Assembly (NCBI GenBank): GCA_005885025.1
Contig: VAYC01000014.1
Location: 1-27,350, forward strand
Origin: Actinomycetota bacterium
GTDB taxonomy: Bacteria > Actinomycetota > UBA4738
Reading direction: 5' to 3'
Length of the DNA: 27,350 nucleotides
Part shown: one piece after another, positions 1 through 27,350 of the stretch
How positions within the stretch are numbered: position 1 is the stretch's first letter
How the letters are laid out: each line of letters opens with the position of its first letter
Translations under genes and position numbers: made by a program
The notes under the pieces: generated by a model
What the model was told of the DNA's origin: nothing
Database searches by the model: none
Seen by the model: only the letters and a program-made list of their open reading frames with translations

Positions 1-759
1 TGGATCTGGGTCTTCCCGCTCACCCAGGATCGCATCACCGCCGGCGTGGTCATGAACAACTCCTACATGCGGGACCAGCGACGGCGTCTGCTCGATGAGG
101 GATCCACCGACTGGCAGCTCGACCTCTGCCTGCAAGAGCTGAATCTGTCTTCCTTCGTACGGTCGCTGCTCGAGGGATCGGAGCGGGCTCTTCCGATCCT
201 CGTGAACGGGAACTACTCCTACGAAGTGAAGAACCACTACCGGCCGAACTACGCGATGATCGGGGACGCCCGCGGCTTCATCGACCCGATCTTCTCGAGC
301 GGGGTCTTCCTTTCGATCAAAACGGCCTACCTGGTCACGGATGCGCTGAGGGCGCGGCTGGCCGGAGATCCGGGCGCGGACGAGATGATGGCCGGGGCCT
401 ACGCCAAGGTCACCGGGGCTTACAACTTCGTCCACAGGATGATCAAGCTCTTCTACAACCCCCACGCGGTCACCTGGGCCGAGGGGGGCGAGGGGGAGGT
501 GCACCGCGCCCACCAGAGCGCCATGGCGGCCGGCCATTTCATGCTCTCAGGCGGCTTCTTCGAGGAGCACGAGCGTTTCAACAAGCTCTTCGACCTCATG
601 GAGGACCCTCGGTCCTTCCACCGCTATGCCCGAATGGTGATCGAGCGACCCGACCTGAACGACGCCTCTTGCCACACCCCGTGGGAGGTGGCCTTCGGCG
701 ACCTGGCAAATGGCCGGGGATCGGCGGGGACGGTGGATGCCGCCGTTGGTCGCCAATGA
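1..759 (+). CDS. Flavin-dependent halogenase / FAD-dependent oxidoreductase, 5'-truncated by the window edge
   Basis: Frame 1 is open from base 1 and reads WIWVFPL (WxWxIP-like halogenase motif, 1-21). It later reads GNYSY and GDARGFIDPIFSSGV (second FAD-binding motif, from 262). Stop TGA 757-759. The true start lies upstream of the window, not at 46. Confidence 0.8.
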   Translation, partial: WIWVFPLTQDRITAGVVMNNSYMRDQRRRLLDEGSTDWQLDLCLQELNLSSFVRSLLEGSERALPILVNGNYSYEVKNHYRPNYAMIGDARGFIDPIFSSGVFLSIKTAYLVTDALRARLAGDPGADEMMAGAYAKVTGAYNFVHRMIKLFYNPHAVTWAEGGEGEVHRAHQSAMAAGHFMLSGGFFEEHERFNKLFDLMEDPRSFHRYARMVIERPDLNDASCHTPWEVAFGDLANGRGSAGTVDAAVGRQ

Positions 760-836
760 GCCAGGAAGAGAGCGGAAAAAGGGGCGGGAAGGAGCGGGAA
801 GGAGCCGCCGCCGGGGCGTTTGCCCAGGTCGGTGCG

Positions 837-866
837 TTGACATCACCCTTTCCCAGTCGCTAGCAT
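837..866 (+). promoter_or_regulatory. Housekeeping sigma factor promoter for the rpsL superoperon
   Basis: TTGACA (837-842), 18-nt spacer, TAGCAT (861-866), about 170 nt upstream of the rpsL ATG. Confidence 0.75.
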
Positions 867-875
867 TGTCTACTG

Positions 876-985
876 CGGCTCGGATTGGCCGGGCCGTTAG
901 TAGCATGTCTTGAGCGGACCCCCTAAGGGAGCAGCCGGTCACCCGTGTTCCCTGGGGCCTCGGCCGGGCGGCCGGGCCTTTTTGT
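876..985 (+). promoter_or_regulatory. Candidate structured 5' leader (attenuator) of rpsL
   Basis: Hairpin CGGCTCGG/CCGGGCCG (876-896). GGCCGGGCC occurs twice (887-895, 970-978), and both copies can pair with 956-965. Terminator-like hairpin at 954-985. Confidence 0.5.
954..985 (+). terminator. Intrinsic terminator-like hairpin inside the rpsL leader
   Basis: GGCC(T)CGGCC-GGGC-GGCCGGGCC stem with 9 G-C pairs and one bulge, followed directly by TTTTTGT (979-985). Confidence 0.6.
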
Positions 986-1037
986 CAGACTCGATAAGGG
1001 GCGAGCAGGCGAGAGATAGCGTGCAGACGAGAGAGCT

Positions 1038-1409
1038 ATGCCGACCGTACATCAGCTTGTCAAGAACGGGCGCGAGCGCCCGCGGGTCAAGACCAAGAGT
1101 CCCGCGCTCCGGGGCTCCCCGCAGCGCCGCGGTGTCTGCACGCGCGTCTACACGACCACCCCGAAGAAGCCGAACTCGGCCCTCCGGAAGGTAGCCCGGG
1201 TCCGCCTGACCAGCGGCATCGAGGTCACCGCCTACATCCCCGGTATCGGCCACAACCTCCAGGAGCACTCGATCGTGCTCGTGCGAGGCGGGCGGGTGAA
1301 GGACCTCCCCGGCGTCCGTTACAAGGTCGTACGGGGGACCATGGACACGGCGGGGGTCCGGGACCGCAAGAAGGCCCGGTCGCGGTACGGCGCCAAGAGA
1401 AGCGCGTAG
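1038..1409 (+). CDS. rpsL: 30S ribosomal protein S12
   Basis: [28 protein letters not shown] and [10 protein letters not shown] signatures. Confidence 0.99.
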
Positions 1410-1421
1410 GGGGTAGAGGCG

Positions 1422-1892
1422 ATGCCACGGAAAGGAGCTGCCTCCAAGCGCGAGATCACGGCTGATCCCGTCTACCAGAACGCCCTGGTCACCCAGCTGA
1501 TCAACAAGGTCCTGCTGAACGGGAAGAAGGCCCTGGCGGAGCGGATCGTCTACAAGACGCTCGAGGTCGTGTCCGAGCGGACGGCCAACGATCCGGTCAT
1601 CGCGCTCAAGAAGGCGGTGGACAACGCCCGACCGTTGTTGGAGACGCGGTCCCGGCGGGTGGGCGGAGCCTCATACCAGGTCCCGGTGGAGGTTCGGCCT
1701 CACCGGGGAACCACGCTCGCCCTCAGGTGGCTGGTGAACTACGCGCGCCAGCGGAAGGAGCATTCCATGGCCGATCGCCTGGCCGCGGAGATCATGGATG
1801 CCTCATCCGGGCAGGGAGCCTCGGTGAAGCGGCGAGAAGACATGCACAAGATGGCTGAGGCGAACAAGGCGTTCGCCCATTACCGGTGGTAG
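1422..1892 (+). CDS. rpsG: 30S ribosomal protein S7
   Basis: [15 protein letters not shown] and [15 protein letters not shown]; follows rpsL. Confidence 0.99.
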
Positions 1893-1927
1893 CAGCGGTG
1901 GCCACCGCGGCGAGGAAGCTGAATCCG

Positions 1928-4069
1928 ATGGCACAGGCGGCACGGGAAGCGGTGAAGGGAACCGGAGGGGCCGGCAAGGCCCTGGTGATCCGGGAATACC
2001 CGCTCGTCCGCACTCGGAACATCGGGATCATGGCCCACATCGACGCGGGCAAGACCACCACGACCGAGCGGATCCTCTACTACACGGGCAAGTCCTACAA
2101 GGTCGGAGAGGTCCACGAGGGCACCGCCCAGATGGACTGGATGGTTCAGGAGCGCGAGCGCGGCATCACCATCACCTCGGCGGCCACGACCTGCCTGTGG
2201 AAGGACCACTGGATCAACATCATCGACACCCCCGGCCACGTGGACTTCACGGTGGAGGTGGAGCGGTCGCTCCGAGTGCTCGACGGCGCGGTGGCGATCT
2301 TCGACGCGGTGGCGGGCGTGGAGCCCCAGAGCGAGACCGTGTGGCGGCAGGCCGACCGCTATCACGTCCCCAGGATCTGCTTCGTGAACAAGATGGACCG
2401 GGTGGGGGCGGACTTCGAGCGGACCGTCCAGATGATCGAAGAGCGTCTGCACGCCACCCCCCTGGTGATCCAGCTCCCCTGGGGCGTGGAGTCCTCCTTC
2501 ATCGGAGTGATCGACCTCATCGAGATGAAGGGTCTGCGGTGGGCGGAAGGGATGGGCGAGTCTTGGGAGACGGTAGAGATCCCCGAGGAGCTCCGGGCGA
2601 AGGCCGAGGAATGGAGGCACCGGCTGTTCGAGCGCCTCGCGGACCACGACCCCGAGCTGATGGAGAAGTACGTCCACGGGGGAGAGCCGACGTCCGAGGA
2701 GCTGCGGCGCGCCCTTCGCAAGGCCACGCTCGAGGTGACGGGGACCCCCGTGCTGTGCGGCTCAGCTTTCAAGAACAAGGCCATCCAGCCGCTGCTGGAC
2801 GCCGTCGTGGCGTTGCTCCCCTCGCCGGTCGACGTGCCGCCCGTGCGCGGGGTCGACCCGGAGACCGGTGAGGAGGCCATTCGAGAGGCCAGCGACGAAG
2901 AGCCTTTCTCGGCCCTCGCGTTCAAGATCATGTCCGACCCCTTCGTGGGCCGGCTCACCTACATCCGCGTGTACTCGGGGATCCTCCGGACGGGCGCCCA
3001 CATCCAGAACTCCACAAGGGACCGGAAGGAGCGGATCGGCCGGATCCTCCAGATGCACGCCAACCACCGGGAGGACATGGAGGCCGCGTTCACCGGGGAT
3101 ATCGTGGCGGTAGTCGGGCTCAAGCACACCACCACGGGCGATACGCTGTGCGACCCAGCCAACCCCATCGTCCTCGAGTCGATGCAGTTCCCAACCCCGG
3201 TGGTGTCCGTGGCCATCGAGCCGAAGACCAAGGCCGATCAGGACAAGCTGTCCAGCGCGCTGGGCCGGCTGGCCGACGAGGACCCCACGTTCGTGGTGAA
3301 GGTCAACGACGAGACCGGCCAGACGTTGATATCGGGCATGGGGGAGCTGCACCTCGAGGTGCTCGTCGACCGCCTGACCCGCGAATTCAACGTGGGTGCC
3401 AACGTCGGAAAGCCTCAGGTGGCATACCGGGAGACGATCCGCAAGGCCCTCCACAAGGTCGAAGCCAAGTACATCCGCCAAACCGGCGGTCGCGGGCAGT
3501 ACGGCCACGTGGTCATCGACCTGGAGCCGCTCGGATCGGGCGGCGGCTACGAGTTCGTCAACAAGATCGTGGGCGGGACCATCCCCAGGGAGTACATCCC
3601 GTCGGTCGACCAGGGCATCCAGGAAGCGATGGAGTCCGGCGTGGTGGCCGGATACCCGATGGTCGACATCCGGGCCACACTGATCGACGGGTCCTACCAC
3701 GAGGTGGACTCCTCGGAGATCGCCTTCAAGATCGCAGGGCAGATGGCGTTCCGCGAAGGCGCCCGGAGAGGCGACCCGGTCCTGCTCGAGCCGGTCATGG
3801 AGTTCGAGATCCTCACCCCGGAGGAGTTCATGGGTGACGTCATGGGCGACGTGACGTCCCGCCGGGGCCGGATCGAGCACATCGACGAGCGGTCCGGGAT
3901 GCGGGTGATCCGCGTGGTTGTCCCACTGGCTGAGCTGTTCGGCTATGCCACCGACCTGCGGTCCAGAACTCAGGGCCGAGCTTCACACACGCCCATGCAG
4001 CTGCATGCCTACCAGGAGGTCCCGGCCCAGATCTCGCGGGAGATCGTGGCCCGAGTCCGAGGGGAGTAG
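1928..4069 (+). CDS. fusA: Elongation factor G (start at ATG 1928 or GTG 1985)
   Basis: [40 protein letters not shown] and [13 protein letters not shown]. Start uncertain: 1928 has GAGGA upstream, while 1985 matches the usual EF-G N-terminus. Confidence 0.98.
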
Positions 4070-4104
4070 ATCGGGGCTGGGAGCCCCGGAAGGAGTAATC
4101 GGAG

Positions 4105-5295
4105 ATGGCCAAGAAGAAGTTCGAGAGGACCAAGCCGCACGTCAATATCGGGACGATCGGCCACATCGACCACGGCAAGACCACGCTGACCGCGGCCATC
4201 ACCAAGGTGCTGTCGGAGAAGGTGGGTGGGATCAACAACTACATCCCATTCGATCAGATCGACAAGGCGCCGGAAGAGCGCGAGCGTGGGATCACCATCC
4301 AGATCTTCCACGCGGAGTACGAGACCGCGAAGCGGCACTACGCCCACGTGGACTGTCCGGGGCACGCCGACTACATCAAGAACATGATCACCGGAGCCGC
4401 CCAGATGGACGGGGCCATCCTGGTGGTCTCGGCGGCCGACGGGCCCATGCCCCAGACGCGGGAGCACGTCCTCCTGGCCCGCCAGGTGAACGTGCCCTAC
4501 ATCGTCGTGGCCCTGAACAAGGTGGACATGGTCGACGACCCCGAGCTCCTCGACCTGGTCGAGCTGGAGGTCCGTGAGCTCCTGTCCTCCTACGAGTTCC
4601 CCGGCGAGGAGGTCCCGGTGATCCGGCTCTCCGCGCTGAAGGCGCTGGAGGGTGACGAGCAGGCCAAGGCCCAGGTCATGGAGCTCATGGACGCCGTCGA
4701 CAACTCGATCCCCGAGCCCGTGAGAGACGTCGACAAGCCGTTCCTCATGCCGATCGAGGACGTCTTCTCGATCACCGGCCGCGGCACCGTGGTCACCGGC
4801 AGGGTGGAGCGCGGCGGCCTGAAGAAGATGGAGGAGATCGAGATCGTCGGCATCAAGCCCACCAAGAAGACGGTGGCCACCGACCTGGAAATGTTCCGCA
4901 AGCTCCTGGACGACGTCCAGGCCGGCGACAACGTCGGTGTGCTGCTGCGGGGCATCGACAAGGACGACGTGGAACGGGGACAGGTCCTGGCCAAGCCGGG
5001 CACGATCACCCCGCACACCGAGTTCGACACCCAGGTCTACGTGCTGTCGAAGGAAGAGGGCGGGCGGCATACGCCGTTCTTCCCCGGCTACCGGCCGCAG
5101 TTCTACTTCCGGACGACCGACGTGACCGGGGCCATCACGCTCCCCGAGGGTACGGAGATGATCATGCCGGGTGACAACACCACCATGAAGGTTGAGCTGA
5201 TCGCTCCAATTGCGATGGAGGAAGGTCTCAGGTTCGCCATCCGCGAGGGGGGCCGCACCGTCGGCGCCGGAAGGGTCGTGAAGATCCTGAAATGA
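4105..5295 (+). CDS. tuf: Elongation factor Tu
   Basis: [24 protein letters not shown] and [10 protein letters not shown]; GAAGGAG SD upstream. Confidence 0.99.
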
Positions 5296-5537
5296 GCTGC
5301 TACACGCGCCACCTGGGGGACTGGCTCCCGCCGGACCCGACCTGGCTCGACCGGAGAGCCCTGGACGAGGCCCTCCGGGAAGAGCTCGGCATGGCCGACG
5401 CCGACTGCCCCGAGGTCTGGTCCGCCGTGAAAACGAATCGTGACCGCCTCGCGATAGCCCTGAAGCGAGGGGGCTTGCGAAGGGGGACCACCCCAGAGCC
5501 GGCCGAGCACCGGGACGAGCAGGACGGTGCGCGCTGA
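5292..5537 (+). CDS. Uncharacterised 81-aa protein (MSCYxRH...CPxVW) between tuf and rpsJ
   Basis: ATGA overlap with the tuf stop and TGATG overlap with the rpsJ start. Almost all of the first 46 codons end in G/C. It fills the entire tuf-rpsJ gap. Confidence 0.8.
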
Positions 5538-5845
5538 TGGCCGCACCGCGGATTCGCATCAAGCTGCGTGGCTACGACCACGAGATCCTCGACGCCGCGG
5601 CGCGTGACATCGTCGATCACGTCACTCGGACGGGGGCCAAGGTCGTGGGGCCCGTCCCGCTTCCCACCGAGCGCAACCTGTGGACGGTCATCCGGTCGCC
5701 TCACAAAGACAAGGACAGCCGGGAGCACTTCCAGATGCTCACGCACAAACGCCTCATCGACATCTTGGACGCCACTTCCAAGACGGTGCAGGAGCTCCAG
5801 CGCCTGAACTTGTCGGCAGGCGTCGACATCGAGATCAAGCTCTGA
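5537..5845 (+). CDS. rpsJ: 30S ribosomal protein S10
   Basis: [26 protein letters not shown] and THKRLIDI. Confidence 0.99.
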
Positions 5846-5855
5846 CGGGGGATCG

Positions 5856-6518
5856 ATGGGCACCGCGAAGGGGATCCTGGGGACGAAGCTCGGGATGACG
5901 CAGATCTACACGGACGACTCAAGGGTGGTCCCGGTGACGGTCATCCAGGCCGGGCCTTGTCTGGTGACCCAGGTGAAGACCAAGGAGCGGGACGGTTACG
6001 AGGCCGTCCAGCTCGCCTACGCGGAGGCCCGCCGCGGCAAGGCCAACCGACCGGCAGCGGGGCACTTCCAGGCGGCCGGGGTCAAGCCGATGCGGCACCT
6101 CGTGGAACTCCGGACGAGCGAGGCCGGCGAGTACTCCCCCGGACAGCAGATCACCGTGGACATCTTCCAGCCCGGCGACCGGACCGATGTGATCGGCGTG
6201 TCAAAGGGCAAGGGATTCGCCGGACCGATGAAGCGACACGGCTTCAGCGGGATGGGCGGTTCGCACGGCACCGAGCGCAAGCACCGCTCCCCCGGATCCA
6301 TCGGGGCATCGGCCACGCCCTCCCGCGTGTTCCGGGGGGCCAGGATGGCCGGCCAGATGGGCAACGAGCGTGTCACCGTGCTCAACCTCGAGGTGGTGGA
6401 ATCAGATCCAGAGCGGAACCTGCTCCTGCTGAGGGGTGCGGTCCCCGGCCCCACCGGGGGTCTGGTGATGGTTCGCTCGAGCGTCAAAGCGGGCGAAGCG
6501 GGACGGAGGCACCACTGA
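5856..6518 (+). CDS. rplC: 50S ribosomal protein L3
   Basis: [23 protein letters not shown] and RMAGQMG. Confidence 0.99.
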
Positions 6519-7183
6519 TGGCGACGGTCGAGGTGCGCGACGTCCGAGGGGAGGTGCTGGGGGAGCGCGAGCTCCCGGCCGAGCTGTTCGAGGCGCCGGT
6601 GAACGTCCCCGTGATGCACCAGGTCGTATCGGCGGGGGCGGCTGCCCAGAGAGCCGGGACTCACTCCACCAAGACCCGCGCGGAGGTCTCGGGCGGCGGC
6701 CGGAAGCCGTGGCGCCAGAAGGGGACCGGCCGCGCCCGGCACGGTTCGATCCGCTCTCCGATCTGGTCCGGCGGAGGGATCGCCCATGGTCCGAAGCCCC
6801 GCAGCTACGACCAGCGGGTGAACAGGAAGATGAAGCGGGCGGCGCTTCGGTCGGCACTGTCCGACGCGCTTTCGAGTGGGAAGCTCGCGGTCGTCGAGGG
6901 CCTCGCCTTCGAGGGACCCAGGACCAAAGACGCCGCCGCGGTTCTCGAGGCCTTTGGGTTCGACGGTCTGGTGCTGCTGGTGATCGCCGCCCCCGACGAG
7001 TACGTGGAGAAGTCCTTTCGGAATCTCCCCCAGGTCAAGATCGACTATCCAGGCAACCTCTCCACGTACGACCTCCTGTACGCGGACCGGGTGCTGTTCA
7101 CGTCGGGTGCCCTTGACGCCATGACCGGCGAGGCGGAAACGGCGTCCCAGGCCTCCGAGGCGCCGGAGGAGCCGGAGTCATGA
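6518..7183 (+). CDS. rplD: 50S ribosomal protein L4
   Basis: [35 protein letters not shown]. Real start is the ATG at 6518 (TGATG overlap), not 5957. Confidence 0.98.
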
Positions 7184-7473
7184 AGAGCCCCCGCGACATC
7201 GTCTTTCGGCCGGTCGTCTCGGAGAAGTCCTACGGGGGGATCGAGCGCAACGCCTACACGTTCCTGGTGTCACCCGAGGCCAACAAGACCGAGATCAAGG
7301 AGGCAGTCCAGCAGATCTGGAACGTCCGGGTCCTGGAGGTCCGCACGATGAATCGCAAGGGGAAGCTGAAGCGGACCCGCCTGGGCCTCGGCAAGCGGCC
7401 GGACGTCAAGCGGGCCACGGTGACCCTCGCCCCGGGGGACACCATCGAGATCTTCGAGACCAAGGGGCCCTAG
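7180..7473 (+). CDS. rplW: 50S ribosomal protein L23
   Basis: [18 protein letters not shown] and KRATVTL; ATGA overlap with rplD. Confidence 0.98.
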
Positions 7474-8301
7474 ATGGCCGTTCGCAAGTACAAGCCGAGC
7501 ACGCCGGGCCGCCGTGGAGCCAGCGTCTCCGACTTCGGGGAGGTGACCAAGGGGTCTCCGGAGAAGTCGTTGACCCGCCCGTCTCCGAAGCGGGCGGGCC
7601 GGAACGCCTACGGCCGCGTCACCGCACGCCACCAGGGCGGAGGCCACAAGCGCCAGTACCGCGTGATCGACTTCCGGCGGGACAAAGACGGCGTGCCGGC
7701 GAAGGTCGCCACCATCGAGTACGACCCGAACCGGACCGCGCGCATCGCCCTCCTTCACTATTCGGACGGGGAGAAGCGCTACATCCTGGCCCCCCAGGGC
7801 ATGTCGGTGGGGGACCGGTTGATGTCGGGATCGAGTGCGGACGTCCGCCCTGGCAACGCCCTGCCTCTTGCCAGCATCCCGGTCGGGACCCTGGTCCACG
7901 CCGTGGAGCTCAGGCCCGGAGCCGGCGCGAAGATGGCCCGGTCGGCGGGCGTGGGCGTGCAGGTCCTGGCCAAGGAGGCGGGGTCGGCCACCCTGCGAAT
8001 GCCCTCGGGCGAGATCCGCATGGTCGACGCCAGGTGCAGGGCCACCGTCGGCGAGGTGGGGAACCCCGAACGTGAACTCGTATCCTTGGGGAAGGCCGGC
8101 CGGAACCGCTGGCTGGGCGTCCGCCCGTCCGTTCGAGGCGTGGCCATGAACCCGGTGGACCACCCGCTCGGCGGCGGCGAGGGGAAGTCCAGCGGCGGCC
8201 GCAATCCCACCAGTCCGTGGGGGAAGAAGGAAGGCCGGACCCGAAAGCCCAAGCCGTCCGACAAGCTCATCGTGCGCCGCCGCGGGAAGAGGAGGAGCTG
8301 A
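7474..8301 (+). CDS. rplB: 50S ribosomal protein L2
   Basis: [27 protein letters not shown] and [18 protein letters not shown]. Confidence 0.99.
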
Positions 8302-8308
8302 ACCAGCC

Positions 8309-8593
8309 ATGCCGCGTTCCGTGAAGAAAGGGCCCTTCGTCGACGATCACCTGATGTCCAGGGTGCTCGAGATGAACCGACGGGGCGACAAGCGGGTCAT
8401 CAAGACATGGTCACGCCGATCCACGGTCGTCCCGGAGATGGTGGGGCACACCATCGCCGTGCACGATGGGAAGAAGCACGTACCGGTGTTCGTGACCGAA
8501 TCGATGGTTGGGCACAAGCTCGGAGAGTTCGCCATGACCCGGATCTTCCGGACCCACGGGCACCACACCGAGCGGAGCACCTCGCTGAAGTAG
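8309..8593 (+). CDS. rpsS: 30S ribosomal protein S19
   Basis: [20 protein letters not shown] and MVGHKLGEF. Confidence 0.99.
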
Positions 8594-8600
8594 GAGAGGG

Positions 8601-8960
8601 ATGGAAGCCAAGGCCAGCTCGAAATACATCCGGATCTCGCCGAGGAAGATGCGGCGCTCGGTGGACCTCATCCGCGGGGTGCGCGTGGACGACGCTCGCC
8701 GGATCCTGACGCTGTCGCCCCTTCGGGCGAATCGGACACTGGTGAAGGTCCTGGAGTCCGCGGTCGCCAACGCGGAGCAGCGGCAGGCCATCCCGGAGAA
8801 CCTCATGGTCGCGAGAGCGTGGGTGGACGAGGGACCGACGATCAAGCGCTGGCAGCCCCGGGCCTACGGGCGGGCGAACAGGATCCGAAAGCGCACCAGC
8901 CACGTAACCGTGGTGGTGCAGAGCTTGGAGGAGGAGGTGACCGGTGGGGCACAAGGTTAA
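8601..8960 (+). CDS. rplV: 50S ribosomal protein L22
   Basis: [22 protein letters not shown] and RIRKRTSH. Confidence 0.98.
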
Positions 8961-9897
8961 CCCCTACGGATTTCGGCTCGGCGTGATCTACCCCTGGAAG
9001 TCCAAGTGGTACGCGCGTAAGGACTACGCCCAGGCGCTCCTCGAAGACGTCAAGGTCCGCCGGTACATCACCTCGAAGCTGACCCGAGCCGGCATCTCCA
9101 ACGTCGACATCGAGCGCAAGGGCGACCAGGTCCAGGTGTTCATCCGGACGGCTCGTCCCGGCATCGTCATCGGCCGGAAGGGCGCCGAGGTCGACCGCAT
9201 CCGCAAAGACATCGAGAAGCTGACCGGCAAGCGGGTCGACGTGAAGGTCGAGGACATGAACCAGGCGGCCAGCGAGCTCCGGCCGGAGACCGACGCGGCC
9301 CTGCTATCCCAAAGCGTGGCGGAACAGCTGGTGGGCCGGGTGTCGTTCCGGCGAGCCATGCGCCGGGCCGTCCAGACCGCCATGAAGGCCGGTGCCCTCG
9401 GCGTGCGGGTGCAGTGCGCCGGTCGGCTGGGCGGGGCGGAGATGTCCCGCCGCGAGTGGTATCGGGAGGGGCGCGTGCCCCTGCACACCCTGCGGGCAAA
9501 GATCGACTACGGCACGGCCGAGGCCAAGACGACGTTCGGCGTGATCGGAGTGAAGGTGTGGGTGTACCACGGAGACCAGATCCCCGCGCAGGAGCAGGAG
9601 ATCGAGCGAGCCCGGGCCAGGGCCCTGGCGGGCGTCCCGGTCGGTCGGTCAGGCGCTGCTTCGACCGGAGCTCTCATCACCGACGTCCGGGAGGTCGACG
9701 AAGGCGTGCCCGTGCCTCCGGCCGAAGTGCCGGAGACCCGCGAGGAACCCGGGCGTCCGGGCGGGGCCCGTCCTCAGGGGGCCCGTCCCCAGGGAGGCCG
9801 CCCCACGGGAGGCCGCCCGGTGGGGGCCAAGGCGCCGCGTCGAACGAGCGGGCGCCCCCCGGGAGGGGTCAAGCGAACCGGAGGGGGCAGGACCTGA
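8944..9897 (+). CDS. rpsC: 30S ribosomal protein S3 with long low-complexity C-terminal tail
   Basis: [32 protein letters not shown] and [10 protein letters not shown]; GTG start after GGAGG. Confidence 0.98.
9763..9822 (+). repeat. Four imperfect 15-nt tandem repeats in the rpsC tail
   Basis: GGGGCCCGTCCTCAG / GGGGCCCGTCCCCAG / GGAGGCCGCCCCACG / GGAGGCCGCCCGGTG, encoding [20 protein letters not shown]. Confidence 0.85.
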
Positions 9898-10313
9898 TGC
9901 TCTCGCCCAAGCGGGTCAAGCACCGCAAGCAGCACCGAGGCCGCATGAGAGGACAGGCCAAAGGGGGGTCGGACGTTCACTTCGGTGACTACGGCCTGCT
10001 GGCGCTGGAGCCTGGTTGGATCACCAACCGGCAGATCGAGGCGGCCCGGGTGGCCATGACCCGGCACATCAAGCGCGGCGGGAAGGTCTGGATCAACATC
10101 TTCCCGGACAAGCCCTTCACCAAGAAGCCGGCCGAGACTCGGATGGGTTCAGGCAAGGGCAATCCGGAAGGGTGGGTGGCCGTGGTCAAGCCCGGTAGGG
10201 TGATGTTCGAGCTCTCCGGGGTCGCCGAACCGGTCGCTCGGGAAGCCATGGACCGGGCCGCTCACAAGCTTCCCATCAGATCCAAGTTCATCGTCCGGGC
10301 AGGCGCCGAATGA
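9897..10313 (+). CDS. rplP: 50S ribosomal protein L16
   Basis: [26 protein letters not shown] and RMGSGKG. Start at the TGATG overlap (9897), not 9414. Confidence 0.98.
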
Positions 10314-10678
10314 AAGCGACTGAGCTTCGCGAGCTACCCGACGAGGAGCTCCTAGCCCGTCTGGAGGCCAACAAGGAGGAGCTGTTCAACTTGCGGTTCC
10401 AATCGGTCACCGGGCAGCTCGACAACCCGATGCGGATCAAGCAGGTCCGCCACGACATCGCCAGGATCCTGGGGGTGCTCCGGGGGCGGCAGACGGAAGA
10501 GGAGCTCATGGCCGCGGTGGCGGCCGCCGACCGACAGTCGCTCGAGGAGCGCAGGGATGCCATCGCCTCCGGCGAGCTGAAGGGTCGGGCGCTTGGCGAG
10601 ATCGCCGATGAACAGGTCATCGAGCAGGAGGCCGCGGCAGGGGCCGAGGGCCTGCCCGAGGAGGAGGAAGGCGAATGA
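10310..10678 (+). CDS. rpmC: 50S ribosomal protein L29 with about 60-aa acidic C-terminal extension
   Basis: [13 protein letters not shown] and [11 protein letters not shown] core; sits between rplP and rpsQ with ATGA overlaps. Confidence 0.96.
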
Positions 10679-10938
10679 CCGAGTCGGTCCGGACCCAGCG
10701 CAAGGTACGGACGGGAGTGGTCGTGTCCGATGCCATGGCAAAGACCGTCGTGGTTCGCATCTCGAGCCAGGTTCGCCACCCGCTGTACGGCAAGATCGTC
10801 CGGCGCTCCACCAGGCTCAAGGCGCACGATGAATCGTTCGGCGCGGCGGTGGGCGACACCGTGCGGATCATGGAGACCCGTCCGCTCTCGAAGACCAAGC
10901 GATGGCGCGTGGTCGAGGTGGTGGAGAAGGCCAAGTGA
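10675..10938 (+). CDS. rpsQ: 30S ribosomal protein S17
   Basis: [17 protein letters not shown] and [11 protein letters not shown]. Confidence 0.98.
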
Positions 10939-11303
10939 TCCAGACGGAGAGCCGGTGCCGAGTGGCGGACAACACGGGGGCCAAAGAGGTCCTGGTGATC
11001 CGGGTGCTGGGCGGCTCGGGGCGCCGATACGCCGGCGTGGGCGACATCGTCGTGGGTTCGGTGAAGGACGCGCTCCCCGGCGGTGGGGTGAAGAAGGGCG
11101 AGGTGGTGCAAGGAGTCGTCGTGCGAACGGCCAAGGAACGCCGTCGGTCGGACGGTTCGTACATCAAGTTCGACGACAACGCTGTTGTACTGATCAACGA
11201 ACAGAAGAACCCACGGGGCACCCGGATCTTCGGTCCGGTGGCGAGAGAGCTCCGGGAGAAGAGATTCATGAAGATCATCTCGCTGGCTCCCGAGGTGCTG
11301 TGA
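10935..11303 (+). CDS. rplN: 50S ribosomal protein L14
   Basis: [28 protein letters not shown] and ISLAPEVL; GTGA overlap start at 10935. Confidence 0.99.
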
Positions 11304-11325
11304 GGACTGGCAGGAGACGAGGCTG

Positions 11326-11649
11326 ATGCGGACGGTTGATATCAAGAAGAACGACGAGGTAGAGGTGATCGCCGGCAAGGACCGCGGCAAGCGCGGCCGG
11401 GTGGTCAACGTCCTGCCTCGAGAGAACCGGGTCATGGTGGAGGGTGTGGCCCGGGCCAAGCGTCACCTCCCCATCCGCCCCACGTCTCGCGGAGGCCAGA
11501 CCGGCGGCATCATCCTGAAGGAACAGTTCATCGACCTCTCGAACGTCATGGTGGTCTGCAAGTCCTGCGGGAAGGCCACGCGGATCGGGCACCGTGAGGA
11601 TTCTGGGATCAAGGTACGGGTCTGCCGGCGTTGTGAGGCGGAGATCTGA
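11326..11649 (+). CDS. rplX: 50S ribosomal protein L24 (two CxxC motifs)
   Basis: KOW motif [11 protein letters not shown] and LSNVMVV; CKSC and CRRC. Confidence 0.98.
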
Positions 11650-11650
11650 C

Positions 11651-12283
11651 ATGGCCGAGAAGGAAGCCCCCATTGCACGCCCCGAGCAAGCACGCCCGGG
11701 ACCGACCGCCCCGGCCCCACGGCTCAAGGAGCGGTACATGCATGAGGTGCTGCCCACCCTGATGCGGGAGCTCGAGATCGACAACCCCATGCGGGCTCCG
11801 CGCCTGGAGAAGATCGTGGTGAACATGGGGGTGGGTGAAGCGATCCGCGACGCCAAGCTCCTGGAGGCAGCCGCCGCGGACCTGGCCACCATCAGCGGAC
11901 AGAAGCCGGCCATCACCAAGGCGCGGAAGTCGATCGCCAACTTCAAGCTTCGGGCCGGGATGTCCATCGGGGCGAAGGTGACGCTTCGCGGCAGCCGGAT
12001 GTGGGAGTTCCTCGACCGCCTGCTGTCGACGGCTCTTCCGAGGATCCGTGACTTCCGCGGGCTGAACCCGGACGCCTTCGACGGAAGCGGCAATTACTCG
12101 ATCGGGGTCACGGAACAGCTGATCTTCCCGGAGATCGACTACGACAAGGTCGTGAAGGTCCGGGGCATGGACATCACCATCGTGACGACCGCCCGCGACG
12201 ACGATGAGGCCCGAGCAATGCTGCGGGCCCTGGGGTTTCCGTTCGCTGGGCAGTCGGCCGTTGCGGCTGCGGCGGCGAGCTGA
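11651..12283 (+). CDS. rplE: 50S ribosomal protein L5
   Basis: [29 protein letters not shown] and GMDITIVT. Confidence 0.98.
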
Positions 12284-12301
12284 GGGAGGGAAGAGGAGCG
12301 A

Positions 12302-12490
12302 ATGGCCAAGAAAGCATTGATCGAGAAGCAGAAGCGGGCTGGCCGGAAGTTCAGGGTCCGGGCCTATACGCGATGCGCCCGCTGCGGGAGGCCGCGCGCC
12401 GTACTCCAGCGCTTCACCCTGTGCCGCATATGTTTCCGGCAGCTCTCGCATCAGGGCGAGGTGCCCGGCGTGACCAAGGCGTCGTGGTGA
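12302..12490 (+). CDS. rpsZ: 30S ribosomal protein S14 type Z (zinc-binding)
   Basis: CARC...CRICFR and GVTKASW; 62-aa short form (also called rpsN). Confidence 0.97.
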
Positions 12491-12502
12491 GGTGATGAGA
12501 AC

Positions 12503-12901
12503 GTGGTCATGACCGATCCCATCGCCGACCTCCTCACCCGGATCCGCAACGCCGGCATGGCCCGGAAGGACGACGTGATCCTGCCGAGCTCTTCGCTCAA
12601 GGAACGCATCGCCGAGATCCTGGCCTCGGAAGGGTACGTCGCCGGCGCGTCGGCCGAAGGGGAAGGAAAGGGCCGAACGCTGACCATCCGGCTGAAGTAC
12701 GGAGATGCCCGAGAACCTTCGATCACCGGCCTTCAGCGGATCTCCAAGCCGGGCCAGCGCGTTTACGCCGGCAAGGGAGAGGTTCCCAGAGTCTTGGGCG
12801 GCCTCGGAATCGCTATCCTGTCCACCTCTCAAGGCATCCTCACCGACCGCCAGGCTCGCAAGCTCGGCGTGGGCGGCGAGGTCCTTGCCTACGTGTGGTG
12901 A
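12503..12901 (+). CDS. rpsH: 30S ribosomal protein S8
   Basis: [23 protein letters not shown] and GGEVLAYVW. Confidence 0.99.
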
Positions 12902-12919
12902 CGAAAGGCACGAGTATCC

Positions 12920-13468
12920 ATGTCCCGGATCGGTAAACAGCCCATCGCCATCCCCAGGGGGGTGGAGGTCTCCGTTGACGGGGCTCGCGTCGCGGTGAAG
13001 GGACCGCGCGGGTCGCTCGAACAGTCCTTCCACCGGGACATGCGGATCGTCCAGGCCGACGGCACCCTCCGGGTGGAGCGGCCCAGCGAGGAGCGCGAGC
13101 ATCGCTCGCTGCACGGTCTGACTCGGACGCTGCTCGCCAACATGGTTGAGGGCGTCACCAACGGGTTCGAGAAACGGCTGGAGATCGTGGGCGTCGGGTA
13201 TCGGGCCGCTCTCCGGGGGAAGGATCTCGAGCTGGCTCTTGGGTTCTCTCACCCGGTGACGGTCCCGGCACCTGCGGGCATCGAGTTCGAAGTCCCTGCC
13301 GTCAACCGCATCGTGGTGCGCGGCATCGACAAGCAGCTCGTCGGCGAGGTGGCCGCGGAGATCCGCCAGATCCGAAAGCCCGAGCCGTACAAAGGCAAGG
13401 GCGTACGGTACGAGGGTGAATACGTTCGCAAGAAGGCCGGCAAGGCTGCGAAGGCGGTGACGGCGTGA
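12920..13468 (+). CDS. rplF: 50S ribosomal protein L6
   Basis: [16 protein letters not shown] and [13 protein letters not shown]. Confidence 0.99.
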
Positions 13469-13815
13469 TGCGTGCGGAGGCCAAGCGCGAGGCGCGGATG
13501 CGCCGCCACAGCCGCGTGCGGCGCAAGGTGCGGGGCACCGCCGAGCGCCCCCGCCTGGCCGTGTACCGCTCGAACCGGCACATCTACGCCCAGCTCGTCG
13601 ACGATCTGTCGGCTCGCACGCTCATGGCGACCTCCGATCTCGGCGCGGCCGACGGCAACAAGACCGCTCGAGCCAAGAGTGTGGGTCAGGCCATCGCGGA
13701 GCGGGCGCGCTCCATGGGAGTCGAGCAGGTCGTGTTCGATCGCGGTGGCCGGCTGTTCCACGGCCGGGTCAAGGCGCTCGCCGACGCGGCGCGAGAAGCC
13801 GGGCTCTCGATCTGA
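13468..13815 (+). CDS. rplR: 50S ribosomal protein L18
   Basis: [22 protein letters not shown] and [13 protein letters not shown]; start at ATG 13468 or GTG 13465. Confidence 0.98.
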
Positions 13816-13840
13816 CGAGCATCAGGAGAAGAGGGAAGAC

Positions 13841-14437
13841 ATGAGGCGGTTCGACAACCAGGCCGAGAAGAGTCCCTTCGAGGAGCGGGTGGTGGCCATC
13901 AACCGCGTGGCCAAGGTCGTCCGAGGTGGCCGGCGGTTCAGCTTCACTGCCCTGGTCGTGGTTGGGGACGGAGCCGGTCGCGTGGGCGTGGGCTACGGCA
14001 AGGCCAAGGAGGTGCCGGCCGCCATCCAGAAGGGTGTGGAGGTGGCCAAGAAGAGCATGTTCACGGTCCCGCTCATGAACACCACCATCCCTCATGAGGT
14101 GGTGGGCGAGGACGGCGCGGGCATCGTCATGCTGAAGCCGGCCGCTCCGGGGACCGGCGTCATCGCCGGCGGCCCCGTGCGGGCCGTGGTGGAGGCCGCC
14201 GGGATCAAGGACATCCTGTCCAAGTCACTCGGGTCGGGCAATCCCATCAACATCGTCCACGCGGCCATCGCCGGGCTCCGCCGGCTCAGGCGGCCGGAGG
14301 AGATCGCCCGCTTGCGCGGCCGCGATGTCTCGGAGATCGCTCCGCGGCCGATGGTGGAAGGTGTGGCCGACGCCGAAGTGGCCATGGCCGCCAAACGGGC
14401 CCAGTCCGGCCTGGAGGTGGACGGTGCCGAAGCTTAG
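13841..14437 (+). CDS. rpsE: 30S ribosomal protein S5
   Basis: [24 protein letters not shown] and [12 protein letters not shown]; ATG 13841 after a purine-rich SD. Confidence 0.98.
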
Positions 14438-14618
14438 GGTCACCCAGATCCGTTCGGTCATCGACCGACCGAAGGATCAAAAGGCGACGATCCGCAGGCT
14501 CGGGCTGCTCCGGATCCGCCACTCCGTGGTCAAGGAGGACCGCCCGGACATCCGCGGGATGATCGCCAAGGTCGCCCACCTGGTGAGCGTCGAGAATGTC
14601 GAGGGAGAGGCCCCATGA
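14424..14618 (+). CDS. rpmD: 50S ribosomal protein L30
   Basis: [12 protein letters not shown]...LGL...[12 protein letters not shown]; GTG at 14424 after GGAGG; sits between rpsE and rplO. Confidence 0.95.
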
Positions 14619-15058
14619 AGGTCCACCACCTGCGCCCTGCCGAGGGATCCGTTCGCCCTCGGCGCCGGCTGGGTCGAGGCAAGGCCGCTGGCCAGGGAAA
14701 GACGGCCGGCCGAGGCACCAAGGGCTACGGAGCCCGCCACAACCCCAAGCCCGGCTTCGAGGGCGGCCAGATGCCGCTCCAGCGCCGGGTTCCCAAACTG
14801 AAGGGGTTCACCAACCCCAACCGAGTGGCGTGGACCGTGGTGAACGTGGGGAGCCTGGCCGATGCCTTCGAGCGGGGCACGGAGGTCACGCCCGAGCTGC
14901 TCCGGGGCCGAGGCATGGCCCGGAAGGGCGCCCCGGTGAAGGTCCTTGGGGAAGGCCAGCTGGACAAGGCCCTGACCGTCCGGGTGCACGCGGTCTCGGC
15001 CTCCGCCAAGAGCAAGATCGAGCAGGCAGGAGGCTCCGTAGAGGTCCTCAGCCTGTAA
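14615..15058 (+). CDS. rplO: 50S ribosomal protein L15
   Basis: RLGRG, GKTAGRGTKG, FEGGQMPLQRRVPK and KIEQAGG. Confidence 0.99.
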   Translation: MKVHHLRPAEGSVRPRRRLGRGKAAGQGKTAGRGTKGYGARHNPKPGFEGGQMPLQRRVPKLKGFTNPNRVAWTVVNVGSLADAFERGTEVTPELLRGRGMARKGAPVKVLGEGQLDKALTVRVHAVSASAKSKIEQAGGSVEVLSL

Positions 15059-15101
15059 ACTGAGGTTCTCGGACGACCGCCTTTCGAGGAACCGCCGAAC
15101 G

Positions 15102-16391
15102 ATGCTGAAAGCCTTCGTCAACTCGTTCAAGATCCCGGATCTTCGCAAGAAGATCCTGTTCACCATCGGCATCATCGCGGTGTTCCGGCTGGGGTCCCAC
15201 ATCCCGGTCCCCAACGTGGATCCCAGCCGACTGGCTGAGCTTCGAAGCGCGACCACGGGTCAGCAGCTCTCTGCGCTGCAATTCATCGACCTCTTCTCGG
15301 GCGGGGCGCTCACCAGGTTCGCAGTGTTCTCGCTCGGGATCATGCCCTACATCACCAGCTCGATCATCATGCAGCTCCTCACAGTGGTGATCCCCAAGCT
15401 CGAGCAATGGCAGAAGCAGGGCGAGATCGGCATCAAGAAGATCACCCAATGGACCCGCTACATGACCGTGACCCTGGCGCTGCTCCAATCGACAGGCCTG
15501 GTTTTCCTGTTCAACAGCTCGCAGTTCACGGGCGGCGCAACAGGCATCGTCCGGCACTTCACGCCTCCGCGGGTGGCCCTCATGGTCATCACGCTCACCG
15601 CCGGCACGGCCATGATCATGTGGCTGGGCGAGCTGATCACCCAGCGGGGGATCGGCAACGGGATGTCGATCCTGATCTTCACCAGCGTCATCTCCCGCCT
15701 GCCCGCGCAGGGAACCGGCATCCTGCACCAGGCCGGCGAGGCCAAGTTCTACTTCCTGCTCCTGCTCGGGATCGCCATCATCGTGGCGGTGGTGTGGATG
15801 GAGCAGGGCCAGCGGCGCATCCCCGTGCAGTACGCGAAGCGAATCGTTGGGCGGCGGATGACTCAGGGCGGGTCCACCTACATCCCGCTGAAGGTGAACC
15901 AGGCCGGAGTCATCCCGATCATCTTCGCCTCCTCGGTCCTGTACTTCCCGACGCTGCTCCAGAACGTGATCCACGTGCAGTGGTTCCAGAACTTCGTGAA
16001 CAACGACCTGCTTCGGCAGTCCAGCTTCATCTACATGTTCATCTATGGGACGCTGGTCGTGTTCTTCGCCTACTTCTACGCGGCCATCTCCTTCAATCCG
16101 CTCGACACCGCCGACAACATCCGGAAGTACGGAGGCTTCATCCCGGGGATCCGACCCGGGAGACCCACGGCCGACTACCTTTCCAATGTCCTGAACCGCA
16201 TCACGTTGCCGGGCTCATTGTTCCTCGCGGCGATCGCCCTGATCCCTTCGATCTTCCTGGCTTACTGGCAGATCACGGCCTTTCCCTTCGGCGGGACCAC
16301 CATCTTGATCACCGTCGGCGTGGCGCTGGAGACCATGAAGCAGCTCGAGTCGCAGCTCATGATGCGGCACTACGAGGGCTTCCTCCGCTAG
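15102..16391 (+). CDS. secY: Preprotein translocase subunit SecY
   Basis: FSLGIMPYITSSII, WLGELITQRGIGNG.S, IPGIRPG and GGTTILI. Confidence 0.99.
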   Translation: MLKAFVNSFKIPDLRKKILFTIGIIAVFRLGSHIPVPNVDPSRLAELRSATTGQQLSALQFIDLFSGGALTRFAVFSLGIMPYITSSIIMQLLTVVIPKLEQWQKQGEIGIKKITQWTRYMTVTLALLQSTGLVFLFNSSQFTGGATGIVRHFTPPRVALMVITLTAGTAMIMWLGELITQRGIGNGMSILIFTSVISRLPAQGTGILHQAGEAKFYFLLLLGIAIIVAVVWMEQGQRRIPVQYAKRIVGRRMTQGGSTYIPLKVNQAGVIPIIFASSVLYFPTLLQNVIHVQWFQNFVNNDLLRQSSFIYMFIYGTLVVFFAYFYAAISFNPLDTADNIRKYGGFIPGIRPGRPTADYLSNVLNRITLPGSLFLAAIALIPSIFLAYWQITAFPFGGTTILITVGVALETMKQLESQLMMRHYEGFLR

Positions 16392-16400
16392 AGGCTCCCC

Positions 16401-17045
16401 ATGCGCCTGGTGCTGCTGGGGCCCCCCGGGGCGGGCAAGGGAACCCAGGCACGGCACCTGGTCGAACGGTTCGGCGCCCCGCTGATCGCCACGGGCGACA
16501 TCTTTCGGTCGAACGTCGCCGAGGGCACCGAGCTCGGCCGACTGGCCAAGGCATACCTCGACGCCGGCGAGCTGGTTCCCGACGAGGTGACCATCGGAAT
16601 GGTGATGCAGGCCATCGATCAGGCCCCCGGCGGGTTCGTCCTGGACGGCTTCCCGCGCAACATCCGGCAGGCGGAGGCGCTGGAGGCAGAGCTTGGGGCC
16701 CGGAACGCGCCATTGTCGGCTGCGTTGGCCTTCCTCGTGGACGAGGAGACCGCTGTGAAGCGCATCGCCGGCCGCCGTACCTGTGCCGACTGCCAGCGTC
16801 CCTACAACGTCTTCTTCGACCCGCCGCGAGCGGAGGGCGTGTGCGACGCGTGCGGTGGGCCACTCCTGCAGAGGACCGACGAGGACGAGCCGACGGTCCG
16901 TCGTCGCCTGGAGGTCTATCGGGAGAGCACCGCGCCTCTCCTCAAGTTCTATTCGGACCGGGGACTGCTCAGGGAGGTCGACGCCGAGGGGACCGAGGCA
17001 GAGGTCACCGAGCGCGTCCTGTCCGCCTTGGCGGACCTGGCTTAG
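16401..17045 (+). CDS. adk: Adenylate kinase with zinc-binding lid
   Basis: GPPGAGKGTQA, LDGFPR and a C-x2-C-x16-C-x2-C lid (16782-16853). Confidence 0.98.
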   Translation: MRLVLLGPPGAGKGTQARHLVERFGAPLIATGDIFRSNVAEGTELGRLAKAYLDAGELVPDEVTIGMVMQAIDQAPGGFVLDGFPRNIRQAEALEAELGARNAPLSAALAFLVDEETAVKRIAGRRTCADCQRPYNVFFDPPRAEGVCDACGGPLLQRTDEDEPTVRRRLEVYRESTAPLLKFYSDRGLLREVDAEGTEAEVTERVLSALADLA

Positions 17046-17058
17046 AGTCGGTGAGACC

Positions 17059-17820
17059 ATGATCATCTTCAAGTCGCCCGAAGAGATAGGCCGGATGCGC
17101 CAGGCCGGGCGTGTCGTCGCGACGACCATCGACCAGCTTCTGGCCGCGGTCCGCCCCGGCCTCACCACCGAGGACCTGGACCGCCTGGCGGAAGAGTTCA
17201 TCCGCGACCAGGGGGCGGTGCCGTCCTTCAAGGGTTACCGAGGTTTCCCCGGGACGATCTGCACCTCGCTCAACCACGAGGTCGTGCACGGAATCCCCAG
17301 TCCCACACGCGCGCTCATTCCTGGCGACGTGCTGAAGCTCGACGTGGGGGCGGTGTGGGACGGCTACCATGCGGACTCGGCCGTCAGCGTGTTCGTGGCC
17401 GGGGCCCCTTCCGAGGAAGCCGAGAAGCTCGTCCGGGCTACGGAGGAGTCACTGGAGGCTGGGATCGCCGCTCTCCGATCGGGGGCCAGGCTGTCGGACG
17501 TCGGCCACGCCGTCCAGCAGGTTGCGGAGGGAGCGGGCTTCAGCTGCGTCCGCGAATACGCCGGCCACGGCGTGGGGCGGGCGCTGCACGAAGACCCTCA
17601 AGTCCCCAACTACGGGGACCCTGGCAGGGGGCCGGTCGTCAAGCCGGGGCTGGTCGTGGCCATCGAGCCGATGGTGAATGTGGGCACGTGGCGAACCCGG
17701 GTGCTGCGTGACCATTGGACGGTGGTCACGGCTGACGGCAGTCTCTCCGCGCATTTCGAACATACCATCGCCGTGACCGAGGACGGGACGGAGGTCCTGA
17801 CGGCTCGTCCGGCGGCCTGA
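17059..17820 (+). CDS. map: Type I methionine aminopeptidase
   Basis: MIIFKS, NHEVVHGIP, DGYHADSA, GHGVG..LHEDP, IEPM and SAHFEHT; start at ATG 17059. Confidence 0.98.
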   Translation: MIIFKSPEEIGRMRQAGRVVATTIDQLLAAVRPGLTTEDLDRLAEEFIRDQGAVPSFKGYRGFPGTICTSLNHEVVHGIPSPTRALIPGDVLKLDVGAVWDGYHADSAVSVFVAGAPSEEAEKLVRATEESLEAGIAALRSGARLSDVGHAVQQVAEGAGFSCVREYAGHGVGRALHEDPQVPNYGDPGRGPVVKPGLVVAIEPMVNVGTWRTRVLRDHWTVVTADGSLSAHFEHTIAVTEDGTEVLTARPAA

Positions 17821-17841
17821 TCGCCCGGCAGGGCAGCGCGC

Positions 17842-19701
17842 TTACGCGGTTCGGAGCGCCGGCCTTCCCGCCGGGACCCAGAATTCCACGGTGGTTCCCC
17901 CTTCGGAGAGGCTTCGGACCTCGCACCTTCCGCCCGCCATCTCCGCCCGCTCTCGCATCGACGTGAGCCCGAGGTGGCCGTCCGTGGACCGCAGCATCTC
18001 GGATGCGCTGATGCCGACGCCATTGTCCTGCACCCGAACGAGGAACCCGCCGTCCCGATCCTCCAGCCGAACCTCGACGCTGGTGGCCTTGGCGTGCTTG
18101 CGGACGTTGATGAGGGCTTCCTGGGCGATGCGATAGAGCGTTACGCGGGTCTCGTCCGATGGTTCACGTCGGAGCCGGCTGTCGACACGAAAATCCATGC
18201 CGGAATCGAGTTCTTTCGCATACTCGACGATGGCGGCGGCGAGTCCCTCCTCGTCGAGGGCCGACGGCCGGAGCTCGAAGATGAGCGTCCTCATGACATC
18301 GACCGCGCTCTGTATCCTTCCCACCGCTTGATCCAGGGACTCCGCGGCGGCTTTGGGATCGAGTGTGTCAAGCCGTCGCCGCAGCATCTCGAGCTGCATC
18401 CCGACCCCGACCATGAGCTGGACGGGGCCGTCGTGCACCTCGCGAGCGATGCGGTGCCTCTCTTCCTCCTCGGCGTTGACCAAGCGAGACAGCAGCCTTC
18501 GCCGCTGCCCGTCCACCACGCGGAGGTCTTCCAGGCTCTCCCTCAGCTCCTGGGTCCGCTTCTGGGCGAACATCTGCATTTCCAGAGCTCGGATCTCCTC
18601 CACCTGCTGCTGGATTTCCTCCAGCAGCCAAGCGTTGTGCAGGGCAAGCGCGGCATGACCAGCGCACTGCTCTACCAAGGTGACGATCCACCGCTTCATG
18701 TTGTCGCCCCTCCCGGGGAACTCCAGGACCAGGATCCCGAGCCGGGAGCCCTTCTCCAGGAAGAGGGGAACGATCAGCAGGTTCCTGGCCCCGGGGAGCA
18801 GCGTGTCCAGGCGCTGATCGGCCTGAGGGTCGAGTCCCCGCACGAGCTGGGTCTGGCGAGAGTTCCAGGCCAGCTCCATCACGTGGTCGAGGCCCTCCCG
18901 GATCTGTCCCGGCGATGCCGAGCCGCGATACGCCATGAGGGAAAGCGCTTCCACTCTTGGAGGCGAGGCCAGGACGGCTCCTCTGGTGAAGCCGAAGACC
19001 TCGGAGAGCCTCGTCAGCAGGGTCACCGGGATCTCCGAGGCCGAGCTGCGCTGGTCGATCTCCGACACGATCCCGGATACTCGCTCGAGGTCGAGCTTGT
19101 GGGTCCGCACCTCGCGCTCGCTGAGGGCGGAGCACGTGGCCGTGCCCAGGGCCACGGCCCAGAGCGCGGCGACGTTCAGCATCGAAACGAGGCGGAAGTT
19201 GTCTCCCCGGCCCGGCAGGGCGGAGAGGATCGTCTCTCGAACCTGCAGGATCCCCGCGCTCTGAGCGTAGAACGCAACGAACAGGAGGATTGAATGCCAC
19301 GCCGCGATCTTCAGGCCGGTGCGATAGGAGGCCAGCAGCGTGACCGCGACCACGTGCACGAACACGAGGAACCGGAGCGGGCTCTGGGCGCCGCCCGTCG
19401 CGTAGCTCACCCACGCCAGGTAGATGCCGTCCACGAGCAACGTCCCGCCGATCACGGGAAGCAGTTGGACCCGCCGCAGACGGCGGGTCAGCTCCGGAAC
19501 CGGGACGAGCAGCAGGTAGGCCCCCGTGGCCGCGCCCACGGCCAGCAGCGAGACGCCTCGGACCTCCGGAGCCAGGGTGCAGACGACGAGAACCACCGAG
19601 GCGAAGCCGATCCGCAGGACGCGCAGGTATTCCATGCGCTCGGCGATGGAGACGAGATCGCCGAAGGTTGGTCTCGCTCTCGAAGGAGCCGACAGGGTCA
19701 C
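17842..19701 (-). CDS. Membrane sensor histidine kinase: multi-TM N-terminus (PilS-like), GAF, HisKA_3 and HATPase
   Basis: H-box EERHRIAREVHDG, N-box EALINVRKHA, DNGVG, GHLGLTSMRER and GGTTV. GAF-like segment ending LLIVPL...LGILVL...AALALHNA. About 5-6 hydrophobic helices at the N-terminus. Confidence 0.92.
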   Translation of the reverse strand: MTLSAPSRARPTFGDLVSIAERMEYLRVLRIGFASVVLVVCTLAPEVRGVSLLAVGAATGAYLLLVPVPELTRRLRRVQLLPVIGGTLLVDGIYLAWVSYATGGAQSPLRFLVFVHVVAVTLLASYRTGLKIAAWHSILLFVAFYAQSAGILQVRETILSALPGRGDNFRLVSMLNVAALWAVALGTATCSALSEREVRTHKLDLERVSGIVSEIDQRSSASEIPVTLLTRLSEVFGFTRGAVLASPPRVEALSLMAYRGSASPGQIREGLDHVMELAWNSRQTQLVRGLDPQADQRLDTLLPGARNLLIVPLFLEKGSRLGILVLEFPGRGDNMKRWIVTLVEQCAGHAALALHNAWLLEEIQQQVEEIRALEMQMFAQKRTQELRESLEDLRVVDGQRRRLLSRLVNAEEEERHRIAREVHDGPVQLMVGVGMQLEMLRRRLDTLDPKAAAESLDQAVGRIQSAVDVMRTLIFELRPSALDEEGLAAAIVEYAKELDSGMDFRVDSRLRREPSDETRVTLYRIAQEALINVRKHAKATSVEVRLEDRDGGFLVRVQDNGVGISASEMLRSTDGHLGLTSMRERAEMAGGRCEVRSLSEGGTTVEFWVPAGRPALRTA

Positions 19702-19702
19702 G

Positions 19703-20335
19703 TCAGGCGAACTTGCGGACGTCCGGCGCGATGGGAGCTGATGCCAACTTGGGGTCCCGGCGGTCGAGTCGGTTCTGCACCATCAGGAACGCGACGACCA
19801 CGAGGGCCAGGGCGAGGGGGAAGGCCACCTGCTTGCCGGCTTCAGCGGCCGCCCCTCCGATCCGGCCGAAGAGGCTCGGCCCATCCGTGGTCCTCTCCGT
19901 GACCGGCCGAGACGAAGCGGGTGCCTGAGTGGAGGCTCCCGTGGTGGTGTCGCGGTTCAGTCCGCCGACCCCTGCAGATGTGGAGGTCGTTGCCGGCCGG
20001 CCGCTCGGAACGGTACCGCCCCCTCCCCGGTGACCGCCGCCGCCGGTAGGTGTTGGGGTTGGCGTTGGGGAAACGATCGGCTTGAGGATTCCGTCGACCA
20101 CATCGGTTGCCTGCTTGACTGCCGCGTCAGCCTTGTCCTTCACGCTGTTGGCGGTGTCGGTGGCGGTCTGCTTCGTTTGGTCGACATTGCAGGTGGGATC
20201 GGTGAGTGGACATTCGGCCAAAGCCACGGGGGCGGACACGGTCAAGCACACTCCGATGAACGCCATGATGACCAGTGATTTCCGAGCCGACTGGCGCGGT
20301 GAGAGCCTATTGCCCCTGAGTCCCTTGCCGTGCAT
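19703..20335 (-). CDS. Secreted, C-terminally membrane-anchored Pro/Thr/Gly-rich protein with DRRDPKL tail (210 aa)
   Basis: ATG at 20335 preceded by GGAGGAGG. Signal peptide ending VALA, CPLTDPTC, PTPTPTPT/GGGG linker, C-terminal TM (FPLALALVVVAFLMV), then QNRLDRRDPKLA. Stop lies 1 nt from the kinase start. Confidence 0.85.
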   Translation of the reverse strand: MHGKGLRGNRLSPRQSARKSLVIMAFIGVCLTVSAPVALAECPLTDPTCNVDQTKQTATDTANSVKDKADAAVKQATDVVDGILKPIVSPTPTPTPTGGGGHRGGGGTVPSGRPATTSTSAGVGGLNRDTTTGASTQAPASSRPVTERTTDGPSLFGRIGGAAAEAGKQVAFPLALALVVVAFLMVQNRLDRRDPKLASAPIAPDVRKFA

Positions 20336-20660
20336 CTGACGACCTCCTCCCGACCCCGATCGCCGATCTACAGCAACACCTAGAACCTGGTATCGACGTC
20401 CCTTCGGATCTGGCGTATCGGCCGTCCCGAGGATGTTGTCCCGCGCTCCCGATGATCCCAAAGTCTGCGAACGGCGTAGCTCGGATCGGTGGCACGCTGC
20501 GTCAGTGGGGGAGACCGCCCCTTCCGGTCGGTGGAGCCTCGCCACGGCGCGGACGGGCCTTCACGGCCGCTTCAGCCACCCGCCAGCTGCGCCGATGCCC
20601 CAATGGCCGGTCCCTGCGGGGCCGGCGCGGGCAGTCAGTGACCGCCAGGAAGGGCCCGAC

Positions 20661-23588
20661 ATGAAGCGCCGAGCGCGAACCCATTCGGGGACGGGACGGC
20701 TGATGGCCGTCCTGGTGGTCCTCGCCATGGTTCCCCTAGGCCTGCTCGCCTACTCGACGGTCCGGCTGTCGACCGGCGCAGTGAACAAGGAGGTACAGGC
20801 GCGGATCCGGTCCTCGGCGTCCCTCTCCGCGGGGGCCATCCAGAAGGAGATGCAGGGTGTGGTTGATCTGGTTGGGTCCTATGCGGAGCGCCCAACCCTG
20901 GTCTCCGCTCTTTCGGACCCGGCCAATTACGACCTCCAACAGATCGAGTTCCAGCTCGCTGATCTGGCGGACGCCCGCCCAGGGATCTCCGCAACCTTCG
21001 TTGCCGACCCCCAGGGGAGGCTGATCGACATCCTCCCACCCACCCCGTCGATCGTGGGGCAGGACTTCTCCTACCGCGATTGGTACCGGGGTCTCACAGG
21101 GATCGGCCGGACCTACGTGTCGACCGGCTACATGAGCCAGGCCACCGGCCATCCGCTGGTCGTCGGCGTGGCCACCTTCGTCCGGGCCTCCGGGGACCAG
21201 GAGGCGCCCGGCCAAACACGGGCCATCTTGGTAGCCGCCTACGGGCTCGAGGAGATCCAGGGGTTCGTGGACAAGTACGAGTCGTCCCAGGGCGTCAGCC
21301 TCACGGTCACGGACCAGCGCGGCAACGTCCTGGCTTCGCCCGGCGGCGGCCAGACTCTGACGTCGCGGGCCACCGATCCACTCGTGGTGGACGCCCTCAA
21401 GGGAAGGTCCGCCGTGACCACCGTTGGGAGGCCCTCGGGCCGGCTCGTCTCCGCCTACGAGCCCGTGCCTGAACTCGGCTGGACGGTGACGGCGAGCGTC
21501 CCGGAGCGGGTGGCCCTGGCGGGCGTCTCCCACCTTCGCTCCGCTGTGTTGCTCGTGGCGGCCATCCTGGCCATGGTGTTGGCAACGGGCCTGCTCCTGC
21601 TGGCACGTGCGCTGCGGGCCCGCGCGCAGGCCGAGGAGGGTCGGGCCCGCCTTGCGGCCATCGTGGAGTCCTCCGAAGACGCGATCATCGGAATCACGCT
21701 CGACGGAATCATCACCAGTTGGAACGTGGGGGCCGAACGCCTCTACTGGTACACCGCCAAAGAAGCTGTTGGCCAGGACATCTCGATCCTCGCCCCGCCC
21801 GACCGGAAGGACGAGGCGTCGCAAAACCTGGAGCGCATCCGGGAAGGTGAGCGGGTCGAGCAATTCGAGACGGTACGCGTGACGAAGGACGGGACGCCGC
21901 GCGATGTCTCGCTCACGAGCTCGTTGGTGCGCGATCGAAAGGGGGAGGTCGTCGGAGCCTCGGTGATCGCCCAGGACATCACCGCGCACAAGCAGATGGA
22001 GGATGCGGTCCGGGAATCCGAACAGAGGTACCGCCTGCTGGTCGAATCGGCTCAGGACATGGTCTTCACCTTGAGCCCGGAGGGCAAGTTCGTCTCACTG
22101 AACGCCGGATTCGAAGCCATGACCGGATGGAAGAGGGAGGACTGGATCGGCAAGGACTTCGGCCCCCTGATCCATCCGGAGGACCTCGAGGCAGCCAAGA
22201 TCCGCGTGGCCCAGATGCGGCTGGGCGAGCGACTCCCTCCCTTCCCGGTGAGGCTCGCGACCAGCTCCGGGGGTTGGCGAACCGCTGAGAGCGTCTCGAG
22301 CCCGCTGGTCACCGACGGCTCTGTCGTGCAGATCGTGGGAATCGTTCGCGACATCACCGAACGCAAACAGGCTGAGGAAGAGCTGCGCCGAGCCAGGAAC
22401 GAGGCCGAGCGCGCCAAGGAGGAGGCCGAGCAGGCGAGGGAAGGAGCCGAGCGCGCCAATCGGGCCAAGAGCGAGTTCCTGTCCCGGATGAGCCACGAGC
22501 TGCGGACACCCCTGAACGCGGTGCTCGGGTTCGGCCAGCTCCTCGAGATGGACAGCCTCAACCAGGAGCAGCACGAGGGCGTGGCTCAGATCCTCAAGGG
22601 CGGCCGACACCTCCTGGATCTGATCAACGAGGTCCTGGACATCGCCCGGATCGAGGTCGGCCGGATCGCGCTCTCCCTCGAGCCGGTGGCGGTGGATGAG
22701 TCCGTGCTCGGCGCGGTCGATCTCATCCGCCCGCTCGCGACAGAGCGTGGGATCCGCCTGGGCACCGAGATCTCGGAGTCGCAGGGGTACGTGACGGCGG
22801 ACCGCCAGCGCCTCAAGCAGGTTCTGTTGAACCTGCTGTCCAACGCCGTGAAGTACAACCGACCGGGGGGCTCAGTCGCCGTTCGATGCGTTCCGGTATC
22901 GGGCGGGCGGGCGCGGGTCGAGGTGGCCGACGACGGCCCCGGCATCGCCCCCGAGTACATGAGCCGGCTGTTCGTTCCTTTCGAGCGCTTGGGGGCCGAG
23001 ACCTCCGGCGTGGAAGGGACGGGCCTGGGCCTGGCCCTCTCCAAGCGCCTCGTCGAGGTCATGGGGGGGACCCTGGAGGTGGAGAGCGCGCCGGGCCGAG
23101 GCAGCACTTTCTCGGTGTCCCTGCCGGCCGCGGAGGGCCCCGAGTCCGGCCTCGAACGGGGCGGCTCGAAGGGCCTCGTGCTCGCCGCCCTGAACGGGGA
23201 GGGCACGATCCTCCACATCGAGGACAATCCGGCCAACCTCAAGCTCATCGAGCGGATCCTGTCGGGAGTGCGCGGGGTGAGGCTGCTCTCCGCGATGCAA
23301 GGGAGCCTCGGACTGGACATGGCCAGGCAGCATCGCCCCGACGTGATCCTGCTCGACCTCAACCTGCCCGACATCCAGGGGCAGGAGGTGCTCGGCCTCC
23401 TGCGCGCCGATCCCCGGACGAGAGACATCCCAGTCCTCGTGGTCAGCGCGGACGCCACCCCCGAGCAGCTTCGAAAGCTCCGGGCGGCCGGGGCCAAGGC
23501 GTACCTCACCAAACCGCTGGACGTTCAGCGCTTCCTCCGTGTAGTGGGCGAGGCCTTGAGCGAACGAAGGCTTGACCATGCGGGCTGA
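20661..23588 (+). CDS. Hybrid sensor kinase: TM-dCache-TM-PAS-PAS-HisKA-HATPase-REC
   Basis: Cache-like DFSYRDWY and VSAYEPV; two PAS repeats ending QDIT and RDIT; FLSRMSHELRTPLNAV; NLLSNAVKYN; EGTGLGL; REC IEDN...LLDLNLP...LTKP. ATG 20661 after AGGAAGG. Confidence 0.95.
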   Translation: MKRRARTHSGTGRLMAVLVVLAMVPLGLLAYSTVRLSTGAVNKEVQARIRSSASLSAGAIQKEMQGVVDLVGSYAERPTLVSALSDPANYDLQQIEFQLADLADARPGISATFVADPQGRLIDILPPTPSIVGQDFSYRDWYRGLTGIGRTYVSTGYMSQATGHPLVVGVATFVRASGDQEAPGQTRAILVAAYGLEEIQGFVDKYESSQGVSLTVTDQRGNVLASPGGGQTLTSRATDPLVVDALKGRSAVTTVGRPSGRLVSAYEPVPELGWTVTASVPERVALAGVSHLRSAVLLVAAILAMVLATGLLLLARALRARAQAEEGRARLAAIVESSEDAIIGITLDGIITSWNVGAERLYWYTAKEAVGQDISILAPPDRKDEASQNLERIREGERVEQFETVRVTKDGTPRDVSLTSSLVRDRKGEVVGASVIAQDITAHKQMEDAVRESEQRYRLLVESAQDMVFTLSPEGKFVSLNAGFEAMTGWKREDWIGKDFGPLIHPEDLEAAKIRVAQMRLGERLPPFPVRLATSSGGWRTAESVSSPLVTDGSVVQIVGIVRDITERKQAEEELRRARNEAERAKEEAEQAREGAERANRAKSEFLSRMSHELRTPLNAVLGFGQLLEMDSLNQEQHEGVAQILKGGRHLLDLINEVLDIARIEVGRIALSLEPVAVDESVLGAVDLIRPLATERGIRLGTEISESQGYVTADRQRLKQVLLNLLSNAVKYNRPGGSVAVRCVPVSGGRARVEVADDGPGIAPEYMSRLFVPFERLGAETSGVEGTGLGLALSKRLVEVMGGTLEVESAPGRGSTFSVSLPAAEGPESGLERGGSKGLVLAALNGEGTILHIEDNPANLKLIERILSGVRGVRLLSAMQGSLGLDMARQHRPDVILLDLNLPDIQGQEVLGLLRADPRTRDIPVLVVSADATPEQLRKLRAAGAKAYLTKPLDVQRFLRVVGEALSERRLDHAG
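22401..22463 (+). repeat. Three imperfect 21-nt repeats encoding heptads before the H-box
   Basis: EAERAKE / EAEQARE / GAERANR. Confidence 0.6.
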
Positions 23589-24204
23589 CGACGAGCTGAC
23601 GCAAGCCCGGATCCTGGTGGTCGATGATCAGGAAGCCAACGTCCGGCTCCTCGAGCGGATCCTCGAGCGCGCCGGGTACACGAACGTGGCCACGACCACG
23701 GACTCGCGCCAGGTCCTCGGCCTGTACGGAGAGCTCGACCCCGACCTCATCGTGCTGGACCTGCTCATGCCCCACATGGACGGGTTCGAAGTGATGGCGG
23801 AGCTGGGAAGGCGTGTCCCCGATGGGACCTACCTCCCCATCCTGGTCCTGACGGCGGACGCCACGCCGCAGGCCCGTCAGCGTGCGCTCTCGATGGGGGC
23901 CCGGGACTTCCTTACGAAGCCGTTCGACCACGACGAGGCGCTGTTGCGGATACGCAACCTCCTCGAGACGAGGTTCCTCCACCTTCGGCTCAAGGACCAG
24001 AACGAGGCCCTGGAGGAGAAGGTCCGCGAGCGGACCGAAGACCTGCAGAGAAGTTTCGAGGCGCTGCACCGGACCGCCGAGCAGCGAAAGACGCTGCTGG
24101 CCCACCTGGCCAAGGTCAATCGACTGGCCATGGCCGGCATGGAGGAGGCCGTGTCCGGCGAACAGGTGATCGGGGACGGGGACGGGGCAGGCGCAGGTGG
24201 CTGA
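23578..24204 (+). CDS. Response regulator: REC domain plus coiled coil, no recognisable output domain
   Basis: ILVVDDQ...IVLDLLMPHMDG...VLTAD...FLTKPF, then the EKVRERT helix. Overlaps the kinase stop. Start at ATG 23578 or TTG 23572. Confidence 0.93.
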   Translation: MRADDELTQARILVVDDQEANVRLLERILERAGYTNVATTTDSRQVLGLYGELDPDLIVLDLLMPHMDGFEVMAELGRRVPDGTYLPILVLTADATPQARQRALSMGARDFLTKPFDHDEALLRIRNLLETRFLHLRLKDQNEALEEKVRERTEDLQRSFEALHRTAEQRKTLLAHLAKVNRLAMAGMEEAVSGEQVIGDGDGAGAGG

Positions 24205-25537
24205 GGGCAACGTGGCCTCCGCCGGATCGGTCGTCGAGCTCGTCGACTGGCTCCGTCAGCTGGCCTCCAGTGAGGGATCAGATCTCCATATCAAGGTGGG
24301 ATCGCCGCCGGCGTTCCGGGAAGGCGGCCAACTGCGTCGGCTAGAACACCCGCCGGTCGGAGGCCAGGAGGTCGAACGGTTGGCCGAGGCTATCGTCCCG
24401 CCCAACCGGAAGGCGCGCTTCGACGAGGAAGGAGAGGTGGACTTTGCCCACACCGTCCCCGGCGTCGGCCGGTTTCGGGCCAACGTCTTCCGGCAGCGGG
24501 GAGGCATCAGCATGGTCTTCCGGAGGCTCCGGACGGGGGGTCCCGGCTTCGAGGAGCTGGGACTCCCTCCGGTGGTCCGGAAGCTGGCCGACGAGGCCCG
24601 TGGCCTGGTCCTGGTCACGGGGCCGACCGGATCGGGGAAGACCACCACGCTCGCGGCCATGATCGAGTACATCAACCGGACCCGGCCGCTCCACGTCGTG
24701 ACCATCGAAGACCCCATCGAGGTCCTTCATAGCGACAAGGTGGCTTGGGTGAACCAGCGCGAAGTCGGCCAGGACTCCAGGAGCTTCCTCACCGCGCTGC
24801 GGGCGGCCCTCCGACAGGACCCCGACGTCATCCTGATCGGGGAGATGAGAGATACGGAGACCGTTCAGGCCGCCCTCCAGGCTGCCGAGACCGGCCATCT
24901 GGTCCTCTCCACGCTGCACACCGTGAACGCCAAGGAAACCGTGAACCGTTTGCTGGATTTTTTCCCTCCGTTTCAACAGCAGCAGATCCGCCTGACGCTG
25001 GCCGGCGCGCTCCGCGGCATCATCTGTCAGCGGCTGGTGCCCGGCACGGCGGGCGGGCGCGTGGTCTGTTTGGAGATCCTCGTCAACACCGGGCGGATCA
25101 CGGAACGGATCGTCAAGCCCGAGATCACCGCCGAGATCGAGGAGGTCATCGCCAAGGGCGAGCACTACGGTATGCGCACGTTCGATCAGTCGCTGCTGGA
25201 GCTGATCACGGTCGGGGACGTGTCGGTCGAGGAGGCGCTGGCGGCGGCCTCGGAGCCCCACGACCTGGAACTCGCCATCCAGCGGGCGGGGATCCCCATG
25301 ACGTCCCGGGGGGTCGGGCTGAGCTTCGAGCGCGACATCAAGCCGCTGTTCTCCGACGACGCCCGGACCCGGATCAACTGGAAGTTCGACTTGTGGGATT
25401 ACGAGAGCGTCAAAGCGAACATCTCCGAGATCCTCAAGCGCATGGAGAACGGCGACAGCCCCTTCGAAGAGGGGTGGACCGAGGACCGGGTGAAGGTCTT
25501 TCGCAGCTGGTTGCGGGAAGGCTTGATGGCCCCGTAG
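24197..25537 (+). CDS. pilT: PilT/PilU-family type IV pilus ATPase with an extra about 79-aa C-terminal domain
   Basis: SDLHIK, RFRANVF, Walker A GPTGSGKTT, TIEDPIE, Walker B ILIGEMRD, His box GHLVLSTLHT and GMRTFDQSL. Confidence 0.88.
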   Translation: MAEGNVASAGSVVELVDWLRQLASSEGSDLHIKVGSPPAFREGGQLRRLEHPPVGGQEVERLAEAIVPPNRKARFDEEGEVDFAHTVPGVGRFRANVFRQRGGISMVFRRLRTGGPGFEELGLPPVVRKLADEARGLVLVTGPTGSGKTTTLAAMIEYINRTRPLHVVTIEDPIEVLHSDKVAWVNQREVGQDSRSFLTALRAALRQDPDVILIGEMRDTETVQAALQAAETGHLVLSTLHTVNAKETVNRLLDFFPPFQQQQIRLTLAGALRGIICQRLVPGTAGGRVVCLEILVNTGRITERIVKPEITAEIEEVIAKGEHYGMRTFDQSLLELITVGDVSVEEALAAASEPHDLELAIQRAGIPMTSRGVGLSFERDIKPLFSDDARTRINWKFDLWDYESVKANISEILKRMENGDSPFEEGWTEDRVKVFRSWLREGLMAP

Positions 25538-25555
25538 GCAGGCCTGAAGCCTGGC

Positions 25556-27064
25556 TCAGGCGCTCCGCCCGTCGGCCTGCTCCAACAGCTCGGTAACGGT
25601 CTCGGCGGCCGCGGGCCGGGCGAAGTAGTACCCCTGGGCCAGCCTGCATCCCAGCGCCAACAGGTGGGCCCGCTGTTCGGCCCGTTCGACGCCCTCGGCC
25701 ACCGTCTCCAGCCCCAGGCTGTGCACCAGGCGGATGATCCCTCGGGCCAGCGTCCACTCCTCGCTCCCGGTGGCCACGCCCGCCACGAAGGATCGGTCGA
25801 TCTTCACCACGTCCACCGGCAATCGGCGCAGGTAGCTCAAGGAAGAGAACCCGATACCGAAGTCGTCGATGGCCAGCCGCACTCCCAGGCCCCTCAGCGC
25901 CCGCAGCACCGAGATCGTCGCTTCGGTGTCCTGCATCAATACGGTCTCGGTGATCTCGAGTGTCAGGCTGGCCGGATCGAGACCGAACGCTTCGACCGCG
26001 GCCCGGACATCCCTCAGCAGATCGGGGTCCTGGAGCTGCCGGGCGGAGATGTTGACGCTGATGGCGAGGGGTTGCTCTGACGGGAACCGCTGCTGCCACG
26101 ACCTCAGTTGCCGGCATGCCTCCGCCGTGACCCATCGATCCATGGCGACGATCAGGCCCGCTTCCTCGGCGAGCGGGATGAAGTCCGCCGGGGAGATCAT
26201 GCCGCGCTCCGGATGCATCCAACGGATGAGGGCCTCCGTGCCGACGATCCGGCCGTCGGTCAGGCGCACGACCGGCTGGTAATGGAGGACGAACTCCCTC
26301 CGTTCGAGAGCTCGCCTGAGCTCGGTCAGGAGCTCGAACCGCTTCAGCAGGGCGACGTGACGATCATGCTGATAGACCTCGTACCGGCGCCTGCCGGCTC
26401 GCTTGGCCGCACCCATCGCGGCGTCCGCGTCGCTCACGATCGACCTGCCGTCTTTGGATCCGTCCGGGAACTGGGTGATGCCGATGCTCGCGTCGACGAA
26501 CACCTCTCTTCCCTGGACCGGGAACGCGGCCCCAAGTCGGTCGAGGACTCGGTCGGCCACCTGCGTCGCCTCCGGGATGCCCGCATCCACGAGCAGCATG
26601 GCGAACTCGTCTCCATCCAAGCGGGCAACCGAGTCCGCGGCCCGCAGGCAGCCACGTAGCCGCTGGCCCACTTCGACCAGGACGCGATCCCCGGCGCTTT
26701 GCCCGAAGGCATCGTTCACGCTGTTGAAGCCGTCGAGGTCAACCACCAGGACGGCGACGGGCCGGCCCCGACGCTTCGTGCCTGCGACAGCATGGTCCAC
26801 GCGGTCGAGGAACAGCGTGCGGTTGGGAAGCTGGGTGAGTGGGTCGTACAGGGCCTGCTGGCGCATCTCCCGCTCGAGTCGCCGGCGGTCCATCCTCGCG
26901 CCTGCCCACACGCCGACCAAGCAGATGCCGAGGAAGGTAACGGCCGCACCTTTGCCCCACCCGCCTGCGGGCCACAGGTAGGAGAGGACGGTCAGGGCAA
27001 CGCCGGCTCCGAGGAACCCGGTGGAGACGCTGGGGCGCAACCGGCGAAGCCCGCGGTCAGCCAT
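25556..27064 (-). CDS. Two-TM GGDEF-EAL protein (degenerate DGDEF, intact EAL); putative c-di-GMP phosphodiesterase
   Basis: YDPLTQLPNR, DLDGFNSVND, RAAD I-site and DGDEF; EAL, VNIS, EITE, DDFGIGFSS, KIDRSF, AEGVE and QGYYF. Confidence 0.93.
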   Translation of the reverse strand: MADRGLRRLRPSVSTGFLGAGVALTVLSYLWPAGGWGKGAAVTFLGICLVGVWAGARMDRRRLEREMRQQALYDPLTQLPNRTLFLDRVDHAVAGTKRRGRPVAVLVVDLDGFNSVNDAFGQSAGDRVLVEVGQRLRGCLRAADSVARLDGDEFAMLLVDAGIPEATQVADRVLDRLGAAFPVQGREVFVDASIGITQFPDGSKDGRSIVSDADAAMGAAKRAGRRRYEVYQHDRHVALLKRFELLTELRRALERREFVLHYQPVVRLTDGRIVGTEALIRWMHPERGMISPADFIPLAEEAGLIVAMDRWVTAEACRQLRSWQQRFPSEQPLAISVNISARQLQDPDLLRDVRAAVEAFGLDPASLTLEITETVLMQDTEATISVLRALRGLGVRLAIDDFGIGFSSLSYLRRLPVDVVKIDRSFVAGVATGSEEWTLARGIIRLVHSLGLETVAEGVERAEQRAHLLALGCRLAQGYYFARPAAAETVTELLEQADGRSA

Positions 27065-27350
27065 CCCTTCCCTTTCCGTCCCCTCCGAGGATCATCCACG
27101 GGAGCCCCAAGCCGGTGACCGTGTCCAGGAGCGTGTCGAACGCCACCGGTTTCACCAGGTAGGAGTTGGCGCCCAGCTCGAACGCCCGATCGATGTCTTC
27201 CGACTCCGAAGAGCCGGAGAGCATGACCACGGGGATACGGTCGAGGTTGGGCTGCTGGCGGAGCCAGGTGAGCAGCTCGAGGCCGGACCTCCCCGGGACG
27301 TGCAGGTCCAGCAGGATGAGAACAGGGAGAGGGAAGTGCGTTCGGTCGGC
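27057..27350 (-). CDS. Single-domain or C-terminal REC response regulator (Rcp1-like), 5'-truncated; missing from the ORF track
   Basis: Manual translation from 27350: ADRTHFPLPVLILLDLHVPGRSGLELLTWLRQQPNLDRIPVVMLSGSSESEDIDRAFELGANSYLVKPVAFDTLLDTVTGLGLPWMILGGDGKGRDG-stop. The stop overlaps the GGDEF-EAL start by 8 nt. Confidence 0.92.
   Translation of the reverse strand, partial: ADRTHFPLPVLILLDLHVPGRSGLELLTWLRQQPNLDRIPVVMLSGSSESEDIDRAFELGANSYLVKPVAFDTLLDTVTGLGLPWMILGGDGKGRDG

Follow-up and report, generated by a model that had tools for sequence, protein, structure and literature searches.

A conserved structured leader upstream of rpsL in an order of uncultured soil Actinomycetota

The leader of the Escherichia coli S10 operon is controlled by L4- and NusA-dependent attenuation, in which the terminator hairpin lies within the recognised structure and no RNA-only antiterminator is required. 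Stabilising stem-loops are found at the 5' termini of other mRNAs, such as ompA in E. coli and aprE in B. subtilis. For rpsL, the described leaders are "multiform" premature-terminator elements that have no structure common across lineages, with examples from Listeria, Xanthomonas, Pseudomonas and Rickettsia (Naville & Gautheret 2010, PMC2965389), and the r-leader survey of Eckert and Weinberg lists no S12 or S7 leader for Actinobacteria (PMC7247131). Each lineage has its own rpsL leader, and none has been described for Actinomycetota (PMC2965389, PMC7247131).

We analyzed a stretch of Actinomycetota DNA of 27,350 nt (hereafter the window), in which rpsL is preceded by a leader that fits this multiform, ribosomal-protein-leader kind and lies outside every catalogued family. 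Like the multiform leaders, it sits in the str operon between promoter and rpsL (44/44 matches lie directly upstream of rpsL), carries a hairpin and U-run in the 5' UTR (in this genome, and in 28/44 leaders overall), and belongs to a single lineage, with no sequence common to the versions of other lineages. Unlike them, it occurs in a different phylum, among uncultured soil Actinomycetota, and matches nothing in Rfam. The published elements are drawn with an alternative antiterminator, whereas none is conserved here, and the terminator arm belongs to a three-way junction and has often lost its U-run. The leader also resembles autoregulatory r-leaders in having a conserved, covarying secondary structure upstream of r-protein genes (15/24 pairs, 93%). 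It adds to the known leaders a covariation-supported RNA motif of ~110 nt, confined to an uncultured soil order.

A first-pass annotation of the sequence had suggested an Rfam search, and this search left the leader uncatalogued: none of the 4227 models of Rfam 15 matched at the gathering threshold anywhere in the window, and relaxing the cutoff to E<=10 over 700-1150 returned just a spurious 10.9-bit IRES match upstream of the promoter. These models presumably include rpsL_psuedo and rpsL_ricks, which we take to be the multiform rpsL leaders, together with r-protein leaders and riboswitches.

The leader lies downstream of an incomplete ORF that stops at 759 and heads a dense cluster of genes on the + strand. 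The first four are rpsL (1038-1409), rpsG (1422-1892), fusA (1886-4069, the longest frame, with its first start a GTG at 1886) and tuf (4105-5295). Only 12 nt separate rpsL from rpsG, the longest fusA frame overlaps the 3' end of rpsG (1886-1892), and the spacing from fusA to tuf is 36 nt. High-GC3 ORFs on the same strand continue, with gaps of at most ~45 nt, as far as ~17.8 kb. Tightly packed translation genes over ~17 kb (1038 to ~17.8 kb) is thus a fair description of what the leader precedes, and the first-pass figure of about 17 kb agrees with this packing. The cluster from rpsL to 17.8 kb may be one transcription unit, with internal promoters possible.

Ahead of the leader is a sigma-70-type promoter on the + strand (837-866), with TTGACA (837-842) and TAGCAT (861-866) separated by an 18-nt spacer, matching the consensus at 10/12 positions. 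The near-consensus promoter noted at first pass is therefore present, and it is also conserved: TTGAC[A/G]-17/18-TAnnnT occurs in 42/44 homologous leaders, mostly 8 nt ahead of the first hairpin (P1, below). Besides those of the leader, the + strand of the 27-kb window has no promoter-like or terminator-like site. Judged by the position of the promoter, transcription is predicted to start near 872-875.

To ask how widely this arrangement is shared, we read 260 nt upstream of rpsL in each of 40 relatives found by an S12 protein search. Most of them follow a common plan, consisting of a promoter, a 5' hairpin that opens with GCGG, the CCC-N-AAGGG box, a second hairpin with base AGGGAG/CUCCCU, the trinucleotide UGG, a third hairpin GCCGGRCC/GGYCCGGC, a U-run or none, a variable stretch, and a purine-rich block GUGCAGACGAGAGAGCY directly before the AUG. 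Two covariance models were built from such leaders, R1 from 17 and R2 from 30. In the window's own genome, R1 gave one strong match, at 870-985 (82 bits; the next best had E 0.35), and in the covariance-model searches the leader was found once per genome, always just upstream of rpsL. Among 151 sampled genomes of the window's order, R1 matched 28 and R2, at E<=0.01, matched 42. The families differ widely in their R2 matches, with 6/6, 3/3 and 2/2 in three of them, 5/10 in the window's own family and 24/115 in the largest one. Genomes drawn to represent the class all carried the label of this same order, and in a phylum-wide sample 0/140 Actinomycetota genomes outside the order matched. Scanning for the exact pattern together with the start-site block likewise returned only MAGs of uncultured "Actinomycetota bacterium". 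Each of the 44 aligned matches is upstream of an rpsL start reading ATG-CCN-ACN (Met-Pro-Thr), no more than 160 nt away. Two of the 44 aligned sequences, L004 (genome G030) and L028 (genome G018), are from unpublished genomes, and no conclusion depends on either.

One genome, G023, carries the leader at the ends of two contigs (C87:19-126 and C97:16-123; L070 and L096), and the two scores are identical. Rather than a true second copy, this most likely reflects duplication of the contig ends during assembly.

The leader comprises three hairpins. The first, P1 (875-897, + strand), has 9 bp (875-883/889-897) around the loop AUUGG, with a folding energy of -16.5 kcal/mol (z -3.3); it extends by one pair the 8-bp hairpin (876-883/889-896) recognized at first pass. 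P1 covaries strongly without conserving its sequence: among the 44 leaders, 7/7 modelled pairs have changed on both sides, with 95.8% of cells paired. A linker that differs in length and sequence among the aligned members (898-916) separates P1 from a conserved box, G-A-CCCCC-U-A (917-925), in which G917 and A925 are at least 95% conserved. Directly after this box comes P2 (926-953), which is conserved yet was absent from the first-pass description. Its base pairs AGGGAGCA (926-933) with UGUUCCCU (946-953), its tip is variable, and its energy is -13.9 kcal/mol; 6/8 pairs show changes on both sides in the 44 leaders, with AAGGG and CCCU nearly invariant. The third hairpin, P3 (954-983), pairs 955-959 and 961-965 with 970-979 to give 10 bp with U960 bulged and a GGGC loop (-20.1 kcal/mol), followed by a U-run at 979-983. 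In P3, 98% of cells are paired in the 44 leaders, double changes occur in only 2/7 pairs, and the stem sequence GCCGG...CCGGCUU is strongly conserved.

The alignment as a whole supports this architecture. Across the 44 sequences, 93.2% of cells form standard pairs, whereas sliding the partners by 1-3 columns leaves 25-57%; fitting the alignment to the model works in favour of the pairing scores, but the margin is large. Compensatory changes on both sides occur in 15/24 pairs, and 0/500 shuffles reach any of the five measures. Conservation and covariation in relatives, which the first-pass annotation had named as the test of its reading, were thus found for the leader as a whole, and the element is very probably a conserved, cis-acting structured leader. 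Conservation is highest around the meeting point of the helices, at G917, A925-G928, C951-U953, G957, C959, G962, C973, G975, G976 and U979. The junction nucleotides AAGGG, CCCUGG, GCCGG and CCGGCUU form the most conserved part of the leader.

Outside the window's family (the window's family being f1), the 10-14 nt before AAGGG pair with a stretch that begins ~5 nt past P3, as in GGGGGACC/GGUCCCCC, GGGUACCC/GGGUACCC, GGGGCC/GGCCCC and CAGGG..CC/GG..CCCUG. The 27 non-f1 leaders contain 24 distinct 5' strands, with a mean of 10.7 bp, and the helix is more stable when the two strands come from the same leader than when they are mismatched (-15.8 vs -14.2 kcal/mol, permutation p 0.0008). L004 is among its clearest examples. 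On this comparative evidence, a long-range helix spanning the U-run is shown to close P2 and P3 into a three-way junction in these families. Its 5' strand corresponds to the 917-925 box. In the window's family the equivalent runs, CCCC (919-923) and GGGG (998-1001), are conserved and hardly vary (p 0.07), so we leave the closing helix there as a candidate. In the window itself, the 917-925 box is accordingly a candidate partner of GGGG 998-1001, and GGGGCGAG (998-1005) a candidate 3' strand of the closing helix. The motif GGGGCGA is found 12-17 nt past P3 in most f1 leaders, and its putative pairing with the C-run is conserved within the family with barely any variation.

A screen of all pairs among eleven modules recovered only P1, P2, P3 and the long-range helix. 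Two further pairings were considered and set aside. An extension of P2 through the C-run and the GGG at the foot of P3 is possible in the window, and f5 leaders read GGAAGCC at that position, so the extension is unconserved. Pairing of the pyrimidine-rich linker (GUCUUG, CUCUUG) with CGAGAG of the start site appears in single folds and is unsupported by the module screen.

In the window, P3 looks like an intrinsic terminator, with a GC hairpin (955-979) and a T-run (979-983), and the sequence features described at 954-985 at first pass are indeed there. Across relatives, a U-run of at least 4 follows P3 in 28/44 leaders, comprising 22/27 outside the window's family and 6/17 inside it; it is lost in 11/17 leaders of that family and kept in 2/3 of the window's genus. 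Mycobacterial RNA polymerase requires a U-tract in vitro, and NusG helps at weak ones (PMC3993855). Given this requirement and the loss of the U-run from 11/17 family leaders, termination cannot be the conserved output of P3. In this genome, P3 might terminate a fraction of transcripts, a proposal to which we give a little less than an even chance. The three-way junction is conserved beyond what a terminator needs, and the conserved stem sequence, together with the junction, points to recognition of P3 by a factor.

Read-through of P3 bears on another reading, in which the ~110-nt transcript from P1 to the U-run is itself the product, an independent small RNA, and rpsL is transcribed separately. 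A strong promoter followed 110 nt on by a hairpin and U-run would suit such an RNA. We nevertheless consider this extremely improbable: no promoter-like site was found between 985 and 1037 in a scan of the window, many members have no U-run, and the long-range helix spans the U-run, so that the read-through RNA is under selection. Moreover, a contig of 259 nt from a soil metatranscriptome covers 889-1147 with 2 differences and thereby bridges P3 into rpsL. The leader, P3 and the rpsL coding sequence so lie on one molecule, bearing in mind that RNA libraries can contain DNA. Such contigs cannot show transcript starts, ends or levels, and the contig's beginning at 889 cannot be read as a 5' end. 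Four RNA runs gave no cover over 500-865 and low cover from 866 on; these too are contigs, and so not evidence of a start. The stretch is present in DNA and RNA runs from soil metagenomes.

The first-pass annotation had read the leader as a three-part switch, in which the 3' arm of P1 (887-895) acts as an antiterminator by pairing with the 5' arm of the terminator (956-965), and P1, by sequestering that arm, acts as an anti-antiterminator. The basis of this reading was a 9-mer, GGCCGGGCC, present twice, and both copies are where it placed them, the first inside P1 (887-895) and the second inside P3 (970-978). Within the window the proposed duplex is a strong one, at -19.4 kcal/mol when the loop is included and -13.1 for the arms by themselves, and ~10/44 leaders reach -12 kcal/mol or better. 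We compared duplex energies between arms of the same species (matched) and of different species (mismatched), in 29 and then 44 leaders. Genuine helices separate clearly in this test (P1, -14.0 vs -8.7; P3, -17.1 vs -13.9 kcal/mol; both p<0.0001), whereas the 3' arm of P1 with the 5' arm of the terminator gave -8.85 matched vs -8.25 kcal/mol mismatched. A pooled p of 0.008 for this pairing vanished within groups, where no signal was seen (p 0.115 in f1, 0.46 in non-f1). Other cross-pairings were weak as well; the best, the 5' arm of P1 with the 3' arm of the terminator, had p 0.011 in f1, which would fail correction for ~110 tests.

The remaining evidence points the same way. The median energy of the switch duplex is about half that of P1 or P3, and in a leader of the same genus (L083), which lacks the 9-mer repeat, it is -7.5 kcal/mol against -15.9 for P1 and -14.5 for P3. 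The 9-mer occurs 3 times in the window where 1.9 are expected, a count reached by 29/100 shuffles, in keeping with the first-pass caveat that short GC-rich repeats arise by chance. Both hairpins are rich in GGCC/CCGG, so their arms cross-pair promiscuously; in GC-rich DNA such arms do so readily, and a repeated 9-mer is thus no evidence of a switch. No element competes for the 5' arm of P1, and P1 stays folded in a transcript truncated before the 3' arm of the terminator (873-969). A search for a leader peptide returned only AUG-UCU-UGA at 905-913, and the switch has no such peptide or other sensor to drive it. With no covariation behind the antiterminator, which is weak in most leaders, and no competitor to make P1 an anti-antiterminator, we judge the three-part switch very improbable. 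The earlier reading is right in kind and wrong in mechanism: an undescribed, conserved and structured rpsL leader with a terminator-like hairpin stands, and the switch logic does not.

A further stem proposed at first pass, GACC 917-920 with GGTC 937-940 around CCC-TAA-GGG, proved specific to the window, with GGTC falling in the variable tip of P2. The GGG instead pairs with CCC 950-952, and the neighbouring pairs covary. The CCC-UAA-GGG mini-hairpin was also rejected: in the box ahead of AAGGG some members have CUCUCGA, AACCGAA or GAACCAA, so that CCC/GGG self-pairing is unconserved.

We favour the interpretation that this is a lineage-specific structured 5' leader of an rpsL-rpsG-fusA-tuf unit, probably a longer one, and that it is likely bound by a protein of the operon, a proposal we regard as evenly balanced. 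That the leader is regulatory through such a protein, with binding predicted by analogy, is a more tentative claim. Under this proposal, P1 would protect the 5' end of the mRNA constitutively, and the P2-P3 junction would be the binding site of a trans-acting factor, most likely a ribosomal protein encoded downstream. Where the U-run survives, as in this genome, P3 would be a leaky intrinsic terminator, and factor binding could tune read-through. No RNA-only alternative fold would be needed, a parallel to how L4 controls the E. coli S10 leader, and the 9-mer repeat would have no conserved role. By analogy with that leader, the element proposed here would be protein-responsive and head a long r-protein operon; its sequence and fold are unrelated, and L4 is encoded ~5.5 kb downstream, perhaps on the same transcript. 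The E. coli precedent makes S7 the first candidate factor, as does the 12-nt gap between rpsL and rpsG, which leaves no room for an operator of the E. coli type. The S7 operator of E. coli, intercistronic between rpsL and rpsG in the str mRNA, belongs to the same operon, with presumed feedback on the synthesis of S12, S7 and elongation factors. Unlike that operator, the present element lies upstream of rpsL, in an operon whose rpsL-rpsG gap is 12 nt, and bears no sequence or structural likeness to it. A point against the protein-bound reading is that the junction lies ~35 nt from the rpsL AUG, too distant to mask the start site directly.

When four leaders were locally aligned to a 16S rRNA of the order, they scored no better than shuffles (p 0.28-0.63), giving no evidence of rRNA mimicry as far as sequence likeness goes, and this too weighs against that reading. 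In one leader (L004:1341-1455), P2 resembles 16S helix 27 at 16/19 positions (GGGAG..CGG.CGCAAGG); the score is within those of shuffles and the tip of P2 is variable, so the likeness is probably due to chance.

In most members P1 starts ~8 nt past the -10 box, and nothing competes for its 5' arm, so it looks like a hairpin that sits constitutively at the 5' terminus. Counted from the -10 box, P1 begins 8 nt on in 19/42 leaders and mostly 7-14 nt on. Like the stabilising 5'-terminal stem-loops of other mRNAs, P1 coincides with the predicted 5' end or is 1-3 nt away from it, and it probably protects that end; unlike them, it is one module of a larger conserved RNA, and the start site here is predicted. 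This role for P1 is shared by a plainer account, in which P1 and the junction set mRNA stability or processing, P3 provides fixed attenuation and nothing is sensed. Such a ligand-free leader would be consistent with P1's position, which in almost every member is the predicted 5' end, the lack of any conserved alternative pairing in the module screen, the evolutionary lability of the U-run, and the presence in the order of several unrelated leader forms that have only P1 and the start-site block in common. We still hold it to be unlikely, since the junction nucleotides and P3 stem are far more conserved than a stability element or terminator requires, and r-protein operon leaders of this size are usually regulatory by precedent (PMC2965389, PMC7247131).

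The same conserved junction nucleotides, with their variable helix tips, are aptamer-like, and the element heads ~17 kb of translation genes. A metabolite or alarmone riboswitch, with the junction as aptamer for a small molecule of growth state and P3 as expression platform, might be imagined on these grounds. We find this quite improbable, given that the module screen revealed no mutually exclusive expression-platform fold and no covarying competitor, many members lack the U-run, Rfam has no matching riboswitch model, and there is one copy per genome, only at rpsL, while metabolite riboswitches usually serve several operons. A similarly long shot is that a new riboswitch or factor-sensing RNA uses the P2-P3 junction as its aptamer for a growth-state signal such as an alarmone, a nucleotide or a free ribosomal component. 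If true, a single site would gate a ~17-kb superoperon encoding S12, S7, EF-G, EF-Tu and S10/spc-type r-proteins, and would do so across a whole uncultured soil actinobacterial class. Returning to the protein-bound leader that we favour, its position ahead of what may be a single 17-kb unit of translation genes makes it a good candidate for balancing ribosome synthesis. The alignment provides a ready family of the Rfam type, and also a defined RNA with which binding by S7 and the cluster's other r-proteins can be tested.

Downstream of P3, the window's family carries its own boxes (986-1005), CAGACUC at ~986-992 followed by GGGGCGAG. The first of these reads CGGACUC in relatives and is conserved within the family between P3 and GGGGCGA; no pairing partner was predicted for it. 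Closer to the gene, the purine-rich block GUGCAGACGAGAGAGCU together with the rpsL AUG (1038-1040) occupies 1021-1040, and this stretch contains no canonical Shine-Dalgarno sequence and no GGAGG. The block GUGCAGACGAGAGAGCY-AUG is kept even in related MAGs with different leaders (L032, L036-L039, L044-L062), and the 16S 3' end in a relative of the same order is the ordinary CACCUCCUUUCU. A conserved block without GGAGG, despite an ordinary 16S end, suggests that initiation of S12 translation may be unusual and possibly regulated.

Many genomes of the order do not have the motif and carry other leaders instead. At least four other structured forms of rpsL leader occur in related MAGs (L024/L062, L037-type loci, L021/L026 and L005/L040); the genomes that carry L005, L021, L024 and L026 belong to the window's order. 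These forms keep a P1-like 5' hairpin and the start-site block and replace the P2-P3 junction, and some retain a CCCCAAGGG box. The leaders of these other genomes have only the P1-type hairpin and the start-site block in common, so the "multiform" pattern of rpsL leaders appears, from these comparisons, to hold even within one order.

Upstream of the promoter, a 20-nt box at 817-836 abuts the -35 hexamer. It reads CGTTTGCCCAGGTCGGTGCG here and GTTT[GC]CGCAGGTCG[CG]CGCG in relatives. Different genera of the window's family conserve it, and it may serve the rpsL promoter as an UP-like element or as a site for a regulator.

Follow-up and report, generated by a model that had tools for sequence, protein, structure and literature searches.

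A predicted Cys/His/Cys micro-protein of an unnamed family, encoded from the tuf stop codon in an uncultured soil Actinomycetota order

RESULTS AND DISCUSSION

A small gene overlapping both tuf and rpsJ

The window analyzed here, a 27,350-nt stretch of an Actinomycetota genome (G000), carries a small gene, hereafter X, that takes up the whole space between the genes for EF-Tu and ribosomal protein S10 and overlaps both of them. The features, in order along the window, are as follows.

4105..5295, plus strand: tuf (EF-Tu, 396 aa), the sole tuf of the window's genome; the product has one cysteine, Cys84, within HVDCPGH
5292..5295, plus strand: ATGA overlap, in which the X ATG (5292-5294) overlaps the tuf TGA (5293-5295)
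5292..5537, plus strand: small gene X (81 aa, P0001), belonging to an unnamed protein family
5292..5468, plus strand: conserved helical domain of X, residues 1-59, with model helices at 3-11, 18-32, 39-48 and 50-59
5298-5300, 5310-5312 and 5406-5408, plus strand: codons of Cys3, His7 and Cys39 of X
5469..5534, plus strand: disordered, lineage-specific tail of X, residues 60-81 (pLDDT 48-60), which differs among relatives
5535..5539, plus strand: TGATG overlap, in which the X stop TGA (5535-5537) and the rpsJ ATG (5537-5539) have one base (A) in common
5537..5845, plus strand: rpsJ (S10, 102 aa), which opens the S10 cluster

An earlier note on this DNA had described an open reading frame joined to tuf by ATGA and to rpsJ by TGATG, with a strong third-position GC bias. 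Both junctions were found at these positions, and the GC content of X by codon position is 0.72/0.55/0.87; the third-position value is 0.87 over the whole gene and 0.94 over codons 1-48, compared with 0.93 in tuf and 0.87 in rpsJ. The surrounding genes are tightly packed, with gaps from rpsL to rplC of 12, -7, 35, -4, -1 and 10 nt. No well-spaced Shine-Dalgarno (SD) sequence precedes the X ATG, the nearest candidate (GGAAGGG) ending about 18 nt before it. An ATGA or GTGA junction between tuf and X recurs in relatives, and TGATG likewise links X to rpmG in a sister family.

X is read in the -1 frame relative to tuf, which raised the possibility that -1 frameshifting yields a fused EF-Tu-X protein. 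This was rejected, as no slippery heptamer of the X_XXY_YYZ type was seen before the tuf stop, and the single EF-Tu-X "fusion" in the databases (P0049) looks like a frameshifted assembly.

Evidence for a protein-coding gene

Because the window has a GC content of 67% and dozens of spurious frames of about 81 codons appear in its ORF listing, the case for a gene is made by conservation and not by ORF length. A word-indexed search returned 23 close homologues of 63-101 aa, all from Actinomycetota metagenome-assembled genomes (MAGs) or soil metagenomes, in which residues 1-47 are near-invariant and the tail is variable. Among twelve tuf-linked X orthologues, pairwise dN/dS over codons 2-48 (Nei-Gojobori) was mostly 0.12-0.35, with one pair at 0.47, at dS values from 0.3 to more than 2. 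The start codon is pinned by N-terminal identity to stand-alone homologues that bear AGGAGG sites. We conclude that positions 5292-5537 hold a true protein-coding gene on which purifying selection acts, the translation itself being a prediction. A lack of homologues, which the earlier note had named as grounds for abandoning the gene, is thus contradicted, and its proposed comparison of substitution rates across relatives came out in favor of selection on the protein. The only part of the tail kept among relatives is a terminal G-x-R, the codons of which overlap the rpsJ initiation region.

An unnamed protein family

An exhaustive phmmer search with X matched 34 representatives at E<1e-3, with E-values of 1e-21 to 1e-4, and a profile search extended the family to at least 178 protein clusters with the pattern MSCYxRH...D...R...CPxVWxxVK. 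Wherever the source gives a name it is "hypothetical protein," and none of the members carries a Pfam domain. Conservation in an alignment of 146 sequences is concentrated in a few columns: C3 (139/143), Y4 (143/143), H7 (140/143), D25 (144/146), C39 (140/146), and W43 (146/146), with R6, R29, P40, and K47 as further hallmarks. X, whose N-terminus reads MSCYTRHL, has C3, Y4, R6, H7, D25, R29, C39, P40, V42, W43, and K47. It carries the N-terminal M-[ST]-C-Y-x-[RK]-H-[LM] over residues 1-8 (columns kept in 139-143 of 143 sequences), followed by D25, R29, and C39-P40-x-V42-W43-x-x-[VIL]-K47, and its length of 81 aa, the four helices of its core, and its significant similarity in sequence placed it with the 60-80 aa class. 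The three residues singled out in the earlier note, Cys3, His7, and Cys39, are indeed where it put them and are among the most conserved positions of the family. Four sequences have phenylalanine at position 3, and all four also lack C39; since they sit in one archaeal clade (C3F/C39A), the double loss is counted as one coupled event.

Named genomes with family members belong to Actinomycetota, Anaerolineae and other Chloroflexota, Hydrothermarchaeota, Aenigmatarchaeota, Thermodesulfobiota, and Coprothermobacterota, and the family also includes MAG proteins from Nitrolancea and structure-database members from Methanobacteriota. The family to which the earlier note likened X is therefore real, with members in archaea and Chloroflexota, whereas Bacillota, the third group it had mentioned, were not seen, although Coprothermobacterota and Thermodesulfobiota were. 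Literature searches with the N-terminal motif gave no match, and a search for a small protein between tuf and rpsJ gave nothing relevant. The family is rare, widely scattered, so far unnamed, and 60-80 aa in length. X shares with it the length class, the start, Y4/W43, and the near-invariant C3, H7, D25, C39, and P40; it differs in that the rest of the family consists of free-standing genes, each with an SD of its own, amid unrelated neighbors, whereas X and its order-level orthologues begin on the tuf stop. In the window's subclade, moreover, the usual C-terminal helix (EPAF..VRAAMREN type) is replaced by a longer disordered tail.

Transcription within the str-S10 cluster

Contigs (Logan) from four soil metatranscriptome libraries of three studies align to X with 1-2 mismatches, at 5251-5503, 5233-5502, 5277-5462, and 5394-5544, and the first two reach across the tuf/X junction by over 31 nt. 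To control for carried-over DNA, contigs of the same runs were placed on 7400-27350 at ≥98% identity; they fell on the ribosomal-protein genes up to about 17.0 kb, with almost none in the 10 kb of non-ribosomal genes beyond (17400-27350). These contigs fit transcription of the cluster, X included, but they cannot prove a single transcript.

No sigma-70-like promoter was found in 3800-6200, and the terminator-like sites in that interval amounted to one weak minus-strand hairpin, no more than in shuffled sequences. Neither a promoter-like nor a terminator-like site nor an Rfam leader was found between tuf and rpsJ, which together with the RNA contigs that bridge tuf into X bears out the earlier proposal that a separate S10 promoter or leader is missing here. 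A leader RNA of the S10 operon or another ribosomal-protein operon was likewise rejected, as no Rfam family reached its gathering score anywhere in the window and the stretch is coding. The combined evidence firmly supports X as a real accessory gene of the unnamed family that is expressed from inside the str-S10 transcription unit.

Predicted structure and comparison with known proteins

An AlphaFold2 model of X, built from a 47-sequence alignment, comprises four short helices (3-11, 18-32, 39-48, and 50-59), with pLDDT of 88-92 over residues 11-50 and disorder beyond residue 60, and it resembles models of other family members at TM 0.57-0.66. Cys3 and His7 are predicted to be separated by a single turn of helix 1, with Cys39 where helix 3 begins. 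The proximity of the three residues to one another is argued only from these helix positions and from the one coupled C3F/C39A clade.

The Foldseek comparison suggested in the earlier note was run with this model and gave no match in the PDB (E>=4); in the AFDB clusters and the ESM Atlas the model found nothing but uncharacterized proteins of its own family (Methanobacteriota, Chloroflexota, and Actinomycetota). An exhaustive VIA-align search reached a best Z of 4.0, which is no match for a small helical model, and Atlas feature searches gave no usable match. At the sequence level, Pfam and NCBIfam scans of X gave no match at E<=10, and the best E in a PDB sequence search with the family profile was 0.76. 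PADLOC gave no match and the best PHROG hit (E 0.11) is of unknown function, so X is not a defense or phage protein by these models. Scans of other family members brought up nothing meaningful either.

Several known classes were considered and set aside. A ribosomal protein or known translation factor is not indicated by any Pfam or NCBIfam model, and ribosome-bound entries reach a fold Z of only about 3. A zinc-ribbon or zinc-finger micro-protein would have two CxxC/CPxCG knuckles (four Cys/His ligands) on a beta-ribbon, whereas X has just two cysteines, spaced by 36 residues, lacks CxxC, and is modelled with helices only. A thioredoxin-fold redoxin of the glutaredoxin or mycoredoxin kind was rejected on the lack of CxxC, of beta-strands in the model, and of a Pfam match; a structural match of X to DsbA stands at E=4 and TM 0.23. 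A prediction of EF-Tu in complex with X(1-62), in which X was modelled without an alignment and had pLDDT of 36-39, counts neither way.

Attachment to tuf is confined to one order

Nearly every intact X within the window's order overlaps tuf by ATGA or GTGA; the exception is G095, with a 12-nt tuf-X gap, its own GGAGGA, and a TTG start. Two operon contexts were found. The window's family (f1) has a single tuf and the order fusA-tuf-X-rpsJ. A genus of the sister family (g20) has two tuf copies about 25 kb apart, with X behind the second copy and upstream of rpmG...secE. In one of these relatives (G027) both tuf genes agree at every one of their 1191 nt (100% identity), the identity ending exactly at the tuf stop, and we consider them homogenized by gene conversion and the X-linked EF-Tu not a specialized paralogue because of this identity. 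The rpmG locus of the window's own genome lacks both tuf and X, rpmG being preceded there by tRNA-Thr and tRNA-Met.

Outside the order, the genes of the family stand alone; good AGGAGG sites precede them, and their ATG or GTG is followed by TCN-TGC-TAC. In a 400-genome sample of the phylum, stand-alone copies occurred in 15 genomes outside the order, and 0/15 adjoined tuf; nor did any family member outside the order stand beside translation genes in the loci surveyed. The linkage anticipated in the earlier note therefore exists within the order, to tuf in two contexts and to rpsJ in one of them, and was not found beyond it: the attachment of X to the tuf 3' end is seen only in this uncultured soil Actinomycetota order. 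As far as the literature searched shows, this attachment at the stop codon of tuf, in two operon settings, is unreported.

No conserved target gene was found beside family members. PIG-L/LmbE deacetylases adjoin 7 of 33 loci (in two Chloroflexota clades), a cyclophilin gene lies downstream and overlaps in 4 of 33, and arsR-arsM accompany one paralogue from an actinobacterium. Further neighbors of stand-alone members include a divergent Metal_resist gene, PfkB, 3-hydroxyacyl-CoA dehydrogenase, and crotonase. The PIG-L enzyme family includes enzymes of low-molecular-weight-thiol biosynthesis, and these metal- and thiol-related neighbors in other phyla are weakly consistent with a thiol or metal role.

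Patchy distribution and decay

Strong matches to X were found in about 15 of the 201 genomes of a class-level sample. They are present in 4/15 members of family f1 besides the window's genome and in 8/10 of genus g20, and about 90% of the order's searched genomes have no match. Five f1 relatives with intact tuf-rpsJ and no X (G083 among them; the statement rests on the other four) have gaps of about 38-157 nt between the two genes, about 56 nt in a genome of the same genus (G171). The fused str-S10 layout, which the earlier note had put down to X, is thus not created by it, these relatives being equally compact without X.

Decay is frequent where X is present. One relative (G076) retains a 33-codon remnant between tuf and rpsJ, and in another (G012) X stops prematurely after V46. 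X is frameshifted and has C39R in G152. The tuf gene of G098 is cut to an in-frame 52-codon stub, followed by ATGA and a frameshifted X with C39R; G144 has lost tuf and keeps X as an open frame with C39R; and a second copy in G167 (G167b) also keeps an open frame with C39R. C39R arose at least two times, since G172, at 95% identity to G098, still has the cysteine. Conservation of the frame in relatives, on which the earlier note had staked the gene, thus holds for the tuf-linked orthologues, while the wider picture is one of patchiness and decayed copies. We regard X as dispensable and accessory because it is patchy (about 15/201 genomes) and often decaying.

Recent transfer of tuf together with X into the window's genome was considered, since G171 is without X and its EF-Tu is only 87% identical to that of the window; it was rejected because the two genomes show an even 79-85% DNA identity along the entire cluster, and tuf marks no break in it.

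What X may do

X is probably an accessory protein that may have a thiol or metal site formed by Cys3, His7, and Cys39, and we propose that it is made by translational coupling to EF-Tu. Ribosomes that end EF-Tu at UGA would reinitiate on the overlapping AUG of X; X would thereby be made at a constant ratio to EF-Tu and need neither a promoter nor a strong SD itself, and ribosomes ending X at UGAUG would move on to rpsJ. Expression of X at ribosomal-protein levels and a gating of S10-spc by its translation, both proposed in the earlier note, are conjectural. We infer such termination-reinitiation because both ends of X lie in overlap junctions and the SD-like GGAAGGG is about 18 nt off. In the protein, Cys3 and His7 on helix 1 and Cys39, which caps helix 3, may form a C3-C39 disulfide switch or a low-coordination metal site, as suggested by the single helical turn between Cys3 and His7, by the place of Cys39 at the start of helix 3, and by the F3 clade having lost both cysteines. 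This biochemistry, read from the conservation pattern, is put forward tentatively and holds somewhat less than half of our belief. On this view X would be a small protein of redox or metal handling, would owe constitutive high expression to its place behind tuf, and would not be a necessary component of translation. Two observations weigh against it: two cysteines and one histidine are an incomplete ligand set for a monomer, and the open-frame C39R copies (G144, G167b) suggest that Cys39 may not be indispensable. It also counts against this reading that a pure hitch-hiker on tuf would predict neither the exact tuf junction kept at two loci nor the degraded look of the copies without tuf.

It is also conceivable, though we think it unlikely, that X is a dedicated partner of EF-Tu or the ribosome, for example a thiol guard or reductant of Cys84 or a stress modulator of EF-Tu. 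Conservation of the ATGA/GTGA tuf junction both before rpsJ and before rpmG would be in line with such a role, but linkage at two loci can also come from recombination between gene-converting tuf copies. Where the adjacent tuf has been deleted (G144) or truncated (G098), X has C39R, with a frameshift in one of the two; however, X also decays beside an intact tuf (G152, G012, G076) and is missing from the large majority of the order's searched genomes, the same-genus genome included. EF-Tu here has one cysteine, at the conserved GTP-site position, and PIG-L deacetylases stand beside some Chloroflexota homologues. Oxidation of the GTP-site cysteine inactivates EF-Tu of cyanobacteria and chloroplasts (PMC10212517), and in Gram-positive bacteria the abundant Tuf is a conserved target of S-thiolation (PMC4360819). 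The X-linked tuf of G027, identical in DNA sequence to the str-operon tuf, argues against a specialized EF-Tu, and family members in other phyla and other Actinomycetota never adjoin tuf. The fuller form of this idea, an accessory factor made stoichiometrically from the tuf stop that binds EF-Tu and protects, re-reduces, or regulates Cys84, or senses metal or redox state and tunes elongation, is slightly less likely again.

We give an equally low likelihood to X being a small helical regulator that binds nucleic acid or protein, with structural cysteines and an incidental position behind tuf. The compact four-helix domain, its conserved basic residues (R6, R21/R22, R29, and K47), and an RGGLRRG segment in the window's lineage would suit such a role, yet no helix-turn-helix or other DNA- or RNA-binding fold was matched (VIA Z 4.0; Foldseek PDB E>=4), and conservation is highest at Cys, His, Tyr, and Trp, not over a basic surface. 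The varied neighbors in other lineages are in keeping with an incidental position, while no conserved target gene adjoins.

That the peptide is unimportant and the frame serves as a translational relay or spacer gating S10-spc, or as a non-coding leader, is very improbable and largely refuted: the overlaps with both neighboring cistrons and the retention of the terminal G-x-R codons over the rpsJ initiation region, but not of the remaining tail, would fit it, but codons 2-48 are under purifying selection at the amino-acid level, the same protein stands alone with its own SD in other phyla, relatives cope with a 38-157-nt non-coding tuf-rpsJ gap, and no Rfam leader, promoter, or terminator signal was found.

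Relation to known systems and significance

Returning to the reading of X as an accessory thiol- or metal-site protein, its expression has a textbook counterpart in termination-reinitiation at ATGA/TGATG overlapping cistrons of ribosomal-protein and other operons. The junction geometry is the same at both ends of X, which likewise has no separate well-placed SD; X differs in being a non-ribosomal accessory gene between the str and S10 clusters, and coupling is proposed here from geometry. Accessory genes wedged in ribosomal-protein operons are a known theme, ybaC of Bacillus subtilis, which sits between tufA and rpsJ, being one case. X resembles such genes in being patchy, small, Cys-containing, dispensable, and placed at a ribosomal-protein operon junction, whereas it differs from other wedged genes as one vertically inherited family with two cysteines that is fixed on the tuf stop and moves with tuf. 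The X family is without prior description, model, or recognizable fold.

The EF-Tu thiol oxidation and S-thiolation systems offer a further parallel, in that the vulnerable single GTP-site cysteine is Cys84 here and a co-expressed thiol protein could address it; they differ in that no dedicated small partner has been described there, and the link to X is conjecture. EF-Tu is among the most abundant and best-studied bacterial proteins, and to our knowledge few proteins dedicated to it are known. X is a testable candidate, as a conserved, transcribed Cys/His/Cys micro-protein that starts on the tuf stop in two operon settings. Even if the linkage serves expression only, X defines a small-protein family without a Pfam model, solved or recognizable fold, or annotation. 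Its hallmark residues are ready targets for mutagenesis and for metal and redox assays, and the relatives form a natural series (intact, C39R, frameshifted, remnant) for studying the loss of operon-embedded micro-genes.

A last comparison concerns the CsoR/RcnR-type metal or persulfide sensors (PF02583), with their Cys-His-Cys ligands, to which one family member had a chance-level Pfam match (E 0.033). Homology of X was rejected by profile-profile comparison (hhalign probability 0.3%, E 0.22). X is similarly small and all-helical, with a cysteine at a helix start and a Cys/His pair four residues apart, which is an analogy only; the order of its motif is reversed (C-x3-H and then C) and X is shorter. 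The window's genome has a separate bona fide CsoR-family gene elsewhere.

Second tuf copies and decay of the small-protein gene

In the sister-family genus g20, where the small-protein gene follows the second of two tuf copies and lies upstream of rpmG, the tuf pair of G027 is identical over 1191 nt (100%), with identity setting in 10 nt upstream of the start codon and ending at the stop. This block is a sharp gene-conversion tract, limited to the coding sequence.

Loci around tuf and rpmG
L097 = G027:C1:232500-236500: one tuf copy of G027
L098 = G027:C1:257000-261500: the other tuf copy of G027
L025 1450-1900 (G098:C6), - strand: tuf stub with the small-protein gene
L100 1265-1451 (G000:C188): rpmG preceded by tRNA-Thr(GGT) and tRNA-Met(CAT)

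The tuf at L025 in G098 is an in-frame stub of 52 codons, in which the first ~16 codons are fused to the last ~36, and the 3' end keeps the ATGA overlap with a small-protein gene that is itself frameshifted, with rpmG downstream. This stub is the relic of a second tuf copy that has been lost. The slot upstream of rpmG, which holds the second tuf and the small-protein gene in genus g20, is occupied by the two tRNAs in the genome of the window.

Replacement of Cys39 by Arg (TGC/TGT to CGC/CGT) is recurrent in genus g20, occurring in G144, G152, G098 and G167 (L022, L024, L025 and L038, respectively) with at least two independent origins, and Cys3 is unchanged in all of these copies. The replacement may be an initial step of decay or, alternatively, a functional shift.

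EF-Tu and the downstream part of the window

The EF-Tu of the window (4105-5295) has only one cysteine, Cys84 in the motif HVDCPGH, and shares only ~87% identity with that of a same-genus genome, compared with 99% for S10 of the same pair. The S10-spc genes end with adk and map at ~17.8 kb. In contrast to the ribosomal part, almost no near-identical metatranscriptome contigs covered positions 17400-27350. Large non-ribosomal ORFs, for example 20433-23588, occupy this region.

Neighbors of family members elsewhere

L023 1477-2865 (G175:C7), - strand: paralogue-type member of 64 aa with its upstream neighbors

Two genes lie immediately upstream of this member, one for an ArsR-like regulator and one resembling an arsenite methyltransferase gene, both assigned by eye from sequence. 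Chloroflexota members adjoin PIG-L/LmbE-type deacetylases (L049, L050, L051, L053, L054, L055 and L058). Members in Thermodesulfobiota, Coprothermobacterota and related MAGs overlap a secreted cyclophilin downstream (L056, L057, L059 and L066), with adenosine-kinase-like and NUDIX genes upstream.

Follow-up and report, generated by a model that had tools for sequence, protein, structure and literature searches.

Several histidine kinases with minimal outside loops need a membrane protein encoded in the same operon, as in LiaF-LiaS, BceAB-BceS and YycHI-WalK, and we know of none of these systems that switches between kinase and c-di-GMP outputs. Six-helix ‘membrane-only’ sensor domains mostly have, to our knowledge, no known signal, with PilS as the main exception. 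In the account given by PMC6058289, which cites PMC4889343, the six membrane segments of Pseudomonas aeruginosa PilS bind PilA. PleC likewise binds the PilA membrane helix (PMC7196804).

A surface protein gene lies directly upstream of a PilS-like sensor kinase gene

We analysed a 27,350-nt stretch of contig VAYC01000014.1 from an Actinomycetota bacterium (hereafter the window). On its minus strand, a gene for a small predicted surface protein, which we call the partner, is followed by a sensor histidine kinase gene, with these features:

19703..20335, minus strand: partner gene, 210 aa; predicted exported single-pass type I membrane protein (open reading frame with Shine-Dalgarno sequence)
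20216..20335, minus strand: partner signal peptide, residues 1-40, predicted from sequence, with cleavage after A-L-A
20189..20212, minus strand: C-x6-C loop (CPLTDPTC) at the mature N-terminus of the partner, from sequence
19775..19828, minus strand: partner membrane helix, about residues 170-187, from conserved columns, with one conserved face
19706..19774, minus strand: partner cytoplasmic tail, conserved, N-R-L-D-R-R-D-P-K-L-A-x-A-P with F near the end
17842..19701, minus strand: sensor histidine kinase gene, 619 aa, GTG start 1 nt past the partner stop
19132..19647, minus strand: six-helix PilS-like membrane input domain, about residues 19-190 (PF25323, AlphaFold2, Foldseek)
18637..19020, minus strand: GAF-like domain, about residues 228-355 (GAF_2, E 2.3e-4, below cut-off)
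18256..18462, minus strand: HisKA_3 dimerisation and phosphoacceptor domain, residues 414-482 (PF07730, 56.1 bits)
17869..18144, minus strand: HATPase_c catalytic domain, residues 520-611 (PF02518, 57.5 bits)

The partner gene starts with the ATG at 20335, preceded by GGAGGAGG, and stops with the TGA at 19705-19703, so that a single base (19702) separates it from the kinase GTG at 19701. No other start codon lies upstream of kinase residues 10-22, a segment conserved in every relative. A spacing of 1 nt points to translational coupling of the two genes, which would keep both proteins in step. A scan of positions 17700-20800 found neither promoter nor terminator.

The signal-peptide layout of the partner has its equivalent in the partners of relatives. 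Its C-x6-C loop is common to 14 of the 16 partners of kinase-type sensors and almost absent from those of GGDEF-type sensors. A low-complexity Thr/Pro/Gly stalk connects the loop to the membrane helix, after which comes QNRLDRRDPKLASAP...F. Sequence inspection of the partner, including the outer side of the helix, revealed no LPxTG, PEP or GG signature. Searches of Pfam and NCBIfam with E up to 1 returned chance-level matches only, and its Atlas neighbours are all unnamed.

The membrane domain of the kinase scores above the curated gathering cut-off of PF25323 (6TM_PilS), which is 27 bits: the full-length protein reaches 28.6 bits and residues 1-225 alone reach 31.5 bits. All 22 of the aligned relatives tested match the same family (best E-value 3.7e-11). 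An AlphaFold2 model of moderate confidence (mean pLDDT 69.8) places six helices before residue 217, joined by extracytoplasmic loops that are all of about 19 residues or less. In Swiss-Prot, the top Foldseek match was P. aeruginosa PilS (P33639) over residues 14-196, with a TM-score of 0.60, 22% identity and a modest E-value of 9e-3; the membrane domains of RegB, NarS and RpfC came next. The fold neighbours are the membrane parts of sensor kinases, cyclases and phosphodiesterases, and neither rhomboids nor exosortases are among them. The motif DGIYLAWVSYATGGAQSPLRFL corresponds to kinase residues 91-112 (19366-19431), and D91, S107, H116, S125, R127 and K131 are invariant polar residues of the domain.

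The cytoplasmic part carries HisKA_3 and HATPase_c domains and has no match to PAS or HisKA (PF00512). The best NCBIfam models for the kinase core are MctS, MadS, UhpB, NarQ and NarX, with scores that all lie far under the equivalog cut-offs. For GAF, the kinase gives a weak match (GAF_2, 21.8 bits; cut-off 28.6), and the aligned region of P0007, a relative 65% identical to the kinase, exceeds the PF01590 cut-off. A preliminary description of the locus had proposed a 1-nt junction, the same motif position, five or six membrane helices without a large extracellular domain, a PilS-like membrane domain and a NarX/UhpB-class transmitter, and on each of these points our analysis agrees with it. Its order of GAF followed by HisKA_3 stands firmly for HisKA_3; the GAF domain is below threshold here and recognisable through the relative.

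The kinase gene is the last of its operon and convergent with map. The nearby receiver genes all belong to a divergent operon and are without a sigma-54 activator domain. We found no GerE/LuxR-type DNA-binding domain on the contig, as expected from the earlier remark that the window holds no NarL-type regulator. The source genome is fragmented and has 16 GerE matches and 17 HisKA_3 matches, the kinase itself among them, so that no cognate regulator can be assigned. The datasets that contain the stretch are soil metagenome DNA from 14 studies, with no RNA dataset listed. A full-text literature search for 6TM_PilS found no paper.

Pairing is near-obligate and independent of the output domain

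The preliminary description had further predicted that genes with a DRRDPKL tail consistently precede this membrane domain, also where its output is GGDEF. This prediction was borne out. In a profile search of 80 related loci, a tail gene lay just upstream of 78 of 82 sensor starts and a sensor followed 80 of 81 tails; a motif search recovered the pairing in 71 of 76 loci. The median gap was 24 nt, where the sensor was taken to begin with its tblastn match. One of the loci, L049, is labelled Solirubrobacteraceae. Sensors ended in a kinase at 17 of the 80 loci, in GGDEF at 38 and in GGDEF-EAL at 20, and pairing occurred with all types and also with output-less sensors. A version with GGDEF and HD-GYP exists as well (P0109), on a contig too short to reveal any partner. 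A GAF domain was fused in every case, and of the complete sensor sequences only two had no signalling output. The gene pairing is near-obligate, near-exclusive and independent of output type, and the kinase version described here is a minority branch (17/80 loci) of a family made up mostly of c-di-GMP enzymes.

The same one-to-one relation held across genomes. The source genome has one tail and one sensor, and five large assemblies have tail-to-sensor counts of 2:2, 1:1, 1:1, 1:1 and 1:1, with each tail adjoining a sensor. In a sample of 401 genomes, all 22 tail-bearing genomes carry a sensor (E 1e-38 or better), a tally in which the unpublished genomes G006 and G053 are counted. In other genomes the pair is flanked by unrelated housekeeping genes. 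Since pairing is independent of output and the flanks are unrelated, what is constrained is the combination of the tail with the 6TM-GAF input module.

Tail and sensor co-diverged (Mantel r 0.72, permutation maximum 0.08), as adjacent genes are expected to do from shared descent alone; in tandem paralogous pairs, too, tail and sensor diverged in parallel. Locus L033 carries two paralogous pairs. Close sensor relatives without a partner occur in four lineages (L060/L079, L069/L074, G064 and G299), which means that the input domain can exist without one. All four have changes at otherwise invariant residues, for example in the S-Y-R-T-G-L-K loop, at F33 or in the TGG-x-x-SPLRF loop, and as these sensors are more divergent overall, the losses are a hint only.

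A conserved helix face and tail are the constant part of the partners

The ectodomains of the partners are unrelated to one another: at one extreme they belong to no known family, at the other they contain eight Big_13 repeats. Elsewhere the outside part consists of Ig-like domain arrays of more than 1,000 residues; here it is the Cys loop and its Thr/Pro/Gly stalk. The connector is kept throughout: what is constant across partners is one helix face plus the tail, and the ectodomain varies freely by lineage. The face comprises F172, P173, L176, V180, F183, L184 and Q187 (F-P-x-x-L-x-x-x-V-x-x-F-L-x-x-Q). These conserved residues fall within a 120-degree arc, and the conservation moment peaks at 100 degrees (permutation fraction 0.0016). 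Such one-sided conservation argues for a specific helix partner.

The tail, about 23 residues on the cytoplasmic side, has invariant D191, D194, L197 and F209 and near-invariant P195, K196 and A200 in sets of 39 and 75 tails. The tail profile matches the partner with an E-value of 2.4e-23, its sole match in the genome. Tails of the DRRDPKL type occur in about 1,900 protein clusters and are C-terminal every time; ‘hypothetical protein’ was the sole name given to the clusters checked.

Possible functions of the pair

We consider it most likely, with a probability of about 0.62, that the pair forms a split transmembrane receptor, in which a variable surface ‘antenna’ is docked in the membrane to a PilS-like hub. 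The partner would be exported via its cleavable signal peptide and kept by its C-terminal membrane helix, leaving some 23 residues in the cytoplasm. Judging from the exclusive pairing and the conserved face, the helix would bind the six-helix bundle of the neighbouring protein directly within the membrane, and the connector probably also contacts the cytoplasmic face of the bundle or the GAF domain. The activity of the output domain may then depend on whether the partner is present, on its amount or on its conformation; the preliminary description had proposed that the kinase would read the cleavage, tension or attachment of its partner. Docking, signal direction and stimulus are our inferences. 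In the present kinase this would be HisKA_3 autophosphorylation, passed on to an unlinked NarL-type regulator, and in most relatives synthesis or turnover of c-di-GMP. A complex prediction for sensor residues 1-225 and the 58-residue connector, each with its own alignment, scored 0.00, which counts neither for nor against binding.

An alternative explanation, which we regard as unlikely, is that the two genes are only co-regulated: with its 6TM or GAF domain the sensor would read a different signal, from the membrane or the cytoplasm, with no contact to helix or tail, would control the surface protein or merely be co-expressed with it, and the tail would serve localisation, insertion or turnover. 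GAF domains commonly bind small cytoplasmic ligands, partnerless sensors exist among the close relatives, and linked genes co-diverge in any case, all of which fits this explanation. It sits poorly with a tail that, within the genomes examined, occurs solely beside a 6TM-GAF input, whatever the output, whereas a general localisation or turnover signal should appear on several proteins per genome. Neither does it account for the one-sided conservation of the helix, and GGDEF outputs could not regulate transcription of the partner directly.

Two further explanations seem to us much less probable. The strictly C-terminal position of the signature on unrelated ectodomains is what one would see in a sorting signal such as LPXTG, PEP-CTERM or GlyGly-CTERM, in which case the partner would be a substrate rather than a signalling subunit and the six-helix domain, with its invariant polar residues, a processing enzyme or its recruiter. 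We think this very improbable: there is one tail per sensor, where an enzyme would have many substrates; the cytoplasmic tail is long (~23 residues) instead of a short basic cluster; no LPxTG or similar motif precedes the helix on the outside; and the membrane domain is that of a sensor family, has neither rhomboids nor exosortases among its fold neighbours, and invariably comes with a fused GAF domain and, except in two of the complete sensors, with an output. Slimmer still is the chance that the pair belongs to a type IV pilus-like surface-sensing island, with the kinase sensing a pilus-related component as true PilS does. The idea comes from genes that adjoin the pair in the window, encoding a dCache-PAS hybrid kinase, a receiver-only regulator, a PilT-family ATPase and a GGDEF-EAL protein, and from the closest relative, L002, which also has a PilT-like gene beside the pair. 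L002 is the only such locus of 80, none of the other window neighbours recurs at a comparable position, and elsewhere the pair stands alone amid housekeeping genes. Matches to the hybrid kinase and GGDEF-EAL queries were partial, fell inside the sensors’ own output domains, or lay in one partnerless locus. The partner, with its type I signal peptide and C-terminal anchor, is no pilin. As the PilT-like neighbour is shared by L002 alone, we rejected linkage to a PilT-like gene and a hybrid kinase as a general feature.

On sequence grounds, the two genes make up a conserved signalling unit that had not been catalogued and that occurs in uncultured soil bacteria. It adds a family of ~1,900 protein clusters, nameless in Pfam and NCBIfam, whose sole constant, helix-plus-tail, has an almost one-to-one genetic link to a PilS-like input domain. 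If the proposed docking in the membrane is correct, the PilS principle of a kinase reading a single-pass protein in the membrane would reach beyond pilins, one input could feed either a phosphorelay or c-di-GMP, and there would be a simple and testable rule for how uncultured soil bacteria link surface proteins, possibly adhesins, to intracellular signalling. The compact pair of a 58-residue connector and a 225-residue domain would then suit two-hybrid, nanodisc and structural work. A broader version of the split-receptor reading, to which we give even odds as a whole, is that soil monoderms (uncultured Actinomycetota and Limnocylindria-type Chloroflexota) share a universal connector that has not been described before. 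It would allow surface proteins as different as short stalks and giant adhesin-like proteins with Ig repeats to be exchanged for one another on a PilS-like 6TM-GAF hub that drives phosphorelay or c-di-GMP turnover, and co-diverged connectors would insulate paralogous pairs in one cell.

Comparison with known systems

The kinase shares its HisKA_3 and HATPase_c transmitter core with the NarX/NarQ/UhpB/DesK class, from which it differs in its input module and in having no NarL-type regulator adjacent. LiaF-LiaS, BceAB-BceS and YycHI-WalK resemble the pair in combining, within one operon, a small-loop kinase and a separately encoded membrane protein, and LiaS is also of the HisKA_3 class, its model being matched weakly by the kinase core here. 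In contrast, LiaS, BceS and WalK have two membrane helices, and their partners come from other families without a shared C-terminal connector.

PleC-PilA of Caulobacter crescentus is similar in that the helix of a single-pass protein is the input of a c-di-GMP-controlling kinase (PMC7196804). In PleC, however, a pair of membrane helices flanks a periplasmic domain and there is no six-helix bundle; PleC also has a pilin as its partner, and the two genes are not obligate neighbours.

The closest parallel is PilS-PilA, with a six-helix input of the same Pfam family (PF25323), no large outside domain and, as we propose here and as the account in PMC6058289 and PMC4889343 has it for PilS, a single-pass membrane protein read by its helix in the membrane. 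We considered the kinase as a PilS orthologue and rejected this on three grounds: it lacks PAS and HisKA, no PilR gene adjoins it, and its partner is no pilin. PilS has PAS and HisKA domains where the present kinase has GAF-like and HisKA_3 domains, and neither PilR nor a sigma-54 regulator is found near the pair. With its 40-residue type I signal peptide, C-terminal anchor and 23-residue tail, the partner has a topology opposite to that of pilin; the analogy to PilA is therefore functional, not homologous. Finally, where PilS phosphorylates a regulator, most members of the present family make or break c-di-GMP.

Organization of the partner and kinase genes

The kinase gene lies behind a gene for an exported protein of 210 residues (the partner) and is convergent with a methionine aminopeptidase gene.

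Features of the partner and kinase genes
19703-20335, -: partner gene, 210 codons, ATG 20335 to TGA 19705-19703, with GGAGGAGG before the ATG
17842-19701, -: kinase gene, 619 codons, GTG 19701 to 17842, the GTG one base past the partner TGA
Partner, signal peptide: 40 residues, ending A-L-A
Partner, C-x6-C loop: CPLTDPTC
Partner, middle: Thr/Ala/Asp-rich segment, then Pro/Thr/Gly stalk
Partner, ~residues 170-187: hydrophobic helix
Partner, tail: QNRLDRRDPKLASAPIAPDVRKFA
Kinase, residues 414-482: HisKA_3
Kinase, residues 520-611: HATPase_c

Judging from the reading frame, GTG 19701 must be the kinase start, because it is the first start codon in frame and the downstream residues 10-22 are conserved in all relatives. 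The partner had no matches in Pfam or NCBIfam. Six helices are predicted in kinase residues 1-217, with a longest outside loop of ~19 residues, followed by a GAF-like region that scores below the cut-off here and passes it in a 65%-identical relative. This confirms the arrangement reported in a preliminary description of the sequence (1-base spacing, about 5-6 helices, GAF, HisKA_3), whose coordinates for the membrane motif (19366-19431) were exact. DNA near-identical to window 17842-20335 is found in soil metagenome runs from 14 studies, and the source organism therefore appears widespread in soils.

The membrane domain had also been called PilS-like, and it is so by two independent routes, sequence comparison and predicted structure. 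Pfam PF25323 (6TM_PilS; curated cut-off 27 bits) covers kinase residues 62-190, scoring 28.6 bits with the whole protein and 31.5 bits with residues 1-225 alone, and was found in all 22 aligned relatives (best E 3.7e-11). An AlphaFold2 model of residues 1-225, of moderate confidence (mean pLDDT 69.8), had P. aeruginosa PilS residues 14-196 as its top match among reviewed-protein structures (TM-score 0.60, 22% identity across 201 aligned residues, E 9e-3), followed by the membrane domains of RegB, a Chloroflexus kinase, M. tuberculosis NarS and RpfC. Protein-language-model neighbours were 6TM_PilS and MASE-type membrane sensor domains. The kinase belongs both to the 6TM_PilS domain family and to the HisKA_3 class of kinases. 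It was ruled out as a PilS orthologue, being without PAS, HisKA, PilR or a pilin partner. A full-text literature search by the family name ‘6TM_PilS’ alone returned no paper.

The partner and the sensor occur as a pair

Searching a species-representative genome collection with an alignment of 22 sensor N-termini gave 359 relatives, from which we retained 80 loci, every one belonging to uncultured Actinomycetota or to Chloroflexota of the Limnocylindria type. In a motif search, a same-strand ORF ending in a membrane helix plus a DRRDPKL-type cytoplasmic tail preceded the sensor in 71 of the 76 loci with sufficient upstream DNA, and the median distance from the ORF end to the start of the sensor tblastn match was 24 nt. 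Profile searches bore out the predicted adjacency from both sides: the tail precedes 78/82 sensor starts, and a sensor lies downstream of 80/81 tails. The sole tail without a sensor directly after it (L044:105-884) is in tandem with another tail gene (885-1817), with one sensor behind both. The source genome (89.6% complete) has one match each to the tail profile and PF25323, and in five megabase-contig assemblies the tail:sensor counts are 2:2, 1:1, 1:1, 1:1 and 1:1, adjacent every time. Across an even sample of the phylum (401 genomes), the tail occurs in 22, all 22 with a strong sensor match (20/20 without the unpublished G006 and G053, which these tallies include); just two genomes lack the tail yet give a strong sensor match. 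By these counts the pairing is obligate and exclusive, or nearly so. There is no conserved third gene, and pairs in other genomes lie alone among unrelated housekeeping genes (flanked, for example, by dtd and relA or by argC and def). At one locus (L035, G001:C6:1651660-1652356), the sensor of one of the two pairs of genome G001 is split between two matches in different reading frames, pointing to a frameshift or an assembly error.

Outputs attached to the sensor input
GGDEF: 38/80 loci
GGDEF-EAL: 20/80 loci
HisKA_3 kinase: 17/80 loci
No output: 2/80 loci (L002, L007)
Sensor frame ended by contig end ahead of any output: 3/80 loci

The tail gene was found with every output type, so the constraint joins the tail to the input module, six membrane helices plus GAF (6TM-GAF). 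Adjacency with GGDEF and HD-GYP versions had also been proposed; it holds for GGDEF and GGDEF-EAL, and the one form with GGDEF plus HD-GYP is on a contig too short to reveal a partner. The output-less sensors of the closest relatives (L002:4001-5206, 402 residues; L007:1064-2221, 385 residues) consist of 6TM and GAF alone and still sit behind a tail-bearing partner. Directly downstream in L002, on the opposite strand, are adk and a PilT-like gene 74% identical to that of the window.

A constant connector with a conserved face

The outside parts of the partners are not conserved: the shortest are low-complexity stalks of ~150 residues, some are ~450-residue domains of no known family, and the largest partners, longer than 1,000 residues, contain as many as eight Ig-like Big_13 repeats. 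The C-x6-C loop is a subtype feature (14/16 kinase-type partners, 2/2 output-less, 1/31 GGDEF, 0/19 GGDEF-EAL). Among 1.84 billion representative proteins, a 58-residue tail profile matched 1,938 clusters at E <= 0.001 and 925 at E <= 1e-10, at the C-terminus or a few residues short of it in all matches listed. Six tail proteins that we looked up were named ‘hypothetical protein’ (three) or had no name (three), and neither Pfam nor NCBIfam has an entry for the connector, i.e. membrane helix plus tail.

In 75 distinct tails, the near-invariant residues are F, P, L, V, F, (L) and Q in the helix, D, (R, R), D, P, K, L, A and (P) after it, and an F two residues before the protein end. The conserved helix residues are confined to a 120-degree arc, and their conservation moment is greatest at 100 degrees per residue and surpasses all but 0.16% of permutations. 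Such one-sided conservation would be expected of a helix packed on a specific partner, unlike a plain anchor. Tail and sensor distances are correlated (Mantel r 0.72; permutation maximum 0.08), as is expected of linked genes, which co-diverge in any case; paralogous pairs tell more. In one clade the unit is duplicated in tandem, in the order partner-sensor-partner-sensor (L033, L034, L037, L038, L040, L051; in L033 at 3-533, 551-1243, 2138-3250 and 3301-4005). Both proteins form two orthologous groups, with tail and sensor diverging in parallel (paralogues within one genome differ by 25-29% in tails and 26-33% in sensors), a pattern consistent with insulation between paralogous pairs. Close sensor relatives that have no partner, in four lineages (L060, L079, L069, L074; L083 on G064:C2, L084 on G299:C22), are each altered at residues that do not vary among partnered sensors (F33, Y-A-Q and the loops TGG-x-x-SPLRF and S-Y-R-T-G-L-K), but their sequences are also more divergent overall.

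The tail's exclusivity and the conserved helical face are hard to square with an operon that serves only co-expression or regulation of proteins that make no contact. Several findings contradict the idea that the helix and tail are a sorting or processing signal: tail and sensor are matched one to one, the cytoplasmic tail is long as well as conserved, no signature is present on the outer side, and the membrane domain has sensors as its fold neighbours instead of rhomboids or exosortases. The pair could also form a larger unit, a pilus-related island, with these other genes of the window:

20658-25537, +: divergent operon with overlapping gene ends; its first gene encodes a hybrid kinase (dCache-PAS-PAS-HisKA-HATPase-REC)
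23572-24204, +: receiver-only regulator
24197-25537, +: PilT-family ATPase
25556-27064, -: GGDEF-EAL protein, convergent with the PilT-like gene

However, the PilT-like neighbour is seen again solely in the closest relative. No pilin, PilB or PilC genes were seen in the window. The GGDEF-EAL part encoded here shares 40-46% identity with the output regions of the sensor family's Chloroflexota members.

A probable split receptor and its precedents

Partner and sensor most likely constitute a split receptor. Of this reading, the analysis shows the anatomy, the input-domain homology, the pairing and its independence of output type, and the one-sided helix conservation, whereas contact between the proteins, the surfaces involved and the signalling direction are inferred. 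A variable extracytoplasmic ‘antenna’ would be held by the constant connector, which may dock onto the PilS-like 6TM-GAF hub both in the membrane and at the cytoplasmic face. The output would then depend on how much antenna is present or on its state, the stimulus perhaps being ligand, attachment, shedding or stoichiometry. The contig carries no GerE-type domain, in agreement with the earlier remark that the window has no NarL-type regulator; the fragmented genome has 16.

As summarized in PMC6058289, citing Kilmury and Burrows 2016 (PMC4889343), the six membrane segments of PilS bind PilA directly, and in Caulobacter the PilA membrane helix is bound by PleC (PMC7196804). By analogy, the pair described here probably works like PilS-PilA. 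It differs in that the partner is non-homologous to PilA, has the opposite topology and carries a dedicated conserved connector, and in that the outputs of the sensor family are mostly c-di-GMP enzymes.

What the first reader, a model, noticed from the sequence alone, without database searches (positions are those of the whole stretch)
25298..25537. PilT fused to a heme-less cytochrome-c-like small domain
Seen: the PilT core ends near PHDLELAIQRAGIP. An in-frame ATG at 25298 then begins 79 aa: MTSRGVGLSFERDIKPLF...FDLWDYESVKANISEILKRMENGDSPFEEGWTEDRVKVFRSWLREGLMAP. From recall, SFxxDIxPLF...DL..Y..V...I..R...G.MP...W..E.V..F..W...G is a family of small stand-alone or enzyme-fused domains resembling planctomycete-type cytochrome c. 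Here there is no CxxCH, and the usual MP reads SP. Inference: a read-through fusion of a formerly separate gene, giving a retraction ATPase a possible ligand or redox-sensing appendage. I know of no described PilT with this architecture.
Basis: partly seen in the sequence, partly recalled or inferred. Interest (0 to 1): 0.75.

Follow-up and report, generated by a model that had tools for sequence, protein, structure and literature searches.

The report
PilT paralog with heme-less cytochrome-c-fold tail
A soil actinobacterial pilus-motor-like ATPase really does carry a conserved extra C-terminal domain from a large, unnamed protein family whose shape resembles cytochrome c but has no heme-attachment site. 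In this clade the domain has also lost the family's likely ligand residues, so it probably acts as a docking or regulatory piece, not a redox sensor.

Summary
One 446-aa frame (24197-25537, +) joins an intact PilT/PilU-family ATPase (residues 15-356) through a variable linker to a 71-aa domain (376-446).

It is not an assembly artefact:
- The same architecture occurs in about 20 protein clusters from independent JGI, ENA and NCBI assemblies, and in a second species genome.
- Contigs from three soil studies cross the junction with no stop or indel.
- The tail is as conserved as the PilT N-domain.
- Synteny is kept: map, hybrid kinase, response regulator, PilT-tail, EAL protein, infA.

The tail belongs to a large family with no Pfam or NCBIfam model (414 representatives). 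Most members are stand-alone 75-130-aa "hypothetical proteins". Others are fused to globin, CDGSH, ferritin-like, tyrosinase-like or copper monooxygenase enzymes.

The fused tails form a single clade that replaced the family's near-invariant Asp, Met, Met and Cys (MPCD became xPFE) and gained an invariant REGLMAP C-terminus. A redox or ligand sensor is therefore less likely than a docking or regulatory module. PilU offers a parallel: it also lacks AIRNLIRE and has a C-terminal extension.

This is a new variant of a known kind, of moderate interest.

The parts
24197..25537 (+). Whole gene: PilT-family ATPase with C-terminal domain, 446 aa, GTG start overlapping the upstream regulator's stop by 8 nt
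   Evidence: Open frame. About 20 homologous clusters share the architecture, most of them around 446 aa.
24239..25264 (+). PilT/PilU ATPase core (residues 15-356). Walker A GPTGSGKT is at 24620-24643, the Asp box EDPIE at 24707-24721, Walker B DPDVILIGEMRD at 24818-24853 and the His box TGHLVLSTLHT at 24890-24922.
   Evidence: TIGR01420 E 9.6e-133, above its cut-off. T2SSE Pfam match. Motif positions.
25091..25114 (+). GRITERIV at the position where canonical PilT has AIRNLIRE
   Evidence: Alignment with the genome's own canonical PilT (contig C138, next to PilB), which reads AIRNLIRE.
25265..25318 (+). Variable linker (residues 357-374), including the internal Met368 (ATG 25298-25300)
   Evidence: Linker (measured over 357-375) identity is 21-89% across fusions, against 55-87% for the tail. 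Met368 is not conserved. The unfused paralog on C68 ends about 10 residues after PHD.
25319..25534 (+). C-terminal domain (residues 375-446) of the unnamed 'FxxDIKPLF...FDLW...MPCD...W' family; five short helices with a cytochrome-c-like fold
   Evidence: Family search, alignment A1, AF2 model at pLDDT 80, fold matches.
25457..25468 (+). SPFE, replacing the family's MPCD motif (Met 98%, Cys 92%, Asp 88% in stand-alone members)
   Evidence: Column statistics of fused against stand-alone rows and motif counts.
25514..25534 (+). REGLMAP, a C-terminal end that is near-invariant only in the PilT-fused clade
20433..23588 (+). Hybrid sensor kinase (dCache, PAS x2-3, HisKA, HATPase_c, REC), first gene of the operon. 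The true start is probably downstream of 20433.
   Evidence: Pfam. The same gene sits upstream of the fusion in L024-L026, L028 and G023.
23572..24204 (+). Response regulator (REC plus a coiled-coil-like tail of about 80 aa, no recognised output domain). It overlaps both neighbouring genes.
   Evidence: Pfam. Conserved upstream neighbour.
25556..27064 (-). Convergent GGDEF-EAL protein (c-di-GMP turnover)
   Evidence: Pfam. An EAL-domain protein flanks the fusion in four of the five architectures read; L028 ends before it could be seen.
27057..27350 (-). Response-regulator receiver gene upstream of the GGDEF-EAL gene, cut by the window end
   Evidence: Pfam. Same arrangement in L024-L026.

Best explanation
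The gene encodes an accessory PilT-family hexameric ATPase. It is a paralog of the genome's canonical PilT, has intact ATPase boxes and lacks the AIRNLIRE motif. In one soil actinobacterial lineage this paralog acquired, once, a C-terminal copy of a widespread cytoplasmic small domain.

That domain has a cytochrome-c-like fold but no covalent heme site. In most of its family it keeps a near-invariant Asp...Met...Met-Pro-Cys-Asp set and travels with oxygen, iron or copper redox enzymes.

In the PilT clade those residues were replaced (Ala/Gln, Ile/Leu/Met, Ser/Thr/Val, Phe, Glu). A new conserved surface appeared, including the REGLMAP end.

Shown: the fusion, its conservation, its single origin, the fold resemblance, the residue switch and the conserved phosphorelay / c-di-GMP neighbourhood.

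Inferred: the tail no longer binds the family's usual ligand. It instead serves as a tethered protein-docking or autoregulatory module. Through it the motor would be coupled to a partner: the canonical PilT or the pilus platform, as PilU's C-terminal extension is; or the neighbouring regulator or EAL proteins. The adjacent kinase and regulator would control it.
For: Fusion is real and old:
- About 20 clusters share the architecture, with tail identity of 55-86%.
- A second species genome, G023, has the same gene order.
- Contigs from three soil studies bridge the junction.
- The tail is conserved like the N-domain and far better than the linker.
- Fused tails are one side of a branch (support 96/74; 98% of bootstrap trees).

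Family and fold:
- 414 representatives, with no Pfam or NCBIfam model.
- Partners are Bac_globin, zf-CDGSH, Fer4_19, Ferritin-like, Haem_oxygenas_2, LodA_C, Cu2_monoox and tyrosinase-like AsqI.

Residue switch:
- D389, M393, D404, G419, M421, C423 and D424 are 85-98% conserved in stand-alone members and replaced in the fused clade (C became F in 100%).
- Fused-specific conserved positions are L375, R379, W395, D401, G426, S437, R440, E441 and LMAP.

Paralog status:
- The genome has PilB plus an AIRNLIRE-bearing PilT on contig C138.
- It also has an unfused 61%-identical paralog on C68 that ends where the linker begins.

Analogy: PilU is described as lacking AIRNLIRE and having an extended C-terminus that contacts PilT (bioRxiv 10.1101/2025.10.30.685630).

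Context: the gene overlaps the upstream genes in series, and EAL proteins are nearby in four of five architectures.
Against: - No partner has been identified, and no direct evidence of docking exists.
- Foldseek against PDB found nothing.
- Profile comparison with Cytochrome_CBB3 domains was insignificant.
- Loss of Met and Cys does not exclude binding of a different ligand in the former heme pocket.
- The kinase and regulator are absent upstream in two of five contexts (L023, L027), so their link to the tail is not obligatory.
- No pilus gene is in the window, so a pilus role for this paralog is itself an inference.
Confidence: 0.5

Rival explanations
1. Redox or ligand sensor. The tail still binds a small molecule or cofactor, such as non-covalent heme or a metal, in the former heme pocket. 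It passes redox or oxygen state to the ATPase.
For: The family is repeatedly fused to redox, oxygen or metal enzymes. The fold is cytochrome-c-like. Some fused members keep Met at position 393 (40%). The gene sits in a sensory island.
Against: The best candidate ligand residues of the family (Met421 98%, Cys423 92%, Asp389 96%, Met393 98%) are specifically replaced in the fused clade, with Phe fixed at 423. There is no CxxCH. The upstream kinase already carries dCache and PAS sensor domains.
Confidence: 0.2
2. Assembly or annotation artefact. Two separate genes (pilT and a small 'MPCD'-family gene starting at ATG 25298) were joined by a lost stop or a chimeric contig.
For: An in-frame ATG sits at the junction. 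The same genome has a stand-alone copy of the family (C342, 78 aa). Stand-alone genes are the commonest form.
Against: The fusion is present in about 20 clusters from independent assemblies, and in G023, with the same length and synteny. Contigs from three studies cross the junction without a stop. The ATG is Leu or another residue in variants. The two apparent 'stand-alone' close hits, P0022 and P0023, are fragments that still carry the PilT C-terminus.
Confidence: 0.02
3. Neutral or decaying appendage. The domain was captured once and is being lost; it has no function in the PilT clade.
For: The family's hallmark residues have been lost. The fusion was found in only 2 of 61 related species genomes searched.
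Against: Tail identity of 55-87% equals that of the PilT N-domain, while the linker drifts to 21%. Core hydrophobic positions are kept (F377, D380, F385, F397, D398, I412, P422, W438, G442). New clade-specific invariant positions have appeared, including the last seven residues. No truncations or frameshifts were seen among the full-length members fetched.
Confidence: 0.08
4. The cytochrome-c resemblance is coincidental. The tail is simply a small five-helix domain of a fold of its own.
Against: With the stand-alone model the top three of 48,161 chains, and with the tail model the top two, are c-type cytochromes standing 1-2.7 Z units above the next unrelated row. Several AFDB clusters named 'Cytochrome c domain-containing protein' match with TM 0.6-0.78. 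The Atlas lists a Cytochrom_C-bearing cluster. The order of elements is the same as in class I cytochromes: N-helix, a Gly-x-Met-Pro loop, then a C-helix with an aromatic residue.
Confidence: 0.25

Closest known systems
PilU (accessory PilT-dependent retraction ATPase of type IVa pili)
   Same: It is a PilT paralog with intact ATPase boxes, lacks AIRNLIRE, has extra C-terminal sequence absent from PilT, and coexists with a canonical PilT (PilU features as described in bioRxiv 10.1101/2025.10.30.685630).
   Different: PilU's extension is described as a stretch that wraps around PilT. Here the addition is a 71-aa globular domain of an independent family. The gene lies in a phosphorelay / c-di-GMP island inside the ribosomal-protein gene region, not beside pilT. 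Orthology to PilU was not tested.
Class I c-type cytochromes (PccH 4RLR, FoxE 5MAB, YhjA 9QDT)
   Different: No CxxCH occurs anywhere in the family. The proteins are cytoplasmic and lack signal peptides, whereas c-type cytochromes mature outside the cytoplasm (established knowledge). No significant sequence or profile similarity was found. The PilT clade also lacks the Met of the MP loop.
C-terminal domain of the fungal cyclopenases AsqI and PenL (PDB 5YY2/5YY3)
   Same: This is the only relative with a solved structure. The family profile matches AsqI residues 653-718 (E 1e-6 to 8e-6). The AFDB models of AsqI and PenL match with TM 0.70-0.75.
   Different: It is attached to a hemocyanin-like zinc enzyme, not an ATPase. 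It keeps the Met (MPLQ). The paper that reports the structure does not discuss this domain (PMC6053404).
TfcP, the non-canonical cytochrome c needed for type IVa pilus formation in Myxococcus xanthus (PMC8833165)
   Same: It is a cytochrome-c-type protein linked to type IV pili (title and abstract).
   Different: According to that paper TfcP acts through PilY1, which sits with the minor pilins at the pilus tip, not through a cytoplasmic motor. It is called a cytochrome c, whereas the tail has no heme site. No homology was tested; the parallel is thematic only.

Membership tests
PilT/PilU family type IVa pilus ATPase (TIGR01420) | Score above the curated cut-off over the full model | tested here: met
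   442.6 bits against a cut-off of 319.1, model positions 2-343, residues 15-356.
PilT/PilU family type IVa pilus ATPase (TIGR01420) | Walker A, Asp box, Walker B and His box intact | tested here: met
   GPTGSGKT, EDPIE, DPDVILIGEMRD and TGHLVLSTLHT are present and invariant against the paralogs.
Canonical PilT (retraction motor that engages the platform) | AIRNLIRE motif | tested here: not met
   It reads GRITERIV at 299-306, while the genome's PilT next to PilB reads AIRNLIRE.
Canonical PilT (retraction motor that engages the platform) | Genomic linkage to pilB, pilC or pilin genes | tested here: not met
   None was seen among the window ORFs scanned or in five related contexts. PilB-PilT lies on another contig, C138.
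PilU | Orthology to characterised PilU, and dependence on PilT | not tested
   Only the shared traits (no AIRNLIRE, C-terminal addition) were seen. No tree with characterised PilU was built.
c-type cytochrome (class I; Pfam Cytochrom_C, Cytochrome_CBB3, PSCyt1) | CxxCH covalent heme-attachment motif | tested here: not met
   Absent from the tail and from all 172 family proteins fetched.
c-type cytochrome (class I; Pfam Cytochrom_C, Cytochrome_CBB3, PSCyt1) | Distal Met ligand in a Met-Pro loop before the C-terminal helix | tested here: not met
   SPFE in this protein. The fused clade has S/V/T/P/L at this position, while stand-alone relatives have Met in 98%. Structural equivalence to the axial Met was not verified.
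c-type cytochrome (class I; Pfam Cytochrom_C, Cytochrome_CBB3, PSCyt1) | Sequence or profile match to the family models | tested here: not met
   No cytochrome family at E<=10 for 64 members. PSCyt1 has no match in the genome at E<=1. hhalign against 28 Cytochrome_CBB3 domains gives probability 1.6%.
c-type cytochrome (class I; Pfam Cytochrom_C, Cytochrome_CBB3, PSCyt1) | Cytochrome c fold | tested here: inconclusive
Unnamed 'FxxDIKPLF...FDLW...MPCD...W...G' small-domain family (no Pfam or NCBIfam model) | Significant sequence match across the whole domain and shared core positions | tested here: met
   E down to 1e-15 against stand-alone members. F377, D380, F385, F397, D398, I412, P422, W438 and G442 are shared.
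Unnamed 'FxxDIKPLF...FDLW...MPCD...W...G' small-domain family (no Pfam or NCBIfam model) | Near-invariant Asp/Met/Met-Pro-Cys-Asp set | tested here: not met
   A389, I393, S421, F423 and E424 in this protein; the set is lost throughout the fused clade. It is a divergent subfamily.

The most novel reading that the evidence does not exclude
The 'MPCD' family is an unrecognised class of cytoplasmic proteins with a cytochrome-c fold. They bind a cofactor non-covalently (heme b or a metal, through Met/Met/Cys) and serve as electron-transfer or redox-sensing partners of oxygen, iron or copper enzymes. In the PilT clade, a remodelled copy would make a type IV pilus motor, or a PilT-like ATPase repurposed as a signalling output, respond to cellular redox state together with the adjacent phosphorelay and c-di-GMP enzymes.
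Probability: 0.12. Interest if true: 0.8.

Novelty: new variant of a known kind. Interest (0 to 1): 0.5.

Why it matters
PilT-family motors are usually described as two-domain proteins. How accessory paralogs are recruited and regulated is an open topic, and recent work points to C-terminal additions (PilU). This is a naturally conserved PilT paralog with a folded C-terminal module, embedded in a kinase / regulator / c-di-GMP island, so it gives a concrete case to test motor regulation in Actinomycetota.

Separately, the tail draws attention to a large family with no model in Pfam or NCBIfam. It has hundreds of clusters across bacteria, some members that look eukaryotic, and the fungal cyclopenases. 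It has a cytochrome-c-like shape, no heme site and a striking Met-Pro-Cys-Asp motif, and it is repeatedly attached to redox enzymes. Its function is unknown, and one relative is already in the PDB without comment.

Tried and rejected
- Complex prediction of the PilT core (1-361) with the tail (362-446) gave no verdict (score 0.00). It says nothing either way.
- Foldseek against PDB found nothing at E<=0.001 for either model.
- The pdb_via second look had only 3 chains to examine and was uninformative.
- Pfam and NCBIfam found no model for the tail or for 64 relatives.
- The feature search of the ESM Atlas returned only unnamed clusters, with scores below 0.9.
- Searching for stand-alone close relatives of the tail returned only two fragments of PilT fusions.
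- The PSCyt1 model against the own genome gave no match (genome 89.6% complete).
- hhalign of the family against 28 Cytochrome_CBB3 domains from related genomes was not significant. G032 was excluded.
- The AsqI paper does not mention the C-terminal domain.
- I could not obtain model coordinates. So I could not check whether the family's conserved residues line the pocket equivalent to the heme site.

Full report
**Observation**

The window has one open frame, 24197-25537 on the + strand, encoding 446 aa.
- Residues 15-356 match the PilT/PilU model TIGR01420 end to end (442.6 bits, cut-off 319.1) and Pfam T2SSE.
- Walker A, the Asp box, Walker B and the His box are intact.
- The core ends at ...EPHDLELAIQRAGIP.
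- The tail has no CxxCH, and it reads SPFE where its relatives read MPCD.

**Is the fusion real?** Yes.
- A search restricted to residues 362-446, but with full-length candidates, found 20 clusters. Their tails are 55-86% identical and most proteins are about 446 aa. They come from JGI, ENA and NCBI assemblies and are annotated only as PilT (names).
- Two short "stand-alone" near-identical hits turned out to be fragments that still carry the end of PilT.
- Among 61 related species genomes, the fused form was found in the window's genome and in one other genus, G023. G023 has the same gene order.
- Logan contigs from three soil studies cover the junction with no difference, stop or indel. A co-occurring strain variant has CTC (Leu) instead of the ATG. 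One of these runs may be the source sample.
- Across 14 full-length fusions the tail is 55-87% identical to this one, the PilT N-domain 66-84%, the ATPase domain 77-94% and the linker only 21-89%.

The tail is therefore a selected domain joined by a drifting linker, not a read-through accident.

**What the tail is**

A full scan of 1.84 billion representatives with residues 362-446 gave 414 proteins at E<=1e-3.
- Most are 70-135-aa proteins named "hypothetical protein".
- Others carry the domain at the end of larger proteins. Partner domains found:
  - Ferritin-like (PF12902), zf-CDGSH with Fer4_19, Bac_globin, Haem_oxygenas_2 and LodA_C;
  - an M10 peptidase and a BNR protein;
  - by structure search, MoaF-like, Cu2_monoox and tyrosinase-family proteins.
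- Some members look secreted and repeat the domain several times (P0024, P0043, P0085).
- No Pfam or NCBIfam model matches the tail or 64 relatives.
- The only solved relative is the C-terminal region of the fungal cyclopenase AsqI (5YY2, residues 653-718, E 1e-6). The paper reporting it does not discuss this region.
- The family consensus is sFerDIKPLFRexDRxsMxxaFDLWsYdDVxxnAxxIlxRLxxGsMPCDgxWPxxxVxxFrxWxxxG.
- The window's genome also has one stand-alone member with MPCD. It is 78 aa and lies on contig C342, downstream of a gene that looks by eye like a Rieske/FAD-type reductase; I did not run that gene through Pfam.

**Fold**

An AF2 model of the tail (pLDDT 80) and a separate model of the genome's stand-alone paralog (pLDDT 84) both give five short helices.

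| Match, exhaustive comparison with 48,161 PDB representatives | Tail model | Stand-alone model |
|---|---|---|

- All three named matches are c-type cytochromes.
- In AFDB clusters, after the family's own members come several "Cytochrome c domain-containing" clusters (TM 0.6-0.78).

I therefore accept "cytochrome-c-like fold, heme-attachment-less" as the best structural description, at about 70% confidence. I do not file the domain in any cytochrome family.

PilT is cytoplasmic, and the stand-alone members I read have no obvious signal peptide. From established knowledge, covalent heme attachment happens outside the cytoplasm. A cytoplasmic cytochrome-c-fold domain without CxxCH is consistent with that.

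**What is special about the PilT copies**

- In a maximum-likelihood tree of 64 domains, the 15 PilT-attached tails are one side of a branch (support 96/74; 98% of bootstrap trees). This fits a single fusion event.
- Column statistics show the fused clade has replaced the positions most conserved in stand-alone members:
  - Asp389 (96%) became Q/A/V/E.
  - Met393 (98%) became M/L/I/A/V.
  - Asp404 (86%) became S/N.
  - Gly419 (94%) is lost.
  - Met421 (98%) became S/V/T/P/L.
  - Cys423 (92%) became Phe in all fused members.
  - Asp424 became Glu.
- The hydrophobic core positions are kept.
- New clade-specific conserved positions appear: L375, R379, W395, D401, G426, S437, R440, E441 and the terminal LMAP.

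Whatever the Met/Met/Cys/Asp set binds in the family, the PilT clade has given it up and evolved a different surface.

**The ATPase and its surroundings**

- The genome is a soil MAG: 2.5 Mb, 415 contigs, 89.6% complete.
- It has four PilT-family genes above the cut-off:
  - a canonical one with AIRNLIRE next to PilB on contig C138;
  - an unfused paralog on C68, 61% identical to this core, which ends about 10 residues after PHD;
  - a partial copy on C73;
  - this one.
- This gene and the C68 paralog read GRITERIV and GRVVDRII in place of AIRNLIRE.
- The gene is the third of three overlapping genes: a hybrid kinase with dCache and PAS domains, a receiver protein with a coiled-coil-like tail, then the ATPase. 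A convergent GGDEF-EAL gene and its receiver gene follow.
- In five other contexts the fusion lies at the same place, between map and infA in the ribosomal-protein gene region.
  - It has the kinase and regulator upstream in three architectures (plus G023) and lacks them in two.
  - It has an EAL-domain protein next to it in four; the fifth contig ends too early to tell.
- No pilus gene is nearby.

**Mechanism**

Shown:
- an intact PilT-type ATPase paralog without AIRNLIRE;
- a selected, single-origin C-terminal domain with a remodelled surface;
- a conserved sensory and c-di-GMP neighbourhood.

Inferred:
- The tail is a tethered docking or autoregulatory module, not a cofactor-binding sensor.
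- The closest parallel is PilU. A recent preprint reports that PilU lacks AIRNLIRE and has an extended C-terminus that contacts PilT, and that this contact is needed for the two motors to work together (10.1101/2025.10.30.685630).
- My one complex prediction (core with tail) gave no verdict.
- The sensor reading remains possible (about 20%), because a pocket could bind something else.

**Novelty**

I found no description of this architecture or of the domain family in three literature searches, and sources annotate the protein as plain PilT. It is a new variant of a known kind of protein. The unnamed domain family is arguably the more interesting by-product.

**Data restrictions**

Claims about G023 rest on a genome that was not flagged as unpublished. 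G018 and G032 were flagged unpublished. Nothing in this report depends on them beyond their counts in the tallies.

Noticed in passing
G000 contig C342:12924-13151 (locus L009:1498-1734, +): A stand-alone 78-aa member of the same domain family, with the full MPCD motif. It lies immediately downstream of a gene that looks by eye like a Rieske/FAD-dependent reductase (no Pfam run), giving the family another apparent redox neighbour.
   Followed up: partly
window 17842-19701 (-): A histidine kinase with a PilS-like six-helix membrane domain (PF25323, E 1.3e-6) plus HisKA_3 and HATPase_c. It sits between map and the hybrid kinase. It is absent from the related contexts read (L023-L028), so it appears to be an extra insertion in this genome.
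   Followed up: no
window 16783-27350 and loci L023-L028: A signalling island (kinases, receivers, the PilT paralog, GGDEF/EAL proteins) is inserted between map and infA in the otherwise conserved ribosomal-protein / secY / adk / map gene region. Its content varies between relatives.
   Followed up: partly
window 23572-24204 (+): The response regulator has no recognised output domain. Its C-terminal ~80 residues look coiled-coil-like and end in a Gly/Asp/Ala-rich tail that overlaps the start of the ATPase gene.
   Followed up: no
proteins P0024, P0043, P0085, P0135: Some family members appear to have signal peptides, extra conserved cysteines and 2-5 tandem copies of the domain, and look eukaryotic or secreted. 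This suggests an extracytoplasmic branch of the family.
   Followed up: no
PDB 5YY2/5YY3 (AsqI), residues about 653-718: The only solved structure containing a relative of this domain. The publication reporting it does not comment on this C-terminal region.
   Followed up: partly
window 20433-20660 (+): The first ~76 codons of the long kinase ORF look non-coding (Arg/Pro/Ser-rich). A more plausible start is the Met before KRRARTH, just ahead of what looks like a membrane helix.
   Followed up: no
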